Of a stretch of DNA of 64,000 nucleotides, positions 1-64,000 are shown one piece after another. A model generated the notes under the pieces. That model was not told the DNA's origin. It worked only from the letters and a program-made list of their open reading frames with translations, and ran no database searches. Each line of letters opens with the position of its first letter. Position 1 is the first letter of the stretch. The stretch is from Macrostomum lignano (taxonomy: Eukaryota): the NCBI GenBank assembly GCA_002269645.1, contig NIVC01000254.1, forward strand, positions 248,001 through 312,000, read 5' to 3'. The position numbers and the translations under genes are program-made.

Positions 1-520
1 AAAAAACAGACGCGCAAAATACAAGCGCGCAAGGTTTCCGGTATGAGTACAAGGTCTGCTTGTAGAAAACTTCACACTGTCCTTCCAGTTTACCACCCAG
101 CGTACTGCAGCGATTAGTGATGCAATTACATCAATTATTGAAAGTATAATATCAGCCAGATAACCATTAGTAATCATTAGGCCAGAAACACATTTTTAAC
201 TGTTCCCTGTGCAGTAGAAAAAAGCTTTTAACGTGCAAGCGACTCGATCCGTGGGCAACAAGTGGGACTTGACGCGTTTAGAAATTTTGCGAAGGATTGT
301 AATCCACTTGTGAATGCATTGGCGATCAATGGATAGTTTTTATGCATTCCTATGCACACATCCATTTGCTAAATGGTTTTTCAGAAATTAACTCATCATT
401 ATTATTCTTGACTAACATAGGGGATGTCAACATCAGTACCGGGATGGAAGCCCGGAGCAAAACACCGGACCAAACCGGCTCCGGTCGATCCAGCCGATGG
501 CTAGAAACACTGAGACTGAG

Positions 521-1243
<723 letters not shown>

Positions 1244-1273
1244 GCTCTGTTAGTCAACCAGGTAAACCAAGGG

Positions 1274-1702
1274 TTATTCACCGTCGCAGGTCACCAGATG
1301 AAACTCTTCCATCACGGCCAGATGCAACGGTCTGCATGGGTTCAGTTTGGATCTGTCGAACTCAATGGTGAGAAACTCCGGCTGCTGGTGCTGATGGCAG
1401 AGTCGATGATGCAGCAGAGGCAGGGATGCTGCATCTGGTTGAACCAGTTCGACTTTGCTGTTCATAGCTGCTGCAGGAGATTGGACCTGCCACTCAGGAT
1501 AGATGAACACCAGATGTTCCTGGCCTGACTCTACTTGAGAAGATTCCGAGTTCCCCTTTGGGTGCCAGCCAGAGCAGCTGAAGTCCAGCCGAAACAGAGA
1601 TGAGGCCAATAAAAGTGCAACAGAGGCGACGGTCAGGGCGCAGGCAAAAGCCAGCAGGGCAGCGGCCACCCCAGGCGACAGGAACAGCTGACTTGTTGGC
1701 AT
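1274..1702 (-). CDS. Candidate small secreted or membrane protein (possible exon)
   Basis: 142-aa ATG ORF with a hydrophobic N-terminus (GVAAALLAFACALTVASVALLLA) and GC-rich coding-like composition between two satellites. No family recognised; HRLCH...EFD...C is only weakly PAN-like. Confidence 0.3.
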   Translation of the reverse strand: MPTSQLFLSPGVAAALLAFACALTVASVALLLASSLFRLDFSCSGWHPKGNSESSQVESGQEHLVFIYPEWQVQSPAAAMNSKVELVQPDAASLPLLHHRLCHQHQQPEFLTIEFDRSKLNPCRPLHLAVMEEFHLVTCDGE

Positions 1703-2460
1703 GTCTGACTAAACAGAATTTCATTATTTGCATCCCCATAATGCATGAAAATGATCATTTATGCAACTCAAAATGAGCCCTATATCTCGGACTCAAAATC
1801 CCCCCGCAAATGCAGCAATAACAGTATGATTCCCGGATTTTTTACAAGGAGTTGGTCTTTAATGACAGGTAGTTATTAAAGGCTTCTACTCAAGTCTGTG
1901 TTGAATTAAGAACTGAGGTGAGAGAAGAATGCAGCAGACCATGCAAAACATTGCAGTGCCATTGTTCATTGTCTTCATGGACTAACAAACAATACCGCCA
2001 CAGAGCTGACTCGCCCATGCTGAGTGACAGCTCTCAGTGAGGCTTGCAAACAAATTCTTTCTGACATGCGACAAGCTTTGAGAAATTTATTTGACAACAA
2101 CAGCTGCAGGTGCATATCGGAGAAAACATTTTGCTCATAGAAAAAGCTTTTAATTGTGGCAAATTTACTGATTGAAAAACATCGAATTGAGTTTAGAATT
2201 CTAGTTAGATTTAACAAGAGAAGTTAGGCAGCTGTAGAAAAATCTCAGAAGAAGTAAATGGAGTTCTCCGGCTTGCAGAAAATGAAGAAATATTTCTTCA
2301 TAACTAAAAGTTCTGCACGAACGAATGCAGCTAAGAGAGTCATGTTACGCTCGTTGATAATCAAATTTTGTTTGAACTCGTTGCCTGTGGCTCGTAGTTC
2401 GGCTCTAGTCGTAGTTTGTGTGTACACTACCCGAATATGGGTAATTAGGGGCTGAACTCT

Positions 2461-3388
<928 letters not shown>

Positions 3389-3397
3389 CGGCATTAG

Positions 3398-3953
3398 TCA
3401 GAACGGCGAGAAGCACTGGCACAGAACGGCTGTAACCGTTGTATAATCTTCTGCCAGATCGTTCAGCCCGCCGTCGATAAGTGCCATCGAGTTCTGATTG
3501 CCGCCAAGGACATTGTTGGGCTGTCCGGAGCCCCAGAGGGAACCGTCCAAAGACCGGTTGCATGCGATCCACTGCCAGCCCCCAGACGGCTCGGGGCTTC
3601 CTGGCAGCTGAGATCCGCCCAGCCAGAAGTCCATCTTCAGGTTGATGTTGCTGATATTTTGCACCCGAGCGAGCTGGACAGAGTCCAGAGCTTCGGCCAT
3701 GTCGGTCATGTCACCCGGCTCGGCCGCGCATCTTCTCCTGCTTGCTGTCCAGCCTCCCGTGCCAACGTAAACTCGGTACTTCATTCCGCACAAGTCGTTG
3801 GAGTAGCCAGGCGGACACAGGGAACCGAGGGCCAGGCCTGGTCGGTGACGGACCATCACTCGACCGCGGCGGGTGCAGCTGCAGTCAAGAACTGACGGAC
3901 TGCATCTGCAGGGACATGGTTTGAGTACTTTGCCACTCAAGTGCCTGGTTCCC
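3398..3953 (-). CDS. C-type lectin domain exon (3' exon of the PAN-CTL gene)
   Basis: Motifs CPPGY, W..SRRRC, FWLGG, WQW, WGSGQPNN, LND and VLCQ. A tttag acceptor (AG at 3955-3954) is phase-compatible with the upstream PAN exon. The 5' boundary is inferred. Confidence 0.8.
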
Positions 3954-4099
3954 CTAAATACTGACGGTTCATGGAGCAGAGCAGCTCAGCAGTAAACGAA
4001 TCTGACCCTCGCGCCACGACCCCTGGGGTCTGTCGTGCGATTCAGCACCCATGAGAGCCAATCCTGAAGGCTCAGGAGATTGTACATGCCTGACGATTA

Positions 4100-4440
4100 G
4101 GAGTGCTTCAGCAGAGTGAATCTCAGAATTTTTAGAGCAGGGTGACTCTCGGGAATGCTTCAGATCAGCAGGGTGACTCTCAGGAATGATTCAGCAGAGT
4201 GATTCTCAAGAATGATTCAGCAGGGTGACTCTCAGGAATGATTCAGCAGGGTGACTCTCAGGAATGATTCAGCAGGGTGACTCTCAGGAATGATTCAGCA
4301 GGGTGACTCTCAGGAATGATTCAGCAGGGTGACTCTCAGGAATGATTCAGCAGGGTGACTCTCAGGAATGATTCAGCAGGGTGACTCTCAGGAATGATTC
4401 AGCAGGGTGACTCTCAGGAATGCTTCTGAGCGACTCTCAG
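4100..4440 (+). repeat. 26-bp minisatellite (CAGCAGGGTGACTCTCAGGAATGATT) in the PAN-CTL intron
   Basis: Period of 26 seen (4221 to 4247), with degenerate flanking copies. Confidence 0.92.
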
Positions 4441-4567
4441 AAATGTTTTTAGAACATTTCTCAGGCCTAATGCATGTGAATCAAATGAATCAATGAATCA
4501 AATGCATTTAAGAGTAGACTCTAAAAACCGTTATTAAAGTTCCCAACTGGTTGAATAAACGACAAAC

Positions 4568-4845
4568 CTGTCAAAGACGAACAGCTGACAGAACCCCTCA
4601 GCCATGGTGAACGCTTGACACAGAGACTCCTGGCTGCACAACAGAGCGCAGTGCATCTCGGCCTCTGAGCTGGCAGCCCCGATGTGCACAATGTCACGGG
4701 TGTACATTCGCCGGACACACAGCAGACCCGGCGGCCTTGGCTCGTACACTGTCCGGCATTGGTGTGCAGTCGGATTCGAAATCAAACTGGCAACTAACAG
4801 CACTATCAGAACAATAGCAGCGGCTTTAACTGATGCGTTTCTCAT
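4568..4845 (-). CDS. Signal peptide + PAN/apple domain exon
   Basis: MRNASVKAAAIVLIVLLVASLIS signal peptide; CALLCSQESLCQAF...CQLF apple cysteine pattern; donor AG|GTTTGT at 4567. Confidence 0.7.
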
Positions 4846-5044
4846 AGCGATGCTGTATGAAATCATGAGTCTAAACTCCTGCCTGCTCTCGTTGATGCAC
4901 TGGCTGTATAAATACAGATTCCTTTGATTGCACAAGGGACAGCTATAGGGGATCAGATGCATCTGCGTCTGATCCAATTAAAAATGAGTCAATAAAGGAT
5001 GAGCTCAAATGATAATCCTTTGGAAATTCATGCCTTTTTTCTGG

Positions 5045-5305
5045 AAGCCAAGGGAGCCAAGGTGTACATGTACAGAGCAGGGAGCCAAGGTGTACATGTA
5101 CTGAGTAGGGAGCCAAGGTGTACATGTACTGAGCCGGGAGTAAGGTGTACATGTACTGAGCAGGGAGCCAAGGTGTACATGTACTGAGTAGGGAGCCAAG
5201 GTGTACATGTACTGAGCCGGAAGTCAAGGTGTGCATGTACTGAGTAGGGAGCCAAGGTGTACATGTACTGAGTAGGGAGCCAAGGTGTGCATGTACTGAG
5301 TAGGG
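5045..5305 (+). repeat. 28-bp minisatellite (GGGAGCCAAGGTGTACATGTACTGAGTA)
   Basis: Period of 28 seen (5163 to 5191); each unit contains the palindrome GTACATGTAC. Confidence 0.92.
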
Positions 5306-5929
5306 ACTCAATCATCAAAAGAAAACATTTAAAATGAATTAAGGTGCATATTTGCACAGACATACAAGGCCGCCATGCACACCATTTTCAAAAAAGTAAG
5401 TTGAGCAAATTTAAACCAATTTCAGTTTCTCGCTAAAATTCTTTACACAAAATATTTGACCCCAGATAGATATCGCGAATGAAAATAGGCACCCTTTAAT
5501 TCTTAACCTATGCATTACGTAGTTGAGATTAAAAGTGGGTTTTAGAATTTTTTCAACAGAGCTCGTACACCTACATAGCTAAGCTAATACTTCGAGCACA
5601 AATTCAACGGCAGCGCAGTTGAGGTGAGGACAGAGATAAAGAGAGCCCTGCCGTTCTTGTCTCCACCCGAGCATAAGCGAGCTAACTCAAAGACCAAAAC
5701 GTGCACTCTTGGCGCAATTTTCTAGATTAGAAAAGAAAACCTACTCAAAACTAGGTGAACGAAGAGCTGGGTACGAATAGACCGATGTGCTGAGAACCCA
5801 ACGAGATGAAGCATAATAAACTGTCCATTGTATGTTGAACTTTTTCCACATTGAGACTGCGCTTTGGTGTGCACTTTTGAAATTTTTGTTTGCTTGCAGT
5901 CGACACTTTTAGGGCGCATTTAGAAGTGA

Positions 5930-6325
5930 CTTTTAAGGAGTGTGTTTAGGAGTGACTCTTAGGGGTGTGGTTAGGAGTGACTCTTAGGAGGCGCGTTTAG
6001 GAGTGACTGTTTAGGGTGTGTTTAGGAGACTCTTAGGGGCGTTTAGGGGTGACTCTTAGGGTGTGTACATGACTGACTTCGGGGTGTGTTTAAGAGTGAC
6101 TCTTAGGGTGTGTTTAGGAGTGATTCTTAGGGGTGTGTTTAAGAGTGACTCTTAGAGTGTGTTTAGGAGTGACTCTTTTGGGAGTTGTTTAGGAGTGACT
6201 CTTAGGGTGTGGTTAGGAGTGACTGTTTAAGGTGTGTTTAGGAGTGACTTTTAGGGGTGTGTTTAGGGGTGACTCTTAGGGTGTGTACATGACTGACTTC
6301 GGGGTGTGTTTAGGAGTGACTTTTT
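5930..6325 (+). repeat. Degenerate 22-23-bp repeat (GTGTTTAGGAGTGACTCTTAGG)
   Basis: About 17 diverged units, read directly. Confidence 0.85.
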
Positions 6326-7219
6326 GCGTTTTAGAGTGACAGATGCGTATGTACTACATCTTACAAATCCACTAAATAACAAAAAACTCAATCAATAAGT
6401 GACACCATATAATCATTTATACTTTTTTGAAATCATTCTAACAACATGAGTCAAAGAAAGTCGGACTCAATCTTGGAGAACTGTAAAATATTTATTTATT
6501 CATTCATATTCTTGTGCTTTTTTATAGTTGCTTGCAATTGGATAGTAACTATGGCCTCTAAATATTAGTATTAGTATATGCATTATAGTTTAATCAATGC
6601 AATAGCCTCGCATATTGTGCACAGATACATACAAGATTGAGTTGTATTGTAATAAGGGTAATGGTGTTCACTTTCACTGGTGTTCACTAGCTGGTTAACA
6701 ACCGCAAACATGACTATTATGATTTGCTGGCAGTATTCGCATTGAAAATTGTACTTAACAAACCTAATATTACATATAATTGTTATCCTACAAGAGTACA
6801 ATGAGTTCCATATTGAAATGTAGTGCGCAAAGAAAATGGTTTGGTGATTTTCTTCAAAAAAAGGAGAAACGAAAACACAGAGCAACTATTTATATTCTAA
6901 CTAATAATAGCAATGATATAATTAATGGCATACCCTACAGGCTTTAGTTGGAAACTAATACAATAAAAAACATTGCCAATAACTAATTAGCAGAAGGTTA
7001 CATTAGGCTACTTACATAGTTAGGAAAGGATTAAATGAATATTCAGTAACAGCTTCTTGTCGAGTACGAAACCCCCTCCAAAAGTACGAAACGGTTAATG
7101 CATAGAACACACACACAAAGGTCTTCGTGCACCAGATTATCAGCTAAATTAGACAAATTATAACACAAGCTTTACTATCAGTTAATTGTTAAACCCTGGA
7201 TTTCTTTACTAACTTGTGT

Positions 7220-10200
7220 TCACTTTTTAGCCGCCGCAACCATCTCCATGAGCTTGTCGGTTGAGAAACTCTTGGGCCGCTCGATTGGCAGACCGAGAGC
7301 CCGGTCCCACACTAGGGAGGCCAACACTCCCAGAGCTCTGCTGACTCCGAACAGCACAGTGTAATAATTCATCTCCTTCATGCCGTAGAACTGCAGCAGC
7401 ACGCCAGAATGCGCGTCCACATTGGGCCAGGGGTTCTTCACTTTGCCCTGCTCAAGCAGGATTTCCGGTACGATCTTGAAGATCTGGCTGACAACCTGGC
7501 GGATTTTGAGGTGAATAGACAGATGTTTAACCTTGCGATCTCACAATTCTGAACCCCAGAATCTCACGATTCTTACCTCCCCCAGAATCTCACGATTCTT
7601 ACCCTCCCCCAGAATCTCACGATTCTTACCCTCCCCCAGAATCTCACGATTCTTACCTCCCCCAGAATCTCACGATTCTTACCCTCCCCCAGAATCTCAC
7701 GATTCTTACCCTCCCCAGAATCTCACGATTCTTACCCTCCCCCAGAATCTCACGATTCTTACCCTCCCCCAGAATCTCACGATTCTTACCCTCCCCCAGA
7801 ATCTCACGATTCTTACCCTCCCCAGAATCTCACGATTCTTACCCTCCCCCAGAATCTCACGATTCTTACCCCTCCCCAGAATCTCACGATTCTTACCCCT
7901 CCCCAGAATCTCACGATTCTTACCCCTCCCCAGAATCTCACGATTCTTACCCCTCCCCAGAATCTCACGATTCTTACCCCTCCCCAGAATCTCACGATTC
8001 TTACCCCTCCCCAGAATCTCACGATTCTTACCCCTCCCCAGAATCTCACGATTCTTACCCTCCCCAGAATCTCACGATTCTTACCCCTCCCCAGAATCTC
8101 ACGATTCTTACCCCTCCCCATAATCTCACGATTCTTACACCCCCAGAATCTCACGATTCTTACACCCCCAGAATCTCACGATTCTTACCCTCCCCAGAAT
8201 CTCACGATTCTTACACTCCCCAGAATCTCACGATTCTTACCCCTCCCCAGAATCTCACGATTCTTACCCCTCCCCAGAATCTCACGATTCTTACACCCCC
8301 AGAATCTCACGATTCTTACCCCTCCCCAGAATCTCACGATTCTTACCCCTCCCCAGAATCTCACGATTCTTACCCCTCCCAGAATCTCACGATTCTTACC
8401 CCTCCCCAGAATCTCACGATTCTTACCCCTCCCCAGAATCTCACGATTCTTACCCCTCCCCAGAATCTCACGATTCTTACCCCTCCCCAGAATCTCACGA
8501 TTCTTACCCCTCCCCAGAATCTCACGATTCTTACCCCTCCCCAGAATCTCACGATTCTTACCCCTCCCCAGAATCTCACGATTCTTACCCCTCCCCAGAA
8601 TCTCACGATTCTTACCCCTCCCCAGAATCTCACGATTCTTACCCCTCCCCAGAATCTCACGATTCTTACCCCTCCCCAGAATCTCACGATTCTTACCCCT
8701 CCCCAGAATCTCACGATTCTTACCCCTCCCCAGAATCTCACGATTCTTACCCCTCCCCAGAATCTCACGATTCTTACCCCTCCCCAGAATCTCACGATTC
8801 TTACCACTCCCCAGAATCTCACGATTCTTACCACTCCCCAGAATCTCACGATTCTTACCACTCCCCAGAATCTCACGATTCTTACCACTCCCCAGAATCT
8901 CACGATTCTTACCACTCCCCAGAATCTCACGATTCTTACCACTCCCCAGAATCTCACGATTCTTACCACTCCCCAGAATCTCACGATTCTTACCACTCCC
9001 CAGAATCTCACGATTCTTACCACTCCCCAGAATCTCACGATTCTTACCACTCCCCAGAATCTCACGATTCTTACCCCTCCCTAGAATCTCACGATTCTTA
9101 CCCCTCCCTAGAATCTCACGATTCTTACCCTCCCCAGAATCTCACGATTCTTACCCTCCCCAGAATCTCACGATTCTTACCCCTCCCCAGAATCTCACGA
9201 TTCTTACCCCTCCCCAGAATCTCACGATTCTTACCCCTCCAGAGAATCTCACGATTCTTACCCCTCCCCAGAATCTCACGATTCTTACCCCTCCCCAGAA
9301 TCTCACGATTCTTACCCCTCCCCCAGAATCTCACGATTCTTACCCCTCCCCAGAATCTCACGATTCTTACCCTCCCCAGAATCTCACGATTCTTACCCTC
9401 CCCAGAATCTCACGATTCTTACCCCTCCCCAGAATCTCACGATTCTTACCCCTCCCCAGAATCTCACGATTCTTACCCCTCCCCAGAATCTCACGATTCT
9501 TACCCCTCCCCAGAATCTCACGATTCTTACCCCTCCCCAGAATCTCACGATTCTTACCCCTCCCCAGAATCTCACGATTCTTACCCCTCCCCAGAATCTC
9601 ACGATTCTTACCCCTCCCCAGAATCTCACGATTCTTACCCCTCCCAGAATCTCACGATTCTTACCCCTCCCCAGAATCTCACGATTCTTACCCCTCCCCA
9701 TAATCTCACGATTCTTACACCCCCCAGAATCTCACGATTCTTACACCCCCCAGAATCTCACGATTCTTACCCTCCCCAGAATCTCACGATTCTTACACTC
9801 CCCAGAATCTCACGATTCTTACCCCTCCCCAGAATCTCACGATTCTTACCCCTCCCCAGAATCTCACGATTCTTACACCCCCCAGAATCTCACGATTCTT
9901 ACCCCTCCCCAGAATCTCACGATTCTTACCCCTCCCCAGAATCTCACGATTCTTACCCCTCCCCAGAATCTCACGATTCTTACCCCTCCCCAGAATCTCA
10001 CGATTCTTACCCCTCCCCAGAATCTCACGATTCTTACCCCTCCCCAGAATCTCACGATTCTTACCCCTCCCCAGAATCTCACGATTCTTACCCCTCCCCA
10101 GAATCTCACGATTCTTACCCCTCCCCAGAATCTCACGATTCTTACCCCTCCCCAGAATCTCACGATTCTTACCCCTCCCCAGAATCTCACGATTCTTACC

Positions 10201-13200
10201 CCTCCCCAGAATCTCACGATTCTTACCCCTCCCCAGAATCTCACGATTCTTACCCCTCCCCAGAATCTCACGATTCTTACCCCTCCCCAGAATCTCACGA
10301 TTCTTACCCCTCCCCAGAATCTCACGATTCTTACCACTCCCCAGAATCTCACGATTCTTACCACTCCCCAGAATCTCACGATTCTTACCACTCCCCAGAA
10401 TCTCACGATTCTTACCACTCCCCAGAATCTCACGATTCTTACCACTCCCCAGAATCTCACGATTCTTACCACTCCCCAGAATCTCACGATTCTTACCACT
10501 CCCCAGAATCTCACGATTCTTACCACTCCCAGAATCTCACGATTCTTACCACTCCCCAGAATCTCACGATTCTTACCACTCCCAGAATCTCACGATTCTT
10601 ACCCCTCCCTAGAATCTCACGATTCTTACCCCTCCCTAGAATCTCACGATTCTTACCCTCCCCAGAATCTCACGATTCTTACCCTCCCCAGAATCTCACG
10701 ATTCTTACCCCTCCCCAGAATCTCACGATTCTTACCCCTCCCAGAATCTCACGATTCTTACCCCTCCAGAGAATCTCACGATTCTTACCCCTCCCCAGAA
10801 TCTCACGATTCTTACCCCTCCCCAGAATCTCACGATTCTTACCCCTCCAGAGAATCTCACGATTCTTACCCCTCCCCAGAATCTCACGATTCTTACCCCT
10901 CCCCAGAATCTCACGATTCTTACCCCTCCCCAGAATCTCACGATTCTTACCCCTCCCCAGAATCTCACGATTCTTACCCCTCCCCAGAATCTCACGATTC
11001 TTACCCCTCCCAGAATCTCACGATTCTTACCCCTCCCCAGAATCTCACGATTCTTACCCCTCCCCAGAATCTCACGATTCTTACCCCTCCCCAGAATCTC
11101 ACGATTCTTACCCCTCCCCAGAATCTCACGATTCTTACCCCTCCCCAGAATCTCACGATTCTTACCCCTCCCCAGAATCTCACGATTCTTACCCCTCCCC
11201 AGAATCTCACGATTCTTACCCCTCCCCAGAATCTCACGATTCTTACCCCTCCCCAGAATCTCACGATTCTTACCCCTCCCCAGAATCTCACGATTCTTAC
11301 CCCTCCCCAGAATCTCACGATTCTTACCCCTCCCCAGAATCTCACGATTCTTACCCCTCCCCAGAATCTCACGATTCTTACCCCTCCCCAGAATCTCACG
11401 ATTCTTACCCCTCCCCAGAATCTCACGATTCTTACCCCTCCCCAGAATCTCACGATTCTTACCCCTCCCCAGAATCTCACGATTCTTACCCCTCCCCAGA
11501 ATCTCACGATTCTTACCCCTCCCCAGAATCTCACGATTCTTACCCCTCCCCAGAATCTCACGATTCTTACCCCTCCCCAGAATCTCACGATTCTTACCCC
11601 TCCCAGAATCTCACGATTCTTACCCCTCCCCAGAATCTCACGATTCTTACCCCTCCCCAGAATCTCACGATTCTTACCCCTCCCCAGAATCTCACGATTC
11701 TTACTCCCCAGAATCTCACGATTCTTACTCCCCAGAATCTCACGATTCTTACTCCCCAGAATCTCACTATTCTTACCACTAGAATTTCTTATTAATTAGC
11801 TACCTTTATTAGGGATAATTTTTATTTCTAAAATACCTTATTAATCTACTCTTTTCCTAATATAAAACCAAATTAATCTACCATAATAAACTAGTGGATC
11901 ACCCAAACACACCTTGAACATTGGATCGTTGGGCAGATGCTTGAGCGCAAACTCTCTCTGGCACATGTAGCGCGGGTCAGTCTTGCGCAGTACAGCGTGC
12001 CCGAACCCGGGCACCACCTGGCCGCTCTGCAGAGTTTTCCAAACGTACTCTTTCACTTTGTCGTCGCTAGGCGAGTTTCCAATTTCGGCTACCATGCGAG
12101 TCAGCCAGACCAGCACCTCTTGATTGGCGAGGCCGTGCAGCGGGCCGGCCAGACCGCACATTCCAGCGGCGAAGGACAGGTAAGGGTCGCTGAGTGCGCT
12201 GCCAACCAGGTGGGTGGCGTGGGCGCTAACGTTGCCGCCCTCGTGATCGGAGTGGATGGTCAGGTAGAGGCGCATGAGCTCGGTGAAGTCCTCGCTCTGG
12301 ATTTGGCAGGTAGGATGTCAATTGTCACATTTGGTGGCTTGTTAAATAGAGATCTTAGATGAGGGTGCTGGCGGCTGATCAAAGAGTGTTTAATGAGGGG
12401 GGGGGGTTGGCGGCTGGCTGATCAAAGGGTGTTTAATGAGGGGGGTTGGCGGCTGATCAAAGGGTGTTTAATGAGGGGGCTGGCGGCTGATCAAAGAGTG
12501 TTTAATGAGGGGGTTGGCGGCTGATCAAAGGGTGTTTAATGAGGGGGGGTTGGCGGCTGATCAAAGGGTGTTTAATGAGGGGGAGTTGGCGGCTGATCAA
12601 AGGGTTTTTAATGAGGGGGGGGGGTTGGCGGCTGATCAAAGGGTGTTTAATGAGGGGGGGGGGTTGGCGGCTGATCAAAGGGTGTTTAATCAGGGGGGGG
12701 TTGGCGGCTGATCAAAGGGTGTTTAATGAGGGGGGTTGGCGGCTGATCAAAGGGTGTTTAATGAGGGGGGTTGGCGGCTGATCAAAGGGTGTTTAATGAG
12801 GGGGGAGTTGGCGGCTGATCAAAGGGTTTTTAATGAGGGGGGGGGTTGGCGGCTGATCAAAGGGTGTTTAATGAGGGGGGGGGGGTTGGCGGCTGATCAA
12901 AGGGTGTCTTTAATGACGGGGTGGCTAATCTCTACATCCGGCATCTCACCTCAAATCCCATCATGCGAACGAAGTTAGCAGACCAATCCAGTTTGGGGTC
13001 GATGGCTCCAATGGATGCGCCGTCCCTGTACAGATTCTTGTAGATGATGGCCGCCACTGTGGGCAGTTTGGCGATGAGGTCCATGCTGTCCTCGAACACC
13101 AGCTCCCAGTACTTGGTCTTGGGCACGCCCTCAGCGTAGGCCTGCAATAGGGATTGATGAGGATTAATCGATGAGACAGGTGGATGGAAATGATAGGCAG

Positions 13201-13233
13201 ACAGACAGACACTAAGACAGAGACAGACAGAAC

Positions 13234-13280
<47 letters not shown>

Positions 13281-13296
13281 GGACAGATAGATAGAA

Positions 13297-13333
<37 letters not shown>

Positions 13334-13452
13334 CTAAGACAGAGACAGACAGACACTAAGACAGAGACAGACAGAACGACAGACAGACAGACAGACACTA
13401 AGACAGAGACAGACAGACAATAAGACAGAGACAGACAGAACAACAGACATGC

Positions 13453-13483
<31 letters not shown>

Positions 13484-13488
13484 TAGAA

Positions 13489-13521
<33 letters not shown>

Positions 13522-13565
13522 CTAAGACAGAGACAGACAGACAATAAGACAGAGACAGACAGAAC

Positions 13566-13599
<34 letters not shown>

Positions 13600-13613
13600 A
13601 CGACAGACAGAAC

Positions 13614-13661
<48 letters not shown>

Positions 13662-13686
13662 CACAGACAGACAGACACACAGACAG

Positions 13687-13717
<31 letters not shown>

Positions 13718-13724
13718 CACAGAC

Positions 13725-13765
<41 letters not shown>

Positions 13766-16068
13766 AAGACACAGACAGACAGACACAGACACTAAGACAG
13801 AGACACAGACAGCTTACCTTAGCGAAGCGGCTCTCAGTGTTCATGGCGGCAATGGCGCAGGCGAACTGGCTCATGGGGTGCAGGCGGTTGGGGAAATTGT
13901 TCAGCATGCTGACCACGTGACCGGGCACGGCCGCCCGCTTGGCCCACTCGTCGCTGATCCACTGCACGTGGCGCTGCTCGGGCACCTGCAAGGGAGGCAG
14001 ATGCGACGGTTCTGGGGTTAGGATTTTCTTAAACAGTTCAGGCTGCTTCTCTGATGAACGAGCTTAGGGCGATTCTCTCAATGAGTTTAGGGCGATTGTC
14101 TCAATGAGCTTAGGGCGATTGTCTCAATGAGCTTAGGGCGATTGTCTCAATGAGCTTAGGGCGATTGTCTCAATGAGCTTAGGGCGATTGTCTCAATGAG
14201 CTTAGGGCGATTGTCTCAATGAGCTTAGGGCGATTGTCTCAATGAGCTTAGGGCGATTCTCCTAATGAGTATAGGACGATTGTCTCAATGAGTTTAGGGC
14301 GATTCTATTAATGAGTTTAGGGCGATTGTCTCAATGAGTTTAGGGCGATTCTCTGAATGAGCTTAGGGCGATTGTCTCAATGAGTCTAGGGCGATTCTCT
14401 GAATGAGCTTAGGGCGATTCGCTCAATGAGTTTAGGGCGGATCTCTCAATGAGTTTAGGGCGATTCTCTCAATGAGCTTAGGGCGATTCGCTCAATGAGT
14501 TTAGGACGATTCTCTCAATGAGTTTAGGGCGATGTCTTAATGAGTTTAGGGCGATAGTCTCAATGAGTTTAGGACGATTGTCTCAATGAGTTTAGGGCGA
14601 TTCTCTCAATGAGTTTAGGGCGATTGTCTCAATGAGTTTAGGACGATTGTCTCAATGAGTTTAGGGCGATTGTCTCAATGAGCGTAGGGAGATTCTATTA
14701 ATGAGTTTAGGGCGATTTTAACGGGTTTCTAAAATAATGGTAGCACCGTCAGAGGCACGCTAAACTTACCTGTCCTGTCAGGAGCAGGTAGAACAGGCCC
14801 TCAGGCAGTGGCTCATTCCCGCCGGCAGCCTTGGGCAAAATTTCCTGACAATCAGGAATCGAATGCCCACGAAATCGGATGCCCTCCTCGGGGTCCAGCA
14901 CGGAAGTCTCGGTCACCAGGCCACGAACGCCGCGCATACCGCCGTACATCATGTCGATGGTGACTTCGCCGAGCTTGAAATCTCCGTGGGTTTTTCGAAA
15001 ATTGGCCACCCGCCGTTGTTCGACTGGCACCAGTTCCGACATGATGTCGCGGAGATTCTACGAGGGCGGCGAGAGTAGCACTAGTAAGCTTCTATAAAAC
15101 AGCTCAGATGGATTTAAGCATAGTGATGAAACAAGCGATACCGATTCCTATATATTGTGAACCCAATAATATCGCAAAATCTCTTTCAAACTGACAAAAC
15201 TCTCACTAGAACAACTTTTTCCAAAAATGCAAAAAATGCAAAAATGCAAAATGCAAAAAAATGCTTGTAAAATTCAAGCATTTTAAATCTCACCCATAGG
15301 AGACTGAATCTCAAAATCATCAAATCTCAAAATCTCACTTATAGTAGAGTCCATCTTTAAATCTCACCCATAGTAAGGTGAAGCTCAAAATCTCACCTAT
15401 AGTAGAGTCCATCTCAAAATCTCACATACAGGAGAGTGAATCTCAAAATCTCACATACAGGAGAGTGAATATCAAAATCATCAAATCTCACCTATAGTGG
15501 AGTCCATCTCAAAATCTCACATACAGGAGAGTGAATCTCAAAATCTCACCCATAGGAGTGAATATCAAAATCATCAAATCTCACCTATAGTGGAGTCCAT
15601 CTCAAAATCTCACATACAGGAGAGTGAATCTCAAAATCTCACCCATAGGAGTGAATATCAAAATCATCAAATCTCACCTATAGTAGAGTCCATCTCAAAA
15701 TCTCACCTATACAGTAGTAAGTTTATCTCAAAATCTCACCCATAGGAGAGTGAATCTCAAAATCATCAATTTTCAAAATCTCACCTATAGGAGAGTGAAT
15801 CTGAAAAGCTCACCCATAGAAGAGATTATCTCCAAATTTTATCTATAGTAAAAAATTATCCTAGTCATGCTATTAAACTTAAAATCTAATTTATAACCAC
15901 AGTATTGTTTTTATTAAAAATATAAAAAAGCACAATATGAAACCATAATACTACACTTATACTATTAAATTCTAGAAAACATAAGCTTACAGCAGTTGAT
16001 GATGCCCTGATACCAGTCTTGGCCAAGGCAGACAAATTGCGCAACATTCCAGCTGAGTATAAGGCCAT
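7220..16068 (-). CDS. CS: Mitochondrial citrate synthase, 6 exons: 16068-15991, 15057-14770, 13985-13818, 13141-12950, 12296-11913, 7495-7220 (461 aa)
   Basis: Hallmark motifs [88 protein letters not shown] and [12 protein letters not shown]. Exon 1 resembles a presequence. All five introns are GT-AG and the exons join in frame. Confidence 0.97.
7552..11775 (+). repeat. 27-bp minisatellite (CCCCAGAATCTCACGATTCTTACCCCT), about 4.2 kb, in CS intron 5
   Basis: Read directly; 26-bp variants and CCACTC variant blocks occur. Confidence 0.99.
12370..12905 (+). repeat. 32-36-bp minisatellite (G-run TTGGCGGCTGATCAAAGGGTGTTTAATGA) in CS intron 4
   Basis: Read directly; unit length varies with the G-run. 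Confidence 0.95.
13195..13812 (+). repeat. (AGAC)n microsatellite in CS intron 3
   Basis: Read directly. Confidence 0.97.
14055..14720 (+). repeat. 22-23-bp minisatellite (AATGAGCTTAGGGCGATTGTCTC) in CS intron 2
   Basis: Read directly. Confidence 0.95.
15285..15830 (+). repeat. Degenerate AATCTCA-based repeat with a higher-order unit, in CS intron 1
   Basis: Recurring AAATCTCACC/ATAGGAGAGTGAATCTCA blocks. Confidence 0.85.
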
Positions 16069-16789
16069 TTCTATGTTAATTATTAAAATAGTTTTATCAT
16101 GAATGCAAGAACAGGAAAATTAAATACATGCATGTTTAAAAAATGATGTACATTTCTAAAATTCAAAAAGTATATCACTGCCCTAATAGTTTCTTTTATA
16201 ACTGAACTATTTTTGGTTTCAAGTATCTTTCTAAAACAAAATAGCTTATGTAGACAATATTAAAATTGCAATGATACTTAGGATTAAAAGTTAAAATATG
16301 CCTATGCATATAAATATAACTTACTAGAGAATGTTTGAAAGTATTTTATATAAAAAGCATAAAATACCCTATGATTGCTATTTATTTTGTCCTAGAACTA
16401 TTTTTAATGTAATATAGCACTAGGCCTAGGGCTATTATTGGCTTAATTATTATACTATAGCATTAGCAACCAGTGTGACCACTGGACAAAATCGGATTTG
16501 TGGCATAGTCATAAAAATTGCACAGAAAAAATATAATACTATAACAATAAATTTGTATATCACACATCAAATTTTGTAACACCAATCTCTAAATAAAAGT
16601 TCACTGTTAAAAGGTGTTGCATGTTATTACTTTAATAAGAATGAGATAAAAAACTGATAATTTTCAGAGAACAGATACATGTGATATAATGTAACTCAAC
16701 TCAAGTCTCAGACAGTGTCACCATGTCACTAATCATCTCACATTACATTGCTTATTTGCTTTGCTTCTTCTTTTTGTTTATTAGTGCAG

Positions 16790-17070
16790 CAGTGGCCTGG
16801 AAATGGAAAGGTGCTGGCCAGATCTTTTGTGAAGCTCCACCTCAGCCTTGTTAGCCTTAGCAAGAAATTCTTAAGTGGACTTGCGCATTAGATCTATCTT
16901 CTCTAGTTGCTTTACTATGCCTTCATTTTTGAGATGCAGTCATTTAGTAGCATTACTTTTTTCTTGGCTGAGGTGCTTCTCCTAAAGCTGCCACTCTATA
17001 TTGGCCATTGCCTGTCTGTTATTTTCGACTTTGTGCTTCAGCATTTGTGCTTGCTTGGAACCTAGCATCT
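16790..17070 (-). pseudogene. Decayed coiled-coil-like coding remnant
   Basis: One frame reads MLGSKQAQMLKHKVENNRQAMANIEWQL*EKHLSQEKSNATK*LHLKNEGIVKQLEKIDLMRKST*EFLAKANKAEVELHKR. The stops are TAG, TGA and TAA. Origin unknown. Confidence 0.3.
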
Positions 17071-18169
17071 AGAAGAGTTAGGGTGGTGGCAAATGCTTAC
17101 CAATATTGCATTTACCTTTATCACCTATTTCAATGGCTTACATACATAAATGTAATCTGTAGTGAGTCAACATGGAGATGATAAATCAGAATAATCATTT
17201 TAGCAATCTTTTAAAAAAGCACAGGCCTGTAGTGCAATTTCTAAAATAGTGTAGAAGCAGTCATACTGCTAGCAACATAAAATAAATAGTGTTTATTGTA
17301 TAATACTAGTTAGATAAATTTGTTAGTATGCTTTAGCTAATGGTTTTATGACTCTTATAAGGCTTACCAATCAAAAAAGTTTATTATTACCATACTTATA
17401 ATTAAAAAATATTATTTAAAAATTTAATAAATAGTTTATTTATCAGCTTTCTATTTTATCATGAATTTTTATGCTAGAACTTTTTTGTGCAATAAATTAT
17501 ATTTGCCTATTCTTTTAATTCTTAGACTGATTCCATATAAGCATGGTTGTAACATGGCAAGCTATTTTTACTTATAAAATGAAATCGAATAATAGAATAT
17601 ACTAAACCAATATTTCTAGTAAAATATTATTTTGTCAAGAATATGTTTATAGTTTTATATAGATATCATCAATAGTATAGATGCTATTAAACCTTGAATG
17701 GCACCTACAAGTTGTAACAACAAGATTTTTGACATAGAAACTAAAAGGTAAAAGTCTTAAGTTATAACATTTTTCATTTTTGATATTTTGCAATACATTT
17801 TTTTTAAATTTGACTAAGAACATCTTCAGAAGTCATACTCTTTTATTAGAATATGTAAACTCATAAAGGCAACAAAGATACAAAAGAAAAGGCAGCCTTA
17901 TGGTCGCAACATATTTTTTCTGTCAATTCAGTAACTTTGAGGTACTAATTATAAAAATATCATAGATTATATGGTGGCTAATGTTTTTATCTGGTTATAC
18001 AAGTACTATAATTTTATCTATAGTTTGTTTCAACCTTCCAAAGCTTTCCATTTGTTTTTAAAGGGTACACAAAGTTAATGATGTTTTAATAAGATATTAA
18101 TAAATTATTATTTATTTTTAAAATTTATTTTTATTTTTAATAAATCTTATTAAAATATATTTGAAGGGA

Positions 18170-18560
18170 GCACAAGAATTGCTTGCAGATAAATTGCCTG
18201 CCAAGATTTGAACATATAAGATTTGGCTATAAGAATTGCCTACCAAGCTTTTCTGATCAAGATTTTCCCACAGTGCATTTTGTCTGTGAGCAAATTGCCT
18301 ATCAAGATTTGCCTACAAAGAATTGCCCATTTTGCCCATAGTGGAAATTGCTTGCAAGTGAACTGCCCACAAACCAGTTGCTATTTGCTCTGCTTGCAAG
18401 TTTTTTCCTGCCAAGGTTTGCTAGCAATGCTTTTATCCTGCAGTGCATTTAGCCATGCAGCAAATCTTGATGGGCAATTTGCTCATGGGCAATATGCACT
18501 GTAGGCAAATCTTAGCAGGCAATTCTCTAAGGGCAGTTTGTTTGCAGGCTATTCTCAATT
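18170..18560. repeat. Degenerate foldback/MITE-like repeat (AATTGCC motifs) with inverted arms
   Basis: Arms 18271-18312 and 18460-18501 are reverse complements at 37/42 positions. Confidence 0.65.
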
Positions 18561-20570
18561 TCTCATGGACCTATATTTGAAAACAAAGAGGCTTTAGCTA
18601 TATAAGAATGCACTTTTTTGACCTAATCTTTTCTGGCTTGACTAAAATTTTCTAGATAATAGAAAAGTAAAACTTAGAAGGAAATTTCTTTATACCTCAA
18701 CTAGAAATACAGCAGTCTTTGTCTAGTAGTCTTGGACCTATCACACTCACATGTGCTTAGTTGATTGGCTTTGCAAGATACATGAGTTGGCTTATCAGAG
18801 GGTCAGTGTTATCTATGAACAGATTAAGTCTTTTTAGTATATAAAATTTAATAGAGTGTTATTTATTTTATTATTTTATACTTCTTAATGTGACTAGGCT
18901 TTTCTTATAGTATAATGAATGAGAATTAATTTATGTAAAAATGAGAATATAGTTGCCAAACCTGTTAGGCCCATAAAATTCTATGCTATTATATATCAAA
19001 CAGATCCTTGGCCAATTTTTGCTGTGCCAACTGCAATCTTCAATTTTGTGCCAAATGTAAAGAACTGACACATGGCCAGTTTCTCTTACACATTTTTTAG
19101 ATTGGAGTGTAAGTTTTTCTATTAAAATGTCTAAAACAACTATAGTCTAGATAATTAGCAGCAAACTATGCTTTTAAGTAAAAATTTTTGCATTGAGACA
19201 GCAGTTTTCCTCAAACACCAACTTCATTCTAACTTTCCCAATATTTTAAGACAGGGTACCTTGTTTTCCACAGAGATTCATCCACATAGGCCACAAATAA
19301 GATGCTGTAAATATGGAAGCTTGGTTGAATACACATTGACAATTTTGCTTATTAGTGAGCATAGAAGGGAGTATTATCTAGTTAACTCTGATTGAAAGAT
19401 TTTATTTGGCTCTTTATTTAGGCCTAGGGCCTAGCCATGCTAGAAAAAGAATGGCTTAAAATAAAAGAATATGATCAATATGAATTAATCAAACACTACA
19501 AATTAGAGTCCAATTTGAATAGTAAGATTTGCTACGCCAGTTGGAGGCTATAGAAGAGTGCTCATCATCGGGGCACATAAGACTTGCAATGAATGCCTTT
19601 CACATCTATAGTCACAAAACCAAGTGTCAGGTTAGTGGTCAAGTTTAGCATTTAACTTAAGTGATGCTGGATCTGTCTTTACTTGCATCTTAATAATAAT
19701 TACATAATAATTTATAACTAAAATGTGTTGTTTCTGTGCCTGTCTATACAAAATTATAAATTCTAATATGCAAGCATAAATAAAAGCATAAAGGGTATAA
19801 ACATGTTTTATGCAAATATATAAGAGCCTCATCTTCAAGTGACACTTGACACCAACAAGATTCTACAAACCAGTCAGATGGTTGTTCTCAAGGGTGCAGT
19901 ATCCCTGAAGGCTAGGGGAATCCTTCTAAGTTTTGTGACTGGGTCAGACCACGTTTTTAGTAATAAAAATTCATTACTCTCTATACGTGATGCGTGAGAA
20001 TTTCATAGCAGGTAGGGGGGCCTAGTTGAAATTGTGGTGATAGGTAACTTTGAAGTGAAGTTTTAATAATTGGGTTGATTGTGTAGCCTTTATATTTAAT
20101 TTATAGGCCTAAGCTTAGGAGATGTAAGTTTTTATGAGAGAACCTTTACATACGAGTAGCCTACATTTAAAGGTTTCTTTTTTGAATGCTCAAGGCGTCA
20201 AGCTTTGCTTTATCCATATGGCCCACAACTGAAGGAGATGCGTTTGGACAGGACAGGCACACTTTTTTCTAGCCTATATTATTATTAGGCATCTAAATGT
20301 GTCCCATTTCCTTAAATCTGGTAAGCATGCACATTCAAGTATACATAGCCATAGGCCTATTTGAGTACACATAAGAAAGTATTTTTTGTGCAATTTTACC
20401 AAACCTTTTTCAAGTTGAAAATGATGGCTAATATTGGGTGTTAATTAACTAATAGACTAAAGGCCTGATTAATGCAATTTTAAGTAAATAAACTTTGCTT
20501 GATGTTGCTTTACGTTACGTTACTTTATGGATGGTAAAGGGTGATTCTCATCGAGAGGTTTCGGAGGTTT

Positions 20571-21600
20571 TGTGGTAGGGCGCACTACCACGTTTGGAAC
20601 AGGTGACCTCACCGTAATGACTCTCGCGTTCTGTCTCACCCGATGCGCCGTCCCATGTCTCATCCCTCGCCCCATCTTTTGCCGTCGCGCGTAATTTTTT
20701 GTTATTCTCATTCCCGGCTTTGTTGTCGTCCGATGCCCCATCCTTCGTCCCATCTCCTGCCCCATCCTTCGCCTTCCTGCCCCATCTGCTGCCCCATCCC
20801 CGTCCGGACGACATCGCCCCCACTATTTATTAAGGCCATTTCAGGCCGCAAGTTTTCATTCCTTTCCCCTGCCTCCTACTTGTTCGTTTGTCCGTTTTCC
20901 GTTTCCGTTCCGCTTCGTGTACCCTCGTGTACTCGTCTGTTTAGTGTTTAGTTTCTTTTGTGCTCAAAGTTAAATTAGTACTTGTTTAGTCTCGATCTAC
21001 TAGTTTGTTTAGTTAGTCGTTCGCACCCGGCACCGGCCGAGGATCAATCGTCTGAATTCAACTTTATTTTGCCAATTTACGCCTGCTAATACAACATCAA
21101 TAAATAATATTAATTAACTAATAATTAAGTCTGTCCCGTTAACGAAGCCCATAATAGTTTATCTTGAGTTATTTGCCCGTGATGCGTTAAACAACCGAAT
21201 CGATCTCAACTCTAAGCGAGCTCTGAGATCCCAACGTTCCGTAATACGGATTAAATTACGGTGGTGGCAGCGCTACTCTACTGACAGTAATCAGTACGAC
21301 AATTCAAAAGCAGATTTACGGTGTCTAGACCAATTGAGTCTACGGATCTGAACGACCGGGCCGCTATACGACCGCTCCGCTACGATTACAACTACCCTCC
21401 CCCCCGGACTTGAGGACCCGGCAGTCGGAGTATTTGGAGAAAACTTCGTTGAGTTTCGTCTGCGCGACATTTCCGGATTTAACTCGTGCGAACTCAACAT
21501 CGGCGGAAATTCAAACGCGGAATCCGCCCAACTCATTGGTGACAGCGAATCAAGTTCAAACCGAGTAATCAACCAAATTACTTTCTCCCCCCCCACCTCA
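20571..21600 (+). repeat. 5' LTR of element A (1030 bp)
   Basis: Matches 34131-35158 line for line except the terminal C-run; AATAAA near 21098. Confidence 0.96.
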
Positions 21601-21601
21601 C

Positions 21602-21621
21602 TGGTGTCAGCTAAGTGGGAT
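21602..21621 (+). promoter_or_regulatory. Primer-binding site, tRNA-Leu(CAA)-like, with a 2-nt insertion
   Basis: TGGTGTCAG-CT-AAGTGGGAT, 1 nt after the LTR CA. The canonical form is TGGTGTCAGAAGTGGGAT. Confidence 0.8.
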
Positions 21622-21667
21622 AACGAAACGCCAAAACCCATTCGACGAGTCGTTCAGAATCTACGTT

Positions 21668-23095
21668 ATGGCTTCGACTACTAACTCAACGGCCGCGGAC
21701 GCGACAACCGACGCCGCGGGCCCCGACAATTCATCTACAAGACCTACCTACGACGAGATGATCCGCGCGGTGACCGAAGAGGTGCGACGACGACTGGAGC
21801 AGGCTAATTTGGGACAGCCACAACACCATCACCACGTGTACCAGCCGCCCCAACAGCCGGACCGAGCTCCAGTGCCAAAACCGGTTAAGATTCAGCGGTA
21901 CACTCCAAACCAGGATTTCGACGTCTGGATCCAGGCTCTCGAGGAGCGTTGTGAGCTCAACGGGATCATGGACGACAGACGAAAGAAGGCGGAAGTACTA
22001 GTAAATCTGGACATCGCCACCACATATCCCGCAGTCGTCAGGATGGAACTGCCGGACAATCTGACGTTTGGCGAGTTCAAGCAGAGGTTGTCCGAGCGCT
22101 TCACGCACGCGGCCGACACGCTGGAGTACCGGGAGCAGTTCCGATGCTGCCAGCAAGGAAAAAACGAGAGTGTCGACGACTACGGTGATCGATTAATTGC
22201 TCTGGCTGATAGAGCATTCCCGCACTTCACCCCAGTTCAGAAGCAGGCCGAACTGGTGGACCAGTTCACGGTCGGAGTGCGAATCGCCCAGTCAGCCAGA
22301 GAGCAGCTAATCCTGGTACGGCCGCAGAATCTAACCGCAGCGAGAAGGGCAGTGCTACGCCTAGAGACAGCAGCGAGCCTGGCTCAGCGAGTAGCACCGA
22401 CGCCGGCCGCGAGACATGTACGGGTTCTCGAGGATGACGACTGTCAGCCACCAACTGGAGTGCAACACGACAAGTCACCTCGGCCCGAGGAAAATTGGTT
22501 GCGAGAAGTGATGGAGCAACAATCAGAGACACTGCAGGAGCAGCGACGTCTACTAGAAGCTCTGAGCAATGAGATGCGAGAGTTCTACTCACGGGAATCG
22601 CGAGATACCGACACCCCGGAGCCATATGAACCTGCTCGCCACCAGCCGCGGGACTCCTGGGGCCAGCGCAACCGATGTCTGGTACCCACGACTCCTCGCC
22701 GCAGCGCTGAAGGAAGCGCTCAATTTGCGACAAACGGCACACGCAATGTGCAGCATCAACAGTTCCATCAGCTTCAGCAACCGCGTGACGGCAGCATTCC
22801 GCCGCCAAGGACGCCACCGGCAGGAGGACGGTGACAGCAGCAGCAGCAGCGGCCGCAGCCGCAGCAGCCGCCGCAGCCGAGTTCGAGACCGCCGCCTTAT
22901 CAGCTAAGACGCCAGAGTGCAATGTGCTACAGGTGCAACCGGGAGCATCGCGCTGAAGAGTGCCCGCATCGACGGTCGGCCAGCAACGCGCCCCAGCGCA
23001 GCAGCAGCTCGGGAAACGCGACGGCTGGACGCGCCATCGGGGGCAGCGCCATCCAGCGGCCGAGCCAGCACTTAAGTCCCCGCCGCGGACTTTAG
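21668..23095 (+). pseudogene. gag: gag with a C-terminal zinc knuckle and an in-frame TGA at 22832-22834
   Basis: Capsid-like FRCCQQGKNESVDDY..L..LA; after the stop the same frame reads CYRCNREHRAEEC. Confidence 0.88.
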
Positions 23096-26000
23096 TCGCT
23101 CAGCAGGCTACTGCTGAGACCGCCTCCGCACCTGTACAGAACTCTGCACCCAAGCGCCCTCGGAGAGACCCGTTTATAACTGGTGAGATTAATGGGCGTT
23201 ATTTTGCTTTCTTGCTTGATACTGGCTCTAAGTGCGAGGTCCTCGGATTCAGCACTTGGCACCGACTCTGCATCGACGACCCCTCTCTGCGTGGACAAAT
23301 CAAGCCCTGTTTAGAGTGAATCGTGACCTACAATGGTGAACCAATCAAGATGGCAGGACAGCTTGCAATCCAGATGAAGATCGGCAACTTCGAGTTGACA
23401 GTCAATTTTCTGCTAGCACAAGGATCTCATGATAACATCCTGGGTTTCGAGTTCCTGGAGAAGCACAGCAACTCCCTCGACCTCGCAGCCGGGATGCTAT
23501 TTTTCAAGAACGGCACAGCCGCCCCACTTCGCTACACACGAGCCGAAGCTACTACGTGCAGAATCTACACGGCCGAAAGCACTACAGTGCCACCATTATC
23601 ATCGGCCCGAATTAGAATTAAGCTAGCTAAAGGGCGTGAAGACAATCAAGGAACACCGGCAGTTATCGAGCCGCTGAAACCAGCCAGACGCGAAGACGAG
23701 GTGCAGCACCTGGACGCTGCTGCGCCTGCGCTAATATCTATGGCCAATGGTGAAGGTGCAATCGAAATGATTAATCGCGGTACAACATATATTAAAGTGC
23801 GAGCGAATGCACTTATCGGGATTGCGAGACCACTTAGACTGCCAGAACTGCAATTCTACCCGCTTCCACAGCCAGAAGTCTCTGTCAAGCAGATTCAAGA
23901 TGAAGATCCGGATGCTTGGATTAAAGAGATCGATATCGGCGAGGACTTGTCCAGTGACCAGCGCGCTCAAGTAATCAAGCTGCTGAAGAAGTACAAGAAC
24001 ATCTTCTCCCAAGGACCGCACGAACTAGGTCGAACTCACCTGGTCACCCACAACATCGTACTGAAGGATAAGGATCCTGTACACCTGCCGACCCGACGGA
24101 TTCCGCCGCACCTGTTGCCCAAAGTGGACCAGCTGCTAGATGATCTGCTTGCCAAAGGCGTGATCCGACCAAGCTTCTCGAATTACAACACCCCGCTCGT
24201 GATCATCCCAAAGAAGGACGGAAGCCTGAGAATTGTACAAGATTTCCGGAGTCTGAACCAGAAGTGTGAGTACTTTCCGTACCCGATACCAAATATCCAA
24301 GAAGCATTCGCCAGCCTCGAAGGAAGTCAACTATTTAGCACCTTCGACTTGAATAGCGGTTATTATCAGATACCTCTGCGTCCAGAAGACCAAGATCTGA
24401 CAGCCTTTGCTACGCTGCACAGAGGGCAATTTGCCTACAATGTTATGCCGATGGGATTAAGTTCAGCACCAGCCAGCTTCATGCGCCTCATGAACGCTGT
24501 ACTTCAAGGGATAGCCTACAAAAGTGCCATAGCCTATTTGGATGACGTCATCGTGTATTCCAAGAAATTCGACGACCATCTTCGACATATGGAGGAAGTC
24601 TTCAAACGAGTCCAAGACGCTAACTTAAAGTTCAAAGGCAAGAAGTGTCATTTATTTCGGGAAAGCCTAATTATTTGGGACATCTAGTTACGAAAGACGG
24701 CATCAAGACCGATCCGGCGAAAATCGAAGCAATCCAAACCTGGCCGAGACCAAGAACTGCCCGGCAACTGAAAAGTTTCGTCTGCACGTGTGCTTACTAT
24801 GCAAAATTTGTACCTGGCTACGCAGAATTGGCAGCTCCACTCCACGATGTAATTAAAGAGAAGAAGATTCGCAACTTTAATTGTCTATGGGGGAAAGCCC
24901 AACAAGACGCGTTCGACCAGCTTAAAGCGGCCATGACTTCGAACTCAGTGCTCGCGTATCCGCAGTTCAGCGAAGACCCCAACGTCATGTTTGTCCTGGA
25001 CACGGATGCTTCTGCGACCAGAATCGGAGCATGTCTGAGCCAGCGCCAAGCTGATGGAATCGAACGACCAATTGGCTATTTCTCCCGGCGACTCAAACCA
25101 GCTGAAGCGCGATATCCGATAACAAAGCAGGAACTCTTGGCAGTTGTAGACGGCATGCGACATTTCCGATTCTACCTCCTGGCCACGGAGTTTATTTGTC
25201 GAACTGATCACGCAGCGTTGACCTGGATTCTCCGGCGAACTCAACAAGTAGGCATCTTTGGACGATGGCTACAGCGCCTAAGCGAATTTGAGTTCGAGAT
25301 CCAGCATCGCAAATCGAGTCAGCACCAGAATGCCGACGGCCTATCGAGACGGCCAGAGGACGACGCTGAATGCATGGAGAAGGCTCAGCGAGAGGCAGCA
25401 GACGAGGACCAAAGTAATCAGCCAGCCGCGATAACTGGCGCAGCGGCGCCGAAGGTCCTTGACAGCAGCCACCCTAGCCCTCCACCGAGCAAGAAGCCAT
25501 CGACCCGCCGGAATCGACGACGACCGCCGACAAAGCCGAAGGAGTCCAACGGCGAGGCTACGCCGCCAGCAACACCGACAGCCGACAGCAGGTCGCTGAC
25601 AGAGCTGCACCCGCCGGCGACGAAGCCGAGGCCAACGGCCAGTCGTTACAAGGACTCGCAGCGATCGCCTACTAGTCTCGTTAGCACGACACGTTGCCCC
25701 GCGAGGAGCCGCCGACTACGAGCTGGAGAGGGCGAGGACAGCGACCACAGTGCAGCCCGAGATGACCGCTGCCAACCCGCTCGCTGCCCAAGGTTCAAGA
25801 AGGTGAGGTTTAGCCTTGATGCTGATAATGCTGCCTCATCATTCTCATCTGCTGACGAATCAGGATTGAGCGACAGTGACGCCGAAGCCACTGACGAGGA
25901 TCGACCTTCGGACACAACGACAACACGGCGACCGGCCCAAGTAGCCATCATGCGTAGGGAGCTCCAGACCCCGAACCATGTCGCCACAGCCGAAGCCGCA

Positions 26001-27479
26001 CCGTCTAATCCTACTGATCGACGCCGAACTTTGAATCTAACTGATCACATTCCGAGGCCAGTCACCCGCGAGGAGCTCCAGACCCTTTCAGCGTGCTGAC
26101 TCTGCCATCTCTATGGTGATCAACCTTATCGAAAGTCGACAACCCAAGCCGCCGCTGAATCAGCGATTGAATATGACGAGAGATGAGCGAAATTTGCTAG
26201 CGTTCTACGAGCAGCTCGAAGTTCGAGACGACGGACTACTAGTGATTCATCTCGACGATGTTGGCGAGGAGGAGATAGCGCGAATTGTCTTGCCGAAAAG
26301 TCTCGACGCCACGGTGTTTGCCGACCTGCATGGCTCGCCGTACTGCGGACACATGGGCCGAGACCTCACCATTGCAAAAGTGCGCGAAAGATTCTGGCGA
26401 CCTGCCCTAGCTAAAGCAGTGTCCGACTACGTCGCTTCCTGCCAGACTTGCACGCAGAGCAAAGGGCGACGACGAATTCCGGCGCATGTACAATCGTTTC
26501 CGGTATGTGAAATCTATGGGCGATGTGCGATCGACATCTTAGGCCCCACTGGAGATCCTACTGACCGAGGAAACAAGTACATCTTGACCTACGTTGATAC
26601 AACGTCGAAATACCCCTTCGCCTTCGCCATGAAAAATCAGCGGGCCAAGACGATCATAACTCTCCTGCAGGAACAGGTCTTCCCGATCACTGGAATCCCG
26701 GCGTGGATTCACTCCGATCAAGGAAAGCAGTTCACAGGGCATGAGTTCCGACATTTCTGCGAAGTCTATGGCATACGACAGACTACGACACCGCCATATT
26801 CGCCCTGGGCTAATGGATAAGCCGAGTCGTGTAACAAGAATATCAAGAAGGTGCTCACTTGTCTCCTAGAAGACCACCAGCAATGGGACAAGATGCTGCC
26901 AGCCGCTTTGACTGCACTACGATCAGCCGTCAATCGTACTACTGGTTTCTCGCCGCACTATGTCGTCTACGGAGTGCCCTATCGATACCCTATCGACAAC
27001 ACCCTAGACCACTTGGATGTATCAGCTGACCTCCCAGAATACATCGCGAAGCATCAGCGCCGACTGGCCGAGACTGAGCGCATTGTACGACAACGCCTGC
27101 GAGCTGAGATCCAACGCCGTGAAGAATATTATGAAAATCGACCTAAGCCCGTGGAATTGCATCCCGGCGACCTTGTCTGCCTGGCCAACTCGAAGCTTGA
27201 ACTGGGAGAGCTGCCTAAATTCCACCGGCCCTACAAAAGCATGTACAAGGTCGTTAGGAAAGTCGGAGAAGTGGCGTACTGGATCAGACCGGCGACAGCC
27301 CGCCGAGGACGCCCGGCTGAAATGTTGGTACATCGCAACAACATCATCAAGGTACCGCAGATGATGGCCGACCGACCACAGGAGCCGCCGCGCCAGACTA
27401 AGAGGCCAATGCTGCCCTATGAGTCGAGTGACGACAGCGAAGCCGACTCCGCCGATCAGCACGCGCAAGTACAGCCAGC
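22960..27479 (+). pseudogene. pol: pol (protease-RT-RNase H-integrase), disrupted
   Basis: LLDTGS protease, YLDD RT, DTDAS and TDH RNase H, H..GH...C..C and D,D35E integrase. Stops at 23317 and 26818; frameshifts near 24669 and 26087. Confidence 0.95.
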
Positions 27480-27879
27480 CAGGGGCGTAGCCAGAGGGGG
27501 GGGCAAGGGAGGCCGTGGCCCCCCCAATCACCAACTCTGGCCTTGGCGCCCCCCCCCCTAAAAGAAACTGGCGCCCCCCCCCCTAAAAGAAACTGGCGCC
27601 CCCCCTAAAAGAAACTGGCGCCCCCCCCCCCTAAAAGAAACTGCCCCCCCTAAAAGAAACTGGCGCCCCCCCCTCTAAAAGAAACTGGCACCCCCCCCCT
27701 AAAAGAAACTGGCGCCCCCCCCTATAAGAAACTGGCGCCCCCCCCTAAAAGAAACTGGCGCCCCCCCCCCCTATAAGAAACTGGCGCTCCCCCCTAAAAG
27801 AAACTGGCGCCCCCCTATAAGAAGCTGGCGCCCCCTAACTCACGGCCCCCCCTAATCAAAATTCCTGGCTACGCCACAG
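27480..27879. mobile_element. MITE of about 400 bp (hAT-like TIR) containing a C-rich 21-24-bp tandem repeat
   Basis: TIR CAGGGGCGTAGCCAG / CTGGCTACGCCACAG; internal (C)n TAAAAGAAACTGGCG units; the TSD is imperfect. Confidence 0.75.
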
Positions 27880-28153
27880 CTCAGCCCGACCTGCGGGGCA
27901 GCCAGCTGATCGAGCCAAGTTTGCGTCATCCGGAAGTGCTTGCTGAAGGCGACCCGGACCTGCCTGATGTCGGCCTGGAAGTGGAACTCTAAGGTAATTA
28001 CCAGCGAATTTTTCTGTTGCGCCTAATAGATAAATTAACGTTGCGCATTACTATTAGTAGTCCCGTTTGCGAACGCGTTCTGAATTAAATTTCGCTGTAA
28101 GCTTTCTCTGCACCCGTTCTGTGCTGAAAGCAGATTTCAATTTTTCGTTAAAA

Positions 28154-28690
28154 TTTTCTGTACTTTCCTTATGCTTGAGGGCAAAAGCAACTAATTTTCT
28201 GTAGTTTCCTTATGCTTGAGGGCAAAAGCAACTAATTTTCTGTACTTTCCTTATGCTTGAGGGCAAAAGCAACTAATTTTCTGTAGTTTCCTTATGCTTG
28301 AGGGCAAAAGCAACTAATTTTCTGTACTTTCCTTATGCTTGAGGGCAAAAGCAACTAATTTTCTGTACTTTCCTTATGCTTGAGGGCAAAAGCAACTAAT
28401 TTTCTGTAGTTTCCTTATGCTTGAGGGCAAAAGCAACTAATTTTCTGTAGTTTCCTTATGCTTGAGGGCAAAAGCAACTAATTTTCTGTACTTTCCTTAT
28501 GCTTGAGGGCAAAAGCAACTAATTTTCTGTACTTTCCTTATGCTTGAGGGCAAAAGCAACTAATTTTCTGTAGTTTCCTTATGCTTGAGGGCAAAAGCAA
28601 CTAATTTTCTGTACTTTCCTTATGCTTGAGGGCAAAAGCAACTAATTTTCTGTACTTTCCTTATGCTTGAGGGCAAAAGCAACTAATTTT
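28154..28690 (+). repeat. 41-bp minisatellite (TTTTCTGTACTTTCCTTATGCTTGAGGGCAAAAGCAACTAA), about 13 copies
   Basis: Period of 41 seen (28171 to 28212). Confidence 0.95.
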
Positions 28691-29758
28691 TCAATTTCTG
28701 CTCCTTACGCTTTCTGGTCAAAAGCATTTGTAAACTTGGTGCTCATGCTCAATTTCGAGCGCATATTTATCCAATGCGACCTGCACCTCTGCGTCTGATA
28801 TTTAGCCTTAGGCTTAATGGTAAAAGCCTTGCACCAACGCGACATTATTCATCCGCATCATCGCTCCCCTGCGTCTTAATAGTCTGCGAACCCCCAATCA
28901 ATTGTAAAATTTCCTAGCACCCGGTCAAAGTGCAGAAAGTCTCTCTTTCTTGCCTTATGCTTTCAGGAGAAAAGCATGCCTGAATTGTGAGCCTGTCAGT
29001 CTTAAACATGAACGGCAAGTGTGTACTTCTGCCATTTTTTATTCGGAAATTTTGCCCCGTTTGGGACAAGCACCCCTAACTCGAGGTCTTGTCTCCAGCG
29101 GAAGGCACCTGAGGAGAATCTCTCCCCCATATGTTTATTCTTTGCATTGTTCGTGCCAGCTAGGCCTGGGAAATTTTGTTAGAGCCCCTCATTTCGGCTC
29201 GGTTTCCAGTATTTTCTTTTGCTCTTTTGTTGTAACTCAATATGGAGATCCCCGTACGATAACCTGTTCAGTGGTCACTACGCTATTCATTACGGTTATA
29301 ATTACTGTTATAATTTTAGTCAGAAGGAGCTGGCTAGCCTCTCACTATTTTATCAGTTTTATCATTTTAACTAATGTTTGCGAGGCTCCCTTTTTTTCAA
29401 ACGCTTACCCCTTTTCAATGTAAGCTGTTTAAGGCGCCCCTTTTAATCAATAAGGCACTGCCGCCTTCAGTTAAGGTAGGAGGTTTTGGACCCCTCCTCG
29501 CGGCCAAATTTTATTGCTCTCTTTTCACTCACCCACCTCACCTCTGTTGTGTGCCTCGTTAGAGTGCATGGGGGGTGACGGACCCACATCATCGGAAGGA
29601 CAAACCCTGTCCATCGGATGCGTGGTTAGCAATATATATTTGAGGCCCCAACTCTCCTGCTCTGTTTTTCAATTTTGGTTTTGCGACTCTGCGCCTTTGT
29701 CAGCAATTAACAAGCTATTCTATCGACAACTTTCCGGCAACAATGTATAACGGCCATT

Positions 29759-32700
29759 CAGGGTGTCCGCGACCTGGAAAAACCTGGAAAAACCTGGAAA
29801 AACCTGGAAATGCAAAAAAACCTGGAAAAACCTGGAAGCGCCCCAAAACAGAAGAAAAAACCTGGAAATACACCAATGTGGGAGGGGAAACCTGGAATTT
29901 ATCATTCTTCCTATGATCTGTGTAATGTGAAAGTGGAAATAGACTATAATTTAGTAATGCATGCCATTATGCTATATGATGTGATAGAAACTTTGTTGTT
30001 AAAAAATGCTGCTACCATGTCATAGTATCTTACAAATACAACCTCTCCTGTATAGTTATATTCTTATTAAATTGTATATTTATAGCAAAGTATTTTATTC
30101 TATACTTTTAATTTTGTTCTTTAGTTAGTATAATACAAGAAATAAATAATCTAGATTTAATCAATCTACAAGACCCTATAACTGTAATGTCTTGACATTT
30201 GTTCAGATCGATAAATTTAGTAGAAGCAGTTCATATTATGTAATGAAGACAGTTTGTTTTATATAGTGTAGAGAATTGTATGAGGTTTACTTGAACCTGG
30301 TGTTCTACGATCTACTAGCTTTCCTGAATTTTTCTTCTAGCACTGAGCACTGCGCTATCACAGTCCTGATTATGTCAAGGTTCTTGGATGCTTGGCTGAA
30401 TGCCAACTGTTTTCCACAATATGCAACCTTTTTAAAGAAGGCACCAGGGGATTCAGCTGCTGCTTTTTGTGCTGTCTGCAACAAAAAATTCAAGCTGAGC
30501 AACATGGGCAAAGCTGCAATTGATAGCCACATGCGCCAGTCAACACATGTAAAGAATGCCACTGCTGTGAGTTCCCAGTACAGTGTTCGTGCAATGCTGT
30601 CATCATCTCAGCAGCAGTCACAGAAGCCCAAGGATGGTATCAGTGACACTGTGGAGCCATCTACAGCAACAGTTACGGTTCAAGAACAACTAGTAGCACT
30701 TCAGCAACCACAGCAATCTACTGTCCTTAAGTTGAACTACTTCACTAGGGAGGCTGTCCTGAAGGCTGAAGTCACGTGGGCATTGTTTTGTGTTGAAAAA
30801 AACTACAGCATGCGTTCGGCTGATGGGCTGCCTGAAACATTTCAAGATATGTTTCCTGATAGTGAAATTGCTAAGCACTTTTCATTGGGCCGAGACAAGG
30901 TATGTAATTGTTATGTATTTTGTGTAATTATTTTTAACCTAGTTAAAAATTAATGCAACATTAAAGTTAAAAACCCTACTCTACATCCATTCCAACAGAT
31001 TGGCTACATGCTGAAATTTGGACTCGCTCCATTCTTCGAGCAAGAGCTGCGCCAGAACCTGGCTGCCTGTACCGACATCGTGGTTTGCTATGATGAGGCT
31101 CTAAACAAGATTACACAAAAGAGTCAGATGGACGTTCATGTTCGATTCTGGGATAACAAACGCCATCAGGTTCAATCCCAGTATCTTGGATCTGCTTTTT
31201 TAGGCTCGACCAAGGCGGAAAACCTGCTTGAAGCACTCGAGTCCGTCTTAAAAAACCTGCCACTTTCATCCGTACTACAAGTATCAATGGACGGTCCAAA
31301 TGTAAATTTAAAGACTCTACGACTGCTGAAAGGCAAAATTTCTGCTATTCCTGAAAGCCCGGTTCCTGTTGAAGCTGGGACATGCGGCTTGCATACCGTC
31401 AGCCGAGCTTTTCAGTGCGGCCATGCTGCAACTTCATGGGAGCTCAACAGATTTTTGCGGAGCTTATACCGGCTTCTTAAGGACTGTCCAGCACGTCGAG
31501 CTGAGTACATTTCTCTCACGAAAGCTAACGACACCCAATTTCCACTGAAGTTTTGCCTTGTCCGCTGGCTAGAGAATTCTCCTGTGGCTTCACGAGCAAT
31601 CGCCATTCTGCCTAACCTTAAGATGTGGCTCCGGAAAGCAGCGGTGAGAAAAACATTTTTTGTATATCTTAATTATCCACAGTAGCCAAAACATATGTAT
31701 GTTTAAACAGAATCGGAGCTGTCAAAACGTTGCGCTTTAAATTTAAGGTCAAAGGCGAAGGAAGTCAACTGATGGGCGAAATTCGCGATGCGTGCAAGGA
31801 TCCGCTTCTTTCAGCTAAGCTTCAGTTCTTCCGCAGTGTTTCGCTGCTTCTTGAGCCATTCTTACTCGAATTTCAGACAAAGAAGCCGATGTTTGTCTTT
31901 CTCTATGAGAAGCTGAGCGTCATCGTTCTTACTGTTGGTCGCCTTTTTTTGAAGCCTGAGGTAAGTAGGTAATTCAATGCAGCCGACTGACTTCAACTGT
32001 AGTTCCATAGTATATATATTGTCTTATTATTTTACGCAACAGATTGTCACCAAGGCTTCCGTGTCGGATCTGGCGAATTTGGAACTGGATAAGGCTGCTT
32101 TGCCAGCAAAGTTAATTGACATTGGATTCGCCGCACGAAAAGAATTGGGTGTCGCTCTTGCTGAGAAGACGATTTCAGAGCAGGACAAACTGAAATTCCT
32201 TTCGGAATGCAAGCAGTTCTACTGCAAATTGATTGAAAAACTTCTAGAGAAGTCGCCTCTTCGATATCCAATTGTTCGCGGAGCTAGCTCTCTCTCGCCA
32301 ACACTCATTTGCAGCTCTCCAGAAGTCAGCCAACAGCGCTTTCGGATGCTACTTACGGACCTCATGGAGTGTCATCGACTATCTGCAGATGGGTGCGACC
32401 TTGCTCAACGCAGTTTTGGGACTTTTGTGGAGAGTCCAGAGGTTCAGAGAACAATGGCCGCATTTAATGCCGCGAGTGAGCGAGTAGACACGCTCTACTG
32501 GAACCTGCTTGCTGGTGCAGAAGCCACTGCAAGTGTGCTTCACGGCTTGCAGCTAGCAGCCAGAGATGCGCTCTGGAAGCCGATAAGCATGGTCTTGATA
32601 ATGTCGCATGGCAATGCCACTGTTGAAAGTGGATTTTCTGTGAACAAGGACTTGCTGGTGCCTAACCTCCTGCAGGATTCTTTGGTGTCCCTGCGCCAAG

Positions 32701-33340
32701 TCCAGGATGCTATAACAGTAGCTGGTGGCCGCAAGAACATCTTACTCTCCAAAAATCTCCTATCTAGTGTCAGAATGGCCAGGCAGCGTTACCGTGATGC
32801 CTTGGAGGAAAAACGAGACGAGGAGAAATCGAACACAGCGGTCACCGTATCCCAGAAGAGAAAAGCGACTGACGAGATTTTCCGAATCGAACAGGAGCTC
32901 GAAGCTAAGCGACGTGCTCTGTTGGCTGAAGAGACAGAGGCGCTTGCTCGTGTCGAGGAGTTGCGCAAAAGGCTCGCCTAAGTACATTTGTTAACTGACG
33001 ACAGTTAGTTACAAGTACTTAAAAAGCTCATAATTATTTGCTGAACATTGGCGGAGCGTTTACTGTCATGCATATTTTGCTTTATTTTCACTTCCATAAA
33101 TGTCCCATTTTATGTTCTATTTTACGAGTTTCAGTTTCGTTCAATGTTAGTCTTGTAGTTTTAATGGACGGCTCATTGACAATAGACTGTATATTTTACC
33201 CATTTTTTACTTTCCATTTCATTTTTCACGTTTCATTTTATAAAGCTTCACCAGGTAGCAACCTGGAGCTTTACTTATTTGAACCTGGAAAAACCTGGAA
33301 AAACCTGGAAATTAATATTGAATTTCGCGCGGACACCCTG
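29759..33340 (+). mobile_element. hAT-superfamily-like DNA transposon, apparently complete
   Basis: Perfect 13-bp TIR CAGGGTGTCCGCG; 7-bp TSD GGCCATT (29752-29758 and 33341-33347); ACCTGGAAAA subterminal repeats. Confidence 0.92.
30372..32981 (+). CDS. Transposase, 4 exons: 30372-30899, 30999-31643, 31748-31960, 32043-32981 (about 774 aa)
   Basis: BED-like FCAVC...H...H; DEA, SMDGPNVN, CGLH, VRWLEN and HGNATVESGFSVNK. Exons join in frame; the exon 3 acceptor (tttaag) is inferred. Confidence 0.82.
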
Positions 33341-33352
33341 GGCCATTAGAAT

Positions 33353-34111
33353 ATGGAGATCGACGATCCGATTGAGCGACTTTTCGCGGTGGATCAGCCA
33401 AGGGTCGAGCTCGTCGGACTGCCTGCGGCGCCTCAACCTTTCGTTCCGCCGAACAGCCCGGACCACTGGCCTGAGGGATTCTTGGCCGACGTGTATGCGG
33501 CCCAAGCGGACCCCTTGCAGGACGCAATCCGCTTCGTTGAAGTACATCGGCCACCGTCGCCCCCGCCACAGCCGCAGCCAGCCCAATGGTCCAGCGGGTC
33601 CAGCGGCACACCATCGGCGCCGTGGTCGGCGGAACACCGACCCACGGTGGAGGGCGCCCAGCAGCTCGCCGAGTGGCTCCTCTAGGAGCTGGACACAGAT
33701 GGCCGCCAGCATTCTAGTGACTGCTGCACCTGGAGAGCGCTAGCGCAACAGCACGGCCAGGCCACCGCGTCCAGGGCCATCCTAATGGTGGCGGAGCTGC
33801 TGAGCGCGCGCCTCCCGCACGAGACGGCAGGCGCCCAACTGGGCCTCGTCGAATCGATGATGCATCTCGGCGCGGAATACGCGGCCGCCCTGGGCCGAGG
33901 CGTCCCGCCGGTGTTCCTAAATCTTTGTTGCCAGGGCCGACTCGCCGACTCGCCGCGCCGCCGTACGAGAAGCTGCCGCCGCTGCCCAGGCCGACGCCGC
34001 CGCCGCCCAGACCGACGCTGCGACTGCCCGACCGCCACCTACTCGCCGAGGCCGCGGCTCCGGCAGAGGACGTCAACAGTAGCAGCCGGGAGACTGCTAG
34101 TTTTATTTTAG
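33353..34111 (+). pseudogene. Extra ORF in the 3' internal region of element A, with an in-frame TAG at 33683-33685
   Basis: ORFs 33353-33685 and 33785-34111 share a frame; GC-rich; no recognised domain. Confidence 0.4.
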
Positions 34112-34130
34112 CGCACGGCGCCCCGGCGCC

Positions 34131-35158
34131 TGTGGTAGGGCGCACTACCACGTTTGGAACAGGTGACCTCACCGTAATGACTCTCGCGTTCTGTCTCACC
34201 CGATGCGCCGTCCCATGTCTCATCCCTCGCCCCATCTTTTGCCGTCGCGCGTAATTTTTTGTTATTCTCATTCCCGGCTTTGTTGTCGTCCGATGCCCCA
34301 TCCTTCGTCCCATCTCCTGCCCCATCCTTCGCCTTCCTGCCCCATCTGCTGCCCCATCCCCGTCCGGACGACATCGCCCCCACTATTTATTAAGGCCATT
34401 TCAGGCCGCAAGTTTTCATTCCTTTCCCCTGCCTCCTACTTGTTCGTTTGTCCGTTTTCCGTTTCCGTTCCGCTTCGTGTACCCTCGTGTACTCGTCTGT
34501 TTAGTGTTTAGTTTCTTTTGTGCTCAAAGTTAAATTAGTACTTGTTTAGTCTCGATCTACTAGTTTGTTTAGTTAGTCGTTCGCACCCGGCACCGGCCGA
34601 GGATCAATCGTCTGAATTCAACTTTATTTTGCCAATTTACGCCTGCTAATACAACATCAATAAATAATATTAATTAACTAATAATTAAGTCTGTCCCGTT
34701 AACGAAGCCCATAATAGTTTATCTTGAGTTATTTGCCCGTGATGCGTTAAACAACCGAATCGATCTCAACTCTAAGCGAGCTCTGAGATCCCAACGTTCC
34801 GTAATACGGATTAAATTACGGTGGTGGCAGCGCTACTCTACTGACAGTAATCAGTACGACAATTCAAAAGCAGATTTACGGTGTCTAGACCAATTGAGTC
34901 TACGGATCTGAACGACCGGGCCGCTATACGACCGCTCCGCTACGATTACAACTACCCTCCCCCCCGGACTTGAGGACCCGGCAGTCGGAGTATTTGGAGA
35001 AAACTTCGTTGAGTTTCGTCTGCGCGACATTTCCGGATTTAACTCGTGCGAACTCAACATCGGCGGAAATTCAAACGCGGAATCCGCCCAACTCATTGGT
35101 GACAGCGAATCAAGTTCAAACCGAGTAATCAACCAAATTACTTTCTCCTCCCACCTCA
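34131..35158 (+). repeat. 3' LTR of element A (1028 bp)
   Basis: Near-identical to 20571-21600; followed by TSD GTTT. Confidence 0.96.
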
Positions 35159-36473
35159 GTTTTGAGGTTTTTCAGAGGTTTCATTTCAAAAAAATATTTT
35201 TGCACAAAAGTTTCAATACTGTACAAAAATTGAAATCTTACTGAAATTTACTAATGAATACAAATTTTCTTTAGAAAATAGCTCGGAGGTTTCGGATTAT
35301 TTTTAATTTTTCTTCTGATAGGCACGCGCGGAAATTATTTAACTTAGGCAACTATTTTATGCTTAATTAAGAAGTGGTTTTTTAAAAACACTACACGCAA
35401 CACAACACACTGGTAATGTCATCGTTGCCATTGGCATTTACACTCAAGGTGCAAAAACAAAATAAAAAATATTCGACTTGAAGGCGCTGCTTGAAATAAA
35501 CTGAAAACATATAGACAGCTGTTTCATCCATTTCCTGTTTTTACTTTTGAGTGCTGCATACCATTTTGCATTCGAATTATGTAATGACATTGACGACCTG
35601 CATGCATACTGCCTCAGAGAAGTAAATAGAAGAATTATTCTTGTCTCAATGTTTTTTTTTATAAATATATGATTTTTATATGTAGAGATGATGGACTAGA
35701 ATTACAAGTATGCATTTTTATTACTCAAAGCAGAGCATTTAACTTTTAATCATAAAATTTATTTTAATTACTAAAATCTATTAGCTTTTCTCTCAAAAAA
35801 TAACACTAGTTGCACAACTGCTACTGCTGACAAAAGCTCGAACACCTTAGATTTAGTTCTTATACAAAGAAAATGCTTGTGGTAAGACTTTGTACATGTA
35901 TTGCACCACCTTTGTTTGATGCTAAAAATCTATGTTGAGCAATAAGCTAGATAGCCGATACCAATATTTTTACTAGAGTTAAAACTAAAAAGTCATTGGA
36001 CACATTTTTGACATTGTTTATTTAAAAATATTATAATTTCTTCAATATAAATGTATTATTGGCATCTTTAAAGATTGCAAGAACAAATGTATAGGAAAAT
36101 CATTATGTTTATTGACTTTTGAAATTGATTGTTTATGAAAAGTTATAGATAAAAGTAATCATAATCAATACCTTTTATTTCAACATACTTTGTTTCAGCT
36201 GCCAATACCATGCCTGAACTACCGCTTGCCTGGTCTCCTGTCTGCATTCTGAGCCTGTACAGGCCAACAATGCTTCATGTTTGTCTAATCTAATAACAGG
36301 CATTATGGCATTCCATGTCCTATACCCACTTATGTTGCGTCTCAGTGCAACCTAGCTCGCCACCCTTAGAGCTTTGGCAGGCTGGTTGCTTTTGTGGTGG
36401 CAATTGGTTTGGTTGTCAGCATACAGAAGATGGCTGTGCTCTAGCTACTAACCAGATGACATCAAACGACAGC

Positions 36474-37058
36474 CTAGGGGCCCGCTAGTCTTGAATAAGA
36501 GACCAGTCTGTCAAAGAAGTCAGACATTTGCTCATTATGAGATTGGGCGGCAGCAACTAATTCTACGTAGGCCTTGTCCTTCTTCTTGGCATCGGTGTAC
36601 CTTTCCCTGAGCAACCGAAGCGCAGATTCGAAAGGCAACTGGTCACACCGGTAATTAAGATATACCTCTTGGCATTCGGCTGACAGTAAAGATACGATAA
36701 TGGCGGATTTCTGGTCCTCAGGAACGCGGCAAGTGGCTAGATACGAAGTAAGCTGAGCTTCCCACGTATCAAAGTTCATCTTCGGCTGGTAAGCTATTGG
36801 AGGGCGAAGGCGTATGTCTGGCTTCGCAGGCGGCGAGGAATTTGGCGCTGACGGCGAGGAAACGGCGAGATGCTCTTCGAGCATCCGGTGAAGAGAGGCT
36901 AAGGTTTGAGTCAGCAAGAGTTGCTCACTAGGAGCTGGCGCGGCGGCAGCAGCTGCGCCTGCTGGCTGCTCGCCGGCATCGACTGCGTCCTGATCTGGCA
37001 CGACGGCATCTCCGTCAGCCAATGACGCTGCAGCGTGGTTGTCCCCGTTGTCGGACAT
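36474..37058 (-). pseudogene. gag: Gypsy-type gag fragment
   Basis: FDTWEAQL..YL and AAAQSHNEQMSDFFDRL capsid-like motifs; decays with stops below 36474. Confidence 0.65.
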
Positions 37059-37534
37059 TGTGCAAGATTGAGTGAGACGGATGAACCAAGCGTGAACGAA
37101 AATAAGGTTCCAGAGAAAACGAATTGAGGTTGATGACGCGAGAGAGACGAGAGAGATTGCGTCCTACTAACAAAAATACGTGCCTGACAGGGGCAAACCA
37201 CAAAAAGCCTATAATAGGGGGAAGTCCTATCACGCAAACCACCCAGACTAACTGTCAGGCAATAGTCCCTACAAACAATTAGCGCACAGCGTAACCTGGC
37301 GTGGCTTGGCACACGCAGCGGAGCTATTTTGGCAGAGCGTAAGCTCGAGCTCAACGCAGTTGACAGCGCGCGTTGCTCAGGGCGACGACGAGCGCTGACT
37401 AGCGACGACAGCCCCTGACGTGGCACAGGCTCTCGCAGCCTTGCGGACCGATCCTCAGGCGTGGCACAGGCTCTCGCAGCCTTGCGGACCGATACGGATA
37501 TACGATACGATACGATACGGAGTCGCAAAACCGC

Positions 37535-37814
37535 ATCCTCGGATCCCCACATGCCCCGGAACCCACTTAAGGGTAATTTTGTTGGCGGAACCCAACACGT
37601 TGAGGAGTTTGATACAGTCGAGGACTGTAGCAGAGTTGGTGCTGCAGCCACTGATGGCGTGCAAGGCAGCTTGGCTGTCCGGATGGAAAATGATGTTCTT
37701 ACCAGTAACGCCAGTGGCGAGAAGCTCTGCAGTGCAGGAGCTGATGGCCAGAACTTCATTTTGGAAAACACTGGAGTTGACCCCAGTGTATTGAGCGTGG
37801 GTAGCGATGACCAA
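37535..37814 (-). pseudogene. RNase H fragment of a non-LTR retrotransposon
   Basis: SVFQNEVLAI...DSQAALHAI...V.DC..LL..L...N.ITLKWVPGHVGIRG. Confidence 0.8.
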
Positions 37815-38141
37815 CTTATTTAGGCGTCCTTTGTTTTACTCTATTAGTGGGCCGACGCCCCCATCATGGCTATAGGCATTTAGTAGGGCGTCAGTCCGCA
37901 TTTCGAACAGCAAACTCGCCTACTTAACATTGCCGTGTTTTGCATTCAATCAGGTCAGCCGGTATTAATCCGACACTAACGCATTTTATGCTTATCCTTC
38001 AGGTACAATCTCTACCATCTTCATGCTGCCTAAACTCAAATTAACGCCGAAGTTTATATTTTGTTAAAGTACAATTTAACTTGTTTGTTTTAAATAAAGC
38101 GGCTACGCTTCCACTCCGCCTCATCATTTGAACGGGGAGAG

Positions 38142-39209
38142 TGAAGTGAGCACTAGTTTAGTGTTAGGTGCCCCCTTTGTCAGCTGTGCCCTGCGCCCTT
38201 CTGAGCTGTTGGCTGCCGCTGGCCGCAGCTCTCCCTCTCGCTCTCCCTCTCTCCCTGTCCCTCTCTCCCTCTCCCGCTCCCTTCTCTCCCTTTCCCTCCC
38301 TTGTTGTCCTTTGTCTGCTTGCGCTCCCTTTTGTCCCCCCCTTTTTCCTGTTCGTTTGCGTTCCCAGCGTCTGAGCTTCTCCGCTCAGCCTGTCCTTGAT
38401 TCTTTGTCTGTCCCCTACCCCCCTTTTGTGTGACTGCGTTCTTTTGGCTCGAGTCCAGCTTGTTCCGGCTGTCCTCTCTCTGTCTCGCCGTACGAGAGCG
38501 GATCACGTGCCCCAGGCGCTCTGTCCTTTTGCGCTCCCTTGTGCAATCTCGTGTGTCAGGCTCTAAATTAGGAAAGGCGTCCTTGCCTCTCAAGTTGGGG
38601 GTTCCGCGCCTGTTTCTAAATTTAGATCTGAATCACGCCAGATTGGGGGGCAGTGAGAGCGGCCTTGCGTACTCTGGCGCAATGGGGAGGCTTTCACTGT
38701 ATGGTGAAATCGATCCGCTACCCTATAAGTACGGGCCTCTCGTGCCTCTGTTTGGCAACCCTCTGTGAAACCTCTCGTTTACCTGCGCGTTAACCCTTCT
38801 GATAACTGCTCTGTTGGAAGTCCAGCGCAGCTTGCGCTAGGCCTTAGCCAACTTATCTGACTTCTGATCCATTTTCGACTGTGTGCCTGTGAGTGAGTGC
38901 GAAACTCCCGACAGGACTAACAGAAACTAGCACAGTTCCTCATCCCCGCACTTGAGCCCGGCAGGAACCGCTGACGAGGTGTGCACCGGTGTGAGCTGTC
39001 AAATCTGCACGGCGTGCTGAGTTTTCGTGTCTCGTTTATTTCGCTCAGCCCGGAGTCTCCCTCATCGAAGGACAAGATCCGAGCGAGCTGGTGGCAGCAC
39101 TACCAACGCTACTAAGAATTGCTAGAAGGCTTCCTGGGAGAGTCTACCAAGAGCTCAAAGTAAGCAGCTCGCGGGACTGACAGGGAAGTAGCCGGAACCA
39201 AGTACTTCA
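38142..39209 (+). mobile_element. LTR of a second family (B), 1068 bp
   Basis: Inverted termini TGAAGT...ACTTCA; purine tract AACGGGGAGAG at 38131-38141; PBS immediately downstream. Confidence 0.78.
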
Positions 39210-39210
39210 C

Positions 39211-39229
39211 TGGTGGCAGCGGTGGGATT
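39211..39229 (+). promoter_or_regulatory. Primer-binding site, tRNA-Leu(AAG/TAG)
   Basis: TGGTGGCAGCGGTGGGATT, 1 nt after the LTR CA. Confidence 0.85.
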
Positions 39230-39290
39230 CCAAGACCTACAGCTAGGCCACCCGAGACAAAATAAGAGACCACCAACAACTATACTTCAT

Positions 39291-39682
39291 GAGTCATTTG
39301 CCCGTGGGGCGTAAAATAACCCAGTCTCATCTCGAAGCAAGCTCTGAGACTTCAACGTTCCGTAATACGTAAATTACGGTGGTGGCAGCGCTACTCTACT
39401 GTTAGTAAGAAGTTAAACATACGAGGTACATTAAGTTTCGGTGTCTGAGGACCCGCTCTGAACGCTCGCGCCTAACGAAGACCGCTTGCCTACGACTGAG
39501 ACTACCCTTCCCCCGGAATTGAGGACCCCGGCAGACGGAGTATCTACGAGACTTCTAAATTGGGATTCGTCAACGCAATTTCCGGATTTAATCTGTGCGA
39601 ATTAACGACGGCGCCGATTCGAAGGCCTGAGCCGCTCATACTCGACATTAAATCAAGCGAACACCGGACGATCCCACCCACA
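39291..39682 (+). mobile_element. Diverged homolog of the R/U5 part of the element-A LTR (copy C)
   Basis: Colinear motif matches to 21166-21600; ends CCCACCCACA. Confidence 0.75.
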
Positions 39683-40256
39683 ACCAAGAACTCTATCAGT
39701 AGGATCTTCCCATCGTCCGTCCAGCTTTTCGATTGGAACCATCTCGTGCAGAATTTGAAAAGGTGGTTAAGCGATAAGCACTATTCTGCTGACGACAGCA
39801 CGAACTATGTCGACGACCTTTATCACCTTCTGCGTGCACCATCGGTTGAGAATTTAAACTCCAACCTCGAAAGAATCGAAGAAACATGGGACTTTCAAGC
39901 TCACAAATATTTGAAGGACAATATGCTGTCCGATATCCGTGATCACGCCGCCGCTTTTGTGTTATTTTTTTTTTGGTTTTCAAATCCCGAGTCAGGCTGC
40001 TACACAAATGCAGCGGAGTCTTATAATGCGACTCTAAAGAGATCTGCAGACTGGAACTTGTTGCCACTTGAAGATCTGGTTCTGCTTCTCACTCGCTTGC
40101 AGTGCCTAAGTTTATCCGAGATGCGCCGATATCAATCCGGCACTGGAGAATGGAAGACGTGCGTCAATACGTGGATGCTTGAGTTGATCGTCCAAAAGCC
40201 ACCGTGGACCTCCAATAATCTTTCTGCGGTCAAGACTGCATGCAGTTCAGACACGC

Positions 40257-43200
40257 TGTGATAGCTTGGCCTGCGTGCGCGCTGGGGGCGGGGCTAGGTT
40301 GAGTTGTTTTGCTCTCTCTCTCTCTCTCTCGCTGCATGTACTTGCTAGCGCGGGTTGGGGGTGCGGTGAGTATGCCGATCAATAACAAATAGTTAATATA
40401 AAGCAGGCTTTTTAGCCGGTAAAGTTTTTCGTGCTTTTGAGCCAAAATAAAGTTTTGTCTTGACTTTATTTCACTGGCGACGAGGATGGCCACTGGGCCA
40501 CTGTGTAGCATAGGGCCGTTTGAGCCTGAGACGGAGGACTGGTCGCAATACAAGGAGCGCATCGAACAAGTGTTCATTGCAAACGAAATCGAAAGCGAAG
40601 AGAAGAAGCGAGCGGTATTCCTCAGCGTGTGCGGCAAGGACACCTATAGGCTTGTCACCAGTCTTCTGGCCCCAGTTAAGCCTTCAGAGGCTTCCTTCGC
40701 TAACATCTGCGAAAAGCTTGACGATCACTGGGACCCAAAGCCGTCAGAGATCGTGCAAAGGTTCCACTTCTACCAGCGCGTTCGAGAGAGCTCGGAGTCC
40801 GTGGCCGACTTCCTGGCGGCACTGCGGCGTTTGGCTGTCCACTGCAACTTCGGTAACAGTTTGAGCACCATGCTGAGAGATCGTCTGGTGCTTGGCATCC
40901 AGGATGATCGCATACAGCGCAGACTCCTGTCCGAGACAGAGTTGGACCTGGACAGAGCACTGGCGATCTCCCAGGCGGTGGAGCTGGCAACCAAGGGCTG
41001 CAACTTGGTCAAGGGCTCGTCCTCAGGAACCCCGCAAACCGCCTCGGCAGCATCGGTAGACCAAGTCGGCCAGACCACTGCGGTAGCGACTCAGCGACCT
41101 GCGAAAAGGTGCTACAGGTGTCTGTCAGCAAAACACCTGGCGGCGAAGTGCCCATTCATGAAGAAGGCCTGTTTCAAGTGCGGCAAGATGGGGCACACCG
41201 CTGCAGCCTGTCGAGGAGGCTCGGATTCGGCTGGAGCTGAGCCGCGGTCGCAAGTCGCCGCTGTGGAGGAGGAAAGCCAAGACTGCGGCTCCCTGAACAC
41301 CTTGCCCAGTGCAGCTGCCAAGGTACCGCCGTACATCACCACAGTCCTGCTCAACGGAGTGTCCTGCCAGATGGAGATCGACACGGGCGCGGCGGTATCG
41401 CTGATATCGGCTAGAGCCTATCACGACCTGCTGGGCGGGGCTCCTGAGCTCGAGCGGACCCCGATTCGACTGCGGAACTACTGCGGACAGCCGGTCAGTG
41501 TACTCGGTCAGATCAGCGTGTCTGCAGAGTTTCCAGGTAAAGCCAAGCAGCTTCTTCCTCTTCTAGTGGTATCTGGATCCGGGTCCAGCCTCATCGGTAG
41601 GAACTGGCTGGCTGTACTGCCGTTGAATTGGGGGAGCGTCAAGCAGCTGCACGAAGCGTCGGCTCCAAAGGATCAGCAAGTGCAGAAGTTGCTAGAGAGG
41701 TTCAGCTCCGTTTTCTCGAGTGGCCTCGGCTGCTACACGGGTGAACCTCTGAAACTGCGAGTGAAGCCCGGGGCGCGACCCAAGTTCATGAAGGCGCGGC
41801 AGGTACCTTTCGCTTTGAAGTCCAAAGTGGAAGAGCAGCTCGAGCGGGAGATCCAGCAGGGCATTCTGCGGCCGGTCTCCGATTCGGAGTATGCGTCCCC
41901 AATCGTGCCGGTACTGAAGTCGGACGGCTCCGTCAGAATCTACGCAGATTTCAAGTGCACGGTAAACCAGGACGTGGAGATGGACTGCTACCCGCTGCCA
42001 AGGATTGAGGAGTTGTTCGCCAAGCTCACCGGCGGCCAAAAGTTCACCAAGCTGGACCTCAGCCAGGCATACATGCAGCTTCCGCTCGACGAAGAGTCTC
42101 AGCGCTTGTGCACCATCAACACCTCGAAGGGTTTGCTGAGGTATACAAGGCTACCGTTTGGAATCTCACCAGCAGTTGGAATCTTCCAGAGAACCATGGA
42201 CGGCCTGCTGCATGGTGCAAAGCATACGGCAACCTTTATTGATGACGTGTTGGTGACCGGCGCCGATGACGCTGAGCACCTCGAGAATCTGGAGACCGTC
42301 CTGCAGCGCCTGAAGGATGCCGGGCTGAAGTGCCGGCTTGACAAATGCCGCTTCATGGAGAATTCGGTGACTTATTTGGGGCATCGGATTGACGCCCAGG
42401 GCCTACATCCGATGAGTGACAAGGTCAACGCGATCGTTGACGCGCCGATGCCAAAGGACGTCACGCAGTTGCGCAGTTTCTTGGGCCTCCTCAACTATTA
42501 CGGCCGGTTTCTGCCGAACCTGTCCAGCGTTCTGGCTCCTCTGCACCGGCTTCTCGAGAAAGGAACTGTCTGGCGATGGGGCGAAGCGCAGTCCGATGCT
42601 TTCCGGCGCAGCAAGGAGCTGCTATTGAGCTCGCAGGCGCTTGTCCATTTCGACGTCAAAAAGGAGGTGATTCTGGAGTGTGATAGTTCGCCATACGGGG
42701 TCGGGGCCGTCATCTGCCACCGGATTGATGGCCTTGAAAGGCCGATTGCCTTCGCGTCCCGATCGCTCGCCGACGCCGAGAGGAACTATTCGCAGACAGA
42801 GAAGGAAGCCCTGGCGATCATTTTTGGGATCAAGCACTTCCACGCCTACCTCTATGGCAAAACCTTTGAGCTCAAGAGCGACCACAAGCCGCTACTGGGC
42901 CTGCTACACGAGAGCAAGGCCATTCCACCACTGGCTTCGGCTAGGATCCAGCGTTGGGCTCTGCTGCTTTCGAACTACTCGTATCGACTGCAGTATCGCA
43001 AGGGAACTTCGCTACTGCGGGCTGACGCTCTGAGTCGGCTGCCGCTGCCGACGAAGTCAGTGGAGACGCCGTCACCAGCTGAGGTAGTGCTGCTCATCGA
43101 TGCGTTCAATGAGGGACCCGTGACGGCTGCTCAAGTTCGCGGCTGGACAAGAAAGGACCCGCTGCTCAGTCGAGTGCTGCGGCTCGTGCAAGGTGGATGG

Positions 43201-44720
43201 CCGGAGCGTCCTCGGCTGGATGCGGAACTGCAGCCGTACGCAGTTAGGGCGGCAGAGCTGAGCTTGGAGGACGGCTGCCTGCTGTGGGGCAACCGTGTGA
43301 TTGTGCCGGTTCAGGGTCGACAAGCACTGCTCGATTGTCTACATCAGAGCCACCAAGGAGCTTCTAGGATGAAGTCTCTGGCCCGAGGATATTTCTGGTG
43401 GCCGGGATTGGACCGGGACATCGAGAAGCTGTCGCAGAACTGCGGCGAGTGCCAGCGTCATCAGAACTGCCCGCCGCCAGCCCTCCTGCAGCCGTGGCCG
43501 TGGCCGGACAAGCCGTGGTCCCGGATCCACATGGACTACGCTGGACCAGTCGAGGGAAAAATGCTGTTAGTACTGGTGGACGCTCATTCGAAATGGATTG
43601 AAGTCCACATTTGCCAGTCCGCCACCAGTGCTGCCACCATCGATCGGCTAAGAAGGACTTTCAGTCAGCTGGGATTGCCTGAGGTCGTAGTGAGCGACAA
43701 CGGTCCGAATTTCGTGAGCCAAGAGATGAACAACTTCTTGGCCAGTAACGGCATCCGGCATATCAAAGTGGCTCCATATCATCCATCGTCCAACGGATTG
43801 GCCGAGCGAGCGGTCCAGACGGTGAAGGCGGCCCTGGCGAAGGGGCGGCCGGCGTCCCTGCAGTTTCGGCTAGCTCGGTTCCTGCTGACCTACCGGGTCA
43901 CTCCACACAGCACAACTGGTGCTCCACCCTGCCAGCTGATGATGGGCAGGCAGCTGCGGACGCTTCTAGACATTGTGCGGCCCGATGTCTCGGCTACAGT
44001 CAGGCGCAGCCAGGACTCGCAAAAGGAGTACCACGACCTGCGAGCCAGGGATCGCAAACTTCGAAGAAGGCGACGGTGTCCTGGTGCGCGACTTCAACGG
44101 TCCGGAGAAGTGGGCGCCGGCCTCCGTGAGTCGCCAGACCGGGCCGCTGTCCTACGAGTGCCGCCTGCCCGACGAGCGCATCGTGCGGCGGCATGCCGAC
44201 CACCTGGTGCCGGCGACAATCTCACCTGAGCAAGCTGCGGGATCGGCTCAGTCAGGTGGGGCGGCGCCACAGCTTTTGACTCCGTCGGTGACAACGTCTG
44301 AAGCGCCACCGCCGTCGCTGCCGCCGCCGCTGCTGCCGCCCCCGATGCTGCGGCGTTCGGAGAGGACTACAAGGGCACCGGATCGACTGACCTACGAGTG
44401 AACTTGATCTGACAGTGACTGACAGTTTTTTTTGGGTGTTGGGTTTTTTTCTTTTCTTTTTTGTTGTTGCAAGTTCTGTTGCTTTTGTCTTGGCATGGAG
44501 GGATGTGATAGCTTGGCCTGCGTGCGCGCTGGGGGCGGGGCTAGGTTGAGTTGTTTTGCTCTCTCTCTCTCTCTCTCGCTGCATGTACTTGCTAGCGCGG
44601 GTTGGGGGTGCGGTGAGTATGCCGATCAATAACAAATAGTTAATATAAAGCAGGCTTTTTAGCCGGTAAAGTTTTTCGTGCTTTTGAGCCAAAATAAAGT
44701 TTTGTCTTGAATTTATTTCA
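40257..44720 (+). mobile_element. Young Mag-type Ty3/Gypsy retrotransposon
   Basis: 217-bp LTRs 40257-40473 and 44504-44720 (one substitution seen); 5-bp TSD CACGC; PBS TGGCGACGAGGATGG (tRNA-Ser GCT-like); short purine tract before the 3' LTR. Confidence 0.96.
40486..44401 (+). CDS. pol: Single gag-pol polyprotein; one +1 frameshift near 44057 in the integrase C-terminus
   Basis: Two zinc knuckles, IDTGA protease, FIDD RT, CDSS RNase H, and HMD...D...E integrase. The C-terminal FEEGDGVLVRDF tail lies in the 43973-44401 frame. Confidence 0.95.
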
Positions 44721-47225
44721 CACGCACTCAAAAAACCAGGCCTCTACAACTTACAATGTCTGCACTCAGCTTGCGCGTGACATCCTTGAAAATAACGGAG
44801 TCACTCATGTTCCCAGCAAAAAGGTTTTTGTTGTCGAAGTATCCAAGGAAAAGAAGCATTTAGTTTCCCTCTATCCTACTGAAACATGTGACTGTAAAAA
44901 TTCGCCAAAGTGCTGTCACATCCTTGCGGCAAAACTCTCAATTGGCGACACCTCGACAGTCACATCTAAGAAAACGCCGACAGTGACAAAGCTGCAGCGC
45001 AGCAGTAGACAACGATCCGGTCAGAAGCGCCCAAGAAATTGTGATTCTGACTTGGACCCTCAGTCGAAAAGAACTGAAAAAAATCGTACCGACAAGGCAA
45101 GCGCCTGCGACAATTATACCACCGATGACAATGACATAAATCAAGAGAAAGTACAGATTTGGCTTCCAACAGGCATACCAAACTTCGGCGAATCCTGTTG
45201 GTTTAATGCAGGAATTCAAGCTATTGTCGCCGCTTTGAGGGCATCAGGTGTGAATGCCTGTGAACTTGGTACTGAACCGGAAATGCAGCTGATCAAGACG
45301 TTGCTCACTGATCCGAGTTTGCAAGGCAATTTTGCTGCCCAGACAATTCGAAAGCAAGCTCTGGCAGCCTTTCAAAAATATAATAACGAAGTCGACATAG
45401 ACAGTGCGGCTCAACAGAAATGCGCCATTGAAATGGTCGAAAATGTTATCCAACTGCCGCAAATTCAGACGTCTTTTTCATTTGAGGTAAAAATGATATT
45501 TTATATTTAATTTGTTATATACCGGCCGGGTTAGCGTTTTTCTCTGAGCCATGTATACTTTTTATAAAGGTACAACTTCCCCCAACCAAAACTTTATACT
45601 TCTAGAAAACCACGTACACAATGTGCATCCAATGCAACTGCGTGTCGTCTTATTGCTCCGCAACCAAGCACAGTCTGGCTTTAATTCCGCGCGCAAAACA
45701 ATGCGGAGCAGGAGAATCTTGTCGATATCATTCAGAATGATTTTCGGAGTTTTAAATAATCGACGATCAATCAGCGAATATTTGCTTAAACTGTGGCAGT
45801 TCGAAGTCCGTACAGGTATCGGATGCGTTCAGCACCCCTAGAATTTTATGCGCTGCTATCTATCGGGCCCAAACCAGTAGTGGCGGCAAGATTTCAAAAA
45901 ACCGAGTGCCAGTTCCGATTTGCCAATCGTTTCGACTGAATGATGCGCAGATGTATCATCTAAAGGCAGTAATAGTTCACAAGGGGACTGCAGTTGCTCG
46001 AGGCCATTATGTCTGCTACGTTTTCACGTCCGATGGAGATGTTTACTTGGTAGACGATTTAAGCGTTCGCCCAGCTACAGCGGAGTTTTCGCTCAACAGC
46101 ATCAGTCGGGACTCTGCCGTTCTAATGTACTCAAAGTAGTCAAAATTCCTTTGAGTTTATCTTATTATATAGTCTAGATGCCAAAATTCCATAAAGAAAG
46201 ACTGCTGAATTTTCGCGAATTTTCTGGTATTGAGTGTAATGATGTACTTAGTTAATTAATTTTTGGTGGTATTTCAACATATTGAAACCATGCTGAATGC
46301 AGTGCGCGAACTTTACATCGAAAAGGAAGACTGATTTCACTTTGAATTTATGGTACTTAAAATGATTGATAAAACACCCAACTATTTTTATTTATTTTGT
46401 GAAGCAAAAAATAATTATAATAAATAAACACTCTAAATATAAATTGAAAAAGCCTTTTACAGTTACAATATAAATGCTAGTGTAGCAATTGTTATAACTA
46501 ATAAAACAAATTTGAGAATCTACGCGTTCGCTTTTAAAAGACTCTCTCTACTGTAGTGTACAGGTTCCTTCAAGGTTGCATTGCGTCTATCTGCTGGCTT
46601 GCTTGACTTACCAAACAAATACTAATAAATAAATTTACTCTTGTTTTGCCTGTGAATTCTAGGCCAATACGAAAAGCGTATAATTTGTCTAATTTATATA
46701 TTTTGTAGGCCCTAGGCCTAGTTAATTATGCTTGCTTAATCCTAGTTACTTTTTGAATATAAAAATTAAAGATTGGGCCTAGGCCCTAATGGATTAGGAC
46801 CTGGCCTCTAATTAATTACTTTTACTGAATTTTATCATATTGATAAGAATTTGTTCTTACTTTTACATAAATAATGTGGTCTGCTTATAATATGCTCTAA
46901 AATGATGTTTGTTTTTCAACTCTAATTAATTATACCTAGGCCCTACTTACTTAAGAGTTATAAGGTCAAGGAATCTACTGCAAGTCTAAGAAAGTATAAT
47001 TTTATCTCTTGCCTCTTGGTCTAAAAAATGTTAATCTTCTCTAATCTTCGCAAAAAAATAATTAAGTGGTCCTAGCCTAAGCCAAAAAACATTCACATAA
47101 AGTTAGACTTTTTGTATTTTATTGTAAACTTAATGTTTAAGTGTGTTTAGTAAATTAAAAATTTATAACTAATCTGTTTTGTATTAATTTTATTTCTTTT
47201 ATCATTGTCTTAGATTTCATTAGAA

Positions 47226-48400
47226 ATGGAAAAGCGAAATCAAAATCGTAAAGTCCAAGAACAATTGATTCAAGATCTAACTGGGTTTTTTTCTGGAGAT
47301 CAACAAGCTTCTTCATTTAATCCTAATTCTAGGCCTACTATTGAGCCTATTGCTATTAATGAAACTTTGACCTTGACTAGGCCTAGTGAAGTATCAGCTT
47401 CAATTTTGTTAGAAAGTGATAAGCAGTCAAGTATATATAAAGGAATTAATCATTCCAACAACTGTACACTTTCTTTTGATAAGCGAACTGATGCAGAATA
47501 TGCAGCATTTAAAGAAAACAATATGCTTTCAAGGTCACCATTATTGGGTGTTGTTCCATTCTATTCTTATTTTGTTCCAGATGTAATGCATACTGTATAT
47601 CTTGGTGTTATGAAAATAATGATGAAGCTGTATTTCTCACGAGTGAAAGGCATCCGAGTTAAATGTCATGTTCCAATTAGTTTAATCACTAAGTGCAATG
47701 AAGATATTAACGATCTAAAATGCTTTGTACCTGCTGAGTTTCAGAGAAAGCCTCGTAGAATTCAAGATTTGGCTCATTACAAAGCCACTGCGTATCGGGC
47801 TTGGTTACTATACTATGGACCTTTCTTGTTCAAGTCAATTCTTAGTACTGAATTTTATGAACACTTTCTTTTGCTGCATATGGCTATGTATATCTATAGC
47901 TGCCCTAGGCTAAATCATCTAAAGCATGTGGCAAAGCAATTTATTTACTCTTTTGTCAGCAAAATATGCAGTCCAATGTTTCACCCATGTCTTTGTACAT
48001 TTAACTTTCATGGCTTATTGCACATTGCTGACTTTATGGAATCTTGGTCTGTTGCTGAAGAAATATCAGCATTTAAATATGAAAACTATCTATCTTTATT
48101 GAAGAAAAGAATACGTGCTAACAATGGCATATTTCAACAGTCAGTCAGCCAAGTTACAAAAATTAGGGAATTATATTTTAGCACAGAACAACCCAATCCA
48201 AAATATAGCATCGATTCTCCTAACAATTTTGTCCAGACACACTGTGGTATAATTGTCCAAATTACTGAAGTAGATGCAAATAATTGCTTATCTGGTTGCA
48301 TTCTTGTATTTAACCATAGCCTATATTCATTCAAGGAGAGTAACAATAAATTTTGGGAGTCCAAGGCACTAGGAATTGGCTATTATTCAGTTTCTAGAAA
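47226..48400 (+). pseudogene. CMC/EnSpm (CACTA)-like transposase, partial
   Basis: DVMHTVYLGV, PAEFQRKPR, YKAT.YR..LLYYGP, NFHGLLH and SAFKYEN. The ORF tail runs into unrelated DNA. Confidence 0.8.
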
Positions 48401-48544
48401 GCGCATGTCTAGTGTTAAACTAGCGATAACTCGAGCGACGCGTGTGTGCAAAGTACACCTTGTCGCCGGATTTTCTGTCGCCGCTTTGACCATGTCGTCA
48501 GATCGATCTTGTCACCGGTTTGGCACCTGTTACGTCTGAAATGT

Positions 48545-48915
48545 ATATTTTTACGGCAAAAAGAGCTGTCGCACTTCAGGACTGATTGCAAACTTCTGAG
48601 TTGTTATCTCGCACCGAAGGTACGCAGAGTGTGGTACGTGCAAATCTGAATCTTGGCGTCTGGGAATGCCGAAGCGAAGATATCTCTCTCTACAAAGTCT
48701 TTATCCGCCGTAATTACTTTTACGTCCTTCCACGACGGATTGTCCTTCTTTAGTTTCTCGACGACAGCAGTTATCGCATCCTTGGTCTCTGATTCCACGA
48801 GCCAAAACGCAGCAACCTCCGTTTCACCGTTTCCGTCTTCAACGGCGAGAATGTACAACGCGAATCCAACATCGGTGACACTGTATGTTGCATCTATAAA
48901 CAGATGTTGCATTAA
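48545..48915 (-). pseudogene. MULE transposase DDE-core fragment (ZSWIM1/3-like)
   Basis: FIDATY, EDGNG, TADKD and FP...ICTYH; frameshift after TF. Confidence 0.82.
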
Positions 48916-48934
48916 GAGACACTCAGCTTCTGCT

Positions 48935-49200
48935 TTATGACATGATGTCTCATGTAATGCTTATACTCTAATTTATGCATAATGTCCCATGTAATGCTTA
49001 TACTCTAAATTTAGGACGTGATGTCTCATGTAATGCTTTTACTTTAATTTATGCATGATGTCTCATGTAATGCTTTTACTTTAATTTATGCATGATGTCT
49101 CATATGTAATGCTTATACTCTAATTTATGCATGATGTCTCGTAATGCTGATACTCTAAATTTAGGACATGATGTCTCGTAATGCTTATACTCTAAATTTA
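48935..49200 (+). repeat. 37-bp AT-rich minisatellite (CATGATGTCTCATGTAATGCTTATACTCTAATTTATG)
   Basis: Period of 37 seen (49021 to 49058). Confidence 0.88.
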
Positions 49201-50489
49201 TGCCACAATGCCCACAATGCTTCACTTAATAAAGCTTAAACATGATAATTTCATGACATGGTGTCTCACTTGATCATTAGTTTAAATATATTAAATTATT
49301 CCACAAAATTTTACCGTTTTGAATTTCCACATTTTTTTCTTTTGCATTTAGAGTACAGCACAACAGCATGGGGTTTTATAATTAAGGCGGCCAATATGCT
49401 TCTGTCATGGTCAGTTAAATACAAGCATACAAGCAGTACATACAAGCGCTCGATCAGTCAAGCAGCATTTATGCTATTGGCAGACCATATTGAAAACATG
49501 TTGCATTCATGTCTAAATGTCACATGATTTCCACGTAGAATCGACCTACATGCGCGGGGCAAATTCGACATGATTTCCACGTTGAAATTCGATGTGGATT
49601 CCAAGTCGCATTTTTCACCGGGAAGCTAATCAAATTTCGACAAGCAAGAGAGGCACGAGTCTATATATCTAAGGGAAGGGGCCGCAGTTCGACGCTGTAC
49701 ATGATAATGACCTTGTGAAGTTAGTTCAGCGTATATTATGTTTTCAACGTTTTTTCCTATTCTGTTTTAGTTATAGTTGATTCTTTCTCCAGGTAATTTC
49801 ATTGCCTGTTGTTTTGCCAGTTCTTGTAGTTCAACAAAGCAGAATTAGATATGCATGCCAAATACCTTTTGTGGATTTTCGCGTTGTAAATCTTTGAAAA
49901 GAAAATTTTGAAGAGAAAGAGTGTATCTTAACATGAAAATATGTATAATTTATCAAAAATTTACATGCCATGTGTATATGTTTACTGTACCTTTTGTTGT
50001 ACTTTGTTTAAAATGCAAAGTTCGACAGTATAAAGTATAGTTTTCTTTTTTCTTGATATGTTTATGCTTTTTCTTCATTTGTCCTGTACATTTTTTGAAA
50101 ACAGTTCGAATATTTTTGAACAATTGTTAATTAAAGGTTTATTTGTATTATCCAAAATAAAAAATCAACAGGATTTTTCAATATGTACTTTGGTTTCTTG
50201 GGACTTTGCCAACACATTTTCAATTTCTAGTTAATATTCCTTCTGAATTACTTCACCTGTATTGTTTGTTGTTTTTGTGAGCATCTGAGCAATTTTGATT
50301 TTATTTTATTCCATTTTATAATGGAATTTTTTTGCTACTCGTTCAAATATTGTGTGAATTTTTACACAGGACGATTTAGTTAGTATCTTTCTTGCAAATT
50401 ACAAACAAATATGCATTGCTACAAAGGATGATGCAAAATCAGATACATGCAAACAGAAACATGATTGAGGGAGTGTGCATTCCCTCAAC

Positions 50490-51016
50490 TATAACTAATT
50501 TTCGACTAATAAACTTGCGGCTAAACTTAATAAAACCTTAATTAATTTGCTAATTAACTTTCGGCATCCACTAACTGAAGCATTCGCTATAGTCTATATT
50601 AAGTCATTTGCCCGTGGGGCGTAAAACAACCAAAAGTTCTCATCTCAAAGAAAGCTCTGAGAATTCAACGTTCCGTAATACGCAAATTACGGTGGTGGCA
50701 GCTCTACCCTACTGAAAGTAAGCAGTTCAGCGATTTCAACGCGTAATTTCTACGGTGTCAAAAGCTCCGGTGTCTACCATCTGAACGACCGTGCCGCTCT
50801 AACGACCGCTCTGCTACGATCACGACTACCCTCCCCTGGACTTGAGGAACCCGGCAGTCGGAGTAACAAAGGAGAAAAGCGTCCGATTGATTCTGTGAAA
50901 TTTTCTGGCTTTACGAGTGCCAAGATCACGAAGGCGGCAGTTCAAAGGTTTAGAAAACCAACCAGCCCGAACCAAAATAACCTTAAAATTTTTCTTTTTT
51001 TGTCCGACTCACCTCA
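50490..51016 (+). mobile_element. Truncated LTR (R/U5) related to element A (copy D)
   Basis: AATAAA context, the shared module at 50601-50865, and a CACCTCA terminus like that of LTR A. Confidence 0.72.
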
Positions 51017-51176
51017 AGTTGAATGTTAATTTTTTAGGTATCAATAAAACTTACGTTCTGTTTATGACTTTCTTAGCAGTAAGTGCATAAATTTGTAAAA
51101 AAATAAACATATTTTGCACTTTACAAGCACCGAGCTTTTACTTTAGTAAGATTCAATAAAATTTTGTTTAGCTACA

Positions 51177-53348
51177 TTGATGCCAGCGATGCCAGTGACA
51201 GCTTTTATACACACCCAAAAGTTGGTTATTATTAGGGTCTTAACAGAAAGCGACGATAAACGGCGCGAACAATACTATCGGCAGCAGGAACTACTGTGGA
51301 GCTGTTGGCGAACCGAAGAGCAAGCAAAGGGATCGCATGCAAGCTGGCGCGAGGCCTACGAGGCGATGATGCAAACGGAAGCTTGTCAGCTGGTTGTGCG
51401 CGATTTGGACGACCTGCGCAACGATGAAGCCGACGAGGAGGAACGCGAAGCAGTCGCCGATTTGCCAGACATGACTGCCGCAAATGCCGAATCAGTTGCT
51501 GGTCCAGCTTATCCGGAGCGTCAGCAAGAGGATTGGATGGCAGCACTGGGTGCAAAGCATGCGGACATTCAGCTGAATGTCAACAAGAATCCGGAAGATA
51601 CTCTGCCAGTTGCGCCAGAAGGTTTCGATTGGAGTGCTGCTTCAGATTGGCAATTTCCGAGTCTGGCAGAGCCGAAGCAGTTTTTAATGACCGAACTGAC
51701 TAAGCCTGTTAGACGTGTAGCTGGAATTACCACCGAAGATGTTGCAGGCGCTAATCGTCAAACAATTGACGTTTCACTGCTTAATGAGAGACAGCGAAAG
51801 CTCTACGACATGATTGACAATCAATTGAAGCTTGAACGGCTGGCCGAAAGTGACACTACTAACAATACTACTGAGTCGGGAAAGATGCCTCCACCACTGC
51901 GAGTAATTTTGTATGGCAGCACTGCAACAGGCAAGAGTTTTCTGATTGCTGCACTACGAAAATTGATTGGCGAGGACAAGTGCAAAGTATTGGCACCGAC
52001 TGGTGTGGCTGCGTTCAACATTGCTGGCGAGACACTGCATTCAGCGTTGAAGTTGAACGTAAAGTTTTCGACTACGGCCTGTACTACTAATGCTGACGGT
52101 TCAAAGACTTCGGGCAGCAGCAAGGCATTGTCAGACATGCAATCGGTATGGTCAAATGTGCCGTACATAATCATTGACGAGTTTAGCATGGTTGGCCAAA
52201 GGACACTGGCCAAGGTGCTCAACCGTCTGTGCGAACTGTTTCCTGAGGAGAAGCGAGACACGCTTGAAGAAGGATATTTCGGCGGACGGTCAATCATTTT
52301 GGTTGGCGATGTGTTTCAGCTGCCTCCCGTGCAAGACAAACAGCTGTATGTGTTTAACAAGAATGCTAAAGATAATTTGACACCGATTGGCTATCAAGTG
52401 TATCAGAGTTTCAAAACGGTTGTTTATCTAAACAAGCAGGTGCGTCAAGCAAATGACACAGAGTTTGCCAGCATTCTAGAGTCTCTTCGCGAAGGCAAAG
52501 TAACCGAAGCCATTTGGAAGACTGTAATGGACAAGTGTCAAGTAGCAGCTGCAGACATGCTACCGCTAGATGTTGATGGCAAATGCACGCTATTGTACCA
52601 CACAAATGAAGATGTGTCTAATGCAAACTGTGAGGAGCTGCGAAAAATTGTCGATGATAACAATCCGGTGCGGATAATCAATGCAACTTGTACTGGAAGG
52701 CAACCGCTGACTGGCAGCCATGCTGATAATAGCAAACAGAAATCGGAGACAGGCCTAGCCAGGCGACTATTTCTGGCGATTGGAGCCCGCGTGATGTTGA
52801 CTCGGAATCTATCTGTGCAAAATAGCCTGGTGAATGGCTCGGTTGGTACGGTTCGTGGCATCTGTTATGCGAATGGAAAGAAGCCGCCAAACGATTTGCC
52901 CGACTGCGTTTGGGTTGAATTCGAGCGCTACAATGGCCCGGCAATGCAAGCCATGCGGCTGACCAGAGGAGATGGTAGTAGCAGCAGCAGCAGCAGCAGC
53001 GAGTGTGCGTCATCAGTTTCTGTTGTGCCAATTCTGCCAGTGTCGAGCCAGTGGCTTTAGCGAGGCGCCAGCTTGTCGAGACAGCAGTTTCCGCTGAGGC
53101 TAGCCTGGGCAATCACTATTCACAAGTCGCAAGGCCTAACGATTGACAAGGCGTTTGTACAGCTGGGTAAGGGCCGCAAGTCGCCGCCAGCAGGTCTGTA
53201 CTACACTGCCGTGAGTAGAGTTCGTGCCTTGTCTGATCTGTTTGTTACCTGTTGCGATTTCGTTAGATTTCAGCGCCTATTTTCTACAGGTGGTATTCTG
53301 GAACAGGTAAATGAGCAGAAGCGTTTATTAGCTTTGTGCGAGAAATGA
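51177..53348 (+). pseudogene. PIF1-family SF1 helicase, probably Helitron-type; in-frame TAG at 53058-53060
   Basis: GSTATGKS, APTGVAAFNI, DEFSM, GDVFQLPPV, VMLTRNL...LVNG and QFPLRLAWAITIHKSQG. No Rep/HUH domain is visible in the window. Confidence 0.88.
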
Positions 53349-53454
53349 GCCAGCAGCAATTGGCGTTGTTGATATTATAGTAATGTAGTTATTAGTCACT
53401 CCGTATTGAGTGGGTGTTACGCGCAGCGAAAATCTAGCGTTGACGTTCTACACA

Positions 53455-54470
53455 GCAGACATGGCAATATTGCGTTTATTTACATCACTACTAGAAAGTA
53501 GTCGCCTACCATGCAAGGTTAGATTTTTCTGCGCATAATCTTATGCCTATTGTCAACGCTAGTGCATGGTGGGCCAGGATTTTAGAAATTTATATAAGTC
53601 GTTGATAATGGAATTCCATTCCATTGCCTAGCCTCATTAATTATGAGTGTCAAGGCTCTTTTCAAGGTTGCTCTTGTTTAGCACAAATTCTCTTGCATTC
53701 TGCAGGCTGTGATAATTTCAGCATTATTCAGCAGACAGAATAGTGTGTTAAGCATTCGCGCCTTAGAAGGTGGGCAATCGTGAGGTGAAAAGCTTTCCTA
53801 GCTGTGATATAGTATACTGTTCGGATAGATAGGTTTATGCACAGTAGGCAATGCAGTACTGCGGTATATAGCTTAGGAAAGTTGAGATGTGTGCCAAATG
53901 ATTAAATAATTGCCTCTGCTCATTAAGTATGGGCAGTATGGCGGTCTACTGTGCACTTTGTTCGCCCTTGTGTGACACACCACTATTGCGTTTTGCCTAC
54001 TCATAATGTGACACTATTCAAACGTTATCCAGTTGCAAGATGCGTGTCACTCATGCGCCTTAGAAGGTGGGCGTTCGAATTTCATAAAGTTGCCGACGAT
54101 AGTGCACAGTAGACAATGCAGTACTGCGGAGATACGACTCTCGATTATTTGCCTAGACTCATTAGGTATGAGTACTATGGCGGCTTGCTATGCACGTGGT
54201 TGCATTCGGGTAGCACCTTATTGCGTGCTACTCGTTCGCCTTAGAAGGTGGGCAATCGATTTATGGTTTAAATACCAGAACTTTGATGTCGGCATTAGTT
54301 TGTGCATAGCAGGCACTGCAATATTGCGATGGCCTATGGCCTAGGTAGGAAACAAATTGCCGTGGCTCATTAGAATGAGTTCATTGGCGGTCTTGGGCAG
54401 CAGCACTGTATACTGTTGTATTCAGCATGCAGAAAAGTGTGCTGCCCATTCGCCTTAAGCGTGCAATCGT
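53455..54470 (+). repeat. Degenerate repeats of about 190-300 bp with conserved palindromes
   Basis: CGCCTTAGAAGGTGGGC near 53758, 54056 and 54236; recurring GCAGTACTGC/GCAATATTGC and CTCAT..ATGAG. Confidence 0.7.
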
Positions 54471-55583
54471 TATTAATCTATTGGTGAATTGGCTGCGCGT
54501 AACATCGCCCGCAAAATGTGCAGTAAAGGTCCGTCAAAGTGTGAGCGGCATCGTTTGGCATTGCTTTGATATTGCTTAAACAAATAATAGTTTGCCTACC
54601 AAACAAAAAGGCTATTTTACTTTTGAAATATTTATGATTGATAAAATATCCTCTTCTACCGATTAGCTATTCGATGCACGACGCTTTGAGTTTTAGACAC
54701 AGTCTTTTATTTGAAAAATATTTTAAACAGCTGCTTTATGAACAATTATGAATACAACTGTGTCTAATTATGGACTTATCACGCAAAGTTGCCCTGCCTT
54801 ATCGAGGCATGCAACGTGATCATCTGTTTACTGCAAAGTCGTATCCAATGGCTTCACGAGCCTGCGGGTGTTACGCCGTTCTTTAGAAGTCAAGAGTCTA
54901 TAATAATTCTTATGTTCTGCGGAACATGTTAAAACTCTTGTCTCTAAGTTTTGGCAACAGAATTGGAACGACGCAAGTGTAATTAATGACTTTGATTGAA
55001 TTTTATTACCACTATTCGATATAATTTGACAATTTAGGTATTGTAAACTACAAGCAACTTAAATAATTTTCCGATTCACTAATTTAATTAACTAAGTAGA
55101 CCACATAAACGAATAAAACTTATAATATATTATTCCTTGAAAATTTGTTATGCTAGATTATACTAAGACATAGTTTTACTAGGCCTCGGTCTTTTGAGAT
55201 TTTTGTGTGTGAAATGTTTTTTTATACTTTTTTATACGCTAAATATGATGCCAATGTTTGTCAGAATCAGAATTCAGTGAGTCAGTTCTTCTCCATAATT
55301 GTTACAATGCATTTCTTGTGGAAAGGGCTACTTGACCTTTGCAGAAAAGTAGTTTTTATTTTTAGCTTTCATCTTTTTAGCATTGAAATCTCCTAGCCAC
55401 GATAAAATTATCTTCACGAAAAAATTTCTGATCTAATAGTGCAAGTTTCAAGACAATCGGTTCACACATTGTCAAATTGAGCCAAAATTCGTATAGATAG
55501 ATACATAGATTGGTAGACAGTTTTATTTTTAGTATAACTGAATGATGATGACTAGTCATTTGGTTTGTATTTTCTGCTTTCAG

Positions 55584-56610
55584 ATGTCGCAATTTTATTT
55601 TTATATTGGTGGTGTCGGCCATGATGACGGTCGCGTCGGTGGCGGCGGCGGTGGCCCTGGCGGCGGTGGCGGCTGTGGCGGTGGCCCCGGTGGCGGCGGC
55701 GGTGGCCCTGGCGGTGGTGGCGGCGGTGGCTTCCGCGGCGGTGGCGGCGGTGGCCCCCGCGGCGGTGGCGGCGGTGGCCCCGGTGGCGGCGGCGGTGCCC
55801 TGGCGGCGGTGGCGGCGGTGGCTCTGGCGCCGGTGGCCCCCGCGGCGGTGGCGGCGGTGGCGGCGGTGGCCCCCAAGGCGGTGGCCCTGGTGGCAGTGGC
55901 GGCGGTGGCCCTGGCGGCGGTGGCGGCGGTGGCGCCCGGGGCGGTGGCGGCCGTGGCGGTGTTGGCGGCGGTGGCGGTGACAGGAGGAAAAGTTATCGTG
56001 AGTAAAGCTTACACTAAATTTTCAATTTTAGCAGTCTAAAAACAAAAAATTGTTAGAATTATTGCATTTTTACATCATCTTAGTTAACGTAAGCAACCTT
56101 TTTTCCAATTTTAAATTTGTAGGATGTTATCGATGTAAAGTTCTCGGGCACCTTGCCCGAGAATGTAGAGTAATACGACGCAAGGTAAGTTCATGTGCAA
56201 ATGTATTTGTTTACTCTCATCACAATATACTAAATCTCTAAGATCTGTCTGTCTGTCTGTCTTTAATGTCTAAATCCTTTAAAGACGTTATAGCTGGAAA
56301 AGCTTGTGTTTGAATTTTAAGCACACAAAATTTGTGACTAACTGAAACTGAGAATAAAAATTGATATTTAATTTAATTTAGGCCCTTGCTACAGCTGCTC
56401 CTGCTGCAGCTGCTACTGCTGCAGCAAATAGTGCGCCGACTGCTCGTGCGGCAGCAGCACGTGCGGCGATTGCACGTGCTGCTGCCGCACGGGCGGCAGC
56501 TACTCCAGCTGCGGCTGCTGCCGTCCCGACTCCTGCCGTCCCGACTCCTGCCGTCCCGACTACTGCTGCTGCTGCTTCTAATGTGACTGGGACTGGGGCT
56601 GGGGCTATGG
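55584..56610 (+). CDS. Gly-rich (RGG-like) + CCHC zinc knuckle + Ala-rich protein; exons 55584-55997, 56123-56184, 56382-about 56610
   Basis: GT-AG phases join to give ...GGDRRKSYRCYRCKVLGHLARECRVIRRKALATAAP. One 1-nt deletion near 55797 shifts the Gly frame. The 3' end is overwritten by a Gypsy fragment. Confidence 0.55.
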
Positions 56611-58140
56611 CACGACGCATCATGCTATGGAGTAGGTGCTGTTCTGACACACACGCTAAAAGACTCGGAAGAGAAGCCTATGTGCTATGCATCCTGAAGT
56701 TTATCTAAAGCGGAGCGCAACTACTCTCAGATTGAGAAGGAAGGTTTTGCCATCGTGTTCGCGGTAAAGAAATTTCATCAATATCTCTATGGGCGCCAGT
56801 TTATCCTGGTAACTGATCATAAGCCTCTGGTCACGATTTTTGGGCCTAAGAACAACATACCCAGCATTGCCGCCAGCCCTTTACAAAGATGAGCAGTAAT
56901 TCTTTCAGCCTACAGCTTTGAAATTCGGTACCGACGAACGGAAGACCACGGGAATGCGGATGCCTTATCCAGACTGCCCACTTCCGAATTTCAAGGAGCA
57001 GATGGTGCTGTGTTCCAGAATAGGATAGACGCGCAACCGATCGACTTCAATGACTTAAGAAGAGCCACTTCGAATGACCCCTTGCTGTCGCGAGTTCGTC
57101 GCTACTGCAGAGCTGATTGGCCAGAATCAGTGGAGGCAGAGTTAAAGCCATTTCATAGCCGGAGGCATGAGCTGAGCGTGGAAGATGGAGTTCTATTCTG
57201 GGGAATTTGGATAATAATTCCATCAGTATTAAAAAGTCACTTACAATACTTGGCTGTTGCTCGTGGACGCCACAACAAAATGGGTGGTAATCTTCCCAAT
57301 GAGATCGGCGACCACTTATAACACCATCAACAGACTCCAAGAGACGTTCGCTCGTTACGGATATCCGAAGCACATTCTTACAGACAACGGATCCCAATTT
57401 ATTGCAAAGGAGTTCAAGGACTACTTAAGGAGTCGCGGAATTGTACAAGTTCTAACATCAATTGGGCATCCACGCTCAAATGGGCAGGCCGAAAGGATGG
57501 TGCAAACAGCAAAGCGAGCTTTAAGGGCTGAGATGAAGAGAAGCCATGATGCTATAGAAAGCATTAATGCCTTCTTGGCACGATACCGCATGACGCCCCA
57601 TTCTACTACTGGGAAGTCTCCTGCTGAAATGATGCTCAAATACTCAATACGAACCAAACTCAGCATACTTCATCCAGACACGGACCAGCGAGTCGCCGAG
57701 AAGCAGCATCAACAGAAAATACAGCATGACGCAAGAGTCAGTCCGAAAATCAGAGAGTTCAAGCAAGGCGACAACGTGCTAACGTTGGACTTTAGAAGAC
57801 AAGCGGAGGACAAATGGGCTGAGGGAACAATTCTTCGACGCCGAGCCCCGCTATCATATCTAGGGAAGGTGGGCCCCATGGTCTGGAAACGACATGGGGA
57901 CCACATACTGCCTTCTAGTGTTGCAGAGCAACCCTAGACGATCACGGACGAGGTACTGGAACATTTAATCGGCAAGCCTCAACCCGAAGAAAAGGCAACA
58001 CAGTTGGACAAATGTCAACCTGTTCCACAACCGGATCAAGCTACCAAGATCGTCATGCCGTTAGTGCGTCGACGTCGCTATCAACATGAGGACGTGCGAC
58101 TAACTGAAACGCGATTGAGGCCTCAAGGGACCGTGACCTG
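56611..58140 (+). pseudogene. pol: Gypsy (Mag-like) RNase H-integrase fragment, decayed and internally deleted
   Basis: [36 protein letters not shown] and TDNGSQF...SNGQAERMVQT; stops at 56696 and near 56890. Confidence 0.88.
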
Positions 58141-58217
58141 AATAGTATTTTATTAAGATGCGATCTTTAAAAAAACGTACAGGGAGTTAACAATTTTTTT
58201 TTCAAAGGGGTGACATA

Positions 58218-58410
58218 TGTGGTATATGATCCTATGTGTCTCTCTTTTCGGCCATAGACTTATTTTGTTATGATTCTGCTCTGACACTTTCTTTGAAGTA
58301 CTAAGCTGCGAGCTGTTTTAAAGAAAAAGGAAAACAGGAAGAAATATACTCTCGCGCGAACTCTAAACGAAAGAGCATCCTGGAATTCATTACGGAAACC
58401 GGATGCTACA
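58218..58410 (+). repeat. Probable 3' LTR of the Gypsy fragment
   Basis: TGTGG...CTACA following an AAAGGGG purine tract; no partner LTR in the window. Confidence 0.4.
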
Positions 58411-58494
58411 CATAGTTACCTCAAACAAAGGATCTTTGAATGCGATATTCCTCACTAGAGAATAGTCTCTAGTTACCTTGATGGTAGGGAAATT

Positions 58495-58690
58495 CAAATC
58501 CAGGTAGGTGGAGCTGTCAGCAAGGGCTTCGAGATGGCTGCAGGAGTCCTTCAGGGCGATGTGCTCTCACCGCTCTTGTTTATCATCTACGTCAGCACCA
58601 TAACTAGACCGCTGGACAACCGGGTTAAGTTTAATCAATTCGCTGATGACCTTGATGTCTCGGCCAGAGCCAGAATCCATCCAGATTGTC
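58495..58690 (+). pseudogene. Non-LTR reverse transcriptase fragment
   Basis: SKGF...GVLQGDVLSPLLFIIY...FADD. Confidence 0.82.
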
Positions 58691-58901
58691 TGCAAAAATG
58701 CTCAACAGTTACTTTACCACTCTGAAGAAATATCACCAGAACCCTTATGTTTGAGATCTTGATAGAAGCTAACATAAGTCAGGTGCAAATCTCATTTATA
58801 GTTAAGTTTCAAAACAGAAAAGCAAATGAGTAGTACAGATTCAAATCTCATTTACTCTTGATGTAGTAACACTTTAACACTTTCAACAATTATTAAGGAG
58901 T

Positions 58902-60075
58902 ATGCCGCCGAAAGGACCTGGAAGGAAGCCTAAACGCGCTACCTACGGGCGTCCATTCGAGTCTAAAACGAAGCCGCCAGCCGCCGCTATTGATTGCAAG
59001 ACAGGTGAACCTGCTGCTGCTGCTGCTGCTGCTACTGCTCTTGAGCCTGAATCAAGCACACCTGCTGTCGCTACTGTTGTATCGGAAGTTACGAATTTCG
59101 CAGTTGCTGCTGCTGCTTCTGGTGGTTCTGACAATGTTGTTGCTGCTTTGAAGGAGAGTGGATTGTGTGACGAAACTCGTGGTAAGCTTGTGTTACTCCT
59201 TGCCATTGCCAACTTTCACATACGAATAGATTGTAACGGAACTGGAATAGTTGGATTCAGATGTCATGAAAGTTGGATGATAAAGTTTAGAATGCTGTTT
59301 TAATGTATATGCTTGAATTATAAGCCTATAACTTAGTATTATACTCACCCTAATGTGCTTCAGACTGCCCAATTGCTGTTTTCGTGTCTACTACTGATGA
59401 ATTAGCAGGACAACAAGCTGAATTGGACGAAGCTGCTGCTGCACTCAGAAAAGCAGGTTTTGGCCACACTGACGGTAAGCCCTGCCTTAGTTTAGTGTCT
59501 ATTTTGGGTGGCATAGTTTTTTTAAATCAAGATTTGAAATTTAATATAATAAATGCTAATATAGAATCTACAAGTATTAAGATTGGAATTTTTTGCCATA
59601 TCTCAGATTTCTCAATAGAGACATTCCACAACTGTTAATTTGTATTTTGTCAATGTAGCATTGTATTTGATTTGACAGACGTTGTTTTTTCAGTCTAAGT
59701 TCAATACTTTTTAGGGAAAAGCGATTTTGAAAAGTCATGGTTCGAACAAGGAATATTCTTTCATCAATATTTAAAGCGCCATTTTCGAACCAGTCTCGTT
59801 AGAGTATTTTTTGTTGGTTGGGTGGGTTTTTATGGAAAATTAAGATTAATAGTTTCAGTTTTGGAAGTGGGGTTTTCGGTAGTCAGTTAAGTCACTGCAG
59901 ATATAAGTTGTTTGAGGGTTGTAAAGCACTAGCACTATAGTTCTGTAAAAGCAGACAGACCAAGTGGTAAGCTGATCCAATTTTTTGTTACAAAAAGTGC
60001 ATGTCTTTTAACTTCAAAGGTATCGCGACTCTGGAAGACGACACAGAGGACCGAGTAGCATCACGTGTAGCATGA
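58902..60075 (+). CDS. Unknown spliced gene; exons 58902-59181, 59364-59474 and possibly 60020-60075
   Basis: ATG start; two G|GTAAGC donors with phase-1-compatible acceptors; basic N-terminus KGPGRKPKR and an Ala-rich linker. The last exon is speculative. Confidence 0.45.
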
Positions 60076-60104
60076 TCATCAATGTCTAAATTGTTAAAAT
60101 ATAA

Positions 60105-60232
60105 CCAAAATTTCGAAATGACTTTTGATGAATGGTGTCGAAATTCGAAATCGAAATCGAAATTATTTCGATGCAAAATTAGTTTCGAAATTCGGAATAT
60201 CGAAATCGAAATCGAATTTCGATCCATCACTA
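60105..60232. repeat. TCGAAA(T) cluster ending GATCCATCACTA; probable lone DNA-transposon/MITE end
   Basis: The motif cluster is read directly; no partner end was found. Confidence 0.4.
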
Positions 60233-62036
60233 TACCCAACAACAACAACCCAGTTAATAACCCTTACCCAACAAACAAACAAAGTGGATACTCCGCCCAA
60301 GGACACGGATGCTCTTCGACATGTGGCTAATTAGCACTAAATAATTAGCACCATGTTTGAGTTTTACGTTCTGTTAATACTATACAGTATATGGTTTAGT
60401 TGGACGGATAATACATTGAAAATTTGGCGGAACGTATTTAATATTAAAAAATATTGGTCATTAAGATAAATGTATATATATAAGCATGAAATATAAACCT
60501 ATATTTTTTTGTTAGAGAATAAAATCTTTCCTACAGTTTATGTACAGACTTTGTTTCAGTGATGAAAAAAAGATGGCTGCCGAAAAATTCAAGAATTAAG
60601 CGACGCGCAATTCTGGAATTAAACGACTTCGAATGAAAAGAAACTAACCTATCTTCTTCAAACATTGAAAATTTAATTTGCTAATACATTTCGCATCTGC
60701 ATTGCAGAATCAACCTTTTCATTTTATTGTTCGCATTATTGATATCTGCTTTATTTACCTCTGCATATATATATTACTTACTTTTAGTTACCTAAAGATA
60801 TTCCAAAAGTTTTATTTTTATTTTCTAAAATTTGGAATTTTAGGAGTGAATTTTATTTTCAAAAAATAAAAGTAAAGTAAAGTCAAAATTTTGGAACTAT
60901 ATAAAAGAGTGGCTAAAAATAAGCTAATTAGTGCTATAAATACATCTTTTGTTTTGTATAAGCAGTAAATCAAGAATAAAAAAGAGTTTTGGTTTAAGTA
61001 AACTTGTTTTTTTGCATTTTTATTTTAGAAAATTTTAATTACAATTTTGAAAATTTAGCAAATTTTAATTTCAATAGAAAATGCAATTAAAACATTGGAA
61101 AACATTGCAAAACATTGCAATTAAAACATCAGGTAGATGGCGCCATGTATAAAAATAAAGCACTAGGTGGATAACCACTCCCGTATAACATTTAGACGTT
61201 ACCCTAAGGTCCCAAATACGTCCCCAAATGTCGTCTAATTAAAATGGCCCTTTTCACACACAATTGCCATCTATATTATGTAGGAAATAATAGAAAAAGA
61301 ATAAAAAACAAGTAAAAAAAATTCCGTGCACCACAAACACTCTTTTTAAAAATGCGTTATATTAGAACGTTACTGATAAGCAATTTAAACGAGACAATGA
61401 TACGTAAAAAGTATAAAAGTTTAATTCTTTTTAAATCGAGTTTTTGTTGTTTTCAGAAATTCGATACTGTACTACAAAAGAATTTACACATATGTCACTG
61501 TTGTATTTTGACACTATTTTGTTGTCTTTAAGCTTCAAATCGCGCGCCCATAAGCAAATTACTCTTTGTTTATTTGCTTGTTACATGTTCCTCTTAGAAA
61601 TTTGAATGAAGTGTTTCTAGCTGACGCAGACTCCATGTGTGAGTGCAAGATGTGCATTTTTCTGCTGGATAGTGAATAATTATCGTTTTTTACTTCTTAA
61701 GTAAATTATATTAGTTGTGAAAGTAAACTTTGTATCTGGTTTCGATGTAATCGTCGTGTATATATAACTCATAAATTGACTGTTAGCTAAGTTACTTTTG
61801 CAATTTCGGAAGCTCAGTAGGGTAGGTAGGCCTTTATCTTATCTAGGCTCTATATATATTATTTGTTTTGATCTAGCTATGCTTATTTTCTTATAATTGT
61901 ATATTTCTAATTTCAGTTAGGCTCTCGTATGTTATGCAGCAATGATCAATGATCAATTTACTATTATGATTCTTAAAAGTTGAGCCTAGCTATAAGTATA
62001 AGTTAATTCAACTTTTAATCCACAATTCAAAATTAA

Positions 62037-62345
62037 ATGGCATCTAATAGACATAAAAAGGCTGCAAATCAGTTAATGCAGTTAAGTGCACACTTAGTTA
62101 CATCTTCTAGTGAATCTGATTCTACTGATAGTATTAATAATGACAATTCAACTGCTAATGATTATCAACTCCAAGACCAAAATATCATCTCAGGTGTAAT
62201 ATCTGATTCTAATAATAGTTCTAGTGAAGATGCTTTGGAAGAAGAAGTTGAAGTTGCTATTAGTAATAATGATGTTAGTAGCAGTGGCAGTAGTAATGAA
62301 AGTTTTGGTAGTTCTATAGACCAAGAGTCTAATAATCAAGACTAG
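62037..62345 (+). other. Ser/acidic low-complexity ORF, possibly a transposase N-terminus
   Basis: 102-aa ATG ORF rich in S, D, E and N; no diagnostic motif. Confidence 0.25.
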
Positions 62346-64000
62346 CAATCTAGCGCCCCCCCTTCGGGGTGGCCAATAAGCAAGGGACGAATCCTTTAAA
62401 ATAAAAAGAATTCTTAGGGAGGGGGCTAGGAATCGAATTCTCATTTTAATTCTGGCCCTGGGGCTTATGTACCAAGGAAACATGCTTGTTTAGAATTAAA
62501 AAAACTGACAATTCAACCTACTTGCCTTCTTTCAGAGCAATAGCGTACTTCTTCTGTTGCGGTGCAAGCAGTACGCTCTGCAACAGCTGGAAAAGCAACT
62601 ACAGCTAAAAAAAAATTGTTTCCCAAAGGCCAAAGGCAACAGTTGCCTATCATGCAGGGAGTCACTGGCGTTGCACCAATTTTAATGATGTCTGCTGTTA
62701 ACTGTTTTAACGGTTACAGACAAAAACATTGTGTCGACAATGTTATTGTATTTGGAGCCAGTGTGGTTATTTGATAGTGGATATTGCCTAGTACAATGAC
62801 GTATAATTAATTGGTTTGACTTGCTAAAAGTATTGTTTCCGTAATTTAGATTTTGTACTTTTGTACTTTTAAAATTGCGACTCAAATACCAATATTTTCC
62901 CACAGCCTAATTTCCTTTTAGCTACAGTTCTTTTTTGCAGTTTGCATGTGCTCCTAACCCTTTTCATCTTTATTCTCTCATACGGTAATTAAAACGCAAT
63001 TTTATTTTAAGTCACTCGCCACTCAACTCTAGTAAGTTATTTTACGACTTTGGTTTGACCCATTTTGCAAATCATGCATACAACTTTGAAATACATGGAT
63101 TCACAGCTCTGGTTAACTGATGCAATATATCTGTGCGACTCCTACACTAAATTCTTCATCGACATATTCAACTCCACTTGATTAATTCCTTAACTGCGAA
63201 ACAAGTTTGTGATTAATGTATATATTTTTAACGTAATAAAAACGAACCTGTGCTTGGGCCGCTTTCACTCTTATTACCCCAGATAATAGGGAATAGGGGG
63301 CATAAGCCAGTGTACTTAGCATGTACTGCGCTTTGGAAAAAATTCGACATCGTTGGCGCCCTAGTAAAGAGGCTTGTTAAAAAATTCTCAACCAAACTTT
63401 TCTAGCTGCCTGACAAGACTGTACTATCATATACGCCTACCCATTCCCCCAGGGGGACACGCCAGTGTACTTAGCAACGTACAGTGTCGGAATAACTTCT
63501 TCATTTGCGCCCCAGCCGGTGGAGAGGGGCGCAGTCAGTAATTAGCGGAAACAAGTACAACAAAGTATATACTACGCTCATAACTACATATACTTAAAGT
63601 ACATGTAAAACACTGCAACCTGCAGCTACCATATTGATCACACACCCAGACCTGTACATTTGAAGCAATCTAACTAACAAAAAATCAGAATGGCTGACAA
63701 TAAATATTTTAGTATATAAAATTTTCATTCTTCTTTACAGTCACAAATTAGGGAGCAGTCTCCCATTAATTAGTACTCAATAATCCTTTCCTCTGCGTAT
63801 TCAGACGAAAACAAGAAAAACTCTGCACTGTAATGTTAATAGCAAATTTAAAAACGCAATCAAATGCAAGTAGTCATTTTATTTACTCCGTATATTTACA
63901 ATTGCAAAGTCATAAAAGGATAAGAACTAAGATGTTTTTGCAGAAGGCTTCGCCAACAAGATGGTACTGTAGTGACCTTCGCGAAAGTTCTATACCGTAT

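Follow-up and report, generated by a model that had tools for sequence, protein, structure and literature searches.

The locus raises the question of what keeps a module of 267 nt conserved inside the long terminal repeats (LTRs) of a retrotransposon family in Macrostomum lignano. The window, which is the whole stretch of 64,000 nucleotides analysed here, carries the module four times (copies A1, A2, C and D; Table 1); all four places given in the original prediction were verified, and the sequence motifs named there are present as described. We propose that the module is a multipartite docking platform for the primer tRNA, which lies in U5 and helps reverse transcription to start at a bulged primer binding site (PBS). 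The binding of the tRNA is a prediction, and we put the probability of this reading at roughly 55%. It builds on the location and conservation of the module, on complementarity to tRNA-Leu in excess over shuffled sequences, on the presence of one of the complementary sites (site 1) in two sister families, on the bulged PBS and on a compensatory pair in a long-range helix. Among the functions that had been listed for the module, a primer-activation element comes closest to this reading; the complementarity to the tRNA had been missed.

Table 1. Features of the window that bear on the module (positions count from the first letter of the window)
Feature	Position	Strand	Remarks
5' LTR of Ty3/gypsy element A	20571..21600	+	TG...CA ends
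AATAAA, putative poly(A) signal of element A	21099..21104	+	would place the module in U5
Conserved U5 module, copy A1	21166..21432	+	within 5' LTR of element A
Stem 1 of the original prediction	21202..21230	+	five inner pairs near-invariant; outer pairs partly kept
Stem 2 of the original prediction	21239..21261	+	one compensatory swap, inner pair
Site 1	21262..21272	+	complementary to tRNA-Leu(AAG/UAG) 3' end with CCA; first 10 nt kept, the 11th varies
U5 arm of predicted long-range helix	21347..21356	+	also complementary to Leu-CAG/UAG anticodon loop
Sequence complementary to tRNA-Leu nt 24-28, on the 3' side of the D stem	21358..21362	+	
Site 2	21370..21396	+	complement of tRNA-Leu nt 13-20 (21370-21377), 6-11 (21379-21384) and 1-5 (21392-21396)
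Conserved C-run and 3' motif	21397..21432	+	outside tRNA pairing
Long hairpin 3' of module	21448..21498	+	moderately conserved
Element A gag, protease-like motif, RT, RNase H, integrase	21569..27561	+	spread over several frames in this copy
Primer binding site, bulged	21602..21621	+	adjoins 5' LTR
Leader arm of predicted long-range helix	21649..21658	+	10 nt before gag ATG (21668)
3' LTR of element A	34131..35158	+	contains module copy A2
Module copy A2	34726-34992		inside element A 3' LTR
LTR of sister family E, adjoining copy C	38142..39289	+	site-1 hairpin 39089-39103; perfect PBS copy 39211-39230
Module copy C, in LTR fragment	39291..39542	+	site 1 39380-39390; site 2 within 39453-39507
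Module copy D, in LTR remnant	50601..50865	+	site 1 50693-50702; site 2 within 50772-50831

Copies A1 and A2 belong to element A, a Ty3/gypsy element with gag followed by RT-RNase H-integrase, TG...CA LTRs, a PBS and a 4-bp target duplication (GTTT at 20567-20570 and 35159-35162). Its LTRs are 99.7% identical; the insertion is young, and A1 and A2, one from each of its LTRs, count as a single observation. In RT-RNase H, full elements representing A, C and D share 88-98% amino acid identity and are therefore subfamilies of one Ty3/gypsy family, not independent elements, to which the three diverged LTR types of the original prediction have to be reduced. The flanks of the module had been described as dissimilar. 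This holds for the upstream flank of copy C, where the LTR of a sister family (E) adjoins the module; downstream, the similarity between copies A and C continues to 21518. Element A also contains a 3.6 kb insert (29758-33340) that is absent from a 95% identical copy. The insert, which has split ORFs, a weak zinc-finger match, short subterminal repeats and no significant Pfam match, is probably a DNA transposon. Tandem arrays of 23-nt and 41-nt units lie in the 3' internal region (27544-27835 and 28152-28690), and a proline-rich ORF of 111 aa without a Pfam match (33350-33685) precedes the 3' LTR as a possible accessory ORF.

The remainder of the window contains other features as well. A second, distantly related Ty3/gypsy element (40257-44721) has 218-nt LTRs that are 99.5% identical, one ORF of 1262 aa and an RT-RNase H that is 35% identical to that of family A. 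An open frame of 253 codons (39500-40261) runs from inside copy C into a weakly matching Mutator-like transposase fragment (E 0.033), and a related copy elsewhere in the genome (L032) has the same junction. Directly after copy D follows a PIF1-like helicase ORF (51150-53060), possibly derived from a Helitron. Moreover, the window contains a minus-strand, PNMA-like gag fragment (36474-37819), a separate integrase fragment (57233-57937), an open frame of 441 codons in AT-rich DNA without a Pfam match at E<=1 (47214-48539) and long satellite arrays at about 7500-11800, 400-900 and 13100-14700, with periods of 27 nt, 8/12 nt and 23 nt.

For a broader sample, the host genome (G000) was searched with A, C and D, which gave 993, 1095 and 1127 first-look candidates; these figures are not copy numbers, and 40 candidates of each were scored. 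A set of 57 module copies of less than 95% identity was drawn from 139 full-length matches (110 distinct) plus the window copy. Furthermore, 106 copies with a usable 3' anchor were kept, and 10 copies lacking the anchor and two partial matches were left out. AATAAA or ATTAAA lies within 130 nt upstream of the module in 95 of the 106 copies, which bears out the AATAAA noted earlier, and the family LTR-end motif follows downstream in 82 of them, mostly at a distance of 140-190 nt. As the module thus has the poly(A) signal on one side and the LTR end on the other, we infer that the region is U5 and is found in the 5' leader only, in line with the leader position that had been suggested before. 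Subfamily LTRs of this family also occur head to tail about 1 kb apart in the host genome (e.g. L026, L041, L043 and L057). Two or three module matches were present in 21 of 90 loci, on the same strand in 27 of 28 cases, the loci not being independent, and the arrangement was seen in 1 of 15 loci of a less biased sample; it suggests insertion beside or into related LTRs.

The plus strand of the module is depleted of AUG (0.96 against 2.74 expected), whereas the minus strand is not (3.21 against 2.71), and this strand-specific depletion fits a 5' leader RNA. A leader of about 800 nt (its start being estimated) that is poor in AUG could also be at home in translational control, the module acting as an IRES for gag or as a ribosome-shunting structure and the long-range helix, the end of which lies so close to the gag ATG, gating the start codon. 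5'-UTR IRESes have been described in Drosophila gypsy (PMC1635307). However, ordinary scanning fits the AUG depletion as well, no fixed frame follows the module (the best ORF of at least 60 codons is in frame 0, 1 or 2 in 24, 43 and 4 of the 106 copies, respectively), no IRES in Rfam matches at E<=10 and the complementarity to the tRNA would be left unexplained. Translational control is thus an unlikely function of the module.

In the IGR IRES of dicistroviruses, a fixed AUG-less frame starts right after the last pseudoknot, and the loops of SL IV and SL V are characteristic. An element of this type, which was suggested by the open frame after copy C, was rejected because the frame is not conserved, the ORF of copy C is the weak Mutator-like fragment mentioned above, Rfam gave no match and the check for SL IV and SL V was negative; the IRES of the original prediction is therefore not supported as far as the IGR type is concerned.

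The module stands out from the LTR that surrounds it. Among 21 non-redundant LTRs, drawn from 71 complete-looking copies, its mean pairwise identity is 0.80, compared with 0.55, 0.54 and 0.60 in three upstream segments, 0.67 in the downstream part and 0.52-0.53 in shuffled sequences. The identity of the module exceeds that of each upstream segment in 209-210 of the 210 LTR pairs. The pol DNA of four other full elements is 81-99% identical to that of element A. The comparison with the rest of the LTR, which had been named as a way to refute the prediction, has thus come out in its favour, and the module is a real, selectively kept element.

Covariation had been claimed for the outer pairs of stem 1, and it is weaker than stated: the pair 21203:21229 is formed in 35 of 57 copies (GC 19, AT 10, TA 4, GT 2), and the 20 copies with TC are unpaired as aligned. 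Stem 2 had been regarded as invariant, but its inner pair changes from UA to AU in one subfamily (17 against 5 of 23 rows). The covariation term of RNAalifold amounts to only -0.49 kcal/mol (40 copies), and the pairs with the highest plain mutual information in the same number of copies are not Watson-Crick pairs and mostly reflect phylogeny. Covariation in these stems is modest. On its own, the plus strand folds no better than shuffled sequences (z +0.72; in a subset of 12 from the 57 copies, z averaged +0.54). A comparison with Rfam yielded no match at the gathering score in the whole window and none at E<=10 in 21050-21620.

Short conserved motifs separated by variable linkers might also indicate a self-cleaving ribozyme of a new type, similar to those in the LTRs of retrozymes. 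The hammerhead core consists of CUGANGA and GAAA on three stems, and twister has a cleavage-site motif before P2. Judging by eye, the minus strand of 21385-21432 resembles twister. However, the core of the hammerhead plus GAAA was present in 1 of 57 copies, and twister on the minus strand was discarded, as Rfam gave no match and the cleavage motif was found in 0 of 57 copies. For HDV-like ribozymes, which are characterised by a nested double pseudoknot and a catalytic C, the Rfam search gave no match at E<=10. Given that the plus strand has no folding excess, that no Rfam family matches at E<=10 and that cleavage in U5 would cut the template of the strong-stop DNA, we consider a ribozyme, one of the candidates in the original prediction, to be extremely unlikely.

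A hint at the function of the module comes from the tRNA-Leu genes, which were located and typed in the host genome. The conserved motif at site 1 opens with 10 nt that are perfectly complementary to the 3'-terminal 10 nt, including CCA, of the host tRNA-Leu(AAG) and tRNA-Leu(UAG). In the 57 copies, 565 of 570 cells in 21262-21271 form Watson-Crick pairs with the tRNA, and conservation ends after nucleotide 10. The 10-mer occurs in 53 of the 57 modules but in only 1 of 96 upstream stretches of 600 nt. When followed by CTAC, it is found 1494 times in the host genome, as opposed to 10 times for the reversed pattern, and the first 30 of these matches belong to the family of the module (15), to family E (13) and to another sister family, F (2). 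The window itself holds a fifth occurrence at 39089, in the LTR of family E. The LTRs of the three families are otherwise unalignable, while site 1 is kept to the base in all of them. Because the letters upstream of the 10-mer differ between the families, the common part starts at the last base of the tRNA. Site 1 can also fold back on 21273-21277 to form a 5-bp hairpin. One tRNA-Leu gene combines a CAG-type body with an AAG anticodon (G000:C1887:121168). For genome annotation, it should be considered that PBS-like 10-mers inside LTRs may mislead the assignment of LTR boundaries.

About 100 nt downstream of site 1, site 2 is complementary to the 5' half of the same tRNA. With G-U pairs counted, tRNA-Leu(UAG) pairs in 452 of 456 cells for nt 13-20, in 280 of 285 for nt 6-10 and in 279 of 285 for nt 1-5 (57 copies); nt 11 and 12 are paired in only 31 and 25 of the 57 copies. 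Against 10 modules, nt 1-28 of the AAG and UAG tRNAs reach -33.7 and -33.3 kcal/mol, respectively, compared with about -25 kcal/mol for shuffled sequences (sd 1.6-1.7). Shuffled 5' ends were as good in 0 of 200 cases for AAG, 0 of 200 for UAG and 7 of 200 for CAG, again with 10 modules, and 0-1 of 60 shuffles did equally well when nt 1-41 were used (10 of 40 copies). Moreover, the best window for the 5' half of the tRNA lies in the 3' part of the module in 39-40 of 40 copies. The specificity for tRNA-Leu is to be read with caution: a Val-like tRNA/SINE 5' end reaches -32.2 kcal/mol against the modules, close to the values for Leu (-34.9 and -33.8). Since a general tRNA pattern gave no matches, the control set of other host tRNAs was small, comprising Lys and SINE-like Ile, Leu-TAA and Val sequences, half of its 14 rows being fragments. 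As the tRNA is invariant, true covariation with it cannot be seen, and sequence decay from G to A or from C to T looks like substitution that tolerates wobble pairs.

Complementarity to a tRNA could also be a matter of the DNA, namely if the minus strand carried a tRNA-derived Pol III promoter, as in Helenus elements, or if the module were a downstream promoter element. The minus strand folds slightly better than expected (mean z -0.85) and has an A-box-like motif in 25 of the 57 copies. However, the A box is a consequence of the origin from a D arm, a B box is present in at most 6 of 57 copies, ARAGORN detects no tRNA in the window, and both the AUG depletion and the tolerance for G-U pairs favour an RNA of the plus strand. 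A role at the DNA level is therefore hardly to be expected.

The docking platform would have to cooperate with the regular PBS. In 23 leaders, the PBS fits Leu(AAG/UAG) and Leu(CAG) about equally well (mean -29.5 and -29.3 kcal/mol). Of the 85 LTR-end/PBS junctions detected by pattern, 79 have a bulge in the PBS, and one full element of the D type has a perfect PBS for AAG/UAG. The leader has two features of a multipartite PBS, namely a site for the tRNA's 3' end beside the 5' LTR, here in a bulged form, and additional segments that are complementary to arms of the same tRNA, conserved and present beyond chance. In a cofold with the tRNA, the module received each of the 49 intermolecular pairs and the PBS received none; the program used is unable to draw the crossed layout of site 2 and PBS.

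Furthermore, U5 and the region between the PBS and the gag ATG can pair with each other. The U5 arm is an exact complement of the leader arm, and for the window leader both the minimum-energy fold and the centroid contain the helix. The pair 21348:21657 is UA in 11, CG in 8, UG in 1 and otherwise composed in 4 of 24 rows, being broken in the latter; one row (L264) is not homologous. The U5 and leader sequences of the same element pair better than permuted combinations, although relatedness inflates both permutation tests, and the mean pair probability of the helix exceeds 0.5 in only 10 of 19 leaders. According to the model, the helix would close a domain that holds site 2 and the PBS. Pairing of 21347-21354 with the anticodon loop of the tRNA is possible; it was not counted among the tRNA pairs because the helix accounts for this motif and shows a compensatory change.

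The bulged PBS suggests yet another role for site 1, which may serve as a decoy or sensor for 3' fragments of tRNA-Leu or for free tRNA and thereby regulate the RNA rather than prime its reverse transcription. Fragments derived from tRNA 3' ends (3'-tRFs) repress LTR elements via the PBS (PMC12853362), and most copies have a bulge in the working PBS, in contrast to the perfect copies in U5. However, the match of site 1 is confined to the final 10-11 nt, its predicted binding is weaker than that of the PBS (-21.5 against -29.5 kcal/mol), and a 3' fragment cannot bind site 2. We therefore regard a decoy as very unlikely.

The sister families E and F also bear on the two sites. In RT-RNase H they share 54-57% identity with A, and the three families group in a single clade (SH-aLRT 100, in a quick tree only). 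Site 1 is present in A, E and F, whereas blocks complementary to the 5' half occur in A, E and a metagenome relative (L220) but not in F. In family E, complements of the D loop and the 5' end follow the PBS in 5 of 5 element leaders (-23.6 to -26.2 kcal/mol), energies that the best of the chance controls also attain (up to -28.4), and the complement of the tRNA 5' end comes directly after the hairpin in 10 of 13 E-type matches. In the leaders of family F, a site for the 5' half was not found in 4 of 4 elements (-12.8 to -19.9 kcal/mol, which is in the range of chance). The controls were 40 PBS-like matches in viral contigs, none of them with RT or gag nearby. L220, with an RT identity of 39%, has a similarly bulged PBS at 3483-3501, which fits two tRNA-Leu isoacceptor groups about equally, and complements of the D loop and 5' end just upstream. 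It ranks first of 41 when compared with the chance matches in phage contigs, by a margin of only 1.3 kcal/mol over the best of them. Among 39 metagenome relatives, most of which are too short for an LTR, it is the only one with a Leu-type PBS at the LTR end. The patterns of the module and the hairpin gave 0 matches in the metagenome and viral contigs, and no RT relatives were found in the viral contigs.

The LTRs of families E and F also contain tandem units consisting of an LTR end, a near-perfect PBS and about 50 nt (39200-39289 in the window; L148, L149, L206, L213 and L339 elsewhere). The terminal PBSs of these families are often bulged, whereas the captured copies in their LTRs are mostly perfect. 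The LTRs of E and F appear to grow through PBS capture.

Such captures lend weight to the main competitor of the docking platform, according to which the complement of the tRNA is a fossil of a captured PBS or primer copy, and the module is kept as an intramolecular scaffold for packaging or dimerisation that does not bind tRNA. Units of LTR end and PBS have entered U5 repeatedly in these families, and the sequence complementary to the tRNA pairs with itself, RNAalifold joining site 1 to site 2. In addition, short palindromes are present in stem 1 and in the loop of site 1. Pairing with the tRNA accounts for about 45 of the 267 nt, and the blocks that do not match it are equally conserved (0.92-0.94 against 0.86-0.96), so that something other than tRNA binding could be preserving a fossil complement. 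However, it would be surprising for a fossil that site 1 is exact and has its edge at the end of the tRNA in three families with otherwise unalignable LTRs. The palindromes are lost across subfamilies, and the module alone is not stably folded. We consider this explanation possible, if doubtful.

We thus return to the docking platform, in which the module would act in the genomic RNA by capturing and unfolding the primer tRNA-Leu. The 5' half of the tRNA would be paired with site 2 and its 3' end placed on the PBS at the same time, which would offset the bulges of the PBS, and the long-range helix would bring the PBS near the module. Site 1, half hidden in its own hairpin, may hold the acceptor end during capture or bind a second, non-priming tRNA. 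We take the other 220 nt or so, for which pairing with the tRNA does not account, to be a scaffold or a signal for packaging, or possibly for dimerisation. Since the complement of CCA is included and PBS units are frequently captured into U5, the module probably originated from a reverse-transcribed copy of the mature primer that was caught in U5. With its 10-11 nt, site 1 could also misprime, for which the docking model offers no explanation. In a bolder and rather speculative version of the model, a U5 dock in one clade of animal Ty3/gypsy elements would grip the whole tRNA-Leu by both ends and hand its 3' end to a deliberately imperfect PBS, such that only full-length tRNA, and not the silencing 3' tRNA fragments of the host, engages the priming site.

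If the docking platform exists, the contact between primer and template would be unusually long for an animal LTR retrotransposon. It would also lie in a new place, inside the LTR, and include a second site for the acceptor end that is kept across families with an RT identity of 54-57%. The model also touches on the persistence of a bulged PBS and on possible ways for LTR elements to escape silencing by 3'-tRFs. Should the binding of the tRNA fail, the module would be an ordinary conserved U5 with a fossil copy of the primer.

In the literature that was searched, which included few subscription papers and Repbase reports, no account of such a site in U5 was found. Sequences related to tRNAs have been described within LTRs before. 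For instance, a tRNA-Lys3-like sequence has been reported within U3-R of HIV-1 (Piekna-Przybylska 2010, cited in PMC6468702), which is likewise a sequence related to the primer tRNA that is embedded in the LTR. The Helenus TRIMs carry in their LTRs sequences derived from tRNAs, and their animal members have 4-bp target duplications; they are non-autonomous, shorter than 1 kb and retain a Pol III promoter formed by boxes A and B (PMC10886601). In contrast, the family of the module codes for gag-pol, its match to the tRNA runs antisense and the B box is not conserved. Membership in Helenus (TRIMp3) was thus rejected in view of the counts of A and B boxes given above and of coding elements of roughly 9-10 kb. 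Priming by tRNA-Leu together with 4-bp duplications has been reported in lennie and ta-TRIM (PMC4558846).

Additional contacts between a template and its primer have been described mainly for Ty1 and Ty3 of yeast, gypsy of Drosophila and retroviruses. The bipartite PBS of Ty3 and the second PBS of Drosophila gypsy are distant second sites for another part of the primer tRNA (PMC5371799, PMC1635307). These sites are at the 3' end of the RNA and bridge both of its ends, whereas the site in the module is in the 5' leader. The 3' second PBS of gypsy is dispensable for cDNA synthesis (PMC1635307), which calls for caution in the case of the module. In HIV-1, the A-rich loop as well as the primer activation signal, and in ASLV the sequence in U5 that contacts the T arm, lie upstream of the PBS and pair with the primer beyond its 3' 18 nt (PMC13191261). 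This is the same crossed layout as proposed for the module; the contacts in these viruses comprise a few bases of the anticodon loop or T arm, as compared with about 24 nt in the module that match the D arm and 5' end and another 10 nt that match the 3' end. Finally, Ty1 combines a short PBS for the 3' end with segments that can pair with the T arm and the D arm of that tRNA, tRNA-iMet, and that serve in the packaging of the primer and in initiation; these segments are found inside GAG, on the 3' side of the PBS and no more than 28 nt apart (PMC4974528). In the module, by contrast, the segments are located 200-340 nt upstream inside the LTR, the tRNA is tRNA-Leu and a second site for the acceptor end is added.
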